Shown: positions 1-64,000 of the stretch, piece by piece | Layout: every line of letters starts with the position of its first letter | Numbering within the stretch: position 1 is the first letter of the stretch | Origin: Macrostomum hystrix | Lineage: Eukaryota; Animalia; Platyhelminthes | NCBI GenBank assembly: GCA_950097015.1 | Contig: CATNEN010000001.1 | Span: 17,670,001 to 17,734,000, forward strand | Direction of reading: 5' to 3' | DNA length: 64,000 nucleotides | Position numbers and translations under genes: made by a program | The notes under the pieces: model-generated | What the model was told of the DNA's origin: nothing | The model's input: the letters and a program-made list of their open reading frames with translations, nothing else | Databases searched by the model: none

Positions 1-219
1 CGAGGGCGCCGATGGAAAGCGAAGCTCCCAGCTCACCGTTGTTGAGAAGGCCTACATGGAGCCTGGCGAGCAGATCAGCCTGATGCTCACCAGCACGGAA
101 CCTGTGCTGGACCTGGCCCGTCTGACCGTGTCCTGGAAGCACCGTTGGACTCTGGCGATTCTCACCCAGAAACTGCACATCAACCGCGTGGAGATCTTCG
201 AAGGCCTCAAGGAGAAGCG
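1..219 (+). CDS. Penultimate exon (partial) of a pancreatic-lipase-like gene, C-terminal PLAT/LH2 domain
   Basis: Open frame EGADGKRSSQLTVVEKAYMEPGEQISLMLTSTEPVLDLARLTVSWKHRWTLAILTQKLHINRVEIFEGLKEK ends at donor CG|GTGAGA (219/220). The pattern resembles the beta-sandwich C-terminal domain of the pancreatic lipase family. Confidence 0.55.
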
Positions 220-382
220 GTGAGAGCTCAATTTGAGGTTGAGAGGCTTTCGTAAACGATATTGTGACTCTGGGGATAGTGTTAGCTGCTTAACTTGAGA
301 ACTGTGGGCAGTGCTACAAGTACCAGGAAGTTTTTTGAAATCTTATCTGAAATTTCCCTATCACCCAAACTGCCTACTTCAG

Positions 383-458
383 GTCCTCCTACTGCGCCAA
401 GAATGTGGCCATCGAGTCAGGAAAATCGTTGACCCTCTCGGCGTCCAGCATCTGCTAG
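383..458 (+). CDS. Terminal exon of the same lipase-like gene
   Basis: Acceptor CTACTTCAG|G, phase-compatible with the previous exon. Encodes (R)SSYCAKNVAIESGKSLTLSASSIC*, matching the lipase C-terminal F/Y-C...L-T-L...C pattern. Confidence 0.55.
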
Positions 459-2851
459 ATAAATGATAGACTGCACAACTCGCTTATTCAGTAATATAAA
501 AAACGTGTGAAAAATACCATCGAAAGAAATTAAGTCGACAAATTTGAGTATCTTAGGCATCGTCGGACTTTGTGATTCAGTGTCGACGTGAATATTGTGG
601 CAAATGGAGCGGCTCCCAAGTCGAAATTCTAATTTATATTTACTAACGTGTGTTCGAATTACTTACGAATATTCGATTAGACAGATAAACTTATATAAGT
701 GTATATTATATATAAAAGCATTATGGTACACAACGGCGATAATACTGCAGGGTGCTCCACAGCCCCATTAATCTGAAAAGTCGCAATGGATTGACATATA
801 CTGACAGGGCCACTCGGCAAACACGAAAAGATAGAGGAGAGAACATTTGAAGGTTAAAAATGAATATCTGGGCTTTGAAATGGTGAAATGGGACAATATT
901 TCAGCACTTGTAGTAAAACTATCGCCTTTATCACAGGTTTGTACCAGCTGTTGATTGTCTGAAGACTGGGTCATATAATCAAAATCTTTTCATAAAATAA
1001 TTCAAACGTGAAAACCCAATAGCTGATTTAAAAAAGCACCAGATCAGACAAAAACTGAAATTTGGTTCACATTTATCGATTTCTGAGCGAAGCATTTTAG
1101 GTTTATGAGGACTTAACCGCTGTGGAAATTCGAACAAAAAACTGATGGACTAGCAGTAGGATCAGCAAGAAAGTTGGGTGAGGCAGAGCACCAGTGGCTA
1201 TGCTACACATGATGCGTGAAATGACACGGCGAAACTTGACAAGCTAATTCACAACGCGCTTACGATAAATTTTTCCGAGAAAAGTAGCTAACATTTTACA
1301 AACTTAAAAAGCTAGCTTTATCGAATGAAATTCCAATAAATCTACGAGCATACAGTTCAGGACAAACGTGTCATGAATGCACCCTCGTATAGTTGAACTT
1401 TGTCGGTTTGAACAGGCGATGACAAAGCGATTGTGTTCAACAAACGCAATATCAATTATTCTCATTCTCAATTTAAAATTGGCAAGGAAGCTAGAACATT
1501 TTAACAAAAAAATCCATCGAAAACCATTTCACAAACGATTGACTGTACTTGAGAAGCGGCTGTTGCTTTGCACACAACGCAATTAACATATGGTAGGTTG
1601 TGTCTCATGAGGCAGCCACTTAATTACGCGGTCGCCTGAAAGGAAAAGACAGTAAGAAAATGATGATAGGAACTTAACAGTTGGTCGAAAATGATATCTA
1701 TTCGATCGATCAAAGTGCAAGTACTGTCAGTGTGGTCGCAACTCGGGCCACGGAAGTCACTCTTCTGAAGTCTGACATTTGAAACTGCAGACATTTATTC
1801 AGCCCCGCCCTCCTAGCTGGGGGACCATTGGGAATTAGGACGGGTCGACGCACTGTACGTTCGTGACGAACGCCGAGGACCTGCAGTGTGACAGCGAGCC
1901 TGACATGGATAATATTAAACAGACAGACACGCACAGAGATATTATTTTGATGGGCAGACGAGCAGACCAACAGCCAGACAAGAGGAACTTTTGATCGCAT
2001 TACTGAGCTAGTAAATGTTGCTTTGTTTGTTGATTGCTTATCAGAAATCTTACTTAGTTAGGGATAATTTGTACGCGCATCTGTCTGGCCTAGTTAGATT
2101 CACAAGCCGGCCATAAGTCATAAAGTTATACAGCCCAGAACCCTCGCCAGCGCATCTTTAAATATCCTCGGCTGAGGACGAAAGTACAAAATTCAATCTA
2201 AAAATAGACACTCACTTTAACTTTTCCCGCATTCGTGCCCCCTGAGGTCGGCTTTTAGTTCTGCTGGGCGGCCCTGCTTCTCAGTTTCTTCCCCCGCTAT
2301 TTATCCCCAATGTTTGCAATATTATCTATCTATCTACCAGCTTTTTATTCGTTTCCTCTTCATGAAAAGCAGAACACACGCGCACACAGCACCCTGACAA
2401 CCAGGTGGCCTAGGTGGATGCCCCAGGACAGCGCCGCATTGGGGCATTGAAGGTCGCACTCGCTCAGCGGTAACCGACTCCGCTTCCGGTCGCTTTTGAA
2501 GGTGGATCTGGTAGTGCCAGACAAGCCACCGACTAAGCTAAAGGATAGGCATAAAAGATCAAGATTCTTGGAAACCTGTCGTTAAGGTCATTAGATGCAG
2601 AGGCTGCTGCTGATTGAACGGGGAATGTGTAAATTCCCGAATGCACCGTGGCATGGTAGTTTAAAAATGCATTCCTTCTTCCTTCATGCCCTCATCTGTC
2701 AGTCAAAGTTCCCTCAAACTTTCTGCCACTCACGCGTCTATTCTGGCAGCCTGTGACAAGCGGGCGACTCACCGCAAATTCTGTGCTTGGCATTAGGGTT
2801 GAGCTGAGCTGTAGTGCGGAAACACAATCAAAATGACACTCCCAAAAGCTC

Positions 2852-4603
2852 TCATACATCGGTCTCGAAGCAAGCCACGCTGCTCTTGTTAGAGTTGTGC
2901 TGCTGCTGCTGCTGTGCGTGATTTTGCTTGACCGAAGGTTGCGACTCCGAGCGGTGCATCGAAAGCAGATTGGCTTCGGTGACGGCGTCAACTTCCGACG
3001 CTTCTGAGGCCCGACTCCCCGACACCAGCGAGTTTTTCCTGCTGTCCTTGTAGGCCGGGCACGACTGCACGTGAACGTAGGTCTGCTTGTCCTCCGACTC
3101 AGTCTCCCGGTGGTAGAAGTAGTTGAAGTTAGACACGATGACTGGCACCGGCAGGGCGATCGTGAGCACACCGGCGATGGCGCACAGGGAGCCGACCAGT
3201 TTGCCCCACACCGTCACTGGCCGCATGTCTCCATAGCCGACGGTTGTCATGGTGACTACGGCCCACCAGAACGCCGATGGTATCGAGTCGAAGTGCGACT
3301 TCTCCGCTGAGTCGGCCTCGGCAAAGTACACAGCCGATGAGAAGAGGATTACGCTGATGAAGAGAAAGAAGACCAGCAGGCCGAGCTCTCGAACCGAGGC
3401 TTTGAGCGTCTGTCCAAGGATTTGCAGCCCCTTGAAGTGCCGGCTGAGCTTGAAGATCCTGAACACTCGAACCAGACGAATCACCCGCAGCACCGCCAGC
3501 GACATCGCCTGGTTGCTCCTGCTGTCGTCCGCTATCACCGTGCCCAGCGTGATGAAGTAGGGAATGATGGCCACAATGTCGATCAGGTTCATGATGTTCT
3601 TGAAGAAGCCAATCTTTGCCGGTGAAGATGCAAACCTGACAAGCAGCTCGAATGTGAACCAGATGATGCAGACTGTCTCAATGACGAAGAAGGACTCTCC
3701 GAACTGCGGTATGTCATCCTCCTCGATTACTTGGCTGGTGGTGTTTCCGTAGGTCTCGTTGATCACCTTGTAGTGCCGGAAGTGGGGCAGAGTCTCCACG
3801 CAGAAGATCACTATGCTGAGCAGGATGACGCACACTGAGATGATGGCGATCACGCGGGCTGCCATGGAACTCTCGGGGTACTCGAAAAGCAGCCACACCT
3901 TTCGTTGGAACTCATTATCCGGCAGCACCTTCACCTCCTCCTTGATGAAGCCTTCGTCGTCGCGGTATTTCTCAATGGCGTCTTCACCCAGCTCGTAGAA
4001 GCGGATCTCCTCTGTGAAGACGTCGATGGGCACGTTGACGGGTCGTCGAAGCCTGCCGCCGCTCTGGTAAAAGTACAAAATAGCGTCGAAAGAAGGCCGA
4101 TTGCGGTCGAAGAAATACTCGTTGCGCAACGGGTCGTAGTAGCGATTGCGCTTCTGCGAGCTTCCCAGCAGAGTCTCGGGAAACTGGTTCAGCGTTTTTA
4201 GCTGCGTCTCAAAGCGTAGTCCGCTGACGTTGATGACCACGCGGTCGCTGTCAAACGCCCTTGAAGCCGATTCGTCAAACTGGTTTTGTTGAAGATGCTG
4301 ATTGTGCTGCTGCTGCTGCTGCAGTTGCAGTTGCCCTCCAGCGGGGTGAGCTGTTGTTGGCGACATGTCATCGGGGTGAAGATCTTCGCCCGGTCTAGAC
4401 AGCTGAGATGGCGGCATCTTCGGGTAGGATCTGAAATGAATCGGAGTTCCTGGCTGAGACTCCTGCTGATACTGCTGATGCTGCTGATGCTGCTGATGCT
4501 GCTGATTGTGGGGCTTGTGGTACAGATGGTGCTTGTAGCTTGTACCAGGGATATCGGTACAACTGCCACTTTCTGTAGAGAGGCCAGCCATTGCCGCCTC
4601 CAT
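2852..4603 (-). CDS. Sh: Voltage-gated K+ channel, Shaker/Kv1 family (proximal unspliced isoform starting MEAAMAG)
   Basis: T1 domain ([13 protein letters not shown]...[15 protein letters not shown]), S4 ([18 protein letters not shown]), selectivity filter TVGYGD, S6 PVP motif and C-terminal PDZ ligand ETDV. The first ATG is at 4603; the track's 4684 start is not ATG. MEAAMAG resembles the MEVAM start of Aplysia Kv1 and mammalian Kv1.4. Confidence 0.97.
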
Positions 4604-4955
4604 GGCGTCCTGACAGTCTTCAGGGGCTCGCCGGCCCCTCAGACAGCCCAAGCACAGACACGGAGAGGCCGGAGGGAGAATCAAGGTCAGATGCGGACTG
4701 AGAGAGAACTCTTGCGAGTGGAATATTCAAGTGAAACAGCTGGTCACGCGGGACGGCTCAGGGGAGACACAAAGCGGGTCTCTCGTGGCCTGTGAGGCGC
4801 GGCTTCAGCGTCACTTTTCGATGGATGGCGGACTGGCCAAACCCTAACCCGCCTGTCGCAGAGGTCCGCGTTTCTATCCGTCCAGTATCAGTTGCTAGCC
4901 GGCTATTTCCCAATCTTGGGAGAATATTGGATTGGCTAGTGGCTTGGAGGTGGCG

Positions 4956-5147
4956 GGGTTGGAGGGGAGCAGAGAGAGGAGGCTGCTATTTGAGAAGGCG
5001 CTGAGATGAATAAAATGCCCAAAGAAAAAATGCCGTCAGCATAACAGACTAGCGCCGGCTTCTGAGTCGAGTATTCGACTCGAATAAAAGTCGACTCAGG
5101 CCAGAGTTTGAGTCGGGGCCATGAACTTGAACCACTTGATCTCCGGC
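4956..5147 (+). repeat. 192-bp perfect inverted repeat, arm A
   Basis: Base-by-base reverse complement of 9326-9517. Confidence 0.95.
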
Positions 5148-5840
5148 ACCTCCGATTGTTGGAGGTGCCAGCTGCCGGGGTTTCAGGGGCGCCGGGACGA
5201 GGAAAGAAAGAATTCTCGGAGAAGAGCAGAACTTGCGGGGGTGAGAAGCTGAATGCGATACGCGAGTGGCTGATCGCATGCTGCTGCTGCTGCTGCTGCT
5301 GCTGCCTACTCTGCCTCCTCGACCCGTCCTAGCCGCTGCTAGGGAAAAAGTGACTTGATTAGGCCGAGTCTCTGACCCCCCTGACTGGTCTATCTGGGAT
5401 TTCTCGGTTGGGGAAGTGAGTTGGGGGATGCGACAGGGCGGAGTTGGGTCTTCGACGATCCTGATCCCGTTTCTGTCTATCCTGTCCGTCTGTGTGACTG
5501 GCCAACACACACACACACAACTTGGAGCAGAGCCAATGGACAGGGTTCGGGTCAAGTAAAAGACAGAGAGGGAGAGAGAGGGGACAAATTAGATGGGGAT
5601 CCTGGGCTGCACAAATATCCCAATATCCCACTATGTTTTTTCTTCCCCTCTCTCAGCTGTCACAGCTGTAATAGGCCTAACTTTGTTAGCCTCAGCCATT
5701 GGCACAGACTCCAGACTGCTCCAGAAGGGGCAATTAATCTCCCTGCTCAATTATCCTTTGTGTTGTGAGCAATTAGGAAAAAGTATCCCAATTAGTTTGT
5801 GTTTAATATTGGCCGAGATTATTTACGAAAATTGCCATTT

Positions 5841-6891
5841 TCGGGATCGGGATCAGGGATCGGGATCAGGGATCGGGATCAGGGATCGGGATCAGGGATC
5901 GGGATCAGGGATCGGGATCAGGGATCGGGATCAGGGATCGGGATCAGGGATCGGGATCAGGGATCGGGATCAGGGATCGGGATCAGGGATCGGGATCAGG
6001 GATCGGGATCAGGGATCGGGATCAGGGATCGGGATCAGGGATCGGGATCAGGGATCGGGATCAGGGATCGGGATCAGGGATCGGGATCAGGGATCGGGAT
6101 CAGGGATCGGGATCAGGGATCGGGATCAGGGATCGGGATCAGGGATCGGGATCAGGGATCGGGATCAGGGATCGGGATCAGGGATCGGGATCAGGGATCG
6201 GGATCAGGGATCGGGATCAGGGATCGGGATCAGGGATCGGGATCAGGGATCGGGATCAGGGATCGGGATCAGGGATCGGGATCAGGGATCGGGATCAGGG
6301 ATCGGGATCAGGGATCGGGATCAGGGATCGGGATCAGGGATCGGGATCAGGGATCGGGATCAGGGATCGGGATCAGGGATCGGGATCAGGGATCGGGATC
6401 AGGGATCGGGATCAGGGATCGGGATCAGGGATCGGGATCAGGGATCGGGATCAGGGATCGGGATCAGGGATCGGGATCAGGGATCGGGATCAGGGATCGG
6501 GATCAGGGATCGGGATCAGGGATCGGGATCAGGGATCGGGATCAGGGATCGGGATCAGGGATCGGGATCAGGGATCGGGATCAGGGATCGGGATCAGGGA
6601 TCGGGATCAGGGATCGGGATCAGGGATCGGGATCAGGGATCGGGATCAGGGATCGGGATCAGGGATCGGGATCAGGGATCGGGATCAGGGATCGGGATCA
6701 GGGATCGGGATCAGGGATCGGGATCAGGGATCGGGATCAGGGATCGGGATCAGGGATCGGGATCAGGGATCGGGATCAGGGATCGGGATCAGGGATCGGG
6801 ATCAGGGATCGGGATCAGGGATCGGGATCAGGGATCGGGATCAGGGATCGGGATCAGGGATCGGGATCAGGGATCGGGATCAGGGATCGGG
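5841..6891. repeat. Homogeneous 13-bp minisatellite (GGGATCGGGATCA)n, ~80 copies
   Basis: Read directly from the sequence. Confidence 0.98.
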
Positions 6892-7379
6892 AGCGTCACA
6901 ATAATGTAACATAGACCCATCTGAGTTGTCTATCTCGATTTCCGCTCGAAGCAGTGGACAGCAGGAAGTGAGGAACTCACGTCTTTCTAAGAAACGCCGC
7001 CAGGAACGCAGCCATAACGGGCCCTACAGCAGCTTTTTGCGTTTAGAAATTTGCCTCATTCTATGTTTTTCTAGCTAAAATATATCTACAGGGCCTGTTT
7101 CAGATTATCAGTCGGGAGCAAATTTTATACCGATTTTTGTTCGAATTGCAAAAAAACACAACCCTATTTTTCATATAAGCTTAGAGCTACGATCGTGACG
7201 AATCGCGTATTAAGCAGGCTCCCACCCAGTGGCCGCTGTTGCTTTTAGGCAAAACCATTTACTGAATCAGTTTCACACGCTCGGCTTGTTGGTTGGACTT
7301 CCACAATGGGATCCAAATGCGAGTTTGAGTTGAATTAGAGTTAAAAATAAGCAGTTAATCTACACAAAGAAGCAGAATA

Positions 7380-7726
7380 AGACTGGGGAGAAGTAGACTG
7401 GGGAGAAGTAGACTGGGGAGAAGTAGACTGGGGAGAAGTAGACTGGGGAGAAGTAGACTGGGGAGAAGTAGACTGGGGAGAAGTAGACTGGGGAGAAGTA
7501 GACTGGGGAGAAGTAGACTGGGGAGAAGTAGACTGGGGAGAAGTAGACTGGGGAGAAGTAGACTGGGGAGAAGTAGACTGGGGAGAAGTAGACTGGGGAG
7601 AAGTAGACTGGGGAGAAGTAGACTGGGGAGAAGTAGACTGGGGAGAAGTAGACTGGGGAGAAGTAGACTGGGGAGAAGTAGACTGGGGAGAAGTAGACTG
7701 GGGAGAAGTAGACTGGGGAGAAGTAG
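7380..7726. repeat. 15-bp minisatellite (AGACTGGGGAGAAGT)n, ~23 copies
   Basis: Read directly from the sequence. Confidence 0.97.
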
Positions 7727-7855
7727 TTTGGTAAGAAGTAGATTTGAAAGTAGATTAGGAGACTGGACGAATAAATGAGAAGTAGATTAGGAGATTGGGT
7801 TTGAGTTTAACCAATCGAAAGAGTTAAAAGTAGATCAGAAGTAAATCAAACTGAC

Positions 7856-8092
7856 CTTCTGCTCTCAGTCATGGGGGTGAGGCTCTCTCCGCTGTAATCA
7901 ACGCAGCCTCCGCAGCCGCTGCTAGCAGTCGCAGCGCCCACCGCCCTTGACGACAGCTGGTGATGCTGGTGCTGCCTGAGCTGCTGCGGTGCTTCTGTGT
8001 CCAAACCGGCGACTCCTGGCAGGTTTGGCGACTGGCAGACTGAACCAGGGCCGAAGCGGCTGCTGGAGCAGGCGGTGCCCGTGGTCCCCTTC
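7856..8092 (-). CDS. Candidate internal alternative exon of Shaker (237 nt, phase 2-2)
   Basis: Branch point ACTAAC followed by pyrimidine-rich CCGACCTCCGCAG| acceptor, and donor AG|GTCAGT. Length is 79x3 and the frame is stop-free: (R)KGTTGTACSSS...LTPMTESR. Confidence 0.55.
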
Positions 8093-8151
8093 CTGCGGAG
8101 GTCGGGATGTTGTTAGTTGGCCACATATTCTCATTGAAATGCTACGCAATG

Positions 8152-8330
8152 TGTCTCGACTGTCCATAGACACTGCGGGAACTGTCTCGACTGTCCATAG
8201 ACACTGCGGGAACTGTCTCGACTGTCCATAGACACTGCGGGAACTGTCTCGACTGTCCATAGACACTGCGGGAACTGTCTCGACTGTCCATAGACACTGC
8301 GGGAACTGTCTCAACTGTCCAAAGACACTG
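8152..8330. repeat. 31-bp tandem repeat (TGTCTCGACTGTCCATAGACACTGCGGGAAC), ~5.7 copies
   Basis: Read directly from the sequence. Confidence 0.95.
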
Positions 8331-8336
8331 TGAAAA

Positions 8337-8538
8337 GTGTGGCAGAGCGGCCTTGTCGTGCAATTGACGCCCTTGAGGGCCAACCTCCAAGGCACAGTGA
8401 GAGTGTACACTGCCTGACGATGAGAAAGTCAGGGCAGAGGTACACCCCTGTGTGAGTATCTTAGTGCGTGTTTGTGCTCAGGAGTCAGTCAAATGGGATC
8501 TAGTGTCACCAATTGATGTGCCATTGCCCGCAGCCCTC
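8337..8538 (+). mobile_element. tRNA-derived SINE, internally deleted copy
   Basis: A-box-like GTGGCAGAGCGG joined directly to the body CTTGTCGTGCAATT...GCCCGCAGCCCTC shared with the other copies. Confidence 0.75.
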
Positions 8539-9092
8539 AATGAGAATATCATTGCTAGCATAATTATTATTATCTGTTATAGCTTTGATATTTAGGATGA
8601 TGGAACATGAGTTTAGTCAGTCAATCACTCTATGGGGTTAGTCAGTTCGGACATTCTAAATTTTTACATTTTTGACATTTTCCTAGCCTTCTTAAAGTGT
8701 ATAAAAAGTATATTTGCTAATTTTCTTAAAAGTTCAACTATTTGGGCTTGTCGAAAATGTTTTCTCATAACTGAATTTCGATTCCTACTACTCATAGTAG
8801 ATTTATAGAACTTTATTGTGTATTGAATTTTTCTAATTGTCGCTTTTTTTAATTCGGTGTTAACGCAGATTAACAAAAAAACAGATTTTCGATGAGATTC
8901 GGATTTCAGCAAGGAGTCACGTGATGTGTTTGAGATGAAATTCTAATTTAGCGGGTCAGTAATTCTGGCTCAGGTGGGAATGAAACAGGAAGACTTCGGG
9001 ATGTGGCTCGGCATTAATTAGGGATAATGAAAATGAAACTAGAGAGAAGACAAGCAGAAGGTGAGCAGGTGAGGTGAACCTGTCGCAGCTAC

Positions 9093-9352
9093 CTGCCGAA
9101 AGTGTGCTCATCGTCTACCGCTGCGCCTCGCCAAGAATGTTCCGAGTCGCTCGAGTGGTCATTGTGATGCCGGCTGATGGCAAAGCCTCCACCCAGGAAG
9201 CTCATTCCGCCGCCGCCGCCGCCACCGCCTCCGCCGCCACCGCCGCCTCCGACAGTCATGGCCTGGGTGTCCCTGGCGGCAGCGGCTGCCACCGATGCCG
9301 CGGCAGAGCACGGACTGCGCGCCCCGCCGGAGATCAAGTGGTTCAAGTTCAT
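9093..9352 (-). CDS. Candidate alternative first coding exon of Shaker (MNLNHLISGG...EHTFG)
   Basis: ATG at 9352, open frame with a poly-Gly tract, ending at CAG|GTAGCT in phase 2. In frame with both the 8092 exon and the 4430 acceptor. Confidence 0.5.
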
Positions 9353-9517
9353 GGCCCCGACTCAAACTCTGGCCTGAGTCGACTTTTATTCGAGTCGAAT
9401 ACTCGACTCAGAAGCCGGCGCTAGTCTGTTATGCTGACGGCATTTTTTCTTTGGGCATTTTATTCATCTCAGCGCCTTCTCAAATAGCAGCCTCCTCTCT
9501 CTGCTCCCCTCCAACCC
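9326..9517 (-). repeat. 192-bp perfect inverted repeat, arm B
   Basis: Reverse complement of 4956-5147. Covers the 5' flank and first 9 codons of the 9352 exon. Confidence 0.95.
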
Positions 9518-9936
9518 GACAGCCGAACCCCTTCGCTTTCCTGCTCCTTCCCATTTTCTCTCCCCCCTCAGCATCCGCAGCCTTCCGTCTGCTAAACCCG
9601 AACGCTACCGACTGTCCTCCAGGGTTGCCTTGGCTGAGGGCGGCGTTCATTGTGCGAGTCCGGTTCATTTTTTTTGCTTTCAAGAATTTTAATAAAAGGA
9701 CTGGAGAGAAAAATAGCCGAGTTAGCAAAGTGAAAGCGAGGGTAGCATCTCGACTCACATCTGCATCAATTCAATGCCTCCGATTGCTCAAATAATTTTT
9801 ATTATAGTGCTCAAAGTTTTCGCATTAACTCAAGACGAGCTTGAATTCGAAATCTTATATTTCTCGCCTTTTAGTTTTGAATATAGTATCTAGGGCACGC
9901 AGACTGTCGATTCATTCGGCAAATCCTTTTGCACAC

Positions 9937-9970
<34 letters not shown>

Positions 9971-10407
9971 TGGGACGAATGCCGCATGTGCGGCATGGGA
10001 GAGCAGAGGAGAGAAAGAAAATTTAGACGAGATTGTTATCGAGACGAGACTAGTTGTGGGATGAGAGAGAATGCTCAGAAGCTAATACATATACGCGTTG
10101 AGGGAGGCTATAGATTATATATAGTCATTTTTTGCAACTAAAGCTCACAGCAGTCATGCAGCTGTATCAGATGGCGCAATCTTAATTATAGAAAAGTAAC
10201 CAGCATGGATCTTTGCAAACCCGGGAGAGGGTAGAATGGAGACAGAGGAATTGCACTTTTGTCTCTGTGCGAGCGTCTTGGTTAAGTGCTGAGCGCGCGA
10301 CTTGCGTTGGTAGAGAACCCGCGGGTAATTGAAATTGTATGTTATAATCTTGAAACTCGGCAGTTCGTTCAGAAATAAGAGGAGAGGAGAGGATGGGAGG
10401 GGATGGA

Positions 10408-11077
10408 TAGAAAAGGAGAGGAGAGGAGAGGAGAGGAGAGGAGAGGAGAGGAGAGGAGAGGAGAGGAGAGGAGAGGAGGGGAGAGGAGAGGAGAGGAGAG
10501 GAGAGGAGAGGAGGGGAGAGGAGAGGAGAGGAGAGGAGAGGAGAGGAGAGGAGAGGAGAGGAGAGGAGAGGAGGGGAGAGGAGAGGAGAGGAGAGGAGGG
10601 GAGAGGAGAGGAGAGGAGAGGAGAGGAGAGGAGAGGAGAGGAGAGGAGAGGAGAGGAGGGGAGAGGAGAGGAGAGGAGAGGAGAGGAGAGGAGAGGAGAG
10701 GAGAGGAGAGGAGAGGAGAGGAGAGGAGAGGAGAGGAGGGGAGAGGAGAGGAGAGGAGGGGAGAGGAGAGGAGAGGAGAGGAGAGGAGAGGAGAGGAGAG
10801 GAGAGGAGAGGAGAGGAGAGGAGAGGAGAGGAGGGGAGAGGAGAGGAGAGGAGAGGAGAGGAGAGGAGAGGAGAGGAGAGGAGAGGAGAGGAGAGGAGAG
10901 GAGAGGAGAGGAGAGGAGAGGAGAGGAGAGGAGGGGAGAGGAGAGGAGAGGAGAGGAGAGGAGAGGAGAGGAGAGGAGAGGAGAGGAGAGGAGAGGAGAG
11001 GAGGGGAGAGGAGAGGAGAGGAGAGGAGAGGAGAGGAGAGGAGAGGAGAGGAGAGGAGAGGAGAGGAGAGGAGAGGA
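10408..11077. repeat. Polypurine microsatellite (GAGAG)n
   Basis: ~670 bp containing only A and G on the + strand. Confidence 0.98.
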
Positions 11078-11541
11078 GTGAAAGCATAGGAAATGAAAGA
11101 GAGTGAGTGAGTGTGGATGCAGTTTAAGCTTGTACATCAGTTTTGAAATCAGATGGTTGCATAGGCAATAGCCGATATGTCAAACTGCAGAGCGGAAAAC
11201 ATCATCAGCAGATGGGAGCTGAGTGCGGTCGGCCATTTATGAGCAGCGAGTTCCCGGATTCCAAAGTTCATAACAGAATTGAGCTGCCCCGCGAGGATTA
11301 ATGACCTTGAATTCCCCCGAGCAAGTTGCGTATGGCTCAAAACTAGGCGTACAATTCACAGCCCCCCAGCTCTTGTGGGGCAACTCAAATTAGAGTTTGT
11401 CGGAGAGGCCACGGTTTGAGCTACACGCTGCCTAGTATTGCACTTATTGAATTCAAAATTTAGATTGCTGATATTTTTGGACAGTCATAGAAACAAACAG
11501 AACTTCTGCAGCACGATTCTTCAGAACCTAACAAGCTGAAA

Positions 11542-12656
11542 TCCTCACAAGCCACAAACCTCACATGACACAAACCTCACAAGACACAAACCTCACAAGC
11601 CACAAACCTCACAAGACACAAACCTCACAAGACACAAACCTCACAAGACACAAACCTCACAAGACACAAACCTCACAAGACACAAACCTCACAAGACACA
11701 AACCTCACAAGACGCAAACCTCACAAGACACAAACCTCACAAGCCACAAACCTCACAAGACACAAACCTCACAAGACACAAACCTCACAAGACACAAACC
11801 TCACAAGACACAAACCTCACAAGACACAAACCTCACAAGACACAAACCTCACAAGACACAAACCTCACAAGACACAAACCTCACAAGACACAAACCTCAC
11901 AAGACACAAACCTCACAAGACACAAACCTCACAAGACACAAACCTCACAAGACACAAACCACACAAGACACAAACCTCACAAGACACAAACCTCACAAGA
12001 CACAAACCTCACAAGACACAAACCTCACAAGACACAAACCTCACAAGACACAAACCTCACAAGACACAAACCTCACAAGACACAAACCTCACAAGACACA
12101 AACCTCACAAGACACAAACCTCACAAGACACAAACCTCACAAGACGCAAACCTCACAAGACACAAACCTCACAAGACACAAACCTCACAAGACACAAACC
12201 TCACAAGACACAAACCTCACAAGACACAAACCTCACAAGCCACAAACCTCACAAGACACAAACCTCACAAGACACAAACCTCACAAGACACAAACCTCAC
12301 AAGCCACAAACCTCACAAGACACAAACCTCACAAGACACAAACCTCACAAGCCACAAACCTCACAAGACACAAACCTCACAAGACACAAACCTCGCAAGA
12401 CACAAACCTCACAAGACACAAACCTCACAAGACACAAACCTCACAAGACACAAACCTCACAAGACACAAACCTCACAAGCCACAAACCTCACAAGACACA
12501 AACCTCACAAGACACAAACCTCACAAGACACAAACCTCACAAGCCACAAACCTCACAAGACACAAACCTCACAAGACACAAACCTCACAAGACACAAACC
12601 TCACAAGACACAAACCTCACAAGACACAAACCTCACAAGACACAAACCTCACAAGC
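11542..12656. repeat. 16-bp minisatellite (CCTCACAAGACACAAA)n, ~70 copies
   Basis: Read directly from the sequence. Confidence 0.97.
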
Positions 12657-13754
12657 GAGGTCAATGTTGAATTTTGATATGTGACTAGCTAACAACTGTT
12701 CCTTATTATATCTAATGCTAAGAGTTTGCCAAACTTTTTAAAAAATGGCTTCTTTTATGGGCTTGCAGTGTTAAATTTGCAGCTGTGAATCGGATACAAA
12801 CATTTTTTTCGAAAACGCAGTCAGTTTAGTTGAAGTCTAACAGAATTAAAAAACAGTTTTTATTCTGCTTCAGAGCTATCTGTGACGTTCCTCCTAAACA
12901 CTACAAAGGAATGCACCGGAAAACATAAATTCAATCAGTGCAGTTCCACTGGTTATTGCTCTGTACTTTATTATAGTATTGTTGAACTGCAAAGCGCAAG
13001 GCACAGCTGCAGTTATAACTATATCAAGTTTGGCTTTGGTAATTGGCAATTAATATGCTTTTTTACTGCATAGAGTAATTTACTTTCATGTTGTTCCATC
13101 TGTGCAGCTCAATAATAGTGCTGCACTAGAAAGGTAATGAAATAGCTAGCTTGTGTAATGCCATTTCGGTAAGGTAAATAAATAACTTTTTCCCCATTTA
13201 TTTTGTACTTAATTCCGTGAAAGCTGTAACATGCCTTCAGTTAATTACACTTCTCACTTCTCATTCGCTATTAACAGTAGAAACACCATGTTATTTTTAC
13301 ACCTGGGATTTTTACACCACTAAATGATCGATTTTCGTAAAATACCACCAAATGAATCAAGCTTTCAAAGCAGTCCGACGTCAGCATCGTCTAGATAGTC
13401 AGTGATTCTTGTTCGAAGACCCTGGATTTGAAATACCCTGAGGTTTCTTTGTACTGCAAAAGTACTGCTGTACTTTTAACGAGTTGTGAAAGAGTGAATT
13501 AGTACATTATTTGTTCCACAAACTTCTAATTTAATCTTATTAGAAATTTCATAATTTCACTGTCGGTCTTTTGATGATTGAAGTTGTCCCTGTAAAATTA
13601 TATTGCACTTCTGCCCGACTGTCGGTACACTCGATTGGAAATTATTCTACCATCACTTCTTGGCTTCATGATTTGTTTGCTACTTAGAGTAGTATCATAT
13701 AAAATTTGCCTCACAACAACGTGTTATTAAAACGTGATGGTATAAATTTCTAAA

Positions 13755-14257
13755 AGGTCAATACTGATATATAATAGGTCGATACTGATATATAACAGGT
13801 CGATACTGATATCTAACAGGTCGATACTGATATCTAACAGGTCGATGCAGATATCTAACAGGACGATACTGATATCTAACAGGACGATACTGATATCTAA
13901 CAGGTCGATACAGATATCTAACAGGACGATACTGATATCTAACAGGACGATACTGATATCTAACAGGTCGATTCAGATAATCTAGCAGGTCGATACTGAT
14001 ATCTAACAGGTCGATACTGATATCTAAAAGGTCAATACTGATATATAATAGGTCGATACTGATATCTAACAGGTCGATACTGATATCTAACAGGTCGATA
14101 CTGATATCTAACAGGTCGATACTGATATCTAACAGGTCGATACTGATATCTAACAGGTCGATACAGATATCTAACAGGTCGATACTGATATCTAACAGGT
14201 CGATACTGATATCTAACAGGTCGATACTGATATCGAACACGTCGATACTGATATCTA
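13755..14257. repeat. 21-bp minisatellite (AGGTCGATACTGATATCTAAC)n
   Basis: Read directly from the sequence. Confidence 0.95.
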
Positions 14258-14637
14258 AAAAAAAGCAACTGGAAATATGAAAAGGCAAATTTTCTAGCTT
14301 AGACAGTCGGGCCCACAATTCCTTATCTTCTTGGGGGAACATTTGCCGGGTGAGGGACGTGACAAAAGCACCGCTTTAGCCATTGCTGATCGTTTTTAAA
14401 AGCAAAATATATGGCACCCATGAGACTGATGGCTGTAGACCAGGGAACTTAAATGAAAGACTAGCGCAAGGAAAATTTGGAAAGATACTAAATCGAAAAG
14501 GTCAGGTGCTTGTGCAGATGGGCCTTAGGTAAGGCAGTTGCACCCTGAACCTTAGCTAGTGGGACATTGCTGGAGCCGATATACTGAATTTTATCACTGG
14601 TTCGTTCTTATGGGCGCGTTGGGTGTGTGATTCATTG

Positions 14638-14858
<221 letters not shown>

Positions 14859-16589
14859 TGGTTACAGTCGTGGCAGTGAAAATGTACTCACAGTATCATT
14901 GCAAATATTGTGACGCTGGCTCTCAAACTTGACTGCTGCTGCTGCTGCTGTGGTCGCAGCCAGTTCAGCTGGCATCGCCAAGTAGCAGTCCTGATTTGCT
15001 AACTATTTGTTCAAGCCCGCTTCGCTTGAAGCAGGCAAGACGCTCCAGACACCACCGCCGGCTTTGCCTTTGGTTTCCTAGGCGATGCTCTTGAATGGTC
15101 GGACAGAGACTAAATATAAGCTGACCGCTAGCTACAATGTCAACAAGTGTCAACAATTGTCTGCTGCCTATTTTTGGACAGGCACCGAAATCCTCTGTGC
15201 TGCTTTTAATACGCAGAGATTTGGCCTGTGTGCCTGCCCAGTCGCAATCTGAAAGCAGGCGCTAAATGCTAAATTCGGGGGGGAATGATGCTTTTATGAA
15301 GGCGGAGAGGCACTTCCAAACCACTCCCACTGAACATTTGCCGGCACAATGAACGCAGAAGCGGATGAAACAGTGTGCAGTGTCTGTGCTGTGCTGCCAA
15401 GTTGAGGGAATGGAAACGACCAGTGCGAACTGCAACTACCGCGATGGGAAGAGAACGGTGGGGAAGGGCCAGTTATATTTGCTTCAGCTTTTGCCCAAAT
15501 CCTGCTGGATTGCATAGTGAGTGGACATGGCTTCAGCGTCTTGTATAGCCGTGTTACAGACAAAGTCCTTTTTGCTGTAGTTTCAAAAATTAAGTGTGCG
15601 GCTTGCGTCTGATGCGAAAACGTCTAATGTGTTTTTTTAGATTAACAGTAGAAAGACCAAGCCTTCCCGTCCTGGAGGAAGACGGCATGTGTATTTCAAA
15701 TGCCCCGCTGCCTACTTCACGATAACTTCCAAACCGAATGCCCGATTTTCGTAAAATAAGGGAGAAATCAAGCATTTTTGCAACTGATCCCACCGACCAC
15801 GGTATGCACTCCCCATGGAAACCCATTTCGCAATAAATAGATGCGTTAGTATAAATCGTTATTTTAAATCGTATAGTGTGGCGTTATAAGATTGAGCGTC
15901 ATTTAAGGTGCAACATTATGACGTCATTTGATGTGCACCTGTCCGTCACAACCCAAATGGGATAAATATTTGAACCAGTCGAATAGGCAAAGCCTTGGTG
16001 CCACACCTAGGCCCCAAGAATTCATCACATACTTGTGGGATAAATGAAAAGACTGAGATTAAGCGGTATAAATCATTTCACTCAGACTGCAGTCGGGGAG
16101 AATACTACAGGTGCCATAGATATTTATCTTTGCTAGTTTGTTCCTAGAATTCTTATGACTGATACAGTTATTGTAGGGGTATAGAATCATAGCAAATCGC
16201 TGCAAATCACAGGCCTTGGATCTAAGACCGTGGCTTCTAATTAAATAATAAAGTGCATTCTCTCAATCAAGTTGATAAAGAAAATTCTAATTCTACTTGA
16301 GGATACTACTTATAGTAGAAAAGCTGGCATTGTAAAATATATAAAAATTATGAAAATCAACAAACTCAGATGCCATAGATGCCATACTTTTATAGCTTAT
16401 CGCATAATCAATTAAAGCAAGTCTTGCAGAAAATGCGTCAAGACTGGGTGAAGAGTTTTACTAATGAAAACTCTTGACTAACTCTCGGTCCATTGGAGCA
16501 TTATCACAATTGAGCACATGCCAACTAAACAGCGGAGAAAGTATTAAAAATTTCCTGGATGAGGGCAATGTCTTGTAAGAGTACATTAT

Positions 16590-16847
16590 GGCGGCGAGGC
16601 CACATTCATTTGGGGCGCAGCCGCGGAGAGAAGGCTTGGGGGCTTGTCGTGCAATTTACGCCCTCGAGGGCCAACCTCCAAGACGCATTGAGAGTGTACA
16701 CTGCCTGACGATGAAAAAGTCAGGGCAGGTTTACACACCTGTGTGAGTGTGTGCTCAGGAGTCAGCGAAATGGGCAGAATTGCCTCCTCGCTGGCTGCGG
16801 GTCTAGTGTCACCAAATGATGTGCCATTGCCCGCAGCCCTCCTGCAA
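16590..16847 (+). mobile_element. tRNA-derived SINE, 5'-truncated copy
   Basis: GCGGCGAGGCCACATTCATTTGGG...CAGCCCTCCTGCAA is nearly identical to the copies at 19.1, 36.7 and 57.5 kb. Confidence 0.8.
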
Positions 16848-17864
16848 GAAATTCGGTAGCGTGTATTGGCCCCAAAAGTCCATGGACTGAAAAACTGTAC
16901 ACAGCAATAGCTGCGGCTGTACATCTGTCTCTACCAGGTCGCGATTTTAAATTCTGGGTCTAATTAGCCAGTCACACATAGATTTACACTACGGATTAAA
17001 AAACTGTACAAAAAGTGCTCAATATGTTCTACATAATTCTATTGCTATGAGACGTTGGACTAGAAAAGCATTTGGCCGCAGACTGGCAGGAATATATACC
17101 AAGAATCACCGAATCAGGCAAAACTTCTACCAGCAGAGGATATTAATCCCAAGATTTGCCGCTAATCTCACAGATGTTTGAGAACGCGTAATCCGTGTGT
17201 ATACAGAAGCATATACTCGTGACTGAAGAGTGGTCGATTAATTTTAACAAAAATAAACGGCATAGCATCGACCTTAATACCGTTTGCTGAGTCAGTGGAA
17301 GAACTTTAATGATTTTCTAATTCGATAATACAGCATATATTGCTCCGTCATTCAGAGCTGTCCATGGACTGAATAGCAGTACACATAAACAAGAACACAA
17401 GAGCTATAAGCCTCACTGAAGTGCTCAAAGTTTGAATCTAGAATCACAACAAGAAGTTCGTTTGTGTGTTTTCAGTTTTCTGCTCCAGTTGATTAGAACG
17501 GAAGAGTAGAACTAAATATGAGAGTTTTAGGCTGCGAGAGGTCCTCGGAGACTGGAAATGCGAAGCATCCGTTACACAAGACTGTAGGTAGCTGTCTTGT
17601 GGCACAGCCAGGCCTTTGGCCTGCGAGCAGGTGAAGTGGAATGCGAAAGCTTCAAGTTGCCAGGAGACAAGGAAAGCAGGAAATTCACCTGACAAATTTG
17701 GCTACGGATAAACTATAGCTATGTCTATGAAGATTGTAGTAGACAGTTTCAGTAGCATCGACTGTCTGTTACTAACTTTTAAAATAGACAATATTTGCCA
17801 CTTTATGAGAAAGACTGTTATGATTTTCACCGATAGAAAACACTGCATGACTAGGATATTATAA

Positions 17865-18513
17865 GTATGAGAAAGGCAGTATGAGACAGTATGAGAAAGA
17901 CAGTATGAGAAAGACAGTATGAGAAAGACAGTATGAGAAAGACAGTATGAGAAAGACAGTATGAGAAAGGCAGTATGAGGAAGACAGTATGAGAAAGGCA
18001 GTATGAGAAAGGCAGTATGAGAAAGGCAGTATGAGGAAGACAGTATGAGAAAGGCAGTATGAGGAAGACAGTATGAGAAAGGCAGTATGAGAAAGGCAGT
18101 ATGAGAAAGGCAGTATGAGAAAGGCAGTATGAGAAAGGCAGTATGAGAAAGGCAGTATGAGGAAGACAGTATGAGAAAGGCAGTATGAGGAAGACAGTAT
18201 GAGAAAGGCAATATGAGAAAGACAGTATGAGAAAGGCAGTATGAGAAAGACAATATGAGGAAGACAGTATGAGAAAGACAATATGAGAAAGACAGTATGA
18301 GAAAGGCAGTATGAGAAAGACAGTATGAGAAAGACAGTATGAGAAAGGCAGTATGAGAAAGGCAATATGAGAAAGGCAATATGAGGAAGACAGTATGAGA
18401 AAGACAGTATGAGAAAGGCAGTATGAGAAAGGCAATATGAGAAAGGCAGTATGAGGAAGACAGTATGAGAAAGGCAGTATGAGAAAGGCAGTATGAGAAA
18501 GGCAGTATGAGAA
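17865..18513. repeat. 14-bp minisatellite (GTATGAGAAAGGCA)n
   Basis: Read directly from the sequence. Confidence 0.96.
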
Positions 18514-19127
18514 GCAGAGCATGAAATACATATATCAGAAAGAGCACACGAGCACAGAGTGCAGGGACAAACTCAGTTGAACCGAGCCCAAATATTTTCA
18601 ACAGACAAAAGAGTTCCCCTTTCTCAAAAGCAGCAAACTAAAGTGTAGCAACAGCTGGAGCAGGGCTGCCTTACAAAGGATGAAATCACAATTTGGCTAA
18701 CAGTCACGGCGCAGAATCGACAAGCCAGTCAGTCTTTTGTGAGTAGCTAACCCACCCATGAGAACACTAGCTAATCATTCTCACTTTCCGCTCTATTAAT
18801 CATTTTGAGAACAGGTTTACAGACTCGAGAAGCCGCCTCACACAGTAAGCAAGGCTTATTAAAATGAGGAAACCAGACAAAGCCGGCCACAATGCGTATG
18901 AAGTGAATGGCGAAGTTCATTTGGGCCTAAAATACAAGTGCTCTAATTAGCTTGAAGTAATGGAAATTAGATTCTTTATAATTTAATTTTTACGACGAAT
19001 GTAGCAAGTATTTACGAGTATATTATACGTTATTGCGAGCCACATGAACCTAGCAGCAAATTTAAATTTTACCGACAAGTTTACTTAAAAGGTTTATTGA
19101 TTATTGGTTAGATCACTTAGCCAATTA

Positions 19128-19451
19128 TCACGCACCATGGACCCTGAGCTCGATTCCGCGGCGAGGCCACACTCATTTGGGGCGCAGCCGCGGAGAGAAG
19201 GCTTGGGGGCTTGTCGTGCAATTTACGCCATTGAGGGCCAACCTCCAAGGCACAGTGAGAGGTACACTGCCTGACGATGAGACAGTCAGGGCAGATGTAC
19301 ACACCTGTGTGAGCGTATGCCTGCGTTAGGTATCTGTGTGCATGTGTGCTCAGGAGTCAGCGAAATGGGCAGAATTGCCTCCTCGCTGGCTGCGGGTCTA
19401 GTGTCACCAAATGATGTGCCATTGCCCGCAGCCCTCCTGCAATTATTATTC
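19128..19451 (+). mobile_element. tRNA-derived SINE copy with (ATT)n tail
   Basis: B-box-like GAGCTCGATTCC, shared body, tail AATTATTATT. Confidence 0.82.
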
Positions 19452-19539
19452 ATATTTATTTATCACTGATTCACTCACTGAAGTGAATCTGTTCTTTTGT
19501 GATCTCCCCCACCGTGAGTCAGCTGTCCAGGTCACTCAC

Positions 19540-19653
19540 CTGCTGTCTGATTTGCTTCGGCTCATCGTACTGCGCGAGTTCACTGGCATCAATGACGAAC
19601 CGAAGCTGCGTCGAAAGCCGAACGCAGAGTTCAGGCCATAGAAGCCGCCGATC

Positions 19654-19693
<40 letters not shown>

Positions 19694-19736
19694 TGCCGCC
19701 GCCACGAATCCTGATGCTCTGGCTTCGACCCCACAT
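19540..19736 (-). CDS. Candidate alternative first coding exon of Shaker (MWGRSQS...GGFYGL...KSDS)
   Basis: ATG at 19736, open frame, strong donor CAG|GTGAGT in phase 2. Confidence 0.55.
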
Positions 19737-19800
19737 TGGATGGAGCTGTGGCAATCTCAGTTGCTGGGTGAATCTTTTCAGCTTTCCGATGCGCACTTAC

Positions 19801-19826
19801 CTCAAAACAGCCATTACCCAGCACAT
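19801..19826 (-). CDS. Candidate very short alternative N-terminus of Shaker (MCWVMAVL-R)
   Basis: ATG at 19826, then 8 codons plus AG, then consensus donor GAG|GTAAGT in phase 2. Confidence 0.45.
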
Positions 19827-20257
19827 ATTGTGATCTCGCCTGGACCAACTGACCAATCAGATCGCGCTGTCCGCCCACCCGCCCACCCGGCCCAGTCTCA
19901 AGCAGGAAATCTGAAGCGAAAATGAGCCCTCAGCAGGGAGACATGTCACACCTCACAGTCAGTTCCTGCCTCCCACTCTCCTGCTCACTCATTCGCCTCA
20001 AGCGTCCTATAAAAAACATCCCACCGATGCTAAGAAATATGTATTAGCACCTGTGTAGATCATATTTAGGAAATAGTACAAACCTGCCATTTCATTGGCT
20101 GCCTGTTTGTGATCCTCAGTTATAAAGCACTGACCGTTTAAGTCTCAGGTGGCATTTCAGCGATGCATGTCCTTGAGAACCTGAGATGCTGGTCAGTACT
20201 TCCCGAAGAAACTGCTGGGAATCTGAAATTTCCCAAAAACATACCGTAGATACAGCA

Positions 20258-21636
20258 ATGAAGATCCCATAGAAACTATACTGAAGATCCCATACACACT
20301 ACACTGAAGATCCCACACAAACTATACTGAAGATCCCATACACACTGCACTGAAGATCCCACACAAACCGCACTGAAGATCCCATACACACTGCACTGAA
20401 GATCCCATTCACACTGCCTGAAGATCCCACACAAACCGCACTGAAGATCCCATACACACTGCACTGAAGATCCCATACAAACTATACTGAAGATCCCATA
20501 CACACTGCACTGAAGATCCCATACACACTACACTGAAGATCCCATACAAACTATACTGAAGATCCCATACACACTGCACTGAAGATCCCATACACACTGC
20601 ACTGAAGATCCCATACACACTGCACTGAAGATCCCATACACACTGCACTGAAGATCCCATACACACTGCACTGAAGATCCCATACACACTGCACTGAAGA
20701 TCCCATACACACTGCACTGAAGATCCCATACAAACTATACTGAAGATCCTATACACACTGCACTGAAGATCCCACACACACTGCACTGAAGATCCCATAC
20801 AAACTATACTGAAGATCCCATACACACTGCACTGAAGATCCCATACACACTGCACTGAAGATCCCATACACACTGCACTGAAGATCCCATACACACTGCA
20901 CTGAAGATCCCATACACACTACACTGAAGATCCCATACACACTGCACTGAAGATCCCACACAAACTACACTGAAGATCCCATACACACTGCACTGAAGAT
21001 CCCATACACACTGCACTGAAGATCCCATACACACTGCACTGAAGATCCCATACACACTGCACTGAAGATCCCATACAAACTACACTGAAGATCCCATACA
21101 CACTGCACTGAAGATCCCATACACACTGCACTGAAGATCCCACACACACTGCACTGAAGATCCCACACAAACTACACTGAAGATCCCACACAAACTACAC
21201 TGAAGATCCCACACAAACTACACTGAAGATCCCACACAAACTACACTGAAGATCCCACACAAACTACACTGAAGATCCCACACAAACTACACTGAAGATC
21301 CCATACACACTGCACTGAAGATCCCATACACACTGCACTGAAGATCCCATACACACTGCACTGAAGATCCCATACACACTGCACTGAAGATCCCACACAC
21401 ACTGCACTGAAGATCCCACACAAACCGCACTGAAGATCCCACACAAACTACACTGAAGATCCCACACAAACCGCACTGAAGATCCCACACAAACTACACT
21501 GAAGATCCCACACAAACTACACTGAAGATCCCACACAAACTACACTGAAGATCCCATACACACTGCACTGAAGATCCCACACAAACTACACTGAAGATCC
21601 CATACACACTGCACTGAAGATCCCATACACACTGCC
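20258..21636. repeat. 23-bp minisatellite (ACTGAAGATCCCATACACACTGC)n, ~60 copies
   Basis: Read directly from the sequence. Confidence 0.97.
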
Positions 21637-22237
21637 CAGAAGTAGCAAGCATATTTTTAGATCATTTTGTTCTTCACAATGGTTATAAGTACAGAGGGGA
21701 GATGCAAGGCACACAGCCTAGCGGTGAATATGATGCTTTGCATAGGCCAAGCTCCGCCGACTCTCATTATTTGATTCCGACATGAGCAGACTAATGAACG
21801 GATACGATAAGGTTGAGGATATTTTAGCGACTCTACTCTTGATATCGTCTGTTCCAGTGGAATTTGTTCTTTAAAGTCTTCTCTTCAGATGTCTCAGCTG
21901 ATAATGAATTCTAAAAGATGATTATCAGTGTTCTAATTATCAATTCTAGTATTGAAGAGTATAAATCTGTGGATCTGGTGTCAAAGGAAAGCGAAGTATC
22001 TTAGATCCCAATGTTCTCATTATCCAGATCCCAATTTGTCACATTTCCAAGCGTTATCAATGGCATCAGAATTCTGAGTATCAAAGCCACGATTCCCCCC
22101 TCCCGTATCCTCCCTCGACTCACAATCTCAATCCTCAAAATCTCGATCTCACTCTTCGAAATCCTAATCTCTTATTGTTAGAATCTCAACCATCAAAAAA
22201 TCCGAAGACCAACCCTAAAAGAAGACCAATCCTCTCC

Positions 22238-22942
22238 ACAAAATCCTAATCCCACTCATCAAAATCCTAATCCCACCACTCAAAATCTTAATCTCACCCA
22301 TCAAAATCTCAATCCGACCCATCAAAATCCTAATCCCATCCATCAAAATCCTAATCCCAACCATCAAAATCCTAATCCCACTCATCAAAATCCTAATCCC
22401 AACCATCAAAATCCTAATCCCACTTATCAAAATCCTAATCCCACCCATCAAAATCCTAATCCCACTCATCAAAATCCTAATCCCACCCATCAATACCCTA
22501 ATCCCACCCATCAAAATCCTAATCCCAACAATCAAAATCCTAATCTCACCCATCAAAATCCAAATCCCACACATCAAAATCCTAATCCTACTCATCAAAA
22601 TCCAAATCCCACTCATCAAAAATTCTAATCCCACCCATCAAAATCCTATTCCCACCCATCAAAATCCTAATCCCACCCATCAAAATCCAAATCCCACTCA
22701 TCAAAAATTCTAATCCCACCCATCAAAATCCTAATCCCACCCATCAAAATCCTATTCCCACCCATCAAAATCCTAATCCCACCCATCAAAATCCAAATCC
22801 CACTCATCAAAAATTCTAATCCCACCCATCAAAATCCTAATCCCACCCATCAAAATCCTATTCCCACCCATCAAAATCCTAATCCCACCCATCAAAATCC
22901 AAATCCCACTCATCAAAAATTCTAATCCCACCCATCAAAATC
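22238..22942. repeat. 21-bp minisatellite (CATCAAAATCCTAATCCCACC)n
   Basis: Read directly from the sequence. Confidence 0.95.
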
Positions 22943-23431
22943 GCAATCTTTTTATCTATTCTTAATCTCACTGTCGATTTCTAAGCTCACCCTGCATTCT
23001 CAGCCTTATTTTATTACCTATCCACCCCTATTTTTAGTCTAGCAAAGTCTCAATTCATTCCTAATCTCTTTCGAGTACCTCACGCGACACCACCTGTCCT
23101 CATCTTTCCAGGCATTGGATTTAATCAACCCACGGATGGAATTGGCGCCATCTGAAACTGAGATCAGGACTTCCTCCTTTTGTCGAATTCGCAATTGATG
23201 CCGCAGAGATCAGGTCACGACAGGGCATGGAAAAGCACAGAATGCATCGACTAAGACAGCCGATTAAGTCAAACACAAAATGAAAATTGAAGCATGCTAA
23301 AATTTCTCCAATCAAAAAGCGAATTTCAGCGCCAGCAGCAATATTTCTGACTAGAAGAAGAGCGAAGACTGTAAAGATTACTCAACAGGGCAAGGATATG
23401 ATTTCCTAATAAATTAATCATAACAAAAGCA

Positions 23432-24540
23432 TCTAACAGATGCTGCTGTGTCTAACAGGTGCTGTGTCTAACAGATGCTGCTGTGTCTAACAGGTGCTGC
23501 TGTGTCTAACAGATGCTGCGTCTAACAGATGCTGCTGTGTCTAACAGGTGCTGCTGTGTCTAACAGGTGCTGTGTCTAACAGGTGCTGCTGTGTCTAACA
23601 GATGCTGCTGTGTCTAACAACTGACACAACAGCTGCTGTGCTGTGTCTAACAGATGCTGCTGTGTCTAACAGGTGCTGCTGTGTCTAACAGATGCTGTGT
23701 CTAACAGATGCTGTGTCTAACAGGTGCTGCTGTGTCTAACAGGTGCTGCTGTGTCTAACAGATGCTGTGTCTAACAGATGCTGCTGTGTCTAACAGGTGC
23801 TGCTGTGTCTAACAGGTGCTGCTGTGTCTAACAGATGCTGTGTCTAACAGATGCTGTGTCTAACAGATGCTGTGTCTAACAGATGCTGTGTCAAACAGGT
23901 GCTGTGTCTAACAGGTGCTGCTGTGTCTAACAGGTGCTGCTGTGTCTAACAGATGCTGTGTCTAACAGATGCTGCTGTGTCTAACAGGTGCTGCTGTGTC
24001 TAACAGATGCTGTGTCTAACAGATGCTGTGTCTAACAGATGCTGTGTCAAACAGGTGCTGTGTCTAACAGGTGCTGTGTCTAACAGATGCTGTGTCTAAC
24101 AGATGCTGTGTCTAACAGATGCTGTGTCTAACAGATGCTGTGTCTAACAGGTGCTGCTGTGTCAAACAGGTGCTGTGTCTAACAGATGCTGTGTCTAACA
24201 GGTGCTGTGTCTAACAGGTGCTGCTGTGTCTAACAGATGCTGCTGTGTCTAACAGATGCTGTGTCTAACAGATGCTGTGTCTAACAGATGCTGCGTCTAA
24301 CAGGTGCTACTGTGTCTAACAGATGCTGTGTCTAACAGATGCTGTGTCTAACAGATGCTGTGTCTAACTGGCTAGGGTCTGTCCAACAGATGCTGCTGTG
24401 TCTAACAGATGCTGTTGTATCTAACACATGCTGCTGTGTCTAACAGATGCTGTGTCTAACAGATGCTGTTGTATCTAACACATGCTGCTGTGTCTAACAG
24501 ATGCTGTGTCTAACAGATGCTGATGTATCTAACAGATGTT
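23432..24540. repeat. 16/19-bp minisatellite (TCTAACAGATGCT[GCT]GTG)n
   Basis: Read directly from the sequence. Confidence 0.95.
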
Positions 24541-25752
24541 TGAAGTAGTTGTCTAACACATCACATCAGAGGCACAAATAGTGTATTGCTTTTCCAAATT
24601 TTTACAGAATTTTAACTCGTATGTTTAACGATAAAACAGAAAAAATCTAAGATGCATTTCATTCTAATTTTGGCTGAAGCAGCAATCAGAACCGCAAAAA
24701 GCAAAGTTTTTATAGTGCAAAAATCATATTTGCACACTCAAATTTATTGCAGAAGGCATTGCAAGCAACTAACTGATAAGAAGCATATTTTTCTGCGTTT
24801 GTAAAAAAGCAGTCAAAAGCAAAATAGTCAAGTGCGCGAATTTGTAGAAGCTGCAACGGAAACAAGTCGCCAGTGCACTTTTACTAAAAGTACCTAAAAA
24901 TCCAATATTGCACACAACGATTAAAACTAAAAAAACACAAATGAGTAAATTGCATCACAATGCTCTGCATGCTACCGATCAGTAGTGAGAAAAGCAAATT
25001 TAAGTAGTATAATTTTTATTAATAATGTGACATGCTGATTTCAATAGCTAGACGTAGACCTTACAAGAATTAATTTATTAATATTTTACAGAATACGAGC
25101 TAAAATATCTCGCTTTTGCAAAATCTGCTGCAGACAAAGGAAATACAAAAACACAAAGTGACACCAATAAACTCAATTATCGAGTTTTGAGATTTGAGCA
25201 GAAAATTAAGACAGAAATATCAGCAACAAGAAGGCGTCACATAACCAACGAATATTATTTAACGATTTTATCGATCCAAGCAGAAATGAGGTGATTCATT
25301 TAGCAATTTACAACAAAAAATGAAACCAAATCTTTAAGACAAGCTTATAAATGCCCGAGGATAGAAAAATGTTTTTTTGTAATTATTTGTTTAAAGAGAT
25401 TCAACAAGGAAACTAAATTTTAATGCTTTTGAGAAAATGATTATTGGTAAATACGAAATTTAATTTGGCTATATAAATGTTGTAAACATTTCATAGAATA
25501 TATTGCAGTGTAATAGTGCTCAAATGAAAACAGCTGATTAGAATGGCATTTGTGGCCAATTTTAGGAAGACAAAGCGAACAATTTAAGTAGGAAAAATTT
25601 ATTTAAAGAATAGAGGCAGAGAATATAGATATAGGGTCTAGATCAGAGGCCATTGTGCCAGTGTGTGACCGCACCAACAAAACAGAAGCGTACATGAGTA
25701 TCAATGCCAACTGTGAATGCTGCGACTTGTGTGAGTAGGTGGCAGTTCTCAG

Positions 25753-26422
25753 TCAGGTGTGCAAGCAGCGCAGTTTGTCAGCTTCAGCCTGCAGCTCAGC
25801 TAGGCGAGTTTCCAGCAGCCGCACTCGCCTAGCATCGATACCGCATTCAGCGCACACCTCGTCATCCTCGGCGCCATCATCGGCTATGACAACCGCGGCG
25901 GCGGTTGCTGAGGGGCCATTGTTGATGAGCTGCCTGCGAAGCTTCAACAACGTCAGGCGCATGGCGGCAGCCTCCTGGGCCAGGTGTCGGAGATCAGAAC
26001 CGGCGACCAGCACGGCATCGTCAGCCGGAGGCGGGGATGATATCGATCTGGGCCTGCTCGACGAACTGGTGAACGATAAGGAGTAGTTCAACTGGTGATG
26101 ACGCTTCTGCCTTAGAGAGCTTGTCCTGCGAAAGCTGCGGAATGAAAACTGGCTGGCGGCCAGCTGCTGCTGCTGCAGCTCAGTCGCCTGTACCGGCTGG
26201 TCAGCAGCTGGAGTGCCCAGCTCAGACAGGACATCGTCTGTGGCAGCATCTGTGTCAAGCATGAGGTCGTCCGAGTTCAGACTGGCACTGCCGCCTGATT
26301 CGAAACGGTGGCGACTTTGAGACTGCTGCTGCTGCTGCTGTTGCTGCTGTTGCAGCTGCTGCTGCTGTTGCTGACTTGCTGCGGCAACTTGCGTAGCAGC
26401 TGCACCTGACGCTGATGCACTG
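25753..26422 (-). CDS. CCSER/FAM190-like serine-rich coiled-coil protein, last coding exon
   Basis: Acceptor TTCTGACAG| in phase 2, continuing in frame into the track ORF. Contains poly-Q, the motif SLNSDDLMLD and the coiled coil LAQEAAAMRLTLLKLRRQL, both recalling the conserved blocks of CCSER1/2. Confidence 0.6.
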
Positions 26423-26468
26423 CTGTCAGAAGTTTTTAAAATTGTTTTTTAATCTTTTAGAGTAATAT

Positions 26469-27245
26469 ATCATCATCAGGGACACCTAGAATACACCAGG
26501 ATGAGAACATCATCATCAGGGACACCTAGAATACACAAGGATGAGAACATCATCATCAGGGACACCTAGAATACACCAGGATGAGAACATCATCATCAGG
26601 GACACCTAGAATACACCAGGATGAGAACATCATCATCAGGGACACCTAGAATACACCAGGATGAGAACATCATCATCAGGGACACCTAGAATACACAAGG
26701 ATGAGAACATCATCATCAGGGACACCTAGAATACACCAGGATGAGAACATCATCATCAGGGACACCTAGAATACACCCGGATGAAAACATCATCATCAGG
26801 GACACCTAGAATACACCAGGATGAGAACATCATCATCAGGGACACCTAGAATACACCAGGATGAGAACATCATGATCAGGGACACCTAGAATACACAAGG
26901 ATGAGAACATCATCATCAGGGACACCTAGAATACACCAGGATGAGAACATTATCATCAGGGACACCTAGAATACACCAGGATGAGAACATCATCATCAGG
27001 GACACCTAGAATACACCAGGATGAGAACATCATGATCAGGGACACCTAGAATACACCAGGATGAGAACATCATCATCATGGACACCTAGAACATACCAGG
27101 ATGAGAACATCATCATCAGGGACACCTAGAATACACCAGGATGAGAACATCATCATCAGGGACACCTAGAATACACCAGGATGAGAACATCATCATCAGG
27201 GACACCTAGAATACACCAGGATGAGAACATCATCATCAGGGACAG
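26469..27245. repeat. 40-bp minisatellite (CATCATCATCAGGGACACCTAGAATACACCAGGATGAGAA)n filling the CCSER-like intron
   Basis: ~19 copies, period 40. Confidence 0.97.
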
Positions 27246-27304
27246 CTAAAGTGTATCAACACCAGTACTTGTTTTAGAAGTTTCAGAAGTATATAAAAGC
27301 ACAC

Positions 27305-28161
27305 CTGTATTTTTTTCCAGCCAAATTAGCACCGGTAGGCGGCATTCTCAACGAGAGCTGATTGGGTCGGCCCATATTTTCGCAGCCGCCATTGGCTGGG
27401 CTAGTTGGTTTTCGCTGATAATTCTCCGGATTAAAACTGCTACTAAGCTTTCTGGGCTCGCTAATGTAAGCGTTGCAATTGGCTTTAAAGTCTCGATAGG
27501 TGCCACCGTCGCTACTGTTCGTTGCAGTGGCGGACACTCCCGCAGTTATCGGGCATGGACTCGCTACGGTTGGCGATGCTCTGGGAGTGGTTGGAGTTGT
27601 AGCCTCTGGCGTGGCCGACGGTGCTAAACCAGCTGAGGTATTGGGAAAATAATCGATTGTGACAGATCGGGTGGGAATGGAACTGAATGCCGGCGTAGAC
27701 AATGTGGACTGATCGCGCTGATGAGCCAGGCTAATGTTTCTGTCTGTGTTTTGATCGCATTGCAAGCTGGTGGATAGATTATAGTCGCTGGCCACTGCGC
27801 GCTCTTCCACTTCCAACTCATAGCCAAACTGCGCCTGTTGGCCTGTTATTGGTTGCTGGCCTGCCAAACTTTGCTGACTTTTATTGGCATTATCTTTGCT
27901 TTCACTGCGTCGCCATGGAGATCGTATTAAACTAAGCGTTAGACTCTTGTACTGCCAGCGCCTCTGCTGCCTGCTAGGGCGGGACTGCACAGCTGCCAAG
28001 TCAGGCTCATCAGGTTTGGGATCAGCGCTGGCGGCATCATTGTTATTGTTATTGTTTCCCCTGTTCGACTCGGGCGCATTGTCATTACTGTTGCTGTTGT
28101 TATTGTTGCTTTGGCCTGGTAGTTTTCTTGACACGCAGGCTCGCATCAGTCGTTGCATCAT
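27305..28161 (-). CDS. CCSER/FAM190-like gene, first coding exon (low complexity, S/T/P/N-rich)
   Basis: ACCATGATG start, long ORF, donor CAG|GTGTGC in phase 2 matching the 26422 acceptor. Confidence 0.65.
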
Positions 28162-31100
28162 GGTGATTAATTTTATAAACGGGTGCTACAGACAGACTCT
28201 AGTTCCTCTTCACCTAGGCCTGAATGGCCACAATTACTTAATTTATGAGACTTTATATAAGACCACCAACTCCAATTTTGAGTTGCTGCTCATGAAATGT
28301 CAGAAAAAATGTTACATTTATAAGCTTTTATAAAAAATAACTATAATTAATTATGTCTGTGTAATTTAATGATAATATACTAACTATACAATATAGGAGA
28401 TTAAAAAAGTTCATTGGCCAAACTTAGATTTTGTGGCAATTATTGTGACACTCACTAAGCTATTTTAAATTCACTATTCACTAATTCACTAGTGTAGTCA
28501 CTATAGAAAAATTAATAACATACTTTGTCAAATGCTGGACTATAAGTAGGCCCATTTTATAAAATGTACATGTACAATCTATGACTATAACTACAAGAAA
28601 ACACAAAGTCAATATTTTAATAATTTTTGCACTTAAACAAAAAGTAGGACATTAACTAAAGCTTCTTTAAAAAATCTAGCCATGAAATTTGGCAAACTAA
28701 TTACATTGAATTGCTTGATTCTTATATTATATTGACAATAGCCACATAATAGGTATTATATGTCCAAAATGCTTTAATTACTTTTAATGTTTGAGCAATT
28801 TGCCATGCTGTCTTGAATTCAGTTTATCTGATACTATTGTGTATCAATGTAAAAAAACATTGCATTGGGTGTTTTATGTGAACTATATGTATGTAGGTCT
28901 ATTTTGACATGCCACCCTTAATTTGGAGAAGGCCCATAGCATCACGGAATGTGTATACTGTCTGTGAGAGAAGGGTTTATTATAGCTAAACTTTTTTATT
29001 TTCAGTTTACTAATTCTAGCTAGTTGCAAGTGAGACAGCACTTTGAAAGGGGCACTAGGAGAGGGCACTGGGAAGGACTACCAATATAGATGACCAAAAT
29101 TGGGAGCTTTAACACCAGCTTCTTACCTGGATCCACTCCTAGGGTAATGTATCATCAACTGAACAGTGTATCTTCAAAACTGAACAAGAATTTTGACTTC
29201 TTCCTTGGTCTTGTGCAAGACAGAAACAAGCTATTGTGTTTCACAGAACAACTAATTTGAAAGTTGAAGAAATTATCTACAAGCTGAGGCATGATGTGCA
29301 ATGAAGCATTAAGAGGAAAGAAAGATATTGATGTTTAGGTAGAAATTTTTATTGCAAAAGCATACTTTTTAACATTTTTTTAGTATGTACTTTAGACGAA
29401 GATTGTATGTGGTTGCTTGCCAATTAAATGACCATAAATGTAGTTATTTATAGAGCATGAAAAATGCTTTCAAATGACATAATTCATGATAGTTCACTCC
29501 TTAAAATAAGATTAAACCAAATTGTACTCAAATTGTAAAACCAAACATCAAATTCTCTGTTTGGTTTGAAGATACATGAAAATCATTGTTCGGTTGTAGA
29601 TAAAAAGCAGGAATAACTTTTTTCTATTTGATAAAACAGCAAAAGTAGATACTTTTTAGAAAGATGTAACTGCTTTCTATAACTTGGCTTTTGATTTATC
29701 ATCATATCTTAAATAGAAAATCTGTAGCTTAGGTTTGAAGTTAAAAAATACACATTCTTGTTTGGTTGATGATACATTAATACCGCTGTGCTCATCTTGA
29801 CCTTTTTGCTCTGGATAGGCCCCCTATTAACAAAAAACTATATGTACAGCCTACCAACATTAAAAAAATTAAAAAACAAATAATATAAACAAAAAAAATT
29901 ACACAAACTTTTCTGGGTAGTGACAATTGGTAGTGGTATAAATAAATAGCCTACATTATGTCTATAGACTACAGCAAGAAGAACTAACAAGTAACTACAT
30001 GGTCTTTTTAACAAGTCTTGAAGTATTTATTTTATTTTAATTACTGTTTATAGAACTTTTATTACTTTTTACTTTTTATAGCATACTATTATATCTCACT
30101 TGAGTTTGCTTGAATATATTACATATAGCCATATAGGGCTATTATTTGTGCCAATAAATACATAAGCTAGTAGGGCATACTATATAGTTCAGTAAAAAGC
30201 TACAATTCAGTGAATAAATGGCGCTGTTCACGCGTACCATGTGGGTTCTATCAAAAGGTATAAAATCTGCCTAGATTTTACACCAAGCAAGGCCGAGGCC
30301 AAAGCAAATTGGTTTACAATTCGATAATTCTAAAAAAGATGAACATTTCAGATTTCGTGCAATGTTATTTTAGTTTGGCTAAACAAAACGACTCTTGTAT
30401 TTCGAGGTAACCTATAACTACTTAAAAAAATTGAACCAACGGTTAATATAAAGTTAAAATTCTACTATAATATCGCTTAAAAACATCCGTTTGAAAAGGC
30501 AATTCACTTTACAGGAACAAAAAGTTGCAACCTTGGCTTTTTTTAATGGGTGTGTATAAAGCCAGGGCTCGGCTGGAGGTCAGTGGCATTAAAACAAAGT
30601 TTTTTTTATAGTTAGTCTAGCATTTAAAATAAAGAACCAAATTTGCAATATTGTCTCCATTGTACAAAAAATCTAAAAATTACACTCTTTGGTTATATTT
30701 TGACTTTTTAGATATTGTTACGAGAAAAAATTTAACTTCTTAGCTTACCGTAAGATTTAGCTAATGTTTTCTTTAACTAGAAGCACAATTAAGCACATCT
30801 GTTTCCGACTCTTTGATAATATCACGAAGGTGTCCTAAAACAGAAGCAGTGCTTGACTCTGTGCATAATTTTGTGTCCCAAGTCATCATTAATTAATTGT
30901 TTTATGTTCTTTAAAAGTCGAATTGCAGTTAAAAGTAACATTAAACGACAGTGAGACATATATAGTGATTTTATATGACGTTTATTTGTCGTCAGCTGTT
31001 ATTTTCAAAAGAAAAAATAATTTAACGAACGGAAGTAAAATATTGCCTGAAATTGTGCAAACAAAAAAATTTTAATTTTCATGGAGGCTTTTATTTAGTA

Positions 31101-31860
31101 TCAAAGTTAATTTGTAAACTTTGAAAAAATCGGTACAGTTGGACAGCTTAGTGCTAGAATAGTGTTAAGGATCTTAATTTATCAAATAAATTCATAAGGA
31201 AAAATGTAGCGAATGATATGGCTGTATTCCAGAAATTTTCTTGAAAAAAAATTCATATTGAACATTAGAAACATTATAGAACCTTAAGGAGCAGGTGGGT
31301 TGATTCACATCATAGAATCTTAGTGCAATAAAAACTTCAAGCCACAAGCCACATTTTATCACATTTTATACATTGTACATTTTATATACATTTTACATAT
31401 ACATTTATTATATTACATAAAATCACATAAAAATTACATTTACATTCTACAAATAGATGTTATAGGGCCTACATCATACTATATTATTATTAACAATAAA
31501 AAATTGTATGCATGAAACACAACTAGGCCTACCTTTTTGTCTTTTAATGTAGCCATATATTCAATAAGCTTAGCTTTTGTGTCTTATCTTAATTAACATT
31601 TAGTGTTAGGCCTACTACTTTTATCTAGCTAGCGGCCAGCTTCATGTATATTTACAGTATTGTAAAATAGCCCTAATGTGATCACGAACCAGACTCACCT
31701 CTGTTAATCTCTGCCATTAATGTCAAGATGCATTTAAAATCACCGTTTGCATGTTAATGTCTATGATTCTTAATTGTTCTACTGTGGTCTGTGTCAAGTA
31801 TTGTGTTCTGTTTGTCCTACTCCTCTGCATCGTTTTTACATCTACTTTTACAACCATCAC

Positions 31861-32230
31861 ATAATAATAATATAATAATTGCAGGAGGTACAAACAGTGT
31901 CCCATTATTTAGTGACACTAGACCTGCAGCCAGCAAGGAGGCAATTCTGCCCATTTTGCTGACTCCAGAACACTCATGCACAGCACGCATATGCAGGCAT
32001 ACACTCACATAGGCCTACATGTGTACATCTGTCCTGACTTTCTCATTGTTAGGAAGTGTCGGTACACTCACTCTGAGTTGGAGGTTGGCTCTCAAGGGAG
32101 TAAATTGCACAACAAGCCCCCAAGCCTTCTCTCAGTGGCTGCACCCTAAATAAATGTGGCCTTGCTATAGAATTGAACTTAGGGACCTTAGTGCAAAAGG
32201 CAAACACGTTTACTGCTTTGCCACCAACCC
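31861..32230 (-). mobile_element. Older, diverged copy of the tRNA-derived SINE
   Basis: Colinear with the other copies but with many CpG>TpG/CpA changes. (ATT)n tail at ~31861. Confidence 0.75.
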
Positions 32231-33015
32231 CCACCATGGTATTTCACTGTTATATAAAGCTCTGGCTACTGCCCCCTTCCCCCTTGGTTTGCTACTATGT
32301 GTGAGGTACCTGTGTCCATGGGACCAGATGGTGCAATGGGCAATTCCCACCTAGTTTGCTGGCCTGGGGCATGCCATTCCTGTGTTTGTGCATCAAGTGC
32401 CTCAGGCCCTCTGCAAATAAGTAAGTTATATAAAGCTCACAAATTTTAGTAACAAACTAGAAACTAATATGATTAGTTGGGAAGTGTCATCTCAAATAAA
32501 AAATCTAGTTAACTAATTTTTCTATGTTAATGTTGGAATAACTTTCTAAAAAAGTTTGAGGTTCTGACTCATTTTGTAATTATTCCAACTATATATAAAG
32601 CCTAGCCTAGCCTGGTTTGCTAACAAACAACCTAGGCCTAGTTAAAATGTTCCTAAAAGTGTGTTCTATAAAACAAAAGAAAACGGGTTCATATTTTTAG
32701 TATATTATTATTATGAGCAATAATTTTTTCATTTGCATATAATGCTTATAGACAATAACAACTAGATTTTAAATAATTTATTTGTCACTTTTGTCACTGG
32801 GCGTACTAGATTTACATTGATTATCAATTCAGTATGGTTTGTACTTTTAGTAGATTGTTCTTGTCTTTTATAATTAAGTGATCAATAAAAATAACCCTTA
32901 GTTGATCAATTTCCAGATTCTTTTCATGGGTCATGTTCTTGCTCATGCTCATATCAACTTTGAGCATCACATACACATTGAACTATCAGCATTGAAAAAC
33001 AGCAATAACTAGAAC

Positions 33016-36000
33016 ATGATCAGTGGAAAAATAATTCTTTGGCTTGCATGTTTCATTGGTCACTCAATGGGCAGTGACTTGTTGGCTTCTAAGCAGGCGA
33101 GTCCTAGCTCAGCCTACTCTTCGACTTCTTACACAGCTAGTGTGTTTGAAAACCTGCCAGCTGGTACATTTGTTGTTGACATGTCAATTTCATCAGCTGC
33201 TGGCACTTTTTATAGCATTGCACCTATTGAAGATGCTAGAAGTGCAAATATATTTCAAATAAACACCACTACAGGTGTGATAAAAACTAGCCAAACACTT
33301 GATCGGTGAGTTTGATATTCATGTGTCATATGGCTATCTCGATAATCCTCGTTTATGACTGAAACACAAACCCTTCTCTAAGCACTGAAATTAGAGAAGC
33401 GCTTCTCCAAGTACTTTTAGTGTCTCTAACTACTCAAATGCTTTTATAAGTACTCAAACGCTTCTCTAACTACTCAAGCATTTCTCTAACAAGCTAGGCG
33501 ATGATTTATGCTTTAATCTACTTTAAGTAATGACAAAACAGTTTTTTTTATTTGTAGCTATTTAAAATAAGTCTATAATATGTTTATTTAACTCCCCAAA
33601 AATTCATTGTGGCAGTGAGACAATGCCAGTGCACAAGCTGCTAGTAACAGCAGTCTATTTAATTGGTTCGGCTACAGCATCGGCTACGGCTAGCGTCACA
33701 ATCTCTGTGCTGGACGACAACGATTTCACTCCAGCCTTCACTCAGGCGGTGTACGCCACCTCCGTAGCAGAGAATCTTCCGGCCAATTCCTTTGTAGCCG
33801 CCGTGTTTGCCACAGACGCCGATGACGGCAACAACGCCATTGTTCGCTATTCTATTGAACTCTGCCTACCCGCTTTGGATTTTAGAATTGATCATAGCAA
33901 TGGACAAGTTGTCACTCTGAGGCCATTGGATCGAGAAACTATTGCCGAATATAATATCACACTGATGGCTAGGTAAGCTAAGAGCACACTGGGATTCATT
34001 TAGACTATTTAGATGACGAGTCATTTACCTACTAAAGTCTATACATAGTTACTCATTCTGTTTTCTCGACGGGGGTCACATTTTTTATAAAGGCCTAAAA
34101 TAATTTCTCAATCAACAGAGACTCAGCAATGCCTGTCAACAAGCAGCTGAGCTCAACCTGCCTGCTCAAAGTGTCCGTTCAAGATGTTAACGATCATTCG
34201 CCTGCACTGCCGGCTGTATACAATGTCAGCCTCAAGGAGAATGCGCTAGCCTCTGCGGCTGCTGCTACTTTGTATATTCTCACCGTCTATGGTGAGTCTA
34301 AGACTTCGAGACATTTGTTTGTGCATGGATGCTTGTTTTTTGCCTTGCTTTTTAAACAATTAACCGGTCCTTGTATTGTTCTTAAAAAGCTTATAAGTTC
34401 GGGTACTCAAAAACTAGTCATTTGTTTTCCTTCATGTTACTTATAATCATTTCTACTTGTTTCTAGGAAAATTGTCATTTAGCATAGTTTCTAGGAAACA
34501 AGTAATACTGAATGGTTTCTAGGAAACGGGTTATCCAGAATGGTTTCTAGGAAACTGATTTATCCGGAATGGTTTCTAAGAAACTGGTCATTCAGAATGT
34601 TTCTTGGAAACTGGTCATTCAGCATTGCTCCTAGGAAACTGGTCATTCTGAATGTTTCTTTAAAACTGGTCATTCAGCATTGCTTCTAGGAAACTGGTCA
34701 TTCAGCATTGCTCCTAGGAAACTGGTCATTCAGCATTGCTCCTAGGAAACTGGTCATTCAGCATTGCTCCTAGGAAACTGGTCATTCAGCATTGCTTCTA
34801 GGAAACTGGTCATTCAGCATTGCTCCTAGGAAACTGGTCATTCAGCATTGCTCCTAGGAAACTGGTCATTCTGAATGTTTCTTTAAAACTGGTCATTCAG
34901 CATTGCTTCTAGGAAACTGGTCATTCTGAATGTTTCTTTAAAACTGGTCATTCAGCATTGCTACTAGGAAACTGGTCATTCAGCATTGCTCCTAGGAAAC
35001 AGGTCATTCTGAATATTTCTTTAAAACTGGTCATTCAGCATTGCTTCTAGGAAACTGGTCATTCTGAATGTTTCTTTAAAACTGGTCATTCAGCATTGCT
35101 CCTAAGAAACTGGTCATTCTGAATGTTTCTTTAAAACTGGTCATTCAGCATTGCTCCTAGGAAACTGGTCATTCTGAATGTTTCTTTAAAACTGGTCATT
35201 CAGCATTGCTTCTAGGAAACTGGTCATTCAGAATGGATTTTAGGAAAATGGTCGTTCAGAATGGTTTCTAGGAAACTGGTCATTTAAAATTGTTTCTAGG
35301 AAACTGGTCATTCGGAATCGTTTCTGTGGAAAACTGATCGTAAATTTTTTTCTAGGCAACTTGCTTTTTAATCGGCTACCTGGCTACCTAATGCCGCTTA
35401 ATTTCTGTATAATTTCTAAGCTACTGCATTTTCCTCTAATCTCCCCCCCCAACTAAGCCGCGGATCCGGACTCAGGACCAAACGGCAATGTGACCTATTG
35501 GCTTGTATCTGGCAACGAAGCCAATCGATTTCGTCTCGACCCAATCAGCGGCAATCTCAGCCTGGTGGCACCGTTGGACTACGAGACCAGCCGCGGCTAC
35601 GTGCTACGGTTGCAGGCCTCGGATGCTGGCAGTCCGCCTAGAATCAGCACCAGTTCAGTTCTAGTCACCGTGCTAGATGTCAACGATGAGACGCCAACAT
35701 TTGAGCAGTCGTCCTATTCGTTCTCAGTGCCGGAGACGCAAATTATTGGTCAGAAATTTCTTCTGGTTCGAGCTGTCGATCACGACTCCGGCCTCAATGG
35801 TTTGGTGAGATATCGACTGCTGCACAATGGCAGCTTGCCTGGCACCGTACAATTTCCGTTTGTTGTTTCTGACGACGGCTGGCTATCTGCTATCGTCTCA
35901 TTGGATAGGGAGCAGGTGAGCTTTTGAAAACATTATCGAGTCTTTGTTTCTAACCTTTTCTCTAGTACCCTTCTTGTTACTCTTTGTTCTCATACTAATG

Positions 36001-39000
36001 TCAATGTCAATGTCAATACTTTAATATACTTTGTTCTCAAGAGCTCTTGTTAGTCTTTGTCTTCAAGAACTCTTAAATAGTCTTTGTTCTCAGCCTGTTC
36101 CTAGGATCCCAAGAACTCATGTGACTCTTTGATCTCAAACTATTTTCAATAGCAACTGTTAGTCTTTGTTCTCAAGTTTTTGACCCTTTGTTCTAAGCCT
36201 CTTTCCAGGAACTCTTTGTTAGTCTTTGTTCTAGACCTGTTCTAAGAACTTTTTGTTAGTATTTTTTCTTAAAATCCTCCAGGAACTCAAGTGAGTCTAT
36301 GGCTCCACTCCACCAACCCTTGCCGCAGGTGGGCTTCTATTATTTCTCAGTCGCGGCCTTCGACTCCGGCCAGCCGCCAAGGAGCGGCACCGCCTCAGTG
36401 ACGATCACCGTGATTGACGCCAACGATAACTCTCCGAACTTCACCCAGTCGGTGTATACCAGCGTGATAGCCGAGACTGCTCCTATTGGCAGTGTGATAC
36501 TCACCGTGCTGGCTACAGATCCCGATCTTGGCGAGAACGGTGCCGTTGTTTATTCCCTAGCGGCTGGACCTGACTCACCCGACGGTGTCTTTGCCATCTC
36601 AGCCAGCGCCAAGGCAGGTGTTGTTACACTGGCTGGCACAGTTAGCGCCACTGTTAAACCTGAGTACAGGTGCGAACCTTCCGGTTTCCTGTTTGGCTGT
36701 CATTTTAGTTTGTAGCTAGTCATAATAATAATACGGCCAAGAAGGCTGCGGCCAATGGCACATCATTTGGTGACACAGGACCCGCAGCCAGCGATGAGGC
36801 AATTCTCCTCATTTCGCTGACTCCTGAGTACACACTTACGCAGGTGTGTACATCTGCCCTGAATTTCCATCGTCAGGCAGCGTACACTCTCACTGTGTCT
36901 TGGAGGTTGGCCCTCAAAGGGCGTAAATGGCAATACAAGCCCCCAAGCCTTCTCTCCGCGGCTGCATCCCAAATGAATGTGGCCTCGCCGCGGAATCGAG
37001 CTCATGGACCTTGGTGCGAGAGGCAAACGTGTTAGACCGTCTTCCACTCACGCCCTATCTTGTCAAAATAAATATTTTGATTTTCTTGTCATTTGAATTG
37101 TCATCTAGCTAGTCATTTGAATTGTCATCTAGCCTGTCATTTGAATTGTCATCTAGCTTGTCATTTGAATTGTCATCTAGCTTGTCATTTGAATTTTCAT
37201 CTAGCTAGTCATTTGAATTGTCATCTAGCCTGTCATTTGAATTGTCATCTAGCTTGTCATTTGAATTGTCATCTGGCCTGTCATTTGAATTGTCATCTAG
37301 CTTGTCATTTGAATTGTCATCTAGCTTGTCATTTGAATTGTCATCTAGCTTGTCATTTGAATTGTCATTTAGCTTGTCATTTGAATTGTCATCTAGCTTG
37401 TCATTTGAATTGTCATCTAGCTTGTCATTTGAATTGTCATCTAGCTGCTTGTCATTTGAATTGTCATCTAGCTGCTTGTCATTTGAATTGTCATCTAGCT
37501 GCTTGTCATTTGAATTGTCATCTAGCTTGTCATTTGAATTGTCATCTAGCTTATCATTTGAATTGTCATCTAGCTGCTTGTCATTTGAATTGTCATCTAG
37601 CTTGTCATTTGAATTGTCATCTAGCCTGTCATTTGAATTGTCATCTAGCCTGTCATTTGAATTGTCATCTAGCTTGTCATTTGAATTGTCATATAGCTTG
37701 TCATTTGAATTGTCATCTAGCTTGTCATTTGAATTGTCATCTAGCTTGTCATTTGAATTGTCATCTAGCTTGTCATTTGAATTGTCATCTAGCTTGTCAT
37801 TTGAATTGTCATCTAGCTGCTTGTCATTTGAATTGTCATCTAGCTTGTCATTTGAATTGTCATCTAGCTGCTTGTCATTTGAATTGTCATCTAGCTTGTC
37901 ATTTGAATTGTCATCTAGCTTGTCATTTGAATTGTCATCTAGCTTGTCATTTGAATTGTCATCTAGCCTGTCATTTGAATTCTCATCTAGCTTGTCATTT
38001 GAATTGTCATCTAGCTGCTTGTCATTTGAATTGTCATCTAGCTGCTTGTCATTTGAATTGTCATCTAGCCTGTCATTTGAATTGTCATCTAGCCTGTCAT
38101 TTGAATTGTCATCTAGCCTGTCATTTGAATTGTCATCTAGCCTGTCATTTGAATTGTCATCTAGCTTGTCATTTAAATTGTCACTAGTTCGCGCTAAATA
38201 CTTGACTTACATTTTGTCAGTCCTAGAATCACCCACTCACCAATGTCTACCAACATTGCGCAGTCTGTCATTGCGAGGCTGCGACATGGGCCAGCCGCCC
38301 AGGTGTTCCACAGCCCAGCTGCGGGTCAGCGTCACTCCTGAGAATCGGGCAGCTCCCATATTCTCGGCGCCTCCTGGTGGCTATCGATTCCAGGTACTGG
38401 AGAATGCTACTAGTGGCCGGCTGGTTGGGCAGGTGGTTGCTAGGGACGCTGACTCTGGTTTCAACGGCCTGGTGAGGTACAGCCTGCTGGCTGGCGGAGC
38501 TGCTGGTCCGTTTGTCATGGACTCCGAGAGCGGCGCCCTGACTGTAGCCAGAGATGGAGCTCTGGATAGGTGAGCTCGAAGTATTTGCTTGCACACCTGC
38601 AGTAATTTTTGCTGGTCATTTGAACTATTTGTGTTCATTAGAACTCATTTTTAATCCTTGGTACTTATTGTTGGTCATTAGAACTCATTCTTGATCATTT
38701 GGAATTCATTCTTGGTCATTTGAAATCATTCTTGATCATTTGGAATTCATTCTTGGTCATTTGAAATCATTCTTGATCATTTGGAATTCATTCTTGGTCA
38801 TTTGAAATCATTCTTGATCATTTGGAATTCATTCTTGGTCATTTGAAATCATTCTTGATCATTTGGAATTCATTCTTGGTCATTTGAACTCATTATTGAT
38901 CATTTGGAATTCATTCTTGGTCATTTGAAATCATTCTTGATCATTTGGAATTCATTCTTGGTCATTTGAACTCATTCTTGATCATTTGGAATTTATTCTT

Positions 39001-42000
39001 GGTCATTTGAACTCATTCTTGGTCATGTGAACTCATTCTTGGTCATTTGAACTCATTCTTGGTCATTTGAACTCATTCTTGGTCATTTGAACTCATTCTT
39101 GGTCATGTGAACTCATTCTTGGTCATTTGAACTCATTCTTGGTCATGTGAACTCATTCTTGGTCATGTGAACTCATTCTTGGTCATTTGAACTCATTCTT
39201 GGTAATTTTGAATTCATTCTTGGTCATCGGAACTCATTCTTGGTCATTTGAACTCATTCTTGGTCATTTGAACTCATCGTTTGGTCATTTAACCTCTTTA
39301 CTTAGTCATTAACTAATAATTTAGTCATTAGCTCACCTAGACTTGACTTTTATCGGCAATTTTATACTTGTAAAATTAGTTGAATTAATTGTTCATAAGC
39401 TCATATCCGTATTTTTACATTGCTTGCAATCACATCGCCGTGTTCTAGAGAGTCGCAGGCGGTCTATTACCTCACAGCCGTGGCCTCTGATTCCGGTAAT
39501 CCTTCGAAGTCAGCCACCACGGACATCCAGGTTGACGTTGCGGACGTTAACGATGTGACGCCGATGTTTCCGCGTGGGGACTCCAGCGTCAGCGTCAATA
39601 TTAGCGAGAGTGCGCCTATTGGCTATCCGGTTGCTAGGCTGGTTGCTACGGACGCTGATGCCGGATTGAATGGCCAAGTTAGTTACTTTCTGGCTAACGA
39701 TAGCGGCGATGGTCACTTAAGTGATTTTTCCATCAATGCCGCTTCCGGCCTAGTAACGGTTGCTAAGGCACTGGATCGGGAGTCTAGGCCATATTATACG
39801 CTCTATGTGGTTGCTAAGGACGCTGGCTGGCCACCATTGTCGTCTAGCGGCACAATCAGGGTCCGACTAATTGACGTTAACGACTCGCCGCCCCGGTGGC
39901 CTGATGCAACCAACTCATTCAACCTAGCTGAGAACTCCCCGCCTGGTAGCGTCATTGGCAACCTAGTTGCTACGGACGCGGACGAAGGTGATAATGCGAG
40001 GTTGTTGTTTCGGTTGCTATCCGTGACAGCGTCTGATGGTAGCAACTTCGGCGTTGAGGCGTTCTCGTTGACACAGGTAAGAACTACTCAGTCTGTTGAT
40101 TTGGTGGACTAAGTACTCGTAATACTCAGTCTGTAGATTGGGCACATTGTGGGTAATACTCAGTCTGTAGATTGGGCACATTGTGGGTAATACTCAGTCT
40201 GTAGATTGGGCACATTGTGGGTAATACTCAGTCTGTAGATTGGGCACATTGTGGGTAATGGTCAGTCTGTAGATTGGGCACATTGCGGGTAATACTCAGT
40301 CTGTAGATTGGGCACATTGTGGGTAATACTCAGTCTGTAGATTGGGCACATTGTGGGTAATACTCAGTCTGTAGATTGGGCACATTGTGGGTAATGGTCA
40401 GTCTGTAGATTGGGCACATTGTGGGTAATACTCAGTCTGTAGATTGGGCACATTGTGGGTAATACTCAGTCTGTAGATTGGGCACATTGTGGGTAATACT
40501 CAGTCTGTAGATTGGGCACATTGTGGGTAATGGTCAGTCTGTAGATTGGGCACATTGTGGGTAATACTCAGTCTGTAGATTGGGCACATTGTGGGTAATA
40601 CTCAGTCTGTAGATTGGGCACATTGTGGGTAATACTCAGTCTGTAGATTGGGCACATTGTGGGTAATACTCAGTCTGTAGATTGGGCACATTGTGGGTAA
40701 TGGTCAGTCTGTAGATTGGGCACATTGCGGGTAATACTCAGTCTGTAGATTGGGCACATTGTGGGTAATACTCAGTCTGTAGATTGGGCACATTGTGGGT
40801 AATACTCAGTCTGTAGATTGGGCACATTGTGGGTAATGGTCAGTCTGTAGATTGGGCACATTGTGGGTAATACTCAGTCTGTAGATTGGGCACATTGTGG
40901 GTAATACTCAGTCTGTAGATTGGGCACATTGTGGGTAATACTCAGTCTGTAGATTGGGCACATTGTGGGTAATGGTCAGTCTGTAGATTGGGCACATTGT
41001 GGGTAATACTCAGTCTGTAGATTGGGCACATTGTGGGTAATACTCAGTCTGTAGATTGGGCACATTGTGGGTAATACTCAGTCTGTAGATTGGGCACATT
41101 GTGGGTAATGGTCAGTCTGTAGATTGGGCACATTGCGGGTAATACTCAGTCTGTAGATTGGGCACATTGTGGGTAATACTCAGTCTGTAGATTGGGCACA
41201 TTGTGGGTAATACTCAGTCTGTAGATTGGGCACATTGTGGGTAATGGTCAGTCTGTAGATTGGGCACATTGTGGGTAATACTCAGTCTGTAGATTGGGCA
41301 CATTGTGGGTAATACTCAGTCTGTAGATTGGGCACATTGTGGGTAATGGTCAGTCTGTAGATTGGGCACATTGCGGGTAATACTCAGTCTGTAGATTGGG
41401 CACATTGTGGGTAATACTCAGTCTGTAGATTGGGCACATTGTGGGTAATGGTCAGTCTGTAGATTGGGCACATTGTGGGTAATACTCAGTCTGTAGATTG
41501 GGCACATTGCGGGTAATGGTCAGTCTGTAGATTGGGCACATTGTGGGTAATACTCAGTCTGTAGATTGGGTACATTGTGGGTAATGGTTAGTCTGTAGAT
41601 TGGGTACATTGTGGGTAATGGTTAGTCTGTAGATTGGGTACATTGTGGGTAATGGTTAGTCTGTAGATTGGGTACATTGTGGGTAATGGTTAGTCTGTAG
41701 ATTGGGCACATTGTGGGTAATGGTCAGTCTGTAGATTGGGTACATTGTGGGTAATGGTTAGTCTGTAGATTGGGTACATTGTGGGTAATGGTTAGTCTGT
41801 AGATTGGGCACATTGCGGGTAATACTCAGTCTGTAGATTGGGCACATTGTGGGTAATACTCAGTCTGTAGATTGGGCACATTGTGGGTAATACTCAGTCT
41901 GTAGATTGGGCACATTGTGGGTAATGGTCAGTCTGTAGATTGGGCACATTGTGGGTAATACTCAGTCTGTATATTGGGCACATTGTGGGTAATACTCAGT

Positions 42001-45000
42001 CTGTAGATTGGGCACATTGTGGGTAATACTCAGTCTGTAGATTGGGCACATTGTGGGTAATGGTCAGTCTGTAGATTGGGCACATTGCGGGTAATACTCA
42101 GTCTGTAGATTGGGCACATTGTGGGTAATACTCAGTCTGTAGATTGGGCACATTGTGGGTAATGGTCAGTCTGTAGATTGGGCACATTGTGGGTAATACT
42201 CAGTCTGTAGATTGGGCACATTGCGGGTAATGGTCAGTCTGTAGATTGGGCACATTGTGGGTAATACTCAGTCTGTAGATTGGGTACATTGTGGGTAATG
42301 GTTAGTCTGTAGATTGGGTACATTGTGGGTAATGGTTAGTCTGTAGATTGGGTACATTGTGGGTAATGGTTAGTCTGTAGATTGGGTACATTGTGGGTAA
42401 TGGTTAGTCTGTAGATTGGGCACATTGTGGGTAATGGTCAGTCTGTAGATTGGGTACATTGTGGGTAATGGTTAGTCTGTAGATTGGGTACATTGTGGGT
42501 AATGGTTAGTCTGTAGATTGGGCACATTGCGGGTAATGGTCAGTCTGTAGATTGGGTACATTGTGGGTAATGGTTAGTCTGTAGATTGGGTACATTGTGG
42601 GTAATGGTCAGTCTGTAGATTGGGTACATTGTGGGTAATGGTTAGTCTGTAGATTGGGTACATTGTGGGTAATGGTTAGTCTGTAGATTGGGCACATTGT
42701 GGGTAATGGTTAGTCTGTAGATTGGGTACATTGTGGGTAATGGTTAGTCTGTAGATTGGGTACATTGTGGGTAATGGTTAGTCTGTAGATTGGGTACATT
42801 GTGGGTAATGGTTAGTCTGTAGATTGGGTACATTGTGGGTAATGGTCAGTCTCTAGATTGGGTACATTGTGGGTAATGGTTAGTCTGTAGATTGGGTACA
42901 TTGTGGGTAATGGTCAGTCTGTATATTGGGCACATTGTGGGTAATGGTCAGTCTGTATATTGGGCACATTGTGGGTAATGGTCAGTCTGTATATTGGGCA
43001 CATTGCGGGTAATGGTCAGTCTGTATATTGGGCACATTGCGGGTAATGGTCAGTCTGTAGATTGGGCACATTGTGGGTAATGGTCAGTCTGTATATTGGT
43101 CACATAGCGGGTAATGGTCAGTCTGTATATTGGGCACATTGCGGGTAATGGTCAGTCTGTAGACTGGGTACATTGCGGGTAATGGTCAGTCTGTAGATTG
43201 GGCACATTGTGAGTAATGGTTAGTCTGTAGATTGGGCACATTGCGGGTAATGGTCAGTCTGTATATTGGGCACATTGCGGGTAATGGTCAGTCTGTATAT
43301 TGGGCACATTGCGGGTAATGGTCAGTCTGTAGATTGGGTACATTGTGGGTAATGGTTAGTCTGTAGATTGGGTACATTGTGGGTAATGGTTAGTCTGTAG
43401 ATTGGGCACATTGCGGGTAATGGTCAGTCTGTAGATTGGGTACATTGTGGGTAATGGTTAGTCTGTAGATTGGGTACATTGTGGGTAATGGTTAGTCTGT
43501 AGATTGGGCACATTGTGGGTAATGGTTAGTCTGTAGATTGGGTACATTGTGGGTAATGGTTAGTCTGTAGATTGGGTACATTGTGGGTAATGGTTAGTCT
43601 GTAGATTGGGTACATTGTGGGTAATGGTTAGTCTGTAGATTGGGTACATTGTGGGTAATGGTTAGTCTGTAGATTGGGTACATTGTGGGTAATGGTTAGT
43701 CTGTAGATTGGGTACATTGTGGGTAATGGTCAGTCTGTAGATTGGGTACATTGTGGGTAATGGTTAGTCTGTAGATTGGGTACATTGTGGGTAATGGTTA
43801 GTCTGTAGATTGGGCACATTGCGGGTAATGGTCAGTCTGTAGATTGGGTACATTGTGGGTAATGGTTAGTCTGTAGATTGGGTACATTGTGGGTAATGGT
43901 TAGTCTGTAGATTGGGTACATTGTGGGTAATGGTTAGTCTGTAGATTGGGTACATTGTGGGTAATGGTTAGTCTGTAGATTGGGCACATTGTGGGTAATG
44001 GTTAGTCTGTAGATTGGGTACATTGTGGGTAATGGTTAGTCTGTAGATTGGGTACATTGTGGGTAATGGTTAGTCTGTAGATTGGGTACATTGTGGGTAA
44101 TGGTTAGTCTGTAGATTGGGTACATTGTGGGTAATGGTCAGTCTCTAGATTGGGTACATTGTGGGTAATGGTTAGTCTGTAGATTGGGTACATTGTGGGT
44201 AATGGTCAGTCTGTATATTGGGCACATTGTGGGTAATGGTCAGTCTGTATATTGGGCACATTGTGGGTAATGGTCAGTCTGTATATTGGGCACATTGCGG
44301 GTAATGGTCAGTCTGTAGATTGGGCACATTGTGGGTAATGGTCAGTCTGTATATTGGTCACATAGCGGGTAATGGTCAGTCTGTATATTGGGCACATTGC
44401 GGGTAATGGTCAGTCTGTAGACTGGGTACATTGCGGGTAATGGTCAGTCTGTAGATTGGGCACATTGTGAGTAATGGTTAGTCTGTAGATTGGGCACATT
44501 GCGGGTAATGGTCAGTCTGTATATTGGGCACATTGCGGGTAATGGTCAGTCTGTATATTGGGCACATTCGTAAAAGAGTTAAAATGCTGGATTTAGAATT
44601 AATCGTCGCCATTGATCCCATAATCCCATAATCCCTATTGCTTCCCACCCGCAGTTAAATGCCACATCCGCTGCCCTGCTAGCCAATCGCACATTCGATT
44701 ACGAGTCTTCGAGTCCTCCATTTCCGAAATGGCTTCGGCTGTCTATTAGAGCCAGTTCTGGGCCATTGTTTGCTGATACAGTCATCCTGGTGAACATCAC
44801 GGATGTTAATGACGTGCCGCCTATGCTGCCAGACACTGTCGCATATCTCATCAAATGGGATTTGCTGGCTAGAATAGACCCGCTCGGTACTATAACAGTG
44901 CTGGATCCGGATACTGTGAACAATTTCAGCTTTGCCATTGTGGCTGGCAATGAGGCTGGCGCAATCCTCATTCACCCTGTCACTGGACTGGTCAGTGTGG

Positions 45001-45057
45001 ATCAGCGACTCAATACCAATGTCAATCTTAACTTCAGCGTCACGATTCGTGTGTCAG
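33016..45057 (+). CDS. CELSR: CELSR exons 1-8: signal peptide and cadherin repeats 1-9
   Basis: Repeated LDRE/LDYE, DxD and DxNDxxP calcium-binding motifs in the spliced frame. Confidence 0.92.
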
Positions 45058-48000
45058 GTGAGTTCATGAGCTATTTGGGAAGGAGCCTTAATGACCAATT
45101 AACAATGTGGATTGAAGGGTTCATGACCAATTAACAATGTGGATTGAAGTGTTCATGACCAATTAACAATGTGGGTTGAAGTGTTCATGGCCAATTAACA
45201 ATGCGGGTTGAAGTGTTCATGACCACTTAACAATGTGGGTTGAAGGGTTCATGACCAATTAACAATGCGGGTTGAAGTGTTCATGACCACTTAACAATGT
45301 GGGTTGAAGTGTTCATGACCAATTAACAATGTGGGTTGAAGGGTTAATGACCAATTAACAATGTGGGTTGAAGGGTTAATGACCAATTAACAATTTGTCA
45401 TCAATGCATTATGACCAGTTAACAATTTGTCATCAATGCATTATGACCAGTTAACAATTTGTCATCAATGCATTATGACCAGTTAACAATTTGTCATCAA
45501 TGCATTATGACCAGTTAACAATTTGTCATCAATGCATTATGACCAGTTAACAATTTGTCATCAATGCATTATGACTAGTTAACAATTGGTCATCAATGCT
45601 TTATGACCAGTTAACAATTGGTCATCAATGCTTTATGACCAGTTAACAATTTGTCATCAATCCTTTATGACCAGTTAACAATTTGTCATCAATGCATTAT
45701 GACCAGTTAACAATTGGTCATCAATGCATTATGACCAGTTAACAATTGGTCATCAATGCTTTATGACCAGTTAACAATTTGTCATCAATCCTTTATGACC
45801 AGTTAACAATTTGTCATCAATGCATTATGACCAGTTAACAATTTGTCATCAATGCTTTATGACCAGTTAACAATTGGTCATCAATGCTTTATGACCAATT
45901 AACAATTTGTCATCAATGCTTTATGACCAGTTAACAATTGGTCATCAATGCTTTATATGACCAGTTAACAATTGGTCATCAATGCTTTATGACCAGTTAA
46001 CAATTGGTCATCAATCCTTTATTACCAGTTAACAATTTGTCATCAATGCTTTATTACCAGTTAACAATTTGTCATCAATGCTTTATGACCAATTAACAAT
46101 TTGTCATCAATGCTTTATGACCAGTTAACAATTGGTCATCAATCCTTTATGACCAGTTAACAATTGGTCATCAATGCTTTATGACCAGTTAACAATTTGT
46201 CATCAATGCATTATGACCAGTTAACAATTGGTCATCAATGCTTTATGACCAGTTAACAATTGGTCATCAATCCTTTATGACCAGTTAACAATTGGTCATC
46301 AATGCTTTATGACCAGTTAACAATTGGTCATCAATGCTTTATGACCAGTTAACAATTGGTCATCAATGCATTATGAGCAGTTAACAATTTGTCATCAATC
46401 CTTTATGACCAGTTAACAATTTGTCATCAATGCTTTATGACCAGTTAACAATTGGTCATCAATGCTTTATGACCAGTTAACAATTTGTCATCAATGCTTT
46501 ATGACCAGTTAACAATTGGTCATCAATGCTTTATGACCAGTTAACAATTGGTCATCAATGCATTATGACCAGTTAACAATGTAAGATGGTTGTTGGCTAA
46601 TGACAATTGAAAGTACACTAGCCATTATGATCAAATTACTCGACTCCCAAAAACCTTTTGACAGACGGACTGCACAGCAGCCAGGGACAGTTGAGCTTGC
46701 TCAGCCGCTACCTATCAGCTGATGTCATAGCCAACAGTGTCACTCTGCTTGTCAATCAATCTGATTCAGTCTGCTACCGTAGTGTCCAGAATGGGATTAG
46801 TGAAGGCATTGGTAGCTGCTTGGCCACAATTCTTCCCGTAGTCAGGTCAACTCTAGCCGGCCTGCTCAGCCTACCCATTGATTGGATTCTACCATTGGAC
46901 TCTGCTATTGTTAATAACAACTCTCAAATCACCGCCTCAGTAAATTGGACTGTATTCAATCTGACTTTAGCTGTGGCAAACGATTCAAACTTTCTAATGG
47001 CCTACGATCGCGATGTTCTACAGCAAACGATTGCTCTGTATGCCGACCAGCTGGCAATGGGCTCTGCAGTCAGCATATCTCTGGCTTCGGACGCTACTGG
47101 CGGCTCATTTTGTGCAGCTGAGCCTTGCGGAAGCTTCCGGGTTAGTTTCTTGTACCCTAGGGGCAATCCCTACCACTATTGGGAATCCCTCACCCTTATT
47201 GGGGAATCCCTCACTCTTATTGGGAATCCCCCACTCTTATTGGGAATCCCTCATTTTTATTGGGGAATCCCTCACTCTTATTGGGAATCCCACACCCTGG
47301 ATAGGAATCCCTCACCCTTATTGGGGAATCCCTCATCCTAAATGGGGAATCCCTCATCCTAAATGGGAATCCCTGATCCTTATTGCGAATCCCTTACCCT
47401 TAATAGGAATCCCTTACCCTTTTTGGGATCCCTCACTCTTATTGGGAATCCCTCACTATTATTGGGAATCCCTCACTCTTATTGGGAATTCCTCACCCTC
47501 ATTGGGGAATCCCTCACTCATATTGGAAATTCCTAATCCTTAATTGGAATTAATCTGTAAGACCGTGGGTTAAGTTGTAGAACATAACAAACACGCCAGG
47601 AGCCCTCACTGGCTCACGCCAATATATTTAACGGCAAAGTTGGGGTGGGTGCAACCACCCTAAGCGAACGCACGCTGCAGCGCTAAACCCCCCACCCCAA
47701 ACAAGCCGCGCGTGCACATCTAAGTGCACGCGCACCAACAAGCCAGACTACACTACTTTCCCCCTAGAAGCAAAAGACAGTCCCAAGTCAAGCAAAGCCC
47801 GCCATGCACAAATCCGGTGGCCGCCGCTCTCTAGCCGATCGCCGCGGAACAATGACCGGCTCGGCCGGTGCCGCCGGCGGCTCCTCGTGTACCTCGTCTG
47901 CCTGCAGCTCGGGCCAGAAGGCCACCGCATCGCCGCCAGGATCGGCCGCTTGCCCGGGCGGCTCTGCGGCGGTGCCGTCGTTGTCGGCGTCGGCGGCCGG

Positions 48001-51000
48001 CGGTCGACGGTCTGCAGCGGCTGGAAGCTCCAGTGACGCCCGCCGCTGCACGAAGCGCTTGAGGCGGTCGTGGTGCACCACCAGCCGGCGCCTGCGGCCA
48101 GCCTCGTCCTGGATGCGGTAATTGACCTCACCCAGGCGCCTCAGGACTCGGTACGGCCCCTTCCACTTGGCGCTGAGGCACCGTGTCTGGCCGCGCTTGA
48201 TGACAGAGTTGCGCAGCATCACTAGCTGGCCCTCTTCGAACGGCACGAACCGAGAGTCCCGGTTGGCCAGCCGGTTGCGCTCGACCTGGGCGCTTCGCAG
48301 TCGGCTGTGCACCGTGTCGAAGGCGCTCTGCAGGTTCTCCTGAGTCCGCCGCAAGAAGCCGTGATGTTCACCGTCGGCTGCCGGCCGGTCGCCGCTTATC
48401 AGCCAACTGTCGAGAGCCAGCCTCGGTGGCCAGCCGTGGAGGACCTGGTATGGGCTGAGGCCGGTCGTGCTGTGCACGTAGGTATTGTAGGCCCAGGTCA
48501 CATACGGCAGCTTGCTGTCCCAGTCCTGCTGGTTCTCGGCCACTGTCGTCGCCAGCATGTCACCGAGCGTCCGGTTGCCTCGCTCGACGATTCCGTTTCC
48601 GCTCGGATGAAACGGCGACGTGCGCGTCTTCTCGACGCCCAGCTGCTCGCAGAGCCGGCCGAACACCTCGCTCTCGAATTGACGCCCCTGGTCACTGTGC
48701 AGCACCTGAGGAGCGCCGTGACGCAGAACTACCGACTTAAGCAGTGCATCTGCCACCGTCACCGCGTCGATCCCCGCCAGGGCTGCCGTCTCCATCCACT
48801 TGGAGAAGGCGTCGCACATGCTCAGGATGTACGCCTTGCCATCGGTCGTACGCGGAAGCGGCCCTTTGATGTCGATCTGCACCAGCTGCCACGGAGCCGT
48901 CGGCTGGCACGTCGACTGCAGCGGCGCTTTCTGCGGCTTGGTTGGACTCTTCTTGGCCAGGCAGACCGCGCAGCTGGCCACCCAGTTCTCGACGTCCCGT
49001 CGCAGACCAGGCCACCAGCAGCGCTCAGACAGCCTCGCTCCGGTCCTGTCGACGCCGAGGTGTCCGCTCTGGTCGCACGAGTGCGCCTGCTGCAGGAAAT
49101 GTGGCCGCAGGTGACCGGGAATGACTGGCCGGCCACCCACCAGCAGGACACCCGCCGAGCTCACCGAGGCCCCGTCCAGCAGCTCGCGAACCTGCGCCGC
49201 CCATGAATCGGACAGGCTGTCGACCCCTTCGGTCAGCGCTTGGAACGCCTTGCTCAGCAGCGGGTCTTGCCGTTGCTCCTCGTGTAGGCTGCTGTCGTCC
49301 CACCGAGGCTGCAGGCGCGTGCCGGCCACCCGGCTCAGCGCATCCGGCACGACGTTGTCCCTGCCAGGTCGGTACAGCAGCTCGAACGAAAACTGCTGCA
49401 GCGTCGAAAGCCATCGCGCCAGCCGACCTTCGGGGTCCTTCGTTGTCAGCAGACCTTGCAGTGGCCGGTGATCCGAGTAAACTCTGAAGTTCGGGACACT
49501 CAGCAGGTACGTCCTGAAGTGCTTCAAACTCCAGACCAGCGCCAGCAGCTCACGGTCGGTCGCCGAGTAGTTGCGCTCGGCCTTGTTGAGGGTGCGCGAG
49601 GCGAACGCCACAGGCAGCTCGGCGTCTCCGTGCAGCTGGCTGAGCACCGCCCCGACGGCGAACTGACTGCTGTCGCAGCTGAGCACGAACTGCTTGGTGA
49701 AATCCGGCAGCCTCAGCACCGGAGCCGTCGTCAGCTGATCTTTCAACTCGTGGAACGCTCGCTCGCAGTCGCTGCTCCACTCAAAGTCCCCCGATTTCAC
49801 GCTGACGTCATGCAGGACCCTCGCCGTCTGGCTGAAGCCTGGGATGAACCGGCGGTAGAACCCCAACATTCCGAGGAACCGCTTCACCTCCTCGGTCGTT
49901 GTTGGGCTGGGCATGCTGCGAATGGCCTCGACCTTGCCGGGATCCGGTGCGATGCCCTGCTCGCTGATCAGGTGTCCCAGGTACAGCACCCGGCGATGAC
50001 CGAACGCGCTCTTGGCCTTGTGCAGCTTGAGTCCCGCGTCTCGCAACCGCTTGAAAACTTCCGCCAGCCTCTCTAAGTGGTCGTCGAACGTCCTGCTGAA
50101 GACAATGATGTCGTCGATGTAAGTCAGCACGGACTCCCAAGACAGGCCAGACATCACAAGCTCCATGAGCCGCTGGAACGTCGCCGGGGCGTTGCACATA
50201 CCGAAGCCCATCTTGCAGAATTGCATCAGGCCGCGCGTCGAACAGAAGGCCGTCTTGTGCCGGTCCTCCTCCGCCACCTCCACCTGGTGGTAGCCCTGCC
50301 GGCAGTCGATGGTGGAGAACCAGGAGCATCCGACAAGCGCATCCATGGCCTGCTGCAGGTGCGGTAGCGGGTACGCGTCCCTGACGGTGCAGGCGTTGAG
50401 CTGCCGCCAGTCCGTGCACAGTCTGATGTCGCCGTCTTTCTTGCGGACTACCAGCAGGTTGCTGGCCCATGGCGATGTCGACGGCTCGATGATGCCGCTG
50501 TCCAGCATCTGGCCGATCTTTTTGTCCACCTGGCCTCGCACAGACAGTGGCAGCCTGCGCTGGACCTGCCGGTGTGGCCGCGCTCCGGGCACCAGCTCGA
50601 TCTGGTGTTGCAGCAACGCCGTCGTGCCCAGGTCGTACTCGTGCCTTGCGAACAGGTCCTCGTTGCGCTCCAGCAGCTGTCGCAGCCTCGCAGCATCCCG
50701 TTCGGGCAGCTCCGCGTTGATGTTCCAACCGACGGGGGTCTCATGGGCCGCCTCCTGGCGACCGTCCTCGTCTGTCATCGCGCCTTCGAACGTGCCGACC
50801 GCCTTGTTGGCGTACAGCAGCACGGGCTCCTCTGCCAGGTTGCACATTTTCACCGGGATGCGGCAGCCATCTGAGACCGCCAGCACGCGGGCCGGCAGGA
50901 TGGCGGTGGACTTCACGAAGTCCTCAGACGGCTCAAAGACTCCCCGCTGGAATCCACCTTGAGCCACACCAGCTTCTCGCTGCGGGCGGGCAGCTCCGTA

Positions 51001-54000
51001 GTTGCCGCCACACGCGCCACCAGGACACTCGGTACCAGGCGACAGTCTGCTCGAGCCGGCTCGCTGCTGAAAGGCACAGTTGTACTATCAAACTTAACGA
51101 CGCCTTCTTTAATGTCGATGGTCATCGCCTGCGACACCTCGCCGATGAAGTCCATGCCGATGATCAGGCTGGGCTGGATGCCGTCCACGACTGTGAAGCG
51201 ATGGCGCACGCGGATGGTCTTGCCGATAGAAACATCCGCTGCTGACAGGCCTAGGCAGCGCAGCCGGGATCCGTCGACAGCAGTCGGAAGCGCACCGATG
51301 TCGGTGCAGTCGATCTTGCACGGCAATCTGTCGAACAGTGACTTATCCATCAACGAAACTTGCGCGCCGGTGTCGAGCAGAGCGGGCGCTGACACGCTGC
51401 CAAAGTGCACCTTCACGAAGACTGAAGGCGCTGATCTAAGGGCCCCTTTTGAGCGGGTCGGTGCTGGCCCCAGGCTGCCGACCCTCAGAAGTTTCCCTGC
51501 GGCTGTCCAGTTGGTGTCGGGCACACCGCGGCGGAGTGACCTTTGCCTGAGCACCGGCTGCAGCGGATGCCGGTCGCCTTTGGGCACCGCCTAGCGATGT
51601 GACCCAGCTCGCCGCAGCTGAAGCACTTAATGGGTCCCTTCTGACGCCTGTCTCTTCCGGGTGGTCCCGCTCGCACGCTGGCTGTCAGCTGCTGCATCTG
51701 CTGCTCCAGCTGGCTCAGCCGTCTGTCTTCCACTGACACCGCAGCTGATGAGGCTGTAGTCGCGTGGCTCACCAGCTCAAGCCGCGCAGCTCTGTCGACG
51801 ATGGCGGCCAGCGAACACGAGTCCACGTCCTGGTCCTTCAACAGCGCATCTCGCACGGCAGATGGCAGGAGGCGCATCAGGCGAAACTTTACGTCCTTTT
51901 CCCGAGCCGCCACGGAGTCGTCCGGGCGGGCCCGAAGGTGGAGAAGCTTCAGGCTGTAGGCCAGCTCCCTCAGCGACTCGTTAGGCTGTCGCTTACGCTC
52001 TTCAAAGTCCTCCATTGCTCTGTAGCAGCTTAGACTGTTGCCAAAGCACTCGATCAGCTTCTCCTTCAGCTTTTCATAGCTGGCTGACACGTCTTCTGGC
52101 TGCTCCCAGACGAAGATTTGTGCTTCTCCTGTCACCAGCAGTCTCAGCTTCTTTGCCTTCTTCTTGTCGTCCCATTCGCAGTCGTCGGCGAAGTCCTCAA
52201 ACGTGCTGAGCCACGTTCTCACGTTGGAGTCGCCGCTAAACTTTGAAGGCAATAGACTGGCTTGCTCTGATTTGGCCATAGTGAGACCGCTGCCACCAGT
52301 GTAAGACCGTGGGTTAAGTTGTAGAACATAACAAACACGCCAGGAGCCCTCACTGGCTCACGCCAATATATTTAACGGCAAAGTTGGGGTGGGTGCAACC
52401 AACCTAAGCGAACGCACGCTGCAGCGCTAAACCCCCCACCCCAAACAAGCCGCGCGTGCACATCTAAGTGCACGCGCACCAACAAGCCAGACTACAAATC
52501 ACTCACTCTTATCGAGAATTCCTTGCTATTATTAGGAATCTCTCATCTTTTTTGGGAATTCCTCAACTTAAAGTTATACTTTACCCTTATGTTGATTCTT
52601 CTACCATGGGCTGAAATTCACCAACTTGATTATTGGAAAATCTATTTACCTAGTAAATCTTAAAACCTCCGTTGAAGTTAAAAAATTTCCAAGAAAATCC
52701 CTCATTTTGTCTCTCACCATTTGTAACCACGGTAAGAACTTTCCTATCTTCATCTAGCTGCCAACCAATCAAAACTCGACAGGTTTGCACAGATCTCACG
52801 GCCATTGCTGGGCCAGCCAATCAGGTCGAGCCTCTGTCCGGTCCCGGCCTGCTGCTCAGGCGCCATCCAACTCGGCCGTACATCGCCTGCCGCTGTCCAC
52901 CCGGCTACTCGGGCCGAATCCGGCCCTGGGACTGCGATCTGGAAGCCGACGCCTGCCACCGTCCAACTGGCATCGGAGGATCTCCTGCCTGTCCAGCTGG
53001 CAGCGAGTGTGTACGACTGGAGGCCGGTCGGTACTATTGCAGAAATCTGAGCACAGCAGACGGCTATAGCGGCGGCATTGCTTTGAGATTTTCCGGCGAT
53101 GACTACTCAGCCTATGGAGGCTTCCGCAGTCGTCACCGCCTCAGCCTGGAGCTGTCGTTCGCTACCGTCAACGCCGACGGCCTGCTGCTGTGGATTGGAC
53201 GCATCGGAGAATCGCCTGCAGTCGGCGAGGGAGCCCTGTCAGATTTTCTAAGAATTGATCTGCTTGGAGGACAGGTAAAAGCTTGGTTAGAATAGTTCTT
53301 TGTGGGTTAGCTGGTGAGTTTTTGAAGCGAGTATCTCAGGGTGAGATTTTGAAACGATGATCTCTGGGTGAGATTTTGAAGCGAGTATCTCTGGGTTGAG
53401 ATTTTGAAGCGAGTATCTCAGGGTGAGATTTTCAAGCAATGGTTTCAGGGTGAGATTTAGAAACGGTGATCTCAGGGTGAGATTTACAAACGGTGATCTC
53501 AGGGTGAGATTTTGAAACGATGATCTCTGGGTGAGATTTTGAAGCGAGTATCTCTGGGTTGAGATTTTGAAGCGAGTATCTCAGGGTGAGATTTTCAAGC
53601 AATGGTTTCAGGGTGAGATTTAGAAACGGTGATCTCAGGGTGAGATTTACAAACGGTGATCTCAGGGTGAGATTTAGAAACGGTGATCTCTGGGTGAGAT
53701 TTTGAAGCGAGTATCTCTGGGTTGAGATTTTGAAGCGAGTATCTCAGGGTGAGATTTTCAAGCAATGGTTTCAGGGTGAGATTTAGAAACGGTGATCTCA
53801 GGGTGAGATTTACAAACTGTGATCTCAGGGTGAGATTTAGAAACGGTGATCTCAGGGTGAGATTTTAAAACGATGATCTCATGGTGAGAGTTCAAAGCGA
53901 TGATCTCAGGGTGAGAGTTCAAAGCGATAATCTCAGGGTGAGATTTTTTACGAAAGACCTTCGGATGCATTTTTTACCAAAGTTTTCCTGCTAAGGTTTT

Positions 54001-57000
54001 CAAACAATGGCTGTTAGATGTCGTTAAGCTACCAACGTAAGCTGTACTCATTTGTCCCTGTCGCAGGTGCTGATCTCTTATTCGCTTGGGGGCCGGCCAG
54101 CCTCGCGTTGGCTCAGAAAGCTGGGCAGCTTTGCCGCCGGCCAACCGGAGCGACTTCGCCTGCGTCTCCTCAACGGCGCCCTGATGGCCTTTGATCTTGC
54201 CGCCGACTATTGCGGCCGAGGCGGCTCCGCCTTTGATCAGGATCTGGCTACTAGGCTGGCTAGGTCCGCGGCTAGCCAGGCTAATGCGTCTCTGTGTGCG
54301 GTTGCCATGGCAACCCCGGCGCCCCTACCAGCTGCTGCCTGCTCGGATCGAGACTGTCAGCCGACAATGCTCGATTTGAATTCGCCATTGTTTGTTGGAG
54401 GCTTGCCGGCAACCCGCAGTGCGAGAATGTGGCCTACGAATGCGACATCGCTTCAAGGCTATGTCTATGGTGTTGTTGTTGATGGTGAGATGCTGATTAC
54501 AGGATTGCGATATTTCAGCTCCCCGGTCCTCAAATCGGGACGTTTTTCTCCGAGATCCTCAAATTAAGATATTTCAGTTCCTATATCCTTAAATTGGGAT
54601 TCTTCAGTTCCTAGATCCTCAAATTGGGATTCTTCAGTTCCTATATCCTCAAATTGGGATACTTCAGTTCCTAGATCCTCAAATTGAGATACTTCAGTTC
54701 CTAGATCCTCAAATTGGGATACTTCAGTTCCTGTATCCTCAAATTGAGATACTTCAGTTCCTAGATCCTCAAATTGGGATACTTCAGTTCCTGTATCCTC
54801 AAATTGAGATACTTCAGTTCCTAGATCCTCAAATTGACATACTTCAGTTCCTGTATACTCAAATTGGGATTCTTCAGTTCCTAGATCCTCAAATTGAGAT
54901 ACTTCAGTTCCTAGATCCTCAAATTGGGATACTTCAGTTCCTGTATCCTCAAATTGAGATACTTCAGTTCCTATATACTCAAATTGGGATACTTCAGTTC
55001 CTGTATCCTCAAATTGAGATACTTCAGTTCCTAGATCCTCAAATTGGGATACTTCAGTTCCTGTATCCTCAAATTGAGATACTTCAGTTCCTAGATCCTC
55101 AAATTGGGATACTTCAGTTCCTGTATCCTCAAATTGAGATACTTCAGTTCCTAGATCCTCAAATTGGGATACTTCAGTTCCTATATCCTTAAAATGGGAT
55201 ACTTCAGTTCCTATATACTCAAATTGGGATATTTCAGTTCCTAGATCCTCAAATTGAGATACTTCAGTTCCTAGATCCTCAAATTGGGATACTTCAGTTC
55301 CAGTATCCTCAAATTGAGATACTTCAGTTCCTAGATCCTCAAATTGAGATACTTCAGTTCCTATATCCTTAAAATGGGATACTTCAGTTCCTGTATCCTA
55401 AAATTGGGATACTTCAGTTCCTAGATCCTCAAATTGAGATACTTCAGTTCCTATATCCTCAAGTTGGGATTTTTCAGTTCCTAGATCCTCAAATTGGGAT
55501 ATTTCAGTTCCTATATCCTCAAGTTGGGATTCTTCAGTTCCTATATACTCAAATTGGGATATTTCAGTTCCTAGATCCTCAAATTGGGATATTTCAGTTC
55601 CTATATCCTCAAGTTGGGATTTTTCAGTTCCTATATCCACAAATAGGGATATTTCAGTTCCTATATCCACAAATTGGGATATTTCAGTTCCTATATCCTC
55701 AAGTTGGTATGTTTCAATACTCAGTTCCTCAAGTTGGGATATTTCCCTTCTTTGATCCCCAAATTGATGCAAAGACTTGACCAAAGTATTCCTAGACTTG
55801 ACTGCAATGTTTTCCCAAACCACTCGCTTACCGCAGGCACACCTTTAGACCTTTCCAAACCAATGCGCATGTTGCCAACCGTGTCCATGGTAACCAGCGG
55901 GTCCGCCCTTCTGCCAACAGCCTCTTGTCGCCTGGCTTCAAACTGTCCGCCTTTGTCGCCAGAGTCTGGCCAGGATGTATTCACTCTGTCGTCAGCTGAC
56001 AGTCTAGTTTATCGATTTTCATCCGGACTAATGCTTCAATGGCCGCTGAGGTTCGGATTGCATTTTCGACTGCCTGAGCAGCTTCTGGAGTCTGCGGTTG
56101 AGCAGCAGCTGATGCGGCTAGCTCTACAGTCTGGCCGCTCAGTGGCCTTGCTCATGACTAGGGCCGGATTCTTGGCTGTGGAAACTGCACCTAGTAGTTC
56201 GATGGATACTTGGACAGCTCAAAGGCTGACTCTGCGCCAGGTAAGAGCCAGTTTAGTCAGGTGTACAGACACCCTAATAGAGTCAGTTTAGTCAGGTGTA
56301 CAGACACCCTAATAGAGCCAGTTTAGTCAGGTGCACAGACACCCTAATAGAGCCAGTTTAGTCAGGTGCACAGACACCCTAATAGAGTCAGTTTAGTCAG
56401 GTGTACAGACACCATAATAGAGCCAGTTTAGTCAGGTGTACAGACACCCTAATAGAGCCAGTTTAGTTAGGTGTACAGACACCCTAATAGAGCCAGTTTA
56501 GTCAGGTGTACAGACACCCTAATAGAGCCAGTTTAGTCAGGTGTACAGACACCCTAATAGAGTCAGTTTAGTCAGGTGCACAGACACCCTAATAGAGCCA
56601 GTTTAGTCAGGTGCACAGACACCCTAATAGAGCCAGTTTTGTCAGGTGCATGCTCAAACCACTACTATACCCGCAGGTGGCAGGGCTGCAAGACGGTTCG
56701 TGGCACAGAGTTGACGTGAGTTTAGACCCAGTGTCGCACAATGTCCGCCTGTCCGTGGACTCTGGACTGAGATGGAATGCCACCCTGGCGGTGTCCAGTT
56801 CTAGCTCCGCAGTCAACAACTGGAGATTTGACAGCGTGGAGGTTGTTCGCGAGTCAGTCTCGAGTTTTGTTAGCGGCTGCGTCGGAGGTCTGAGGCTCGA
56901 ACCCGCCGGTGTTCTGTCCGGTCCAGCGGCGGGCGCGGCATCGCCCGGTTGCTCGGCCGGTTGCAACCCAGCCGCCTGTCAGAGCTCTGGCGGGCGGTGT

Positions 57001-60000
57001 CTGCCCAGTGGCGGCTGCCAGCCGTGCCCAGCTGGCTATGGCGGAGCCGCCTGTGATAAGCGGCTGTGCCTGACTGCCAATCCGTGCTCAGATGGAGCCG
57101 TCTGCTTCGACAAGCTGGCGAGCGACGGTGGCGGAGGCATCGCCTGCGGCTGCTCCACTGGTTCGGGCGCGAGCGGGTCATTGTGCGAGGACTACGAGGT
57201 GAGGATCCGGCTGGCGAATGAAAGTGGCTCTCGGTCCATGGACTGGGGAATCTGCCTATCCCACTCAAATTTCTACAGCTGGATAGACTGAAGCACTAGA
57301 GAATTGTGTTTCTGAGCAATATAATCATAATTGCAGGAGGGCTGTGGGCAATGGCACACCATTTGGTAACAATAGACCCGCAGCCAGCGAGGAGGCAATT
57401 CTGCCCATTCCGCTGACTCCTGAGCACACACTCACACAGGAGTGTACATCTGCCCTGACTTTCTCATGTACACTCTCACTGCGCCTTGGAGGTAAATTGC
57501 ACGACAAGGCCCCAAGCCTTGTCTGAGTGGCAGAGTGGTCTAACGCGTTTGTCCCCGAGTTCGATTCCGCGGCGAGGCCACATTCATTTGGGATGCAGCC
57601 GCGGAGAGAAGGCTTGGGGGCTTGTCGTGCAATTTACGCCCTTTAGGGCCAACCTCGACGAGAATAAAGTCAGGACAGATGTACACACCTGTATGAGTAT
57701 GTGCTCAGGATTCAGCGAAGACTGCTTGCTGCGGGTCTACTGTCACCGAATGATGTGCCATTGCCCGCAACCCTCCTACAATTTTTTTGTTATACAGGGG
57801 AGTAGGGGACCTTGGTGCGAGAGGCAAGCGTCAGCCGCTGACCAAACTGATTGGTTGACAGACTAGAAGATGGTGTTATGTGGTTGAGCTGCGCCTAGTA
57901 TTTAGTCTTGATCAGTGAAATTGGAGAAATTTGCGTCAGGGTGTCCATAGTGGCCTATTTCTACTTGCTGTAGCCCTTGAAGGTCCTGCAGCTACGTCTA
58001 GATAAAGCTTGGTGACCTAGGGTGACATGCAAATAAATTTTATATTCACTGAGGCGCAGTGCTAATTCGTGTATAGGATGGGAAAAATCTGACCTTCGGC
58101 CGGAACCATTGAATATCTCGATGATCTGAAGAGCTGGCGACTTAAAGTTGGGTTCTTGAGTTTCGCGTGCTTGCGTTGCTCCGCTCGGGTGCAGAACGGA
58201 TAATAATCCCCCCTTGGTAGTTCTACTGTTAAGAGCTTAAGGATTATTTTAGCTCTCCCGCACCGCTACCTCCCAGGTGACGAGCTGTCCGAATGCCTAC
58301 TGGTGGAAGCCGGCAGGCAGCTCGGTGTGCAGTCCGTGCTCATGCGGCAGCTGGGCTGATGGGTTTAATTTGGCTTGCAACTCCAGCACCGGTTCATGCC
58401 TGTGTCAGCCGGGCTATTACAGCACCGGCTCTGCGTGTCTCACCTGCGACTGCTATTCCATTGGTTCCCTTGGCAACGGTTGCCAACAGCAGCAGCAATC
58501 GCCGGGCAGTAGTAACGCCAAGTGCAATTGTCTGCCAGGTGTTCTGGGGAATCGTTGCGACAGGTGCGAGTCACCCTACGCTGAGGTGACCGCAGCCGGA
58601 TGCTCCATGCGCTACGGTGTGTGTCCCAGAACGTACAGTCTGGGTATCTGGTGGCCCAGCACACTGCATGGCGAGGTTGCTAAGGTGCCCTGTCCATCTG
58701 GCTATGAGGGTCTGGCTAGCAGGCTGTGTCTGACTGAGCTAGGAGACTCTTCGACTCTGTGGTCTGGTGACATTGCGGAGAACTGCACCAGGCGGCAGCT
58801 TGAGCAGCTGGCGTTGTTTGCTCGAGCTGGCATCGACGCCGATGCTTCGCCATCCGTTGCTGTGGCCATTGTTGATGCTGTTGTCGGCGCCATTGTTAGT
58901 TCCCGTAGCAACGGCACAGCTGCCATTGAGGTACTGTACAGGCGAGATGTTCTACTATCCTGCAGTCTACTCAACCGGGTGATGCAGCACGAGTTGAGTC
59001 TGGTCTCTGGGCCGTACAGTGGCGGATCGTTTCTGTTGAATTTGGCATCCCTTGGTGGCAGCTCGACCTTCCAGTCTAACCTGCTGACTGCACTGGAGAG
59101 GTTGTTGAGACCCGATACTGTGCGAGCCTGGAGGAGTGGTCAGAACAGCGGCGAGTTTAACTGTACGGCCGCTTCTCTGTTTGCACAGTTGGAGCGCTAC
59201 TCTGTTGCCATGGCAACGGTTGCTAAGTTGGACGGTTTAACGGCCGGCAACGATTTAACTGACAAACAGGGCATCAGTGTCTGCTCAGCTAGCTGTGAGT
59301 TGTCATTGTTTAGTTTAATTACTTTTTGTCGCTTTTTATTTACTTTAAATCATCATTTTGTGGATCTATTTTTTGAACCTCCGTTAATTATATTCGTTAA
59401 TTTTTTCCTTTACTTTCCTATAACTTCAGAAGGCTATTTTTGTTGTTTAATCGCTACATTAAGTCGTTACTCTTTTGAAATTAACGTATTAGGTTATATA
59501 GGTAATTCGTTACTTATTTTCGTTACTTTTGTGACTTATAATATCTCCATCTTGTTGGCTAAATTTTGGTTTTAAAACTATCACTTTAGAGAATTGCTTA
59601 GTTTCATCATTTGTCAATATTGGTTTTTATCCCTTACTTTTATTCGTTACTTTGATTTTTTATTTTTACCTTCAGCTTCAGTTTCATCCGCGGAAAACTC
59701 TACAAATCCCGTCTCCGCTGTTAAGTCTATTGACTGCGGCCCGTCCCTGTCTCGTGTGTCTGTAAGCATCGAGCTACTCAACTCGTCATCTGAGGCCGCA
59801 TTCTCAACTTCTGTTCTTGTCTGGCTTGGAAATCACTCGAGTCTGATTCAGAATACTACTCATAGTAGCGAGTCAGTGGTCACCACTTCGCCTGTTGTTG
59901 CTGTTGGAGTCTCAGTCTGGACTGCGGCAGAGAACCGCAGCTGGCTTGTTGCTCAACCGGAGATCAGCGTTGTTATCAGATTCGCGGGATCTAGCAATTC

Positions 60001-63000
60001 TAATGCTACTCTGAACCACAGGTGAGCTGCTCGGAGTTGCTGTGGGATAATTCAGGATCAGAATCAAAAGGATCAGAATCTGAGTAGGGATAGTTCTAGG
60101 ATCAGAATCTGAGTAGGGATTATTCTAGGATCAGAATCTGAGTAGGGATTATTCTAGGATCCGAATCTGAGTAGGGATAGTTCTAGGATCAGAATCTGAG
60201 TAGGGATTATTCTAGGATCAGAATCTGAGTAGGGATTATTCTAGGATCAGAATCTGAGTAGGGATTATTCTAGGATCAGAATCTGAGTAGGGATTATTCT
60301 AGGATCAGAATCTGAGTAGGGATTATTCTAGGATCAGAATCTGAGTAGGGATTATTCTAGGATCAGAATCTGAGTAGGGATTATTCTAGGATTAATGTCC
60401 AGATCAAAGAGGCGGAGGCGAGAAAAGTGGCGGTACGAACATGGCGACGCAGGCCCTAAAGCGATTAAGCATTAAGCAGTGTATTTTTGGACGAAGAAAT
60501 AAAACGACCGGAGGTAAAAGCAAAAAGAAGAAAGAAAAATTTTGACAATTGAGCAGCAGCGACACCCTCTCACGCTGAGAGAGTTGTCAAATAAAACTAC
60601 GTGGTAGGCACGTGCCCCGGGAATTAGGGGTGGTGGAGATAGTGCACACGCTCAGTACGTAAAACACGCAAGGTAGCGCAAACTAGGATGTACAGCTAGG
60701 TGAGCAGAGTGACTGGTAAAGATCAGAAGGTAGCGAGGCGGATTGCTCAAACATTAAAAGCGGTTAAAGCCGCAAGCTTTACCCGCCTATCAGAATCTGA
60801 GTAGGGATAATTCTAGGATCAGAATCTGAGTAGGGATTATTCTAGGATCAGAATATGAGTAGGGATTATTCTAGGATCAGAATCTGAGTAGGGATTATTC
60901 TAGGAGCATCAGTGTGAGATCATTCCAAGATCATAACATGAGCAGAATAACTCAAGCTCAGTGATGAGAGTGGAGTGGTTCTGAAGTACAGCAATGTTTA
61001 ACCTATCAACTCACTAGTCACTCAGCTTGGTCATAATAATGTAAATTGATTGACACCTATGTACTCAGGTGTGCATTCTGGCACCCAGTGCTGAATCTCT
61101 GGTCAACTGACGGCTGCAACTCAACTGGAAATTTCACCTGTCGCTGCAATCATCTCAGCCTGTTTGCCATCGTTGGCGACGCCATTACGGTGAGAGAAGT
61201 GTTCTGATTGGCTGATAACTAATGTACATATGTTCTGTTAAATCAATGAAACTTTAGAATGTACAGAAAACCATGTACAATCACTTCCGACAGCATAAAA
61301 TGGAAAAAAATCTTTGACTCACATGAACTCACACTTAGACTCACAAACCAATCACATTAGACTAACAGTAGCTCTTTTGGCAACTTAGACTTGATTTTGC
61401 TGATGCTTATGGTAAGCTGTGTAAGCAGTTTTTACATTTGATTTTGTCTAGTGTTCCCATGCCATATCTATACTACCCCTGTCACCTTACCCCTGTTCCC
61501 CTACCCCTGTTCCCTACCCCTGTTCCCTTACCCCTATTCATCTACCCCTGTTCCCTTACCCCTATTCATCTACCCCTGTTCCCTTACCCCTATTCATCTA
61601 CCCCTGTTCCCTTACCCCTATTCATCTACCCCTGTTCCCCTACCCCTATTCATCTACCCCTGTTCCCCTACCCCTGTTCCCTTATCCCTATTCATCTACC
61701 CCTGTTCCCCTACCCCTGTTCATCTACCCCTGTTCCCTTACCCCTATTCATCTACCCCTGTTCCCTTATCCCTATTCATCTACCCCTGTTCCCTTATCCC
61801 TATTCATCTACCCCTGTTCCCTTATCCCTATTCATCTACCCCTGTTCCCCTACCCCTGTTCCCCTACCCCTGTTCCCCTACCTCTGTTCCCCTACCCCTG
61901 TTCCCCTACCCCTGTTCCCCTACCCCTGTTCCCTTATCCCTATTCATCTACCCCTGTTCCCTTACCCCTGCTCCCCTACCCCTGTTCCCCTACCCCTGTT
62001 CCCCTACCCCTGTTCCCCTACCCCTGTTCCCCTACCCCTCTCTCACCCCTAGCCCACCCGCCCCTCCCCGCAGACGCCAATCGTGAAGCCGTTCAACCCG
62101 CCGACCGGGTCCTACACGCTGCTCGGTCTGGCCTGCCTGCTGCATCTCTACCACGCCGCCGCCGCCCTGCCAGTGGCTCGCCGCTGCCAGTCGCAGACCT
62201 ACTGGACCCGCTGTCACGCCAGCTTGATCGCCTGCCTGGCCCTGCTAAGCCAGGCCGCCCTGTTGACTCAGGTGGCGCGCGCGTTGCTGTGCCGTTTCGG
62301 CTCCGCAGCCATCGTCTACCTGAGCCAATGCCAGCTGCTCTGGCTGTGTCTGTGCTCCTGGCACTCTTGCCGCCTGGTGAGACACGGCCCCAGGGCCGAC
62401 CTATGCGGCCTGGCCGCCAGTAGGTTTGTGGCCTTCCTAGTGCCTGCCGGATCTACCGCCTTCACCCTGGCTTTGGCCGGTGATGCCATCGGCAGTCTGG
62501 CACCTTTGTGAGGGCACATTTAAGCACTTATCTGTTTGGGAATGGGAGAATCTGGGATTTGTGGTAAAGATTAGAGGATCGGATAATCTGGGATTTCTGG
62601 AAGATTGGAGAATGGGATAATTTGGGATTTCTGGGAAAGATCGGAAGATGAGATAATTTAGAATTCGGAAAATATTACAGGATGGGATAATCTGACATTT
62701 GGGGAAATATTAGAGGATAAGATAATCTTGAGTTTGGGAAACTATTAGAGAATGGGATAATCTGAGGATTTGGAAACTATTAGAGAATGGGATAATCTGA
62801 GGATTTGGGAAAATATTAGAGAATGGGATAATCTGAGGATTTGGAAACTATTAGAGAATGGGATAATCTGAGGATTTGGAAACTATTAGAGAATGGGATA
62901 ATCTGAGGATTTGGAAAAAATATTAGAGAATGGGATAATCTGAGGATTTGGGAAAATATTAGAGAATGGGATAATCTGAGGATTTGGAAACTATTAGAGA

Positions 63001-63872
63001 ATGGGATAATCTGAGGATTTGGGAAAATATTAGAGAATGGGATAATCTGAGGATTTGGGAAAATATTAGAGAATGGGATAATCTGAGGATTTGGAAACTA
63101 TTAGAGAATGGGATAATCTGAGGATTTGGGAAAATATTAGAGAATGGGATAATCTGAGGATTTGGAACTTTCTTTTCACTTTTCCAATCCTTTCCTTCCC
63201 TGCCGTCCGCAGCTGCTGGGTGTCTCCCGTGGGCAGCCTGCCAGTGTCTGTGTATCTGCCCTACGGTCTGCTCTGCATCGTTTGCGTTGGCACAGCCGCA
63301 GCCGCGGGCGCTATCCTACCTGTGATGAGGCGGCGAACAGCCTCCAACAATAGTACCTGCTGCTCGGCTAGCAACGGTTGCCATGAGACAAACGCTAACG
63401 TTGCAAATGTTGGCGCTATTGTGGTTAAAGGTATTCTCAAAGGTGGCGCCCATAGCAACAACGCTCGCGGCGTTCATAGTGATGAACCTGTTGCCCATAG
63501 CAACCAAGCAGTCTGCCTTAGCAACGGTCGCAACTTACAGACAGTCGAGTCAGATTCTCATGTGCTCACTAATCAGAGCGAGTTTGTCGAGTCAATCATA
63601 ACGTCCCTGCCTGTTGCTATGACAACCTGCGCCAGTCGGTCCGCGCTGTCGTCGGCAGGCTGGTGCTTGGCCTACGCTGGCGCCAGCGGATACTCCGCCA
63701 ATCTGTACATGGCAGCCGCCGGCCTTTGGCTAGCCGAAGCTGTCCTGGCGGTGCTGCTGGAACAGGCTGTCGAGCCAGTCGGTCGTAGTCTATGGCGGCA
63801 CCTTGTTCAGCACCGAAGGTTGCCGAAATTCGATGCCAAACTTGCCGGCGTTAACTCGGCCCTGGTTGGCGG
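33016..63872 (+). CDS. CELSR: CELSR/Flamingo/Starry night adhesion GPCR (18 exons visible; gene continues past the window)
   Basis: GT-AG exons, all phase-consistent: 33016-33305, 33616-33972, 34119-34291, 35458-35915, 36329-36669, 38264-38569, 39449-40076, 44655-45057, 46665-47140, 52783-53274, 54067-54484, 55837-56240, 56677-57198, 58277-59294, 59676-60021, 61069-61189, 62074-62507, 63213-63872. Domain order: signal peptide, 9 cadherin repeats (LDRE/DxNDxxP), Flamingo box, EGF, LamG, LamG, EGF, laminin-EGF, HRM (CPRTYSLGIWWPST...C), GAIN/GPS, 7TM with FCWVS. Confidence 0.93.
34460..35340. repeat. 27/28-bp minisatellite (TAGGAAACTGGTCATTCAGCATTGCTCC)n, CELSR intron 3
   Basis: Read directly from the sequence; flanks are degenerate. 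Confidence 0.93.
36722..37053 (-). mobile_element. Near full-length tRNA-derived SINE, CELSR intron 5
   Basis: Minus-strand head GTGGAAGACGGTCTAACACG...GAGCTCGATTCC (A/B-box-like), shared body, (ATT)n tail. Confidence 0.82.
37085..38184. repeat. 24/27-bp minisatellite (GTCATTTGAATTGTCATCTAGCTT)n, intron 5
   Basis: Read directly from the sequence. Confidence 0.96.
38630..39292. repeat. 20/21-bp minisatellite (TCATTCTTGGTCATTTGAAC)n, intron 6
   Basis: Read directly from the sequence. Confidence 0.95.
40119..44568. repeat. 34-bp minisatellite (GTAATACTCAGTCTGTAGATTGGGCACATTGTGG)n, ~130 copies, intron 7
   Basis: Read directly from the sequence, period 34. Confidence 0.98.
45088..46581. repeat. 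Two consecutive related 32-bp minisatellites, intron 8
   Basis: ATGACCAATTAACAATGTGGGTTGAAGTGTTC, then ATGACCAGTTAACAATTTGTCATCAATGCATT. Confidence 0.95.
47160..47555. repeat. Degenerate ~20-21-bp repeat (GGGAATCCCTCACTCTTATT), intron 9, split by the LTR element
   Basis: The same motif resumes at 52497-52570. Confidence 0.85.
47556..47752 (-). repeat. 3' LTR
   Basis: Direct repeat of 52300-52496. Preceded on the minus strand by the polypurine tract AGGGGGAAAGTAG (47753-47765). Confidence 0.97.
47788..50967 (-). CDS. pol: Reverse transcriptase-RNase H-integrase
   Basis: RT (RLCTDWRQLN, YIDDI), RNase H (CDSSQFAVG, RELLAL, SDHRPL), integrase HHCC, DDE (QIDIKG, HSDQG, VERGN) and GPY motif. Confidence 0.97.
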   Translation of the reverse strand: MAQGGFQRGVFEPSEDFVKSTAILPARVLAVSDGCRIPVKMCNLAEEPVLLYANKAVGTFEGAMTDEDGRQEAAHETPVGWNINAELPERDAARLRQLLERNEDLFARHEYDLGTTALLQHQIELVPGARPHRQVQRRLPLSVRGQVDKKIGQMLDSGIIEPSTSPWASNLLVVRKKDGDIRLCTDWRQLNACTVRDAYPLPHLQQAMDALVGCSWFSTIDCRQGYHQVEVAEEDRHKTAFCSTRGLMQFCKMGFGMCNAPATFQRLMELVMSGLSWESVLTYIDDIIVFSRTFDDHLERLAEVFKRLRDAGLKLHKAKSAFGHRRVLYLGHLISEQGIAPDPGKVEAIRSMPSPTTTEEVKRFLGMLGFYRRFIPGFSQTARVLHDVSVKSGDFEWSSDCERAFHELKDQLTTAPVLRLPDFTKQFVLSCDSSQFAVGAVLSQLHGDAELPVAFASRTLNKAERNYSATDRELLALVWSLKHFRTYLLSVPNFRVYSDHRPLQGLLTTKDPEGRLARWLSTLQQFSFELLYRPGRDNVVPDALSRVAGTRLQPRWDDSSLHEEQRQDPLLSKAFQALTEGVDSLSDSWAAQVRELLDGASVSSAGVLLVGGRPVIPGHLRPHFLQQAHSCDQSGHLGVDRTGARLSERCWWPGLRRDVENWVASCAVCLAKKSPTKPQKAPLQSTCQPTAPWQLVQIDIKGPLPRTTDGKAYILSMCDAFSKWMETAALAGIDAVTVADALLKSVVLRHGAPQVLHSDQGRQFESEVFGRLCEQLGVEKTRTSPFHPSGNGIVERGNRTLGDMLATTVAENQQDWDSKLPYVTWAYNTYVHSTTGLSPYQVLHGWPPRLALDSWLISGDRPAADGEHHGFLRRTQENLQSAFDTVHSRLRSAQVERNRLANRDSRFVPFEEGQLVMLRNSVIKRGQTRCLSAKWKGPYRVLRRLGEVNYRIQDEAGRRRRLVVHHDRLKRFVQRRASLELPAAADRRPPAADADNDGTAAEPPGQAADPGGDAVAFWPELQADEVHEEPPAAPAEPVIVPRRSARERRPPDLCMAGFA
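50913..51497 (-). CDS. pol: Aspartic protease part of pol (-1 frame relative to gag)
   Basis: ALLDTGAQVS active site and IIGMDF motif. Confidence 0.9.
   Translation of the reverse strand, partial: GKLLRVGSLGPAPTRSKGALRSAPSVFVKVHFGSVSAPALLDTGAQVSLMDKSLFDRLPCKIDCTDIGALPTAVDGSRLRCLGLSAADVSIGKTIRVRHRFTVVDGIQPSLIIGMDFIGEVSQAMTIDIKEGVVKFDSTTVPFSSEPARADCRLVPSVLVARVAATTELPARSEKLVWLKVDSSGESLSRLRTS
51485..52279 (-). CDS. gag: Gag with two CCHC zinc knuckles
   Basis: CFSCGELGHIARRC and CSRCSGKGHSAAVC. ATG lies about 20 nt after the LTR. Confidence 0.93.
   Translation of the reverse strand: MAKSEQASLLPSKFSGDSNVRTWLSTFEDFADDCEWDDKKKAKKLRLLVTGEAQIFVWEQPEDVSASYEKLKEKLIECFGNSLSCYRAMEDFEERKRQPNESLRELAYSLKLLHLRARPDDSVAAREKDVKFRLMRLLPSAVRDALLKDQDVDSCSLAAIVDRAARLELVSHATTASSAAVSVEDRRLSQLEQQMQQLTASVRAGPPGRDRRQKGPIKCFSCGELGHIARRCPKATGIRCSRCSGKGHSAAVCPTPTGQPQGNF
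52286..52298 (-). promoter_or_regulatory. Primer binding site, probably tRNA-Leu
   Basis: TGGTGGCAGCGGT, 1 nt after the LTR, is complementary to ...ACCGCUGCCACCA-3', the acceptor end of eukaryotic tRNA-Leu(AAG/TAG). Confidence 0.8.
52300..52496 (-). repeat. 5' LTR
   Basis: Direct repeat of 47556-47752. Confidence 0.97.
52783..59294 (+). CDS. CELSR: CELSR exons 10-14: EGF, laminin-G, laminin-EGF and HRM domains
   Basis: CRCPPGYSG; LSFATVNADGLLLW; LDLNSPLFVGGLP; DGSWHRV; CDCYSIGS...CNCLPGVLGNRCDRCESPYAEVT. Confidence 0.9.
53320..53948. repeat. ~27-bp minisatellite (GGGTGAGATTTTGAAACGATGATCTCA)n, intron 10
   Basis: Read directly from the sequence. Confidence 0.93.
54545..55746. repeat. 30-bp minisatellite (TCCTCAAATTGGGATACTTCAGTTCCTAGA)n, intron 11
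   Basis: Read directly from the sequence, ~40 copies. Confidence 0.97.
56244..56650. repeat. 35-bp minisatellite (AGAGCCAGTTTAGTCAGGTGTACAGACACCCTAAT)n, intron 12
   Basis: ~11.6 copies. Confidence 0.97.
57322..57835. mobile_element. Nested, inverted SINE pair, intron 13
   Basis: Minus-strand 3' half at 57322-57520, plus-strand copy at 57524-57782 (TGGCAGAGTGG A-box, GAGTTCGATTCC B-box), minus-strand head fragment at ~57805-57835. Confidence 0.8.
60050..60905. repeat. 29-bp minisatellite (GGATCAGAATCTGAGTAGGGATTATTCTA)n, intron 15, interrupted by an insertion
   Basis: Read directly from the sequence. Confidence 0.95.
60393..60788. mobile_element. Unclassified ~396-bp non-autonomous insertion with a terminal hairpin
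   Basis: Splits one repeat unit cleanly at GGAT|CAGAATC. Confidence 0.65.
61069..61189 (+). CDS. CELSR: CELSR GPS-motif exon (below the ORF-track length cutoff)
   Basis: (R)CAFWHPVLNLWSTDGCNSTGNFTCRCNHLSLFAIVGDAIT, with the canonical C-x2-W...W...C...CxC-x-H-L|S-x-F-A. Confidence 0.92.
61470..62040. repeat. 14-bp C-rich minisatellite (TACCCCTGTTCCCC / TACCCCTATTCATC), intron 16
   Basis: Read directly from the sequence. Confidence 0.95.
62074..63872 (+). CDS. CELSR: CELSR 7TM exons 17-18 (62074-62507, 63213-63872)
   Basis: Hydrophobic helices, a Cys at the top of TM3, and the spliced ECL2 motif F|CWVS. Confidence 0.8.
62540..63167. repeat. 35-37-bp minisatellite (TTAGAGAATGGGATAATCTGAGGATTTGGAAACTA)n, intron 17
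   Basis: Read directly from the sequence; the 5' part is degenerate. Confidence 0.93.
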
Positions 63873-63902
63873 GTGAGTTTCTTGTTTGCTGATCGTGGAT
63901 TC

Positions 63903-64000
63903 TTAGTGGGATGTCAGTAGGGTGTTAGTGAGATGTCAGTAGCGTGTTAGTGAGATGTCAGTAGCGTGTTAGTGAGATGTCAGTAGGATGTTAGTGGGAT
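63903..64000. repeat. 22-bp tandem repeat (GTGTTAGTGAGATGTCAGTAGC)n, intron 18
   Basis: Read directly from the sequence; runs off the window end. Confidence 0.9.

What the first reader, a model, noticed from the sequence alone, without database searches (positions are those of the whole stretch)
4956..9517. Perfect 192-bp inverted repeat linking an alternative first exon to the region just upstream of the Kv1 core
Seen: 4956-5147 and 9326-9517 are exact reverse complements of unique, non-tandem sequence, 4.2 kb apart. Arm B spans the 5' leader, ATG and first 9 codons of the 9352 exon. Arm A lies ~350 bp upstream of the proximal ATG and ~530 bp from the common acceptor. Inference, three options: (i) any pre-mRNA starting at or above 9.5 kb folds a 192-bp duplex that loops out the 9093 donor and the 8092-7856 cassette, acting like a docking/selector splicing switch and an ADAR or Dicer substrate; (ii) if arm A lies in the proximal isoform's 5'UTR, that mRNA is a built-in antisense to the start codon of the distal isoform; (iii) recombination between the arms would invert the 4.2-kb exon-bearing segment. 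Perfect identity implies a very recent origin or ongoing gene conversion.
Basis: partly seen in the sequence, partly recalled or inferred. Interest (0 to 1): 0.85.

Follow-up and report, generated by a model that had tools for sequence, protein, structure and literature searches.

The report
Young inverted copy beside Shaker gene
A 192-base piece from the start of a possible upstream first exon of a flatworm Shaker potassium-channel gene has been copied, upside down and letter-perfect, to a spot 4.2 kb away just upstream of the channel's main start; it looks like a recent one-off DNA-repair scar, and no evidence yet shows that it acts as a splicing switch.

Summary
4956-5147 and 9326-9517 are exact reverse complements (192 nt, 4178 nt apart). 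They are the only two copies in the 220-Mb genome, which is very likely Macrostomum hystrix. Arm B covers a leader, an ATG and 9 codons of an 86-codon ORF whose GT donor is in phase with an acceptor at 4431|4430. Arm A lies 353 nt upstream of the proximal ATG.

Homology stops dead at both arm ends. Arm A alone carries a repair-type junction signature: a 9-nt direct repeat (TTGGAGGTG) on both sides and a 9-nt inverted copy of the flank overlapping the arm end by 3 nt. Arm B continues the purine-rich composition of its own flank.

Best reading: arm A is a young, private, templated inverted insertion copied from arm B during double-strand-break repair, possibly at a transposon excision site.

A minus-strand pre-mRNA spanning both arms could form a duplex of about -409 kcal/mol, and ADAR-type genes exist. 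No transcript or read data could be obtained, the distal exon has no detectable homologues, and there is no selector-like complementarity for other exons. So the RNA-switch, antisense and invertible-segment readings remain untested. Interest is modest.

The parts
4956..5147 (+). Arm A: inverted copy of the 192-nt segment. It reads on the + strand what arm B reads on the - strand. Inferred to be the derived, inserted copy.
   Evidence: 100% identity. (only two copies in the genome). (junction signature found only at this arm).
9326..9517 (-). Arm B: inferred source copy. On the gene (-) strand it holds a purine-rich start, a 12-codon uORF, a cluster of GAGTCG palindromes, the ATG at 9352 and 9 codons.
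   Evidence: Purine content is 0.75 in the arm's first 40 nt, 0.77 in the B-side flank and 0.53 in the A-side flank. No flanking direct repeat.
4944..4952 (+). Left copy of the 9-nt direct repeat TTGGAGGTG flanking arm A (target-site-duplication-like).
   Evidence: a shared 9-mer occurs in 0.7% of shuffles of the 40+40-nt flanks. GGAGGTG/CACCTCC occurs 7 times in 64 kb on both strands, and 3 of these lie within 14 nt of arm A's ends.
5159..5167 (+). Right copy of the 9-nt direct repeat TTGGAGGTG.
5145..5169 (.). Junction hairpin: GGCACCTCC (5145-5153; its first 3 nt are the last 3 nt of arm A), then the spacer GATTGTT, then GGAGGTGCC (5161-5169). It is a 9-nt inverted copy of the right flank, joined to the arm through a 3-nt overlap.
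   Evidence: Sequence read.
4953..5158 (+). Inferred inserted block of 206 nt: GCG + arm A + ACCTCCGATTG. The predicted empty site is ...GGCTTGGAGGTG|CCAGCTG...
   Evidence: Inference.
9093..9352 (-). Putative distal alternative first exon: ATG at 9352, 86 codons plus 2 nt, donor AG|GTAGCT with GT at 9092-9091. Not verified by transcripts or homology.
   Evidence: ORF and phase. (no relatives).
7856..8092 (-). Putative 237-nt cassette exon, open in the phase set by the distal donor and the common acceptor. It lies between the arms.
2852..4430 (-). Common exon of the Shaker/Kv1 gene (T1 domain, S1-S6, pore, ETDV end). It begins after the acceptor tttcag| (AG at 4432-4431).
   Evidence: M. lignano isoforms P0005 and P0006 diverge exactly N-terminal of SFPKM, which corresponds to SYPKM here.
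4431..4603 (-). Proximal N-terminus (MEAAMAGL...), read through into the common exon. It matches M. lignano P0005 (MEVAMAGI...).
9429..9467 (-). uORF MNKMPKEKMPSA* inside arm B (three upstream ATGs at 9467, 9458, 9443). The same sequence sits in arm A on the + strand.
9357..9410 (-). Cluster of four GAGTCG motifs in the order forward, reverse, reverse, forward, forming two small hairpins just upstream of the ATG. The mirror copy in arm A is at 5063-5116.
   Evidence: Eight of the 34 motifs in the window lie in the two arms.
4910..4935 (.). CCAAT motifs next to arm A: two CCAAT on the gene strand (ATTGG at 4926-4930 and 4931-4935 on +) and one on the + strand (4910-4914). Possible proximal promoter elements.
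   Evidence: The promoter role is inference only.

Best explanation
The repeat is most likely a real, evolutionarily young, one-off structural mutation. A 192-nt segment native to 9326-9517 (arm B) was copied in inverted orientation into a double-strand break about 4.2 kb away, creating arm A. Arm B carries the 5' region of a possible distal first exon of a Shaker/Kv1 gene in a Macrostomum flatworm, very likely M. hystrix. Arm A sits 353 nt upstream of the proximal start codon.

The insertion site bears the marks of error-prone, template-copying break repair:
- the target 9-mer TTGGAGGTG is present on both sides of the insert;
- a 9-nt inverted copy of the right flank is fused to the end of the copied segment through a 3-nt overlap (GGC);
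- a few untemplated bases sit at each side.

This pattern is what repair of a staggered or hairpin-capped break leaves behind. One example is the excision of a cut-and-paste transposon with 8-9-bp target duplications, filled with 'filler DNA' copied from a nearby template.

Shown: the repeat, its copy number, its sharp ends and the junction motifs. Inferred: the polarity (B to A), the repair mechanism and the young age.

As a by-product, any minus-strand pre-mRNA that runs from above 9517 to below 4956 contains two perfectly complementary 192-nt stretches. It could fold into a long duplex that loops out the distal donor and the 8092-7856 cassette. Whether such transcripts exist, and whether the duplex changes splicing, editing or RNA stability, is unknown. 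Nothing indicates selection for it.
For: - 192 nt, 100% identity, 4178 nt apart.
- Only two copies in the 220-Mb assembly. The flanks 4600-5842 and 8574-9800 are single-copy.
- No residual similarity in 400 nt of flank on either side (best local scores 24 and 19). So this is a discrete copied block, not an eroded old duplication.
- Direct 9-mer TTGGAGGTG at 4944-4952 and 5159-5167. Nothing comparable flanks arm B (0.7% of shuffles).
- GGAGGTG/CACCTCC occurs 7 times in 64 kb, and three of these lie within 14 nt of arm A's ends, one of them inverted and overlapping the arm end.
- Purine content of the arm's start (0.75) continues that of arm B's flank (0.77), not arm A's (0.53).
- At arm B the ATG opens an 86-codon frame ending in a phase-compatible donor. 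At arm A the same ATG runs into a stop after 43 codons.
- The genome holds many hAT-type (at least 64) and MULE-type (at least 41) transposase matches, several with identical long open frames. Cut-and-paste elements making 8-9-bp target duplications are therefore present.
- Templated and snap-back insertions at repaired breaks are established (PMC4912351, PMC5068794, PMC9303309; found).
- Assembly context: the assembly statistics match M. hystrix (220 Mb, 42 contigs). It was built with canu from PacBio long reads of an inbred line and polished with Arrow and Pilon. Such reads would normally span a 4.6-kb structure (my inference).
Against: - No reads could be laid on the region, so the assembly at the four junctions is unverified. 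Pilon polishing could have erased a few differences between the arms.
- 192 nt is long for the templated insertions typical of polymerase-theta end joining, which are mostly tens of bases (own knowledge).
- No microhomology is visible at the left junction.
- The 9-mer duplication rests on one motif and could reflect serial template switching rather than a true target-site duplication.
- Neutrality is assumed, not shown.
Confidence: 0.6

Rival explanations
1. Functional RNA duplex. The two arms pair in distal-promoter pre-mRNAs and thereby set splice choice, or mark the transcript for ADAR editing or Dicer cleavage. Splice effects could be bringing the 9093 donor close to the 4431|4430 acceptor, skipping or circularising the 8092-7856 cassette. 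The result would tune which inactivation-ball isoform of the channel is made.
For: - Geometry: arm B lies 233 nt upstream of the distal donor, arm A lies 526 nt upstream of the common acceptor, and the cassette is in the loop.
- Predicted duplex energy is -408.7 kcal/mol.
- The genome encodes at least two ADAR-type genes, with dsrm domains directly upstream of A_deamin on C9 and on C2.
- Inverted repeats of only 30-40 nt suffice to drive back-splicing in other animals (PMC4201285).
- Relatives do use alternative N-termini joined at the same point (P0005, P0006, P0008).
Against: - No transcript evidence at all.
- The distal exon is unconfirmed: weak donor, uATGs, no homologues.
- There are no selector-like complements for other exons.
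- Perfect identity with sharp ends and a repair scar points to an event too recent to have been shaped by selection.
- If the distal TSS lies inside or below arm B, distal transcripts carry only part of the arm or none.
Confidence: 0.12
2. Assembly or polishing artefact. One arm, probably arm A with its 206-nt block, does not exist in the animal, or the arms differ in reality and were homogenised by short-read polishing.
For: - The assembly matching these statistics was made from noisy PacBio reads with canu and polished with Arrow and Pilon.
- No independent assembly or protein record of this locus exists in the collections searched.
Against: - The structure lies 17.67 Mb into a 27.6-Mb contig, not at a contig end.
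- Known long-read palindrome artefacts give adjacent arms, not 192-nt arms 4.2 kb apart (own knowledge).
- The flank duplication plus snap-back copy at arm A is a biological repair signature that assemblers do not create.
- The neighbouring 1-kb tandem array is perfectly regular, which suggests good local consensus.
Confidence: 0.08
3. Recombination substrate or invertible segment. The arms are kept identical by gene conversion, and crossing-over between them flips 5148-9325. That would uncouple the distal exon body and the cassette from the channel core, either as a polymorphic inversion or as a somatic switch.
For: - 192 nt of perfect inverted identity can support homologous recombination (own knowledge).
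- Earlier notes of this scan report conversion between inverted gene copies elsewhere in this genome (unchecked).
Against: - No recombinase or any Pfam domain lies between or beside the arms.
- Sharp homology ends and the lack of any diverged flanking homology argue against an old, conversion-maintained repeat.
- Only one orientation is present in the assembly, and no reads were available.
Confidence: 0.05
4. Terminal inverted repeats of a foldback-like or non-autonomous DNA transposon that carries the tandem arrays.
For: The outline fits superficially: perfect inverted ends enclose 4.2 kb that is rich in tandem repeats (13-mer x 81, 15-mer x 24, 31-mer x 6).
Against: - The arm occurs only twice in 220 Mb, and the internal unique parts are single-copy.
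- There is no target-site duplication around the whole unit: the outer flanks are GGAGGTGGCG and GACAGCCGAA.
- No transposase is present.
- The interior holds phase-coherent candidate exons of the host gene.
Confidence: 0.02

Closest known systems
Templated ('filler DNA') insertions at repaired double-strand breaks: polymerase-theta / synthesis-dependent microhomology-mediated end joining, and transposon excision footprints
   Same: A copy of nearby sequence is inserted at a break. The ends are sharp, a short snap-back inverted copy of the flank is joined through a 3-nt overlap, a few untemplated bases are present, and the flank is duplicated on both sides (PMC4912351, PMC5068794, PMC9303309).
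   Different: At 192 nt the insert is much longer than typical theta-mediated inserts. The template lies 4.2 kb away. No excised element or empty site has been seen, and the enzyme is unknown.
Replication-based template switching that yields local inverted duplications (FoSTeS/MMBIR-type events)
   Same: The copy is inverted and close to its source, and the junction is complex, with reuse of a short motif in both orientations.
   Different: Those events usually duplicate kilobases to megabases and show microhomology at each switch. Here the left junction shows none.
Intronic inverted repeats that promote exon skipping or back-splicing (circRNA), e.g. Alu pairs and the Drosophila laccase2 repeats
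   Same: Two complementary stretches bracket a candidate internal exon (8092-7856) that has both splice sites. The arm length far exceeds the 30-40 nt shown to suffice (PMC4201285, PMC4617980).
   Different: One arm overlaps the leader and start codon of a candidate first exon instead of lying in an intron. No back-splice or skipping data exist, and the repeat is private rather than a repeat family.
Docking-site/selector RNA pairing in mutually exclusive splicing (Dscam exon 6 type; own knowledge)
   Same: Long-range intramolecular RNA pairing between a site near the common exon and a site near an alternative exon.
   Different: A docking system has one conserved site complementary to a selector beside every alternative exon. 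Here only one pair exists, it is perfect and long rather than short and imperfect, and it looks recent.
ADAR editing of Kv1/Shaker transcripts (squid, fly, mammalian Kv1.1; own knowledge)
   Same: The gene family is the same, and ADAR-type genes are present in this genome. A 192-bp duplex would be a hyper-editing substrate.
   Different: The known Kv1 editing sites lie in the channel core and use short local hairpins. Here the duplex would cover a 5' leader, a start codon and intron sequence.

Membership tests
Templated insertion / filler DNA at a repaired double-strand break | The inserted sequence is an exact copy of sequence elsewhere in the genome, usually nearby | tested here: met
   192/192 identity with a segment 4.2 kb away. 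No other copy in the genome.
Templated insertion / filler DNA at a repaired double-strand break | Sharp ends with no flanking homology between donor and acceptor sites | tested here: met
   Local alignment of 400-nt flanks gives only noise (scores 24 and 19).
Templated insertion / filler DNA at a repaired double-strand break | Junction marks: microhomology, snap-back (inverted) copies of the flank, untemplated bases | tested here: met
   GGCACCTCC at 5145-5153 is the inverse of GGAGGTGCC at 5161-5169, with a 3-nt GGC overlap with the arm. GCG and GATTG are not templated by either site. Three of the seven motif occurrences in 64 kb lie at the junctions. The left junction shows no microhomology.
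Templated insertion / filler DNA at a repaired double-strand break | Typical insert size of a few to some tens of bases for polymerase-theta repair | tested here: not met
   The insert is 206 nt (192 nt templated), longer than the usual range (own knowledge of the literature found). Membership in the narrow theta-mediated class is therefore left open; the broader class of filler DNA / synthesis-dependent repair still fits.
Transposon excision footprint | Both copies of an 8-9-bp target-site duplication retained, with palindromic bases between them | tested here: inconclusive
   TTGGAGGTG is present twice, with an inverted flank copy between. hAT and MULE transposases are present in the genome. 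No element or occupied allele was seen.
DNA transposon / foldback element with terminal inverted repeats | Multiple copies in the genome | tested here: not met
   Only the two arms match, and the interior unique parts are single-copy.
DNA transposon / foldback element with terminal inverted repeats | Target-site duplication flanking the whole element; transposase or relatives that have one | tested here: not met
   The outer flanks differ. No Pfam domain in 10 ORFs between or across the arms.
Docking-site/selector system for mutually exclusive exons | One docking site complementary to a selector next to each alternative exon | tested here: not met
   Apart from the arm pair and CTG/CAG runs, no inverted match of 13 nt or more links 4430-5842 to 5843-22000. 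Shorter or imperfect selectors would have been missed.
Docking-site/selector system for mutually exclusive exons | Conservation or covariation of the pairing across species | not testable with these tools
Inverted-repeat-driven back-splicing / exon skipping | Complementary sequences bracket an exon that has both an acceptor and a donor | tested here: inconclusive
   The arms bracket 8092-7856, which has AG|G and AG|GTCAGT sites and an open, phase-correct frame. The exon itself is unverified.
Inverted-repeat-driven back-splicing / exon skipping | Back-splice or skipping junction reads | not testable with these tools
ADAR hyper-editing substrate | The organism encodes ADAR (dsRNA-binding domains plus adenosine deaminase domain) | tested here: met
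   C9: dsrm at 215253-215438 and 214762-214959 directly upstream of A_deamin at 212636-214566. C2: dsrm at 4205085-4205264 upstream of A_deamin at 4197903-4200470.
ADAR hyper-editing substrate | Both arms present in one transcript, with clustered A-to-G mismatches | not testable with these tools
   No RNA reads were available.
Shaker/Kv1 channel gene (context) | T1/BTB, ion-transport and pore domains; close similarity to known Kv1 channels | tested here: met
   The 610-aa ORF 2852-4684(-) is 83-87% identical to Macrostomum lignano Kv1 proteins that carry PF02214, PF00520 and PF07885.

The most novel reading that the evidence does not exclude
A very recent inverted insertion has created a 192-bp intramolecular RNA duplex between the start of a distal first exon and the intron just upstream of the common acceptor of a Shaker channel gene. 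That duplex would measurably redirect isoform choice or trigger ADAR or small-RNA processing in neurons, for example by cassette skipping or circularisation, or by editing of the distal start codon. If so, it would be a natural, datable example of a long-range RNA-pairing splice regulator being born from a DNA-repair accident.
Probability: 0.1. Interest if true: 0.65.

Novelty: new member of a known kind. Interest (0 to 1): 0.3.

Why it matters
As it stands, this is a clean, well-delimited example of a templated inverted insertion with a readable repair scar in a flatworm genome. It is useful as an illustration of how break repair seeds inverted repeats inside genes, but it is not surprising.

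It would matter more if the duplex proved active. The locus would then show the first step by which long-range RNA pairing elements arise, of the kind that control alternative exons, circular RNAs or editing. It would do so in a gene family (Kv1/Shaker) whose N-terminal isoforms set channel inactivation. Because the predicted empty site is known, animals or lines with and without arm A could be compared directly.

Tried and rejected
Tools that gave nothing or were unavailable:
- Independent copies of the locus. Exact look-up of ten ORFs that cross the arm junctions, or encode the channel, found none in the 15-billion-protein collection. Homology searches found no protein above 87% identity, so this species' locus is not represented.
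- Orthologous locus. The look-up of encoding contigs for the M. lignano fragment P0123 was closed.
In those 200 kb the only local inverted pair (L016) belongs to a transposon family with about 500 first-look candidates in this genome, so no second private repeat was found. The sample is too small for a rate.

Tests with negative results:
- Conservation of the distal exon. phmmer of the 87-aa ORF against 1.84 billion representatives gave only two low-complexity hits. tblastn of the relatives' N-termini against the window gave only low-complexity matches upstream of 4312.
- RNA families. Rfam at E<=1 over 4300-9900 gave nothing. The arm on its own does not fold unusually well (z = -1.3).
- Transposon reading. 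Rejected on copy number, the lack of an outer target duplication and the lack of a transposase.
- Docking/selector reading. Rejected as membership.
- Paralogous or second-haplotype locus. None in the assembly for either N-terminal exon.

Left out: I did not build or search a joined (spliced) protein model. Exons were translated and searched one by one by reference.

Full report
1. THE OBSERVATION

The repeat finder reports arms 4956-5147 and 9326-9517 as 192 nt, 100% complementary, with 4178 nt between them. A direct string comparison confirms identity.

In the whole 64-kb window this is the only perfect inverted pair of 60 nt or more. The other twelve pairs are members of a dispersed family at 81-94% identity. 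The arm has normal complexity and is not tandem.

Searching the window's own assembly (220,453,370 bases, 42 contigs) with the arm and with both extended flanks finds exactly the two arms. The flanks are otherwise single-copy. The exception is a high-copy dispersed element at about 8349-8573, which has nothing to do with the arms.

2. WHERE WE ARE

The 610-codon ORF 2852-4684 on the minus strand is a Shaker/Kv1 channel. Its closest relatives (83-87% identity) are Macrostomum lignano proteins.

The assembly statistics equal those published for Macrostomum hystrix: about 220 Mb in 42 contigs. That assembly was built with canu from PacBio reads of the inbred line SR1, polished with Arrow and Pilon, and haplotigs were purged (PMC10468722). 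Earlier notes of this scan name the same species. I take the species as very likely, not proven.

3. THE GENE MODEL AROUND THE ARMS

I translated exon by exon, by reference, and built no joined model.

- Proximal start: the ATG is at 4603-4601 (MEAAMAGL...), which matches M. lignano P0005 (MEVAMAGI...).
- Common acceptor: tttcag| has its AG at 4432-4431, so the common exon starts at 4430.
- Divergence point: M. lignano isoforms P0005 and P0006, and a Logan-derived relative P0008, diverge from each other exactly N-terminal of SFPK(M/L), which corresponds to SYPKM here. Alternative N-termini joined at this acceptor are therefore a family trait.
- Distal ORF: it starts at 9352, runs 86 codons plus 2 nt and ends in AG|GTAGCT, with GT at 9092-9091.
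- Candidate cassette: 8092-7856 is 237 nt and open in the required phase.

Both the distal ORF and the cassette would give ...R|SYPKM. Arm A lies 353 nt from the proximal ATG and 526 nt from the common exon.

The distal exon is nevertheless weakly supported:
- The region is GC-rich, and four of six frames are open across it.
- Any ORF whose last sense codon ends in G offers a phase-2 GT donor at its stop.
- The donor lacks the +5 G.
- The leader inside the arm has three upstream ATGs and a 12-codon uORF.
- The peptide has no relatives among 1.84 billion representatives or in the relatives' N-termini.

4. WHICH ARM IS THE COPY, AND HOW IT AROSE

Homology ends abruptly. 400 nt of flank on either side align no better than noise. 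An old duplication kept identical by conversion should show eroded homology outside the converted tract, and none is seen. The block is therefore a discrete, recent copy.

Only arm A has a junction signature:
- TTGGAGGTG stands at 4944-4952 and again at 5159-5167. A 9-mer shared between the 40-nt flanks occurs in 0.7% of shuffles, and nothing of 7 nt or more is shared around arm B.
- GGCACCTCC at 5145-5153 is the inverse complement of GGAGGTGCC at 5161-5169. Its first three bases are the last three of the arm.
- GGAGGTG or its complement occurs only seven times in the whole window on both strands, and three of these lie within 14 nt of arm A's ends.

In addition, the purine-rich start of the arm (0.75) continues the composition of arm B's outer flank (0.77), not arm A's (0.53). 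The arm's ATG opens a long frame only at arm B.

I therefore read arm B as native. I read a 206-nt block, 4953-5158 (GCG + arm + ACCTCCGATTG), as an insertion into ...GGCTTGGAGGTG|CCAGCTG....

A duplicated flank, a short palindromic copy of that flank, a few untemplated bases and a stretch of 'filler' copied from a nearby template form the classical picture of error-prone repair of a staggered or hairpin-capped break. Snap-back and templated synthesis are documented for polymerase-theta/alt-EJ repair (PMC4912351, PMC5068794, PMC9303309).

A retained 8-9-bp duplication with palindromic bases is also what excision of hAT- or Mutator-type transposons leaves (own knowledge). Both transposase types are abundant in this genome, several with identical long open frames.

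The mechanism is inference. The insert is longer than typical theta-mediated inserts, and the left junction shows no microhomology.

5. WHAT IT IS NOT

- Not a transposon with terminal inverted repeats. It has two copies only, no outer target duplication, and no Pfam domain in ten ORFs between or across the arms. Candidate host exons lie inside it.
- Not a docking/selector array. Between 4430-5842 and 5843-22000 the only inverted matches of 13 nt or more are the arm pair and CTG/CAG runs, which are not collinear with the stem.
- Not a known RNA family.
- The arm alone folds no better than shuffles (z = -1.3). It does contain four GAGTCG motifs in a forward, reverse, reverse, forward arrangement that form two small hairpins just upstream of the ATG.

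6. CONSEQUENCES (PREDICTED, NOT SHOWN)

On the gene strand, a pre-mRNA running from above 9517 to below 4956 would carry arm B in sense and arm A as its perfect complement. The computed duplex energy is -408.7 kcal/mol.

Pairing would loop out the distal donor and the 8092-7856 cassette. It would bring the donor (233 nt from arm B) near the acceptor (526 nt from arm A). In other animals, intronic inverted repeats of 30-40 nt suffice to promote back-splicing (PMC4201285).

The genome encodes at least two ADAR-type genes, with dsRNA-binding domains directly upstream of the deaminase domain on C9 and C2. A long duplex could therefore be edited.

Against reading (ii): two CCAAT motifs on the gene strand lie directly downstream of arm A. 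This suggests, weakly, that arm A is upstream of the proximal promoter and not in its 5'UTR.

AATAAAA motifs sit about 110 and 40 nt upstream of the ATG.

This species' locus is absent from the protein collections.

7. ARTEFACT?

I could not check this with reads. Several points argue against it:
- The structure lies 17.67 Mb inside a 27.6-Mb contig.
- Long reads normally span 4.6 kb.
- The known long-read palindrome artefact gives abutting arms.
- Assemblers do not create flank duplications with snap-back copies.

Short-read polishing could, however, have removed one or two real differences between the arms. 'Perfect' should therefore be read as 'perfect or nearly so'.

8. AGE

With 384 nt at risk, and an assumed 1e-9 to 1e-8 substitutions per site per generation, half of such pairs would have acquired a difference after roughly 2e5 to 2e6 generations. 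The rate is my assumption and was not measured here. The event is recent on an evolutionary scale but need not be line-specific.

In 200 kb of other sampled genome I found no second private local inverted repeat. The single hit is a transposon family with about 500 first-look candidates in this genome. Such events are therefore not dense, although earlier notes of this scan list several one-off inverted duplications elsewhere in this genome (unchecked).

9. VERDICT

The most likely reading (about 0.6) is a young, private, templated inverted insertion: a repair scar that happens to place a perfect complement of a candidate first exon's start inside that exon's own intron. This is a new example of a known kind of mutation.

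The interesting possibility that it already acts through RNA pairing stays open at about 0.1. It is directly testable with the public reads of the sequencing project.

Noticed in passing
window 8349-8573: A high-copy dispersed element inside the intron between the arms. It has more than 1000 first-look candidates in the genome, with copies at 74-97% identity. It is SINE- or MITE-like, not classified, and unrelated to the arms.
   Followed up: partly
window 5843-6892, 7380-7742, 8152-8330, 10378-11078, 11543-12655: The upstream region of the channel gene is packed with very regular tandem arrays: 13-mer x 80.8 at 100%, 15-mer x 24, 31-mer x 5.8, AGAGG x 140 and 16-mer x 70. They create long spurious ORFs in several frames.
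   Followed up: no
window 9357-9410 (mirror copy at 5063-5116): Four GAGTCG motifs (TGAGTCG, close to an AP-1-type half site) are arranged forward, reverse, reverse, forward within 52 nt just upstream of the distal ATG. They form two small hairpins. They could be transcription-factor sites or a 5'UTR structure.
   Followed up: partly
window 5278-5305 and 9937-9970: A (CTG)9 run and a (CAG)11 run are perfectly complementary over 28 nt. They lie 131 nt inside arm A and 420 nt outside arm B, so they are not collinear with the main stem. They are probably just trinucleotide repeats.
   Followed up: partly
G000:C9:212636-215438 (L012) and G000:C2:4197903-4205264 (L011): Two ADAR-type genes (dsRNA-binding domains followed by an adenosine-deaminase domain) are present in this flatworm genome. 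A third, partial A_deamin match lies on C25.
   Followed up: partly
window 16591-16847, 19128-19455, 31895-32194, 36722-37021, 57323-57656: A dispersed repeat family with members in both orientations (81-94% identity) accounts for all other inverted pairs in the window.
   Followed up: no
L016:4590-4996 and L016:8129-8527 (G000:C1:7004590-7008527): Two inverted copies (95% identity) of a roughly 430-nt element with about 500 first-look candidates in this genome. It is either a transposon with long terminal inverted repeats or two nested insertions.
   Followed up: partly
genome-wide: Several hAT-type (open frames of 601, 716 and 816 aa) and MULE-type (385 and 484 aa) transposase genes recur at many places with identical open-frame lengths. 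This suggests recently active cut-and-paste families.
   Followed up: no
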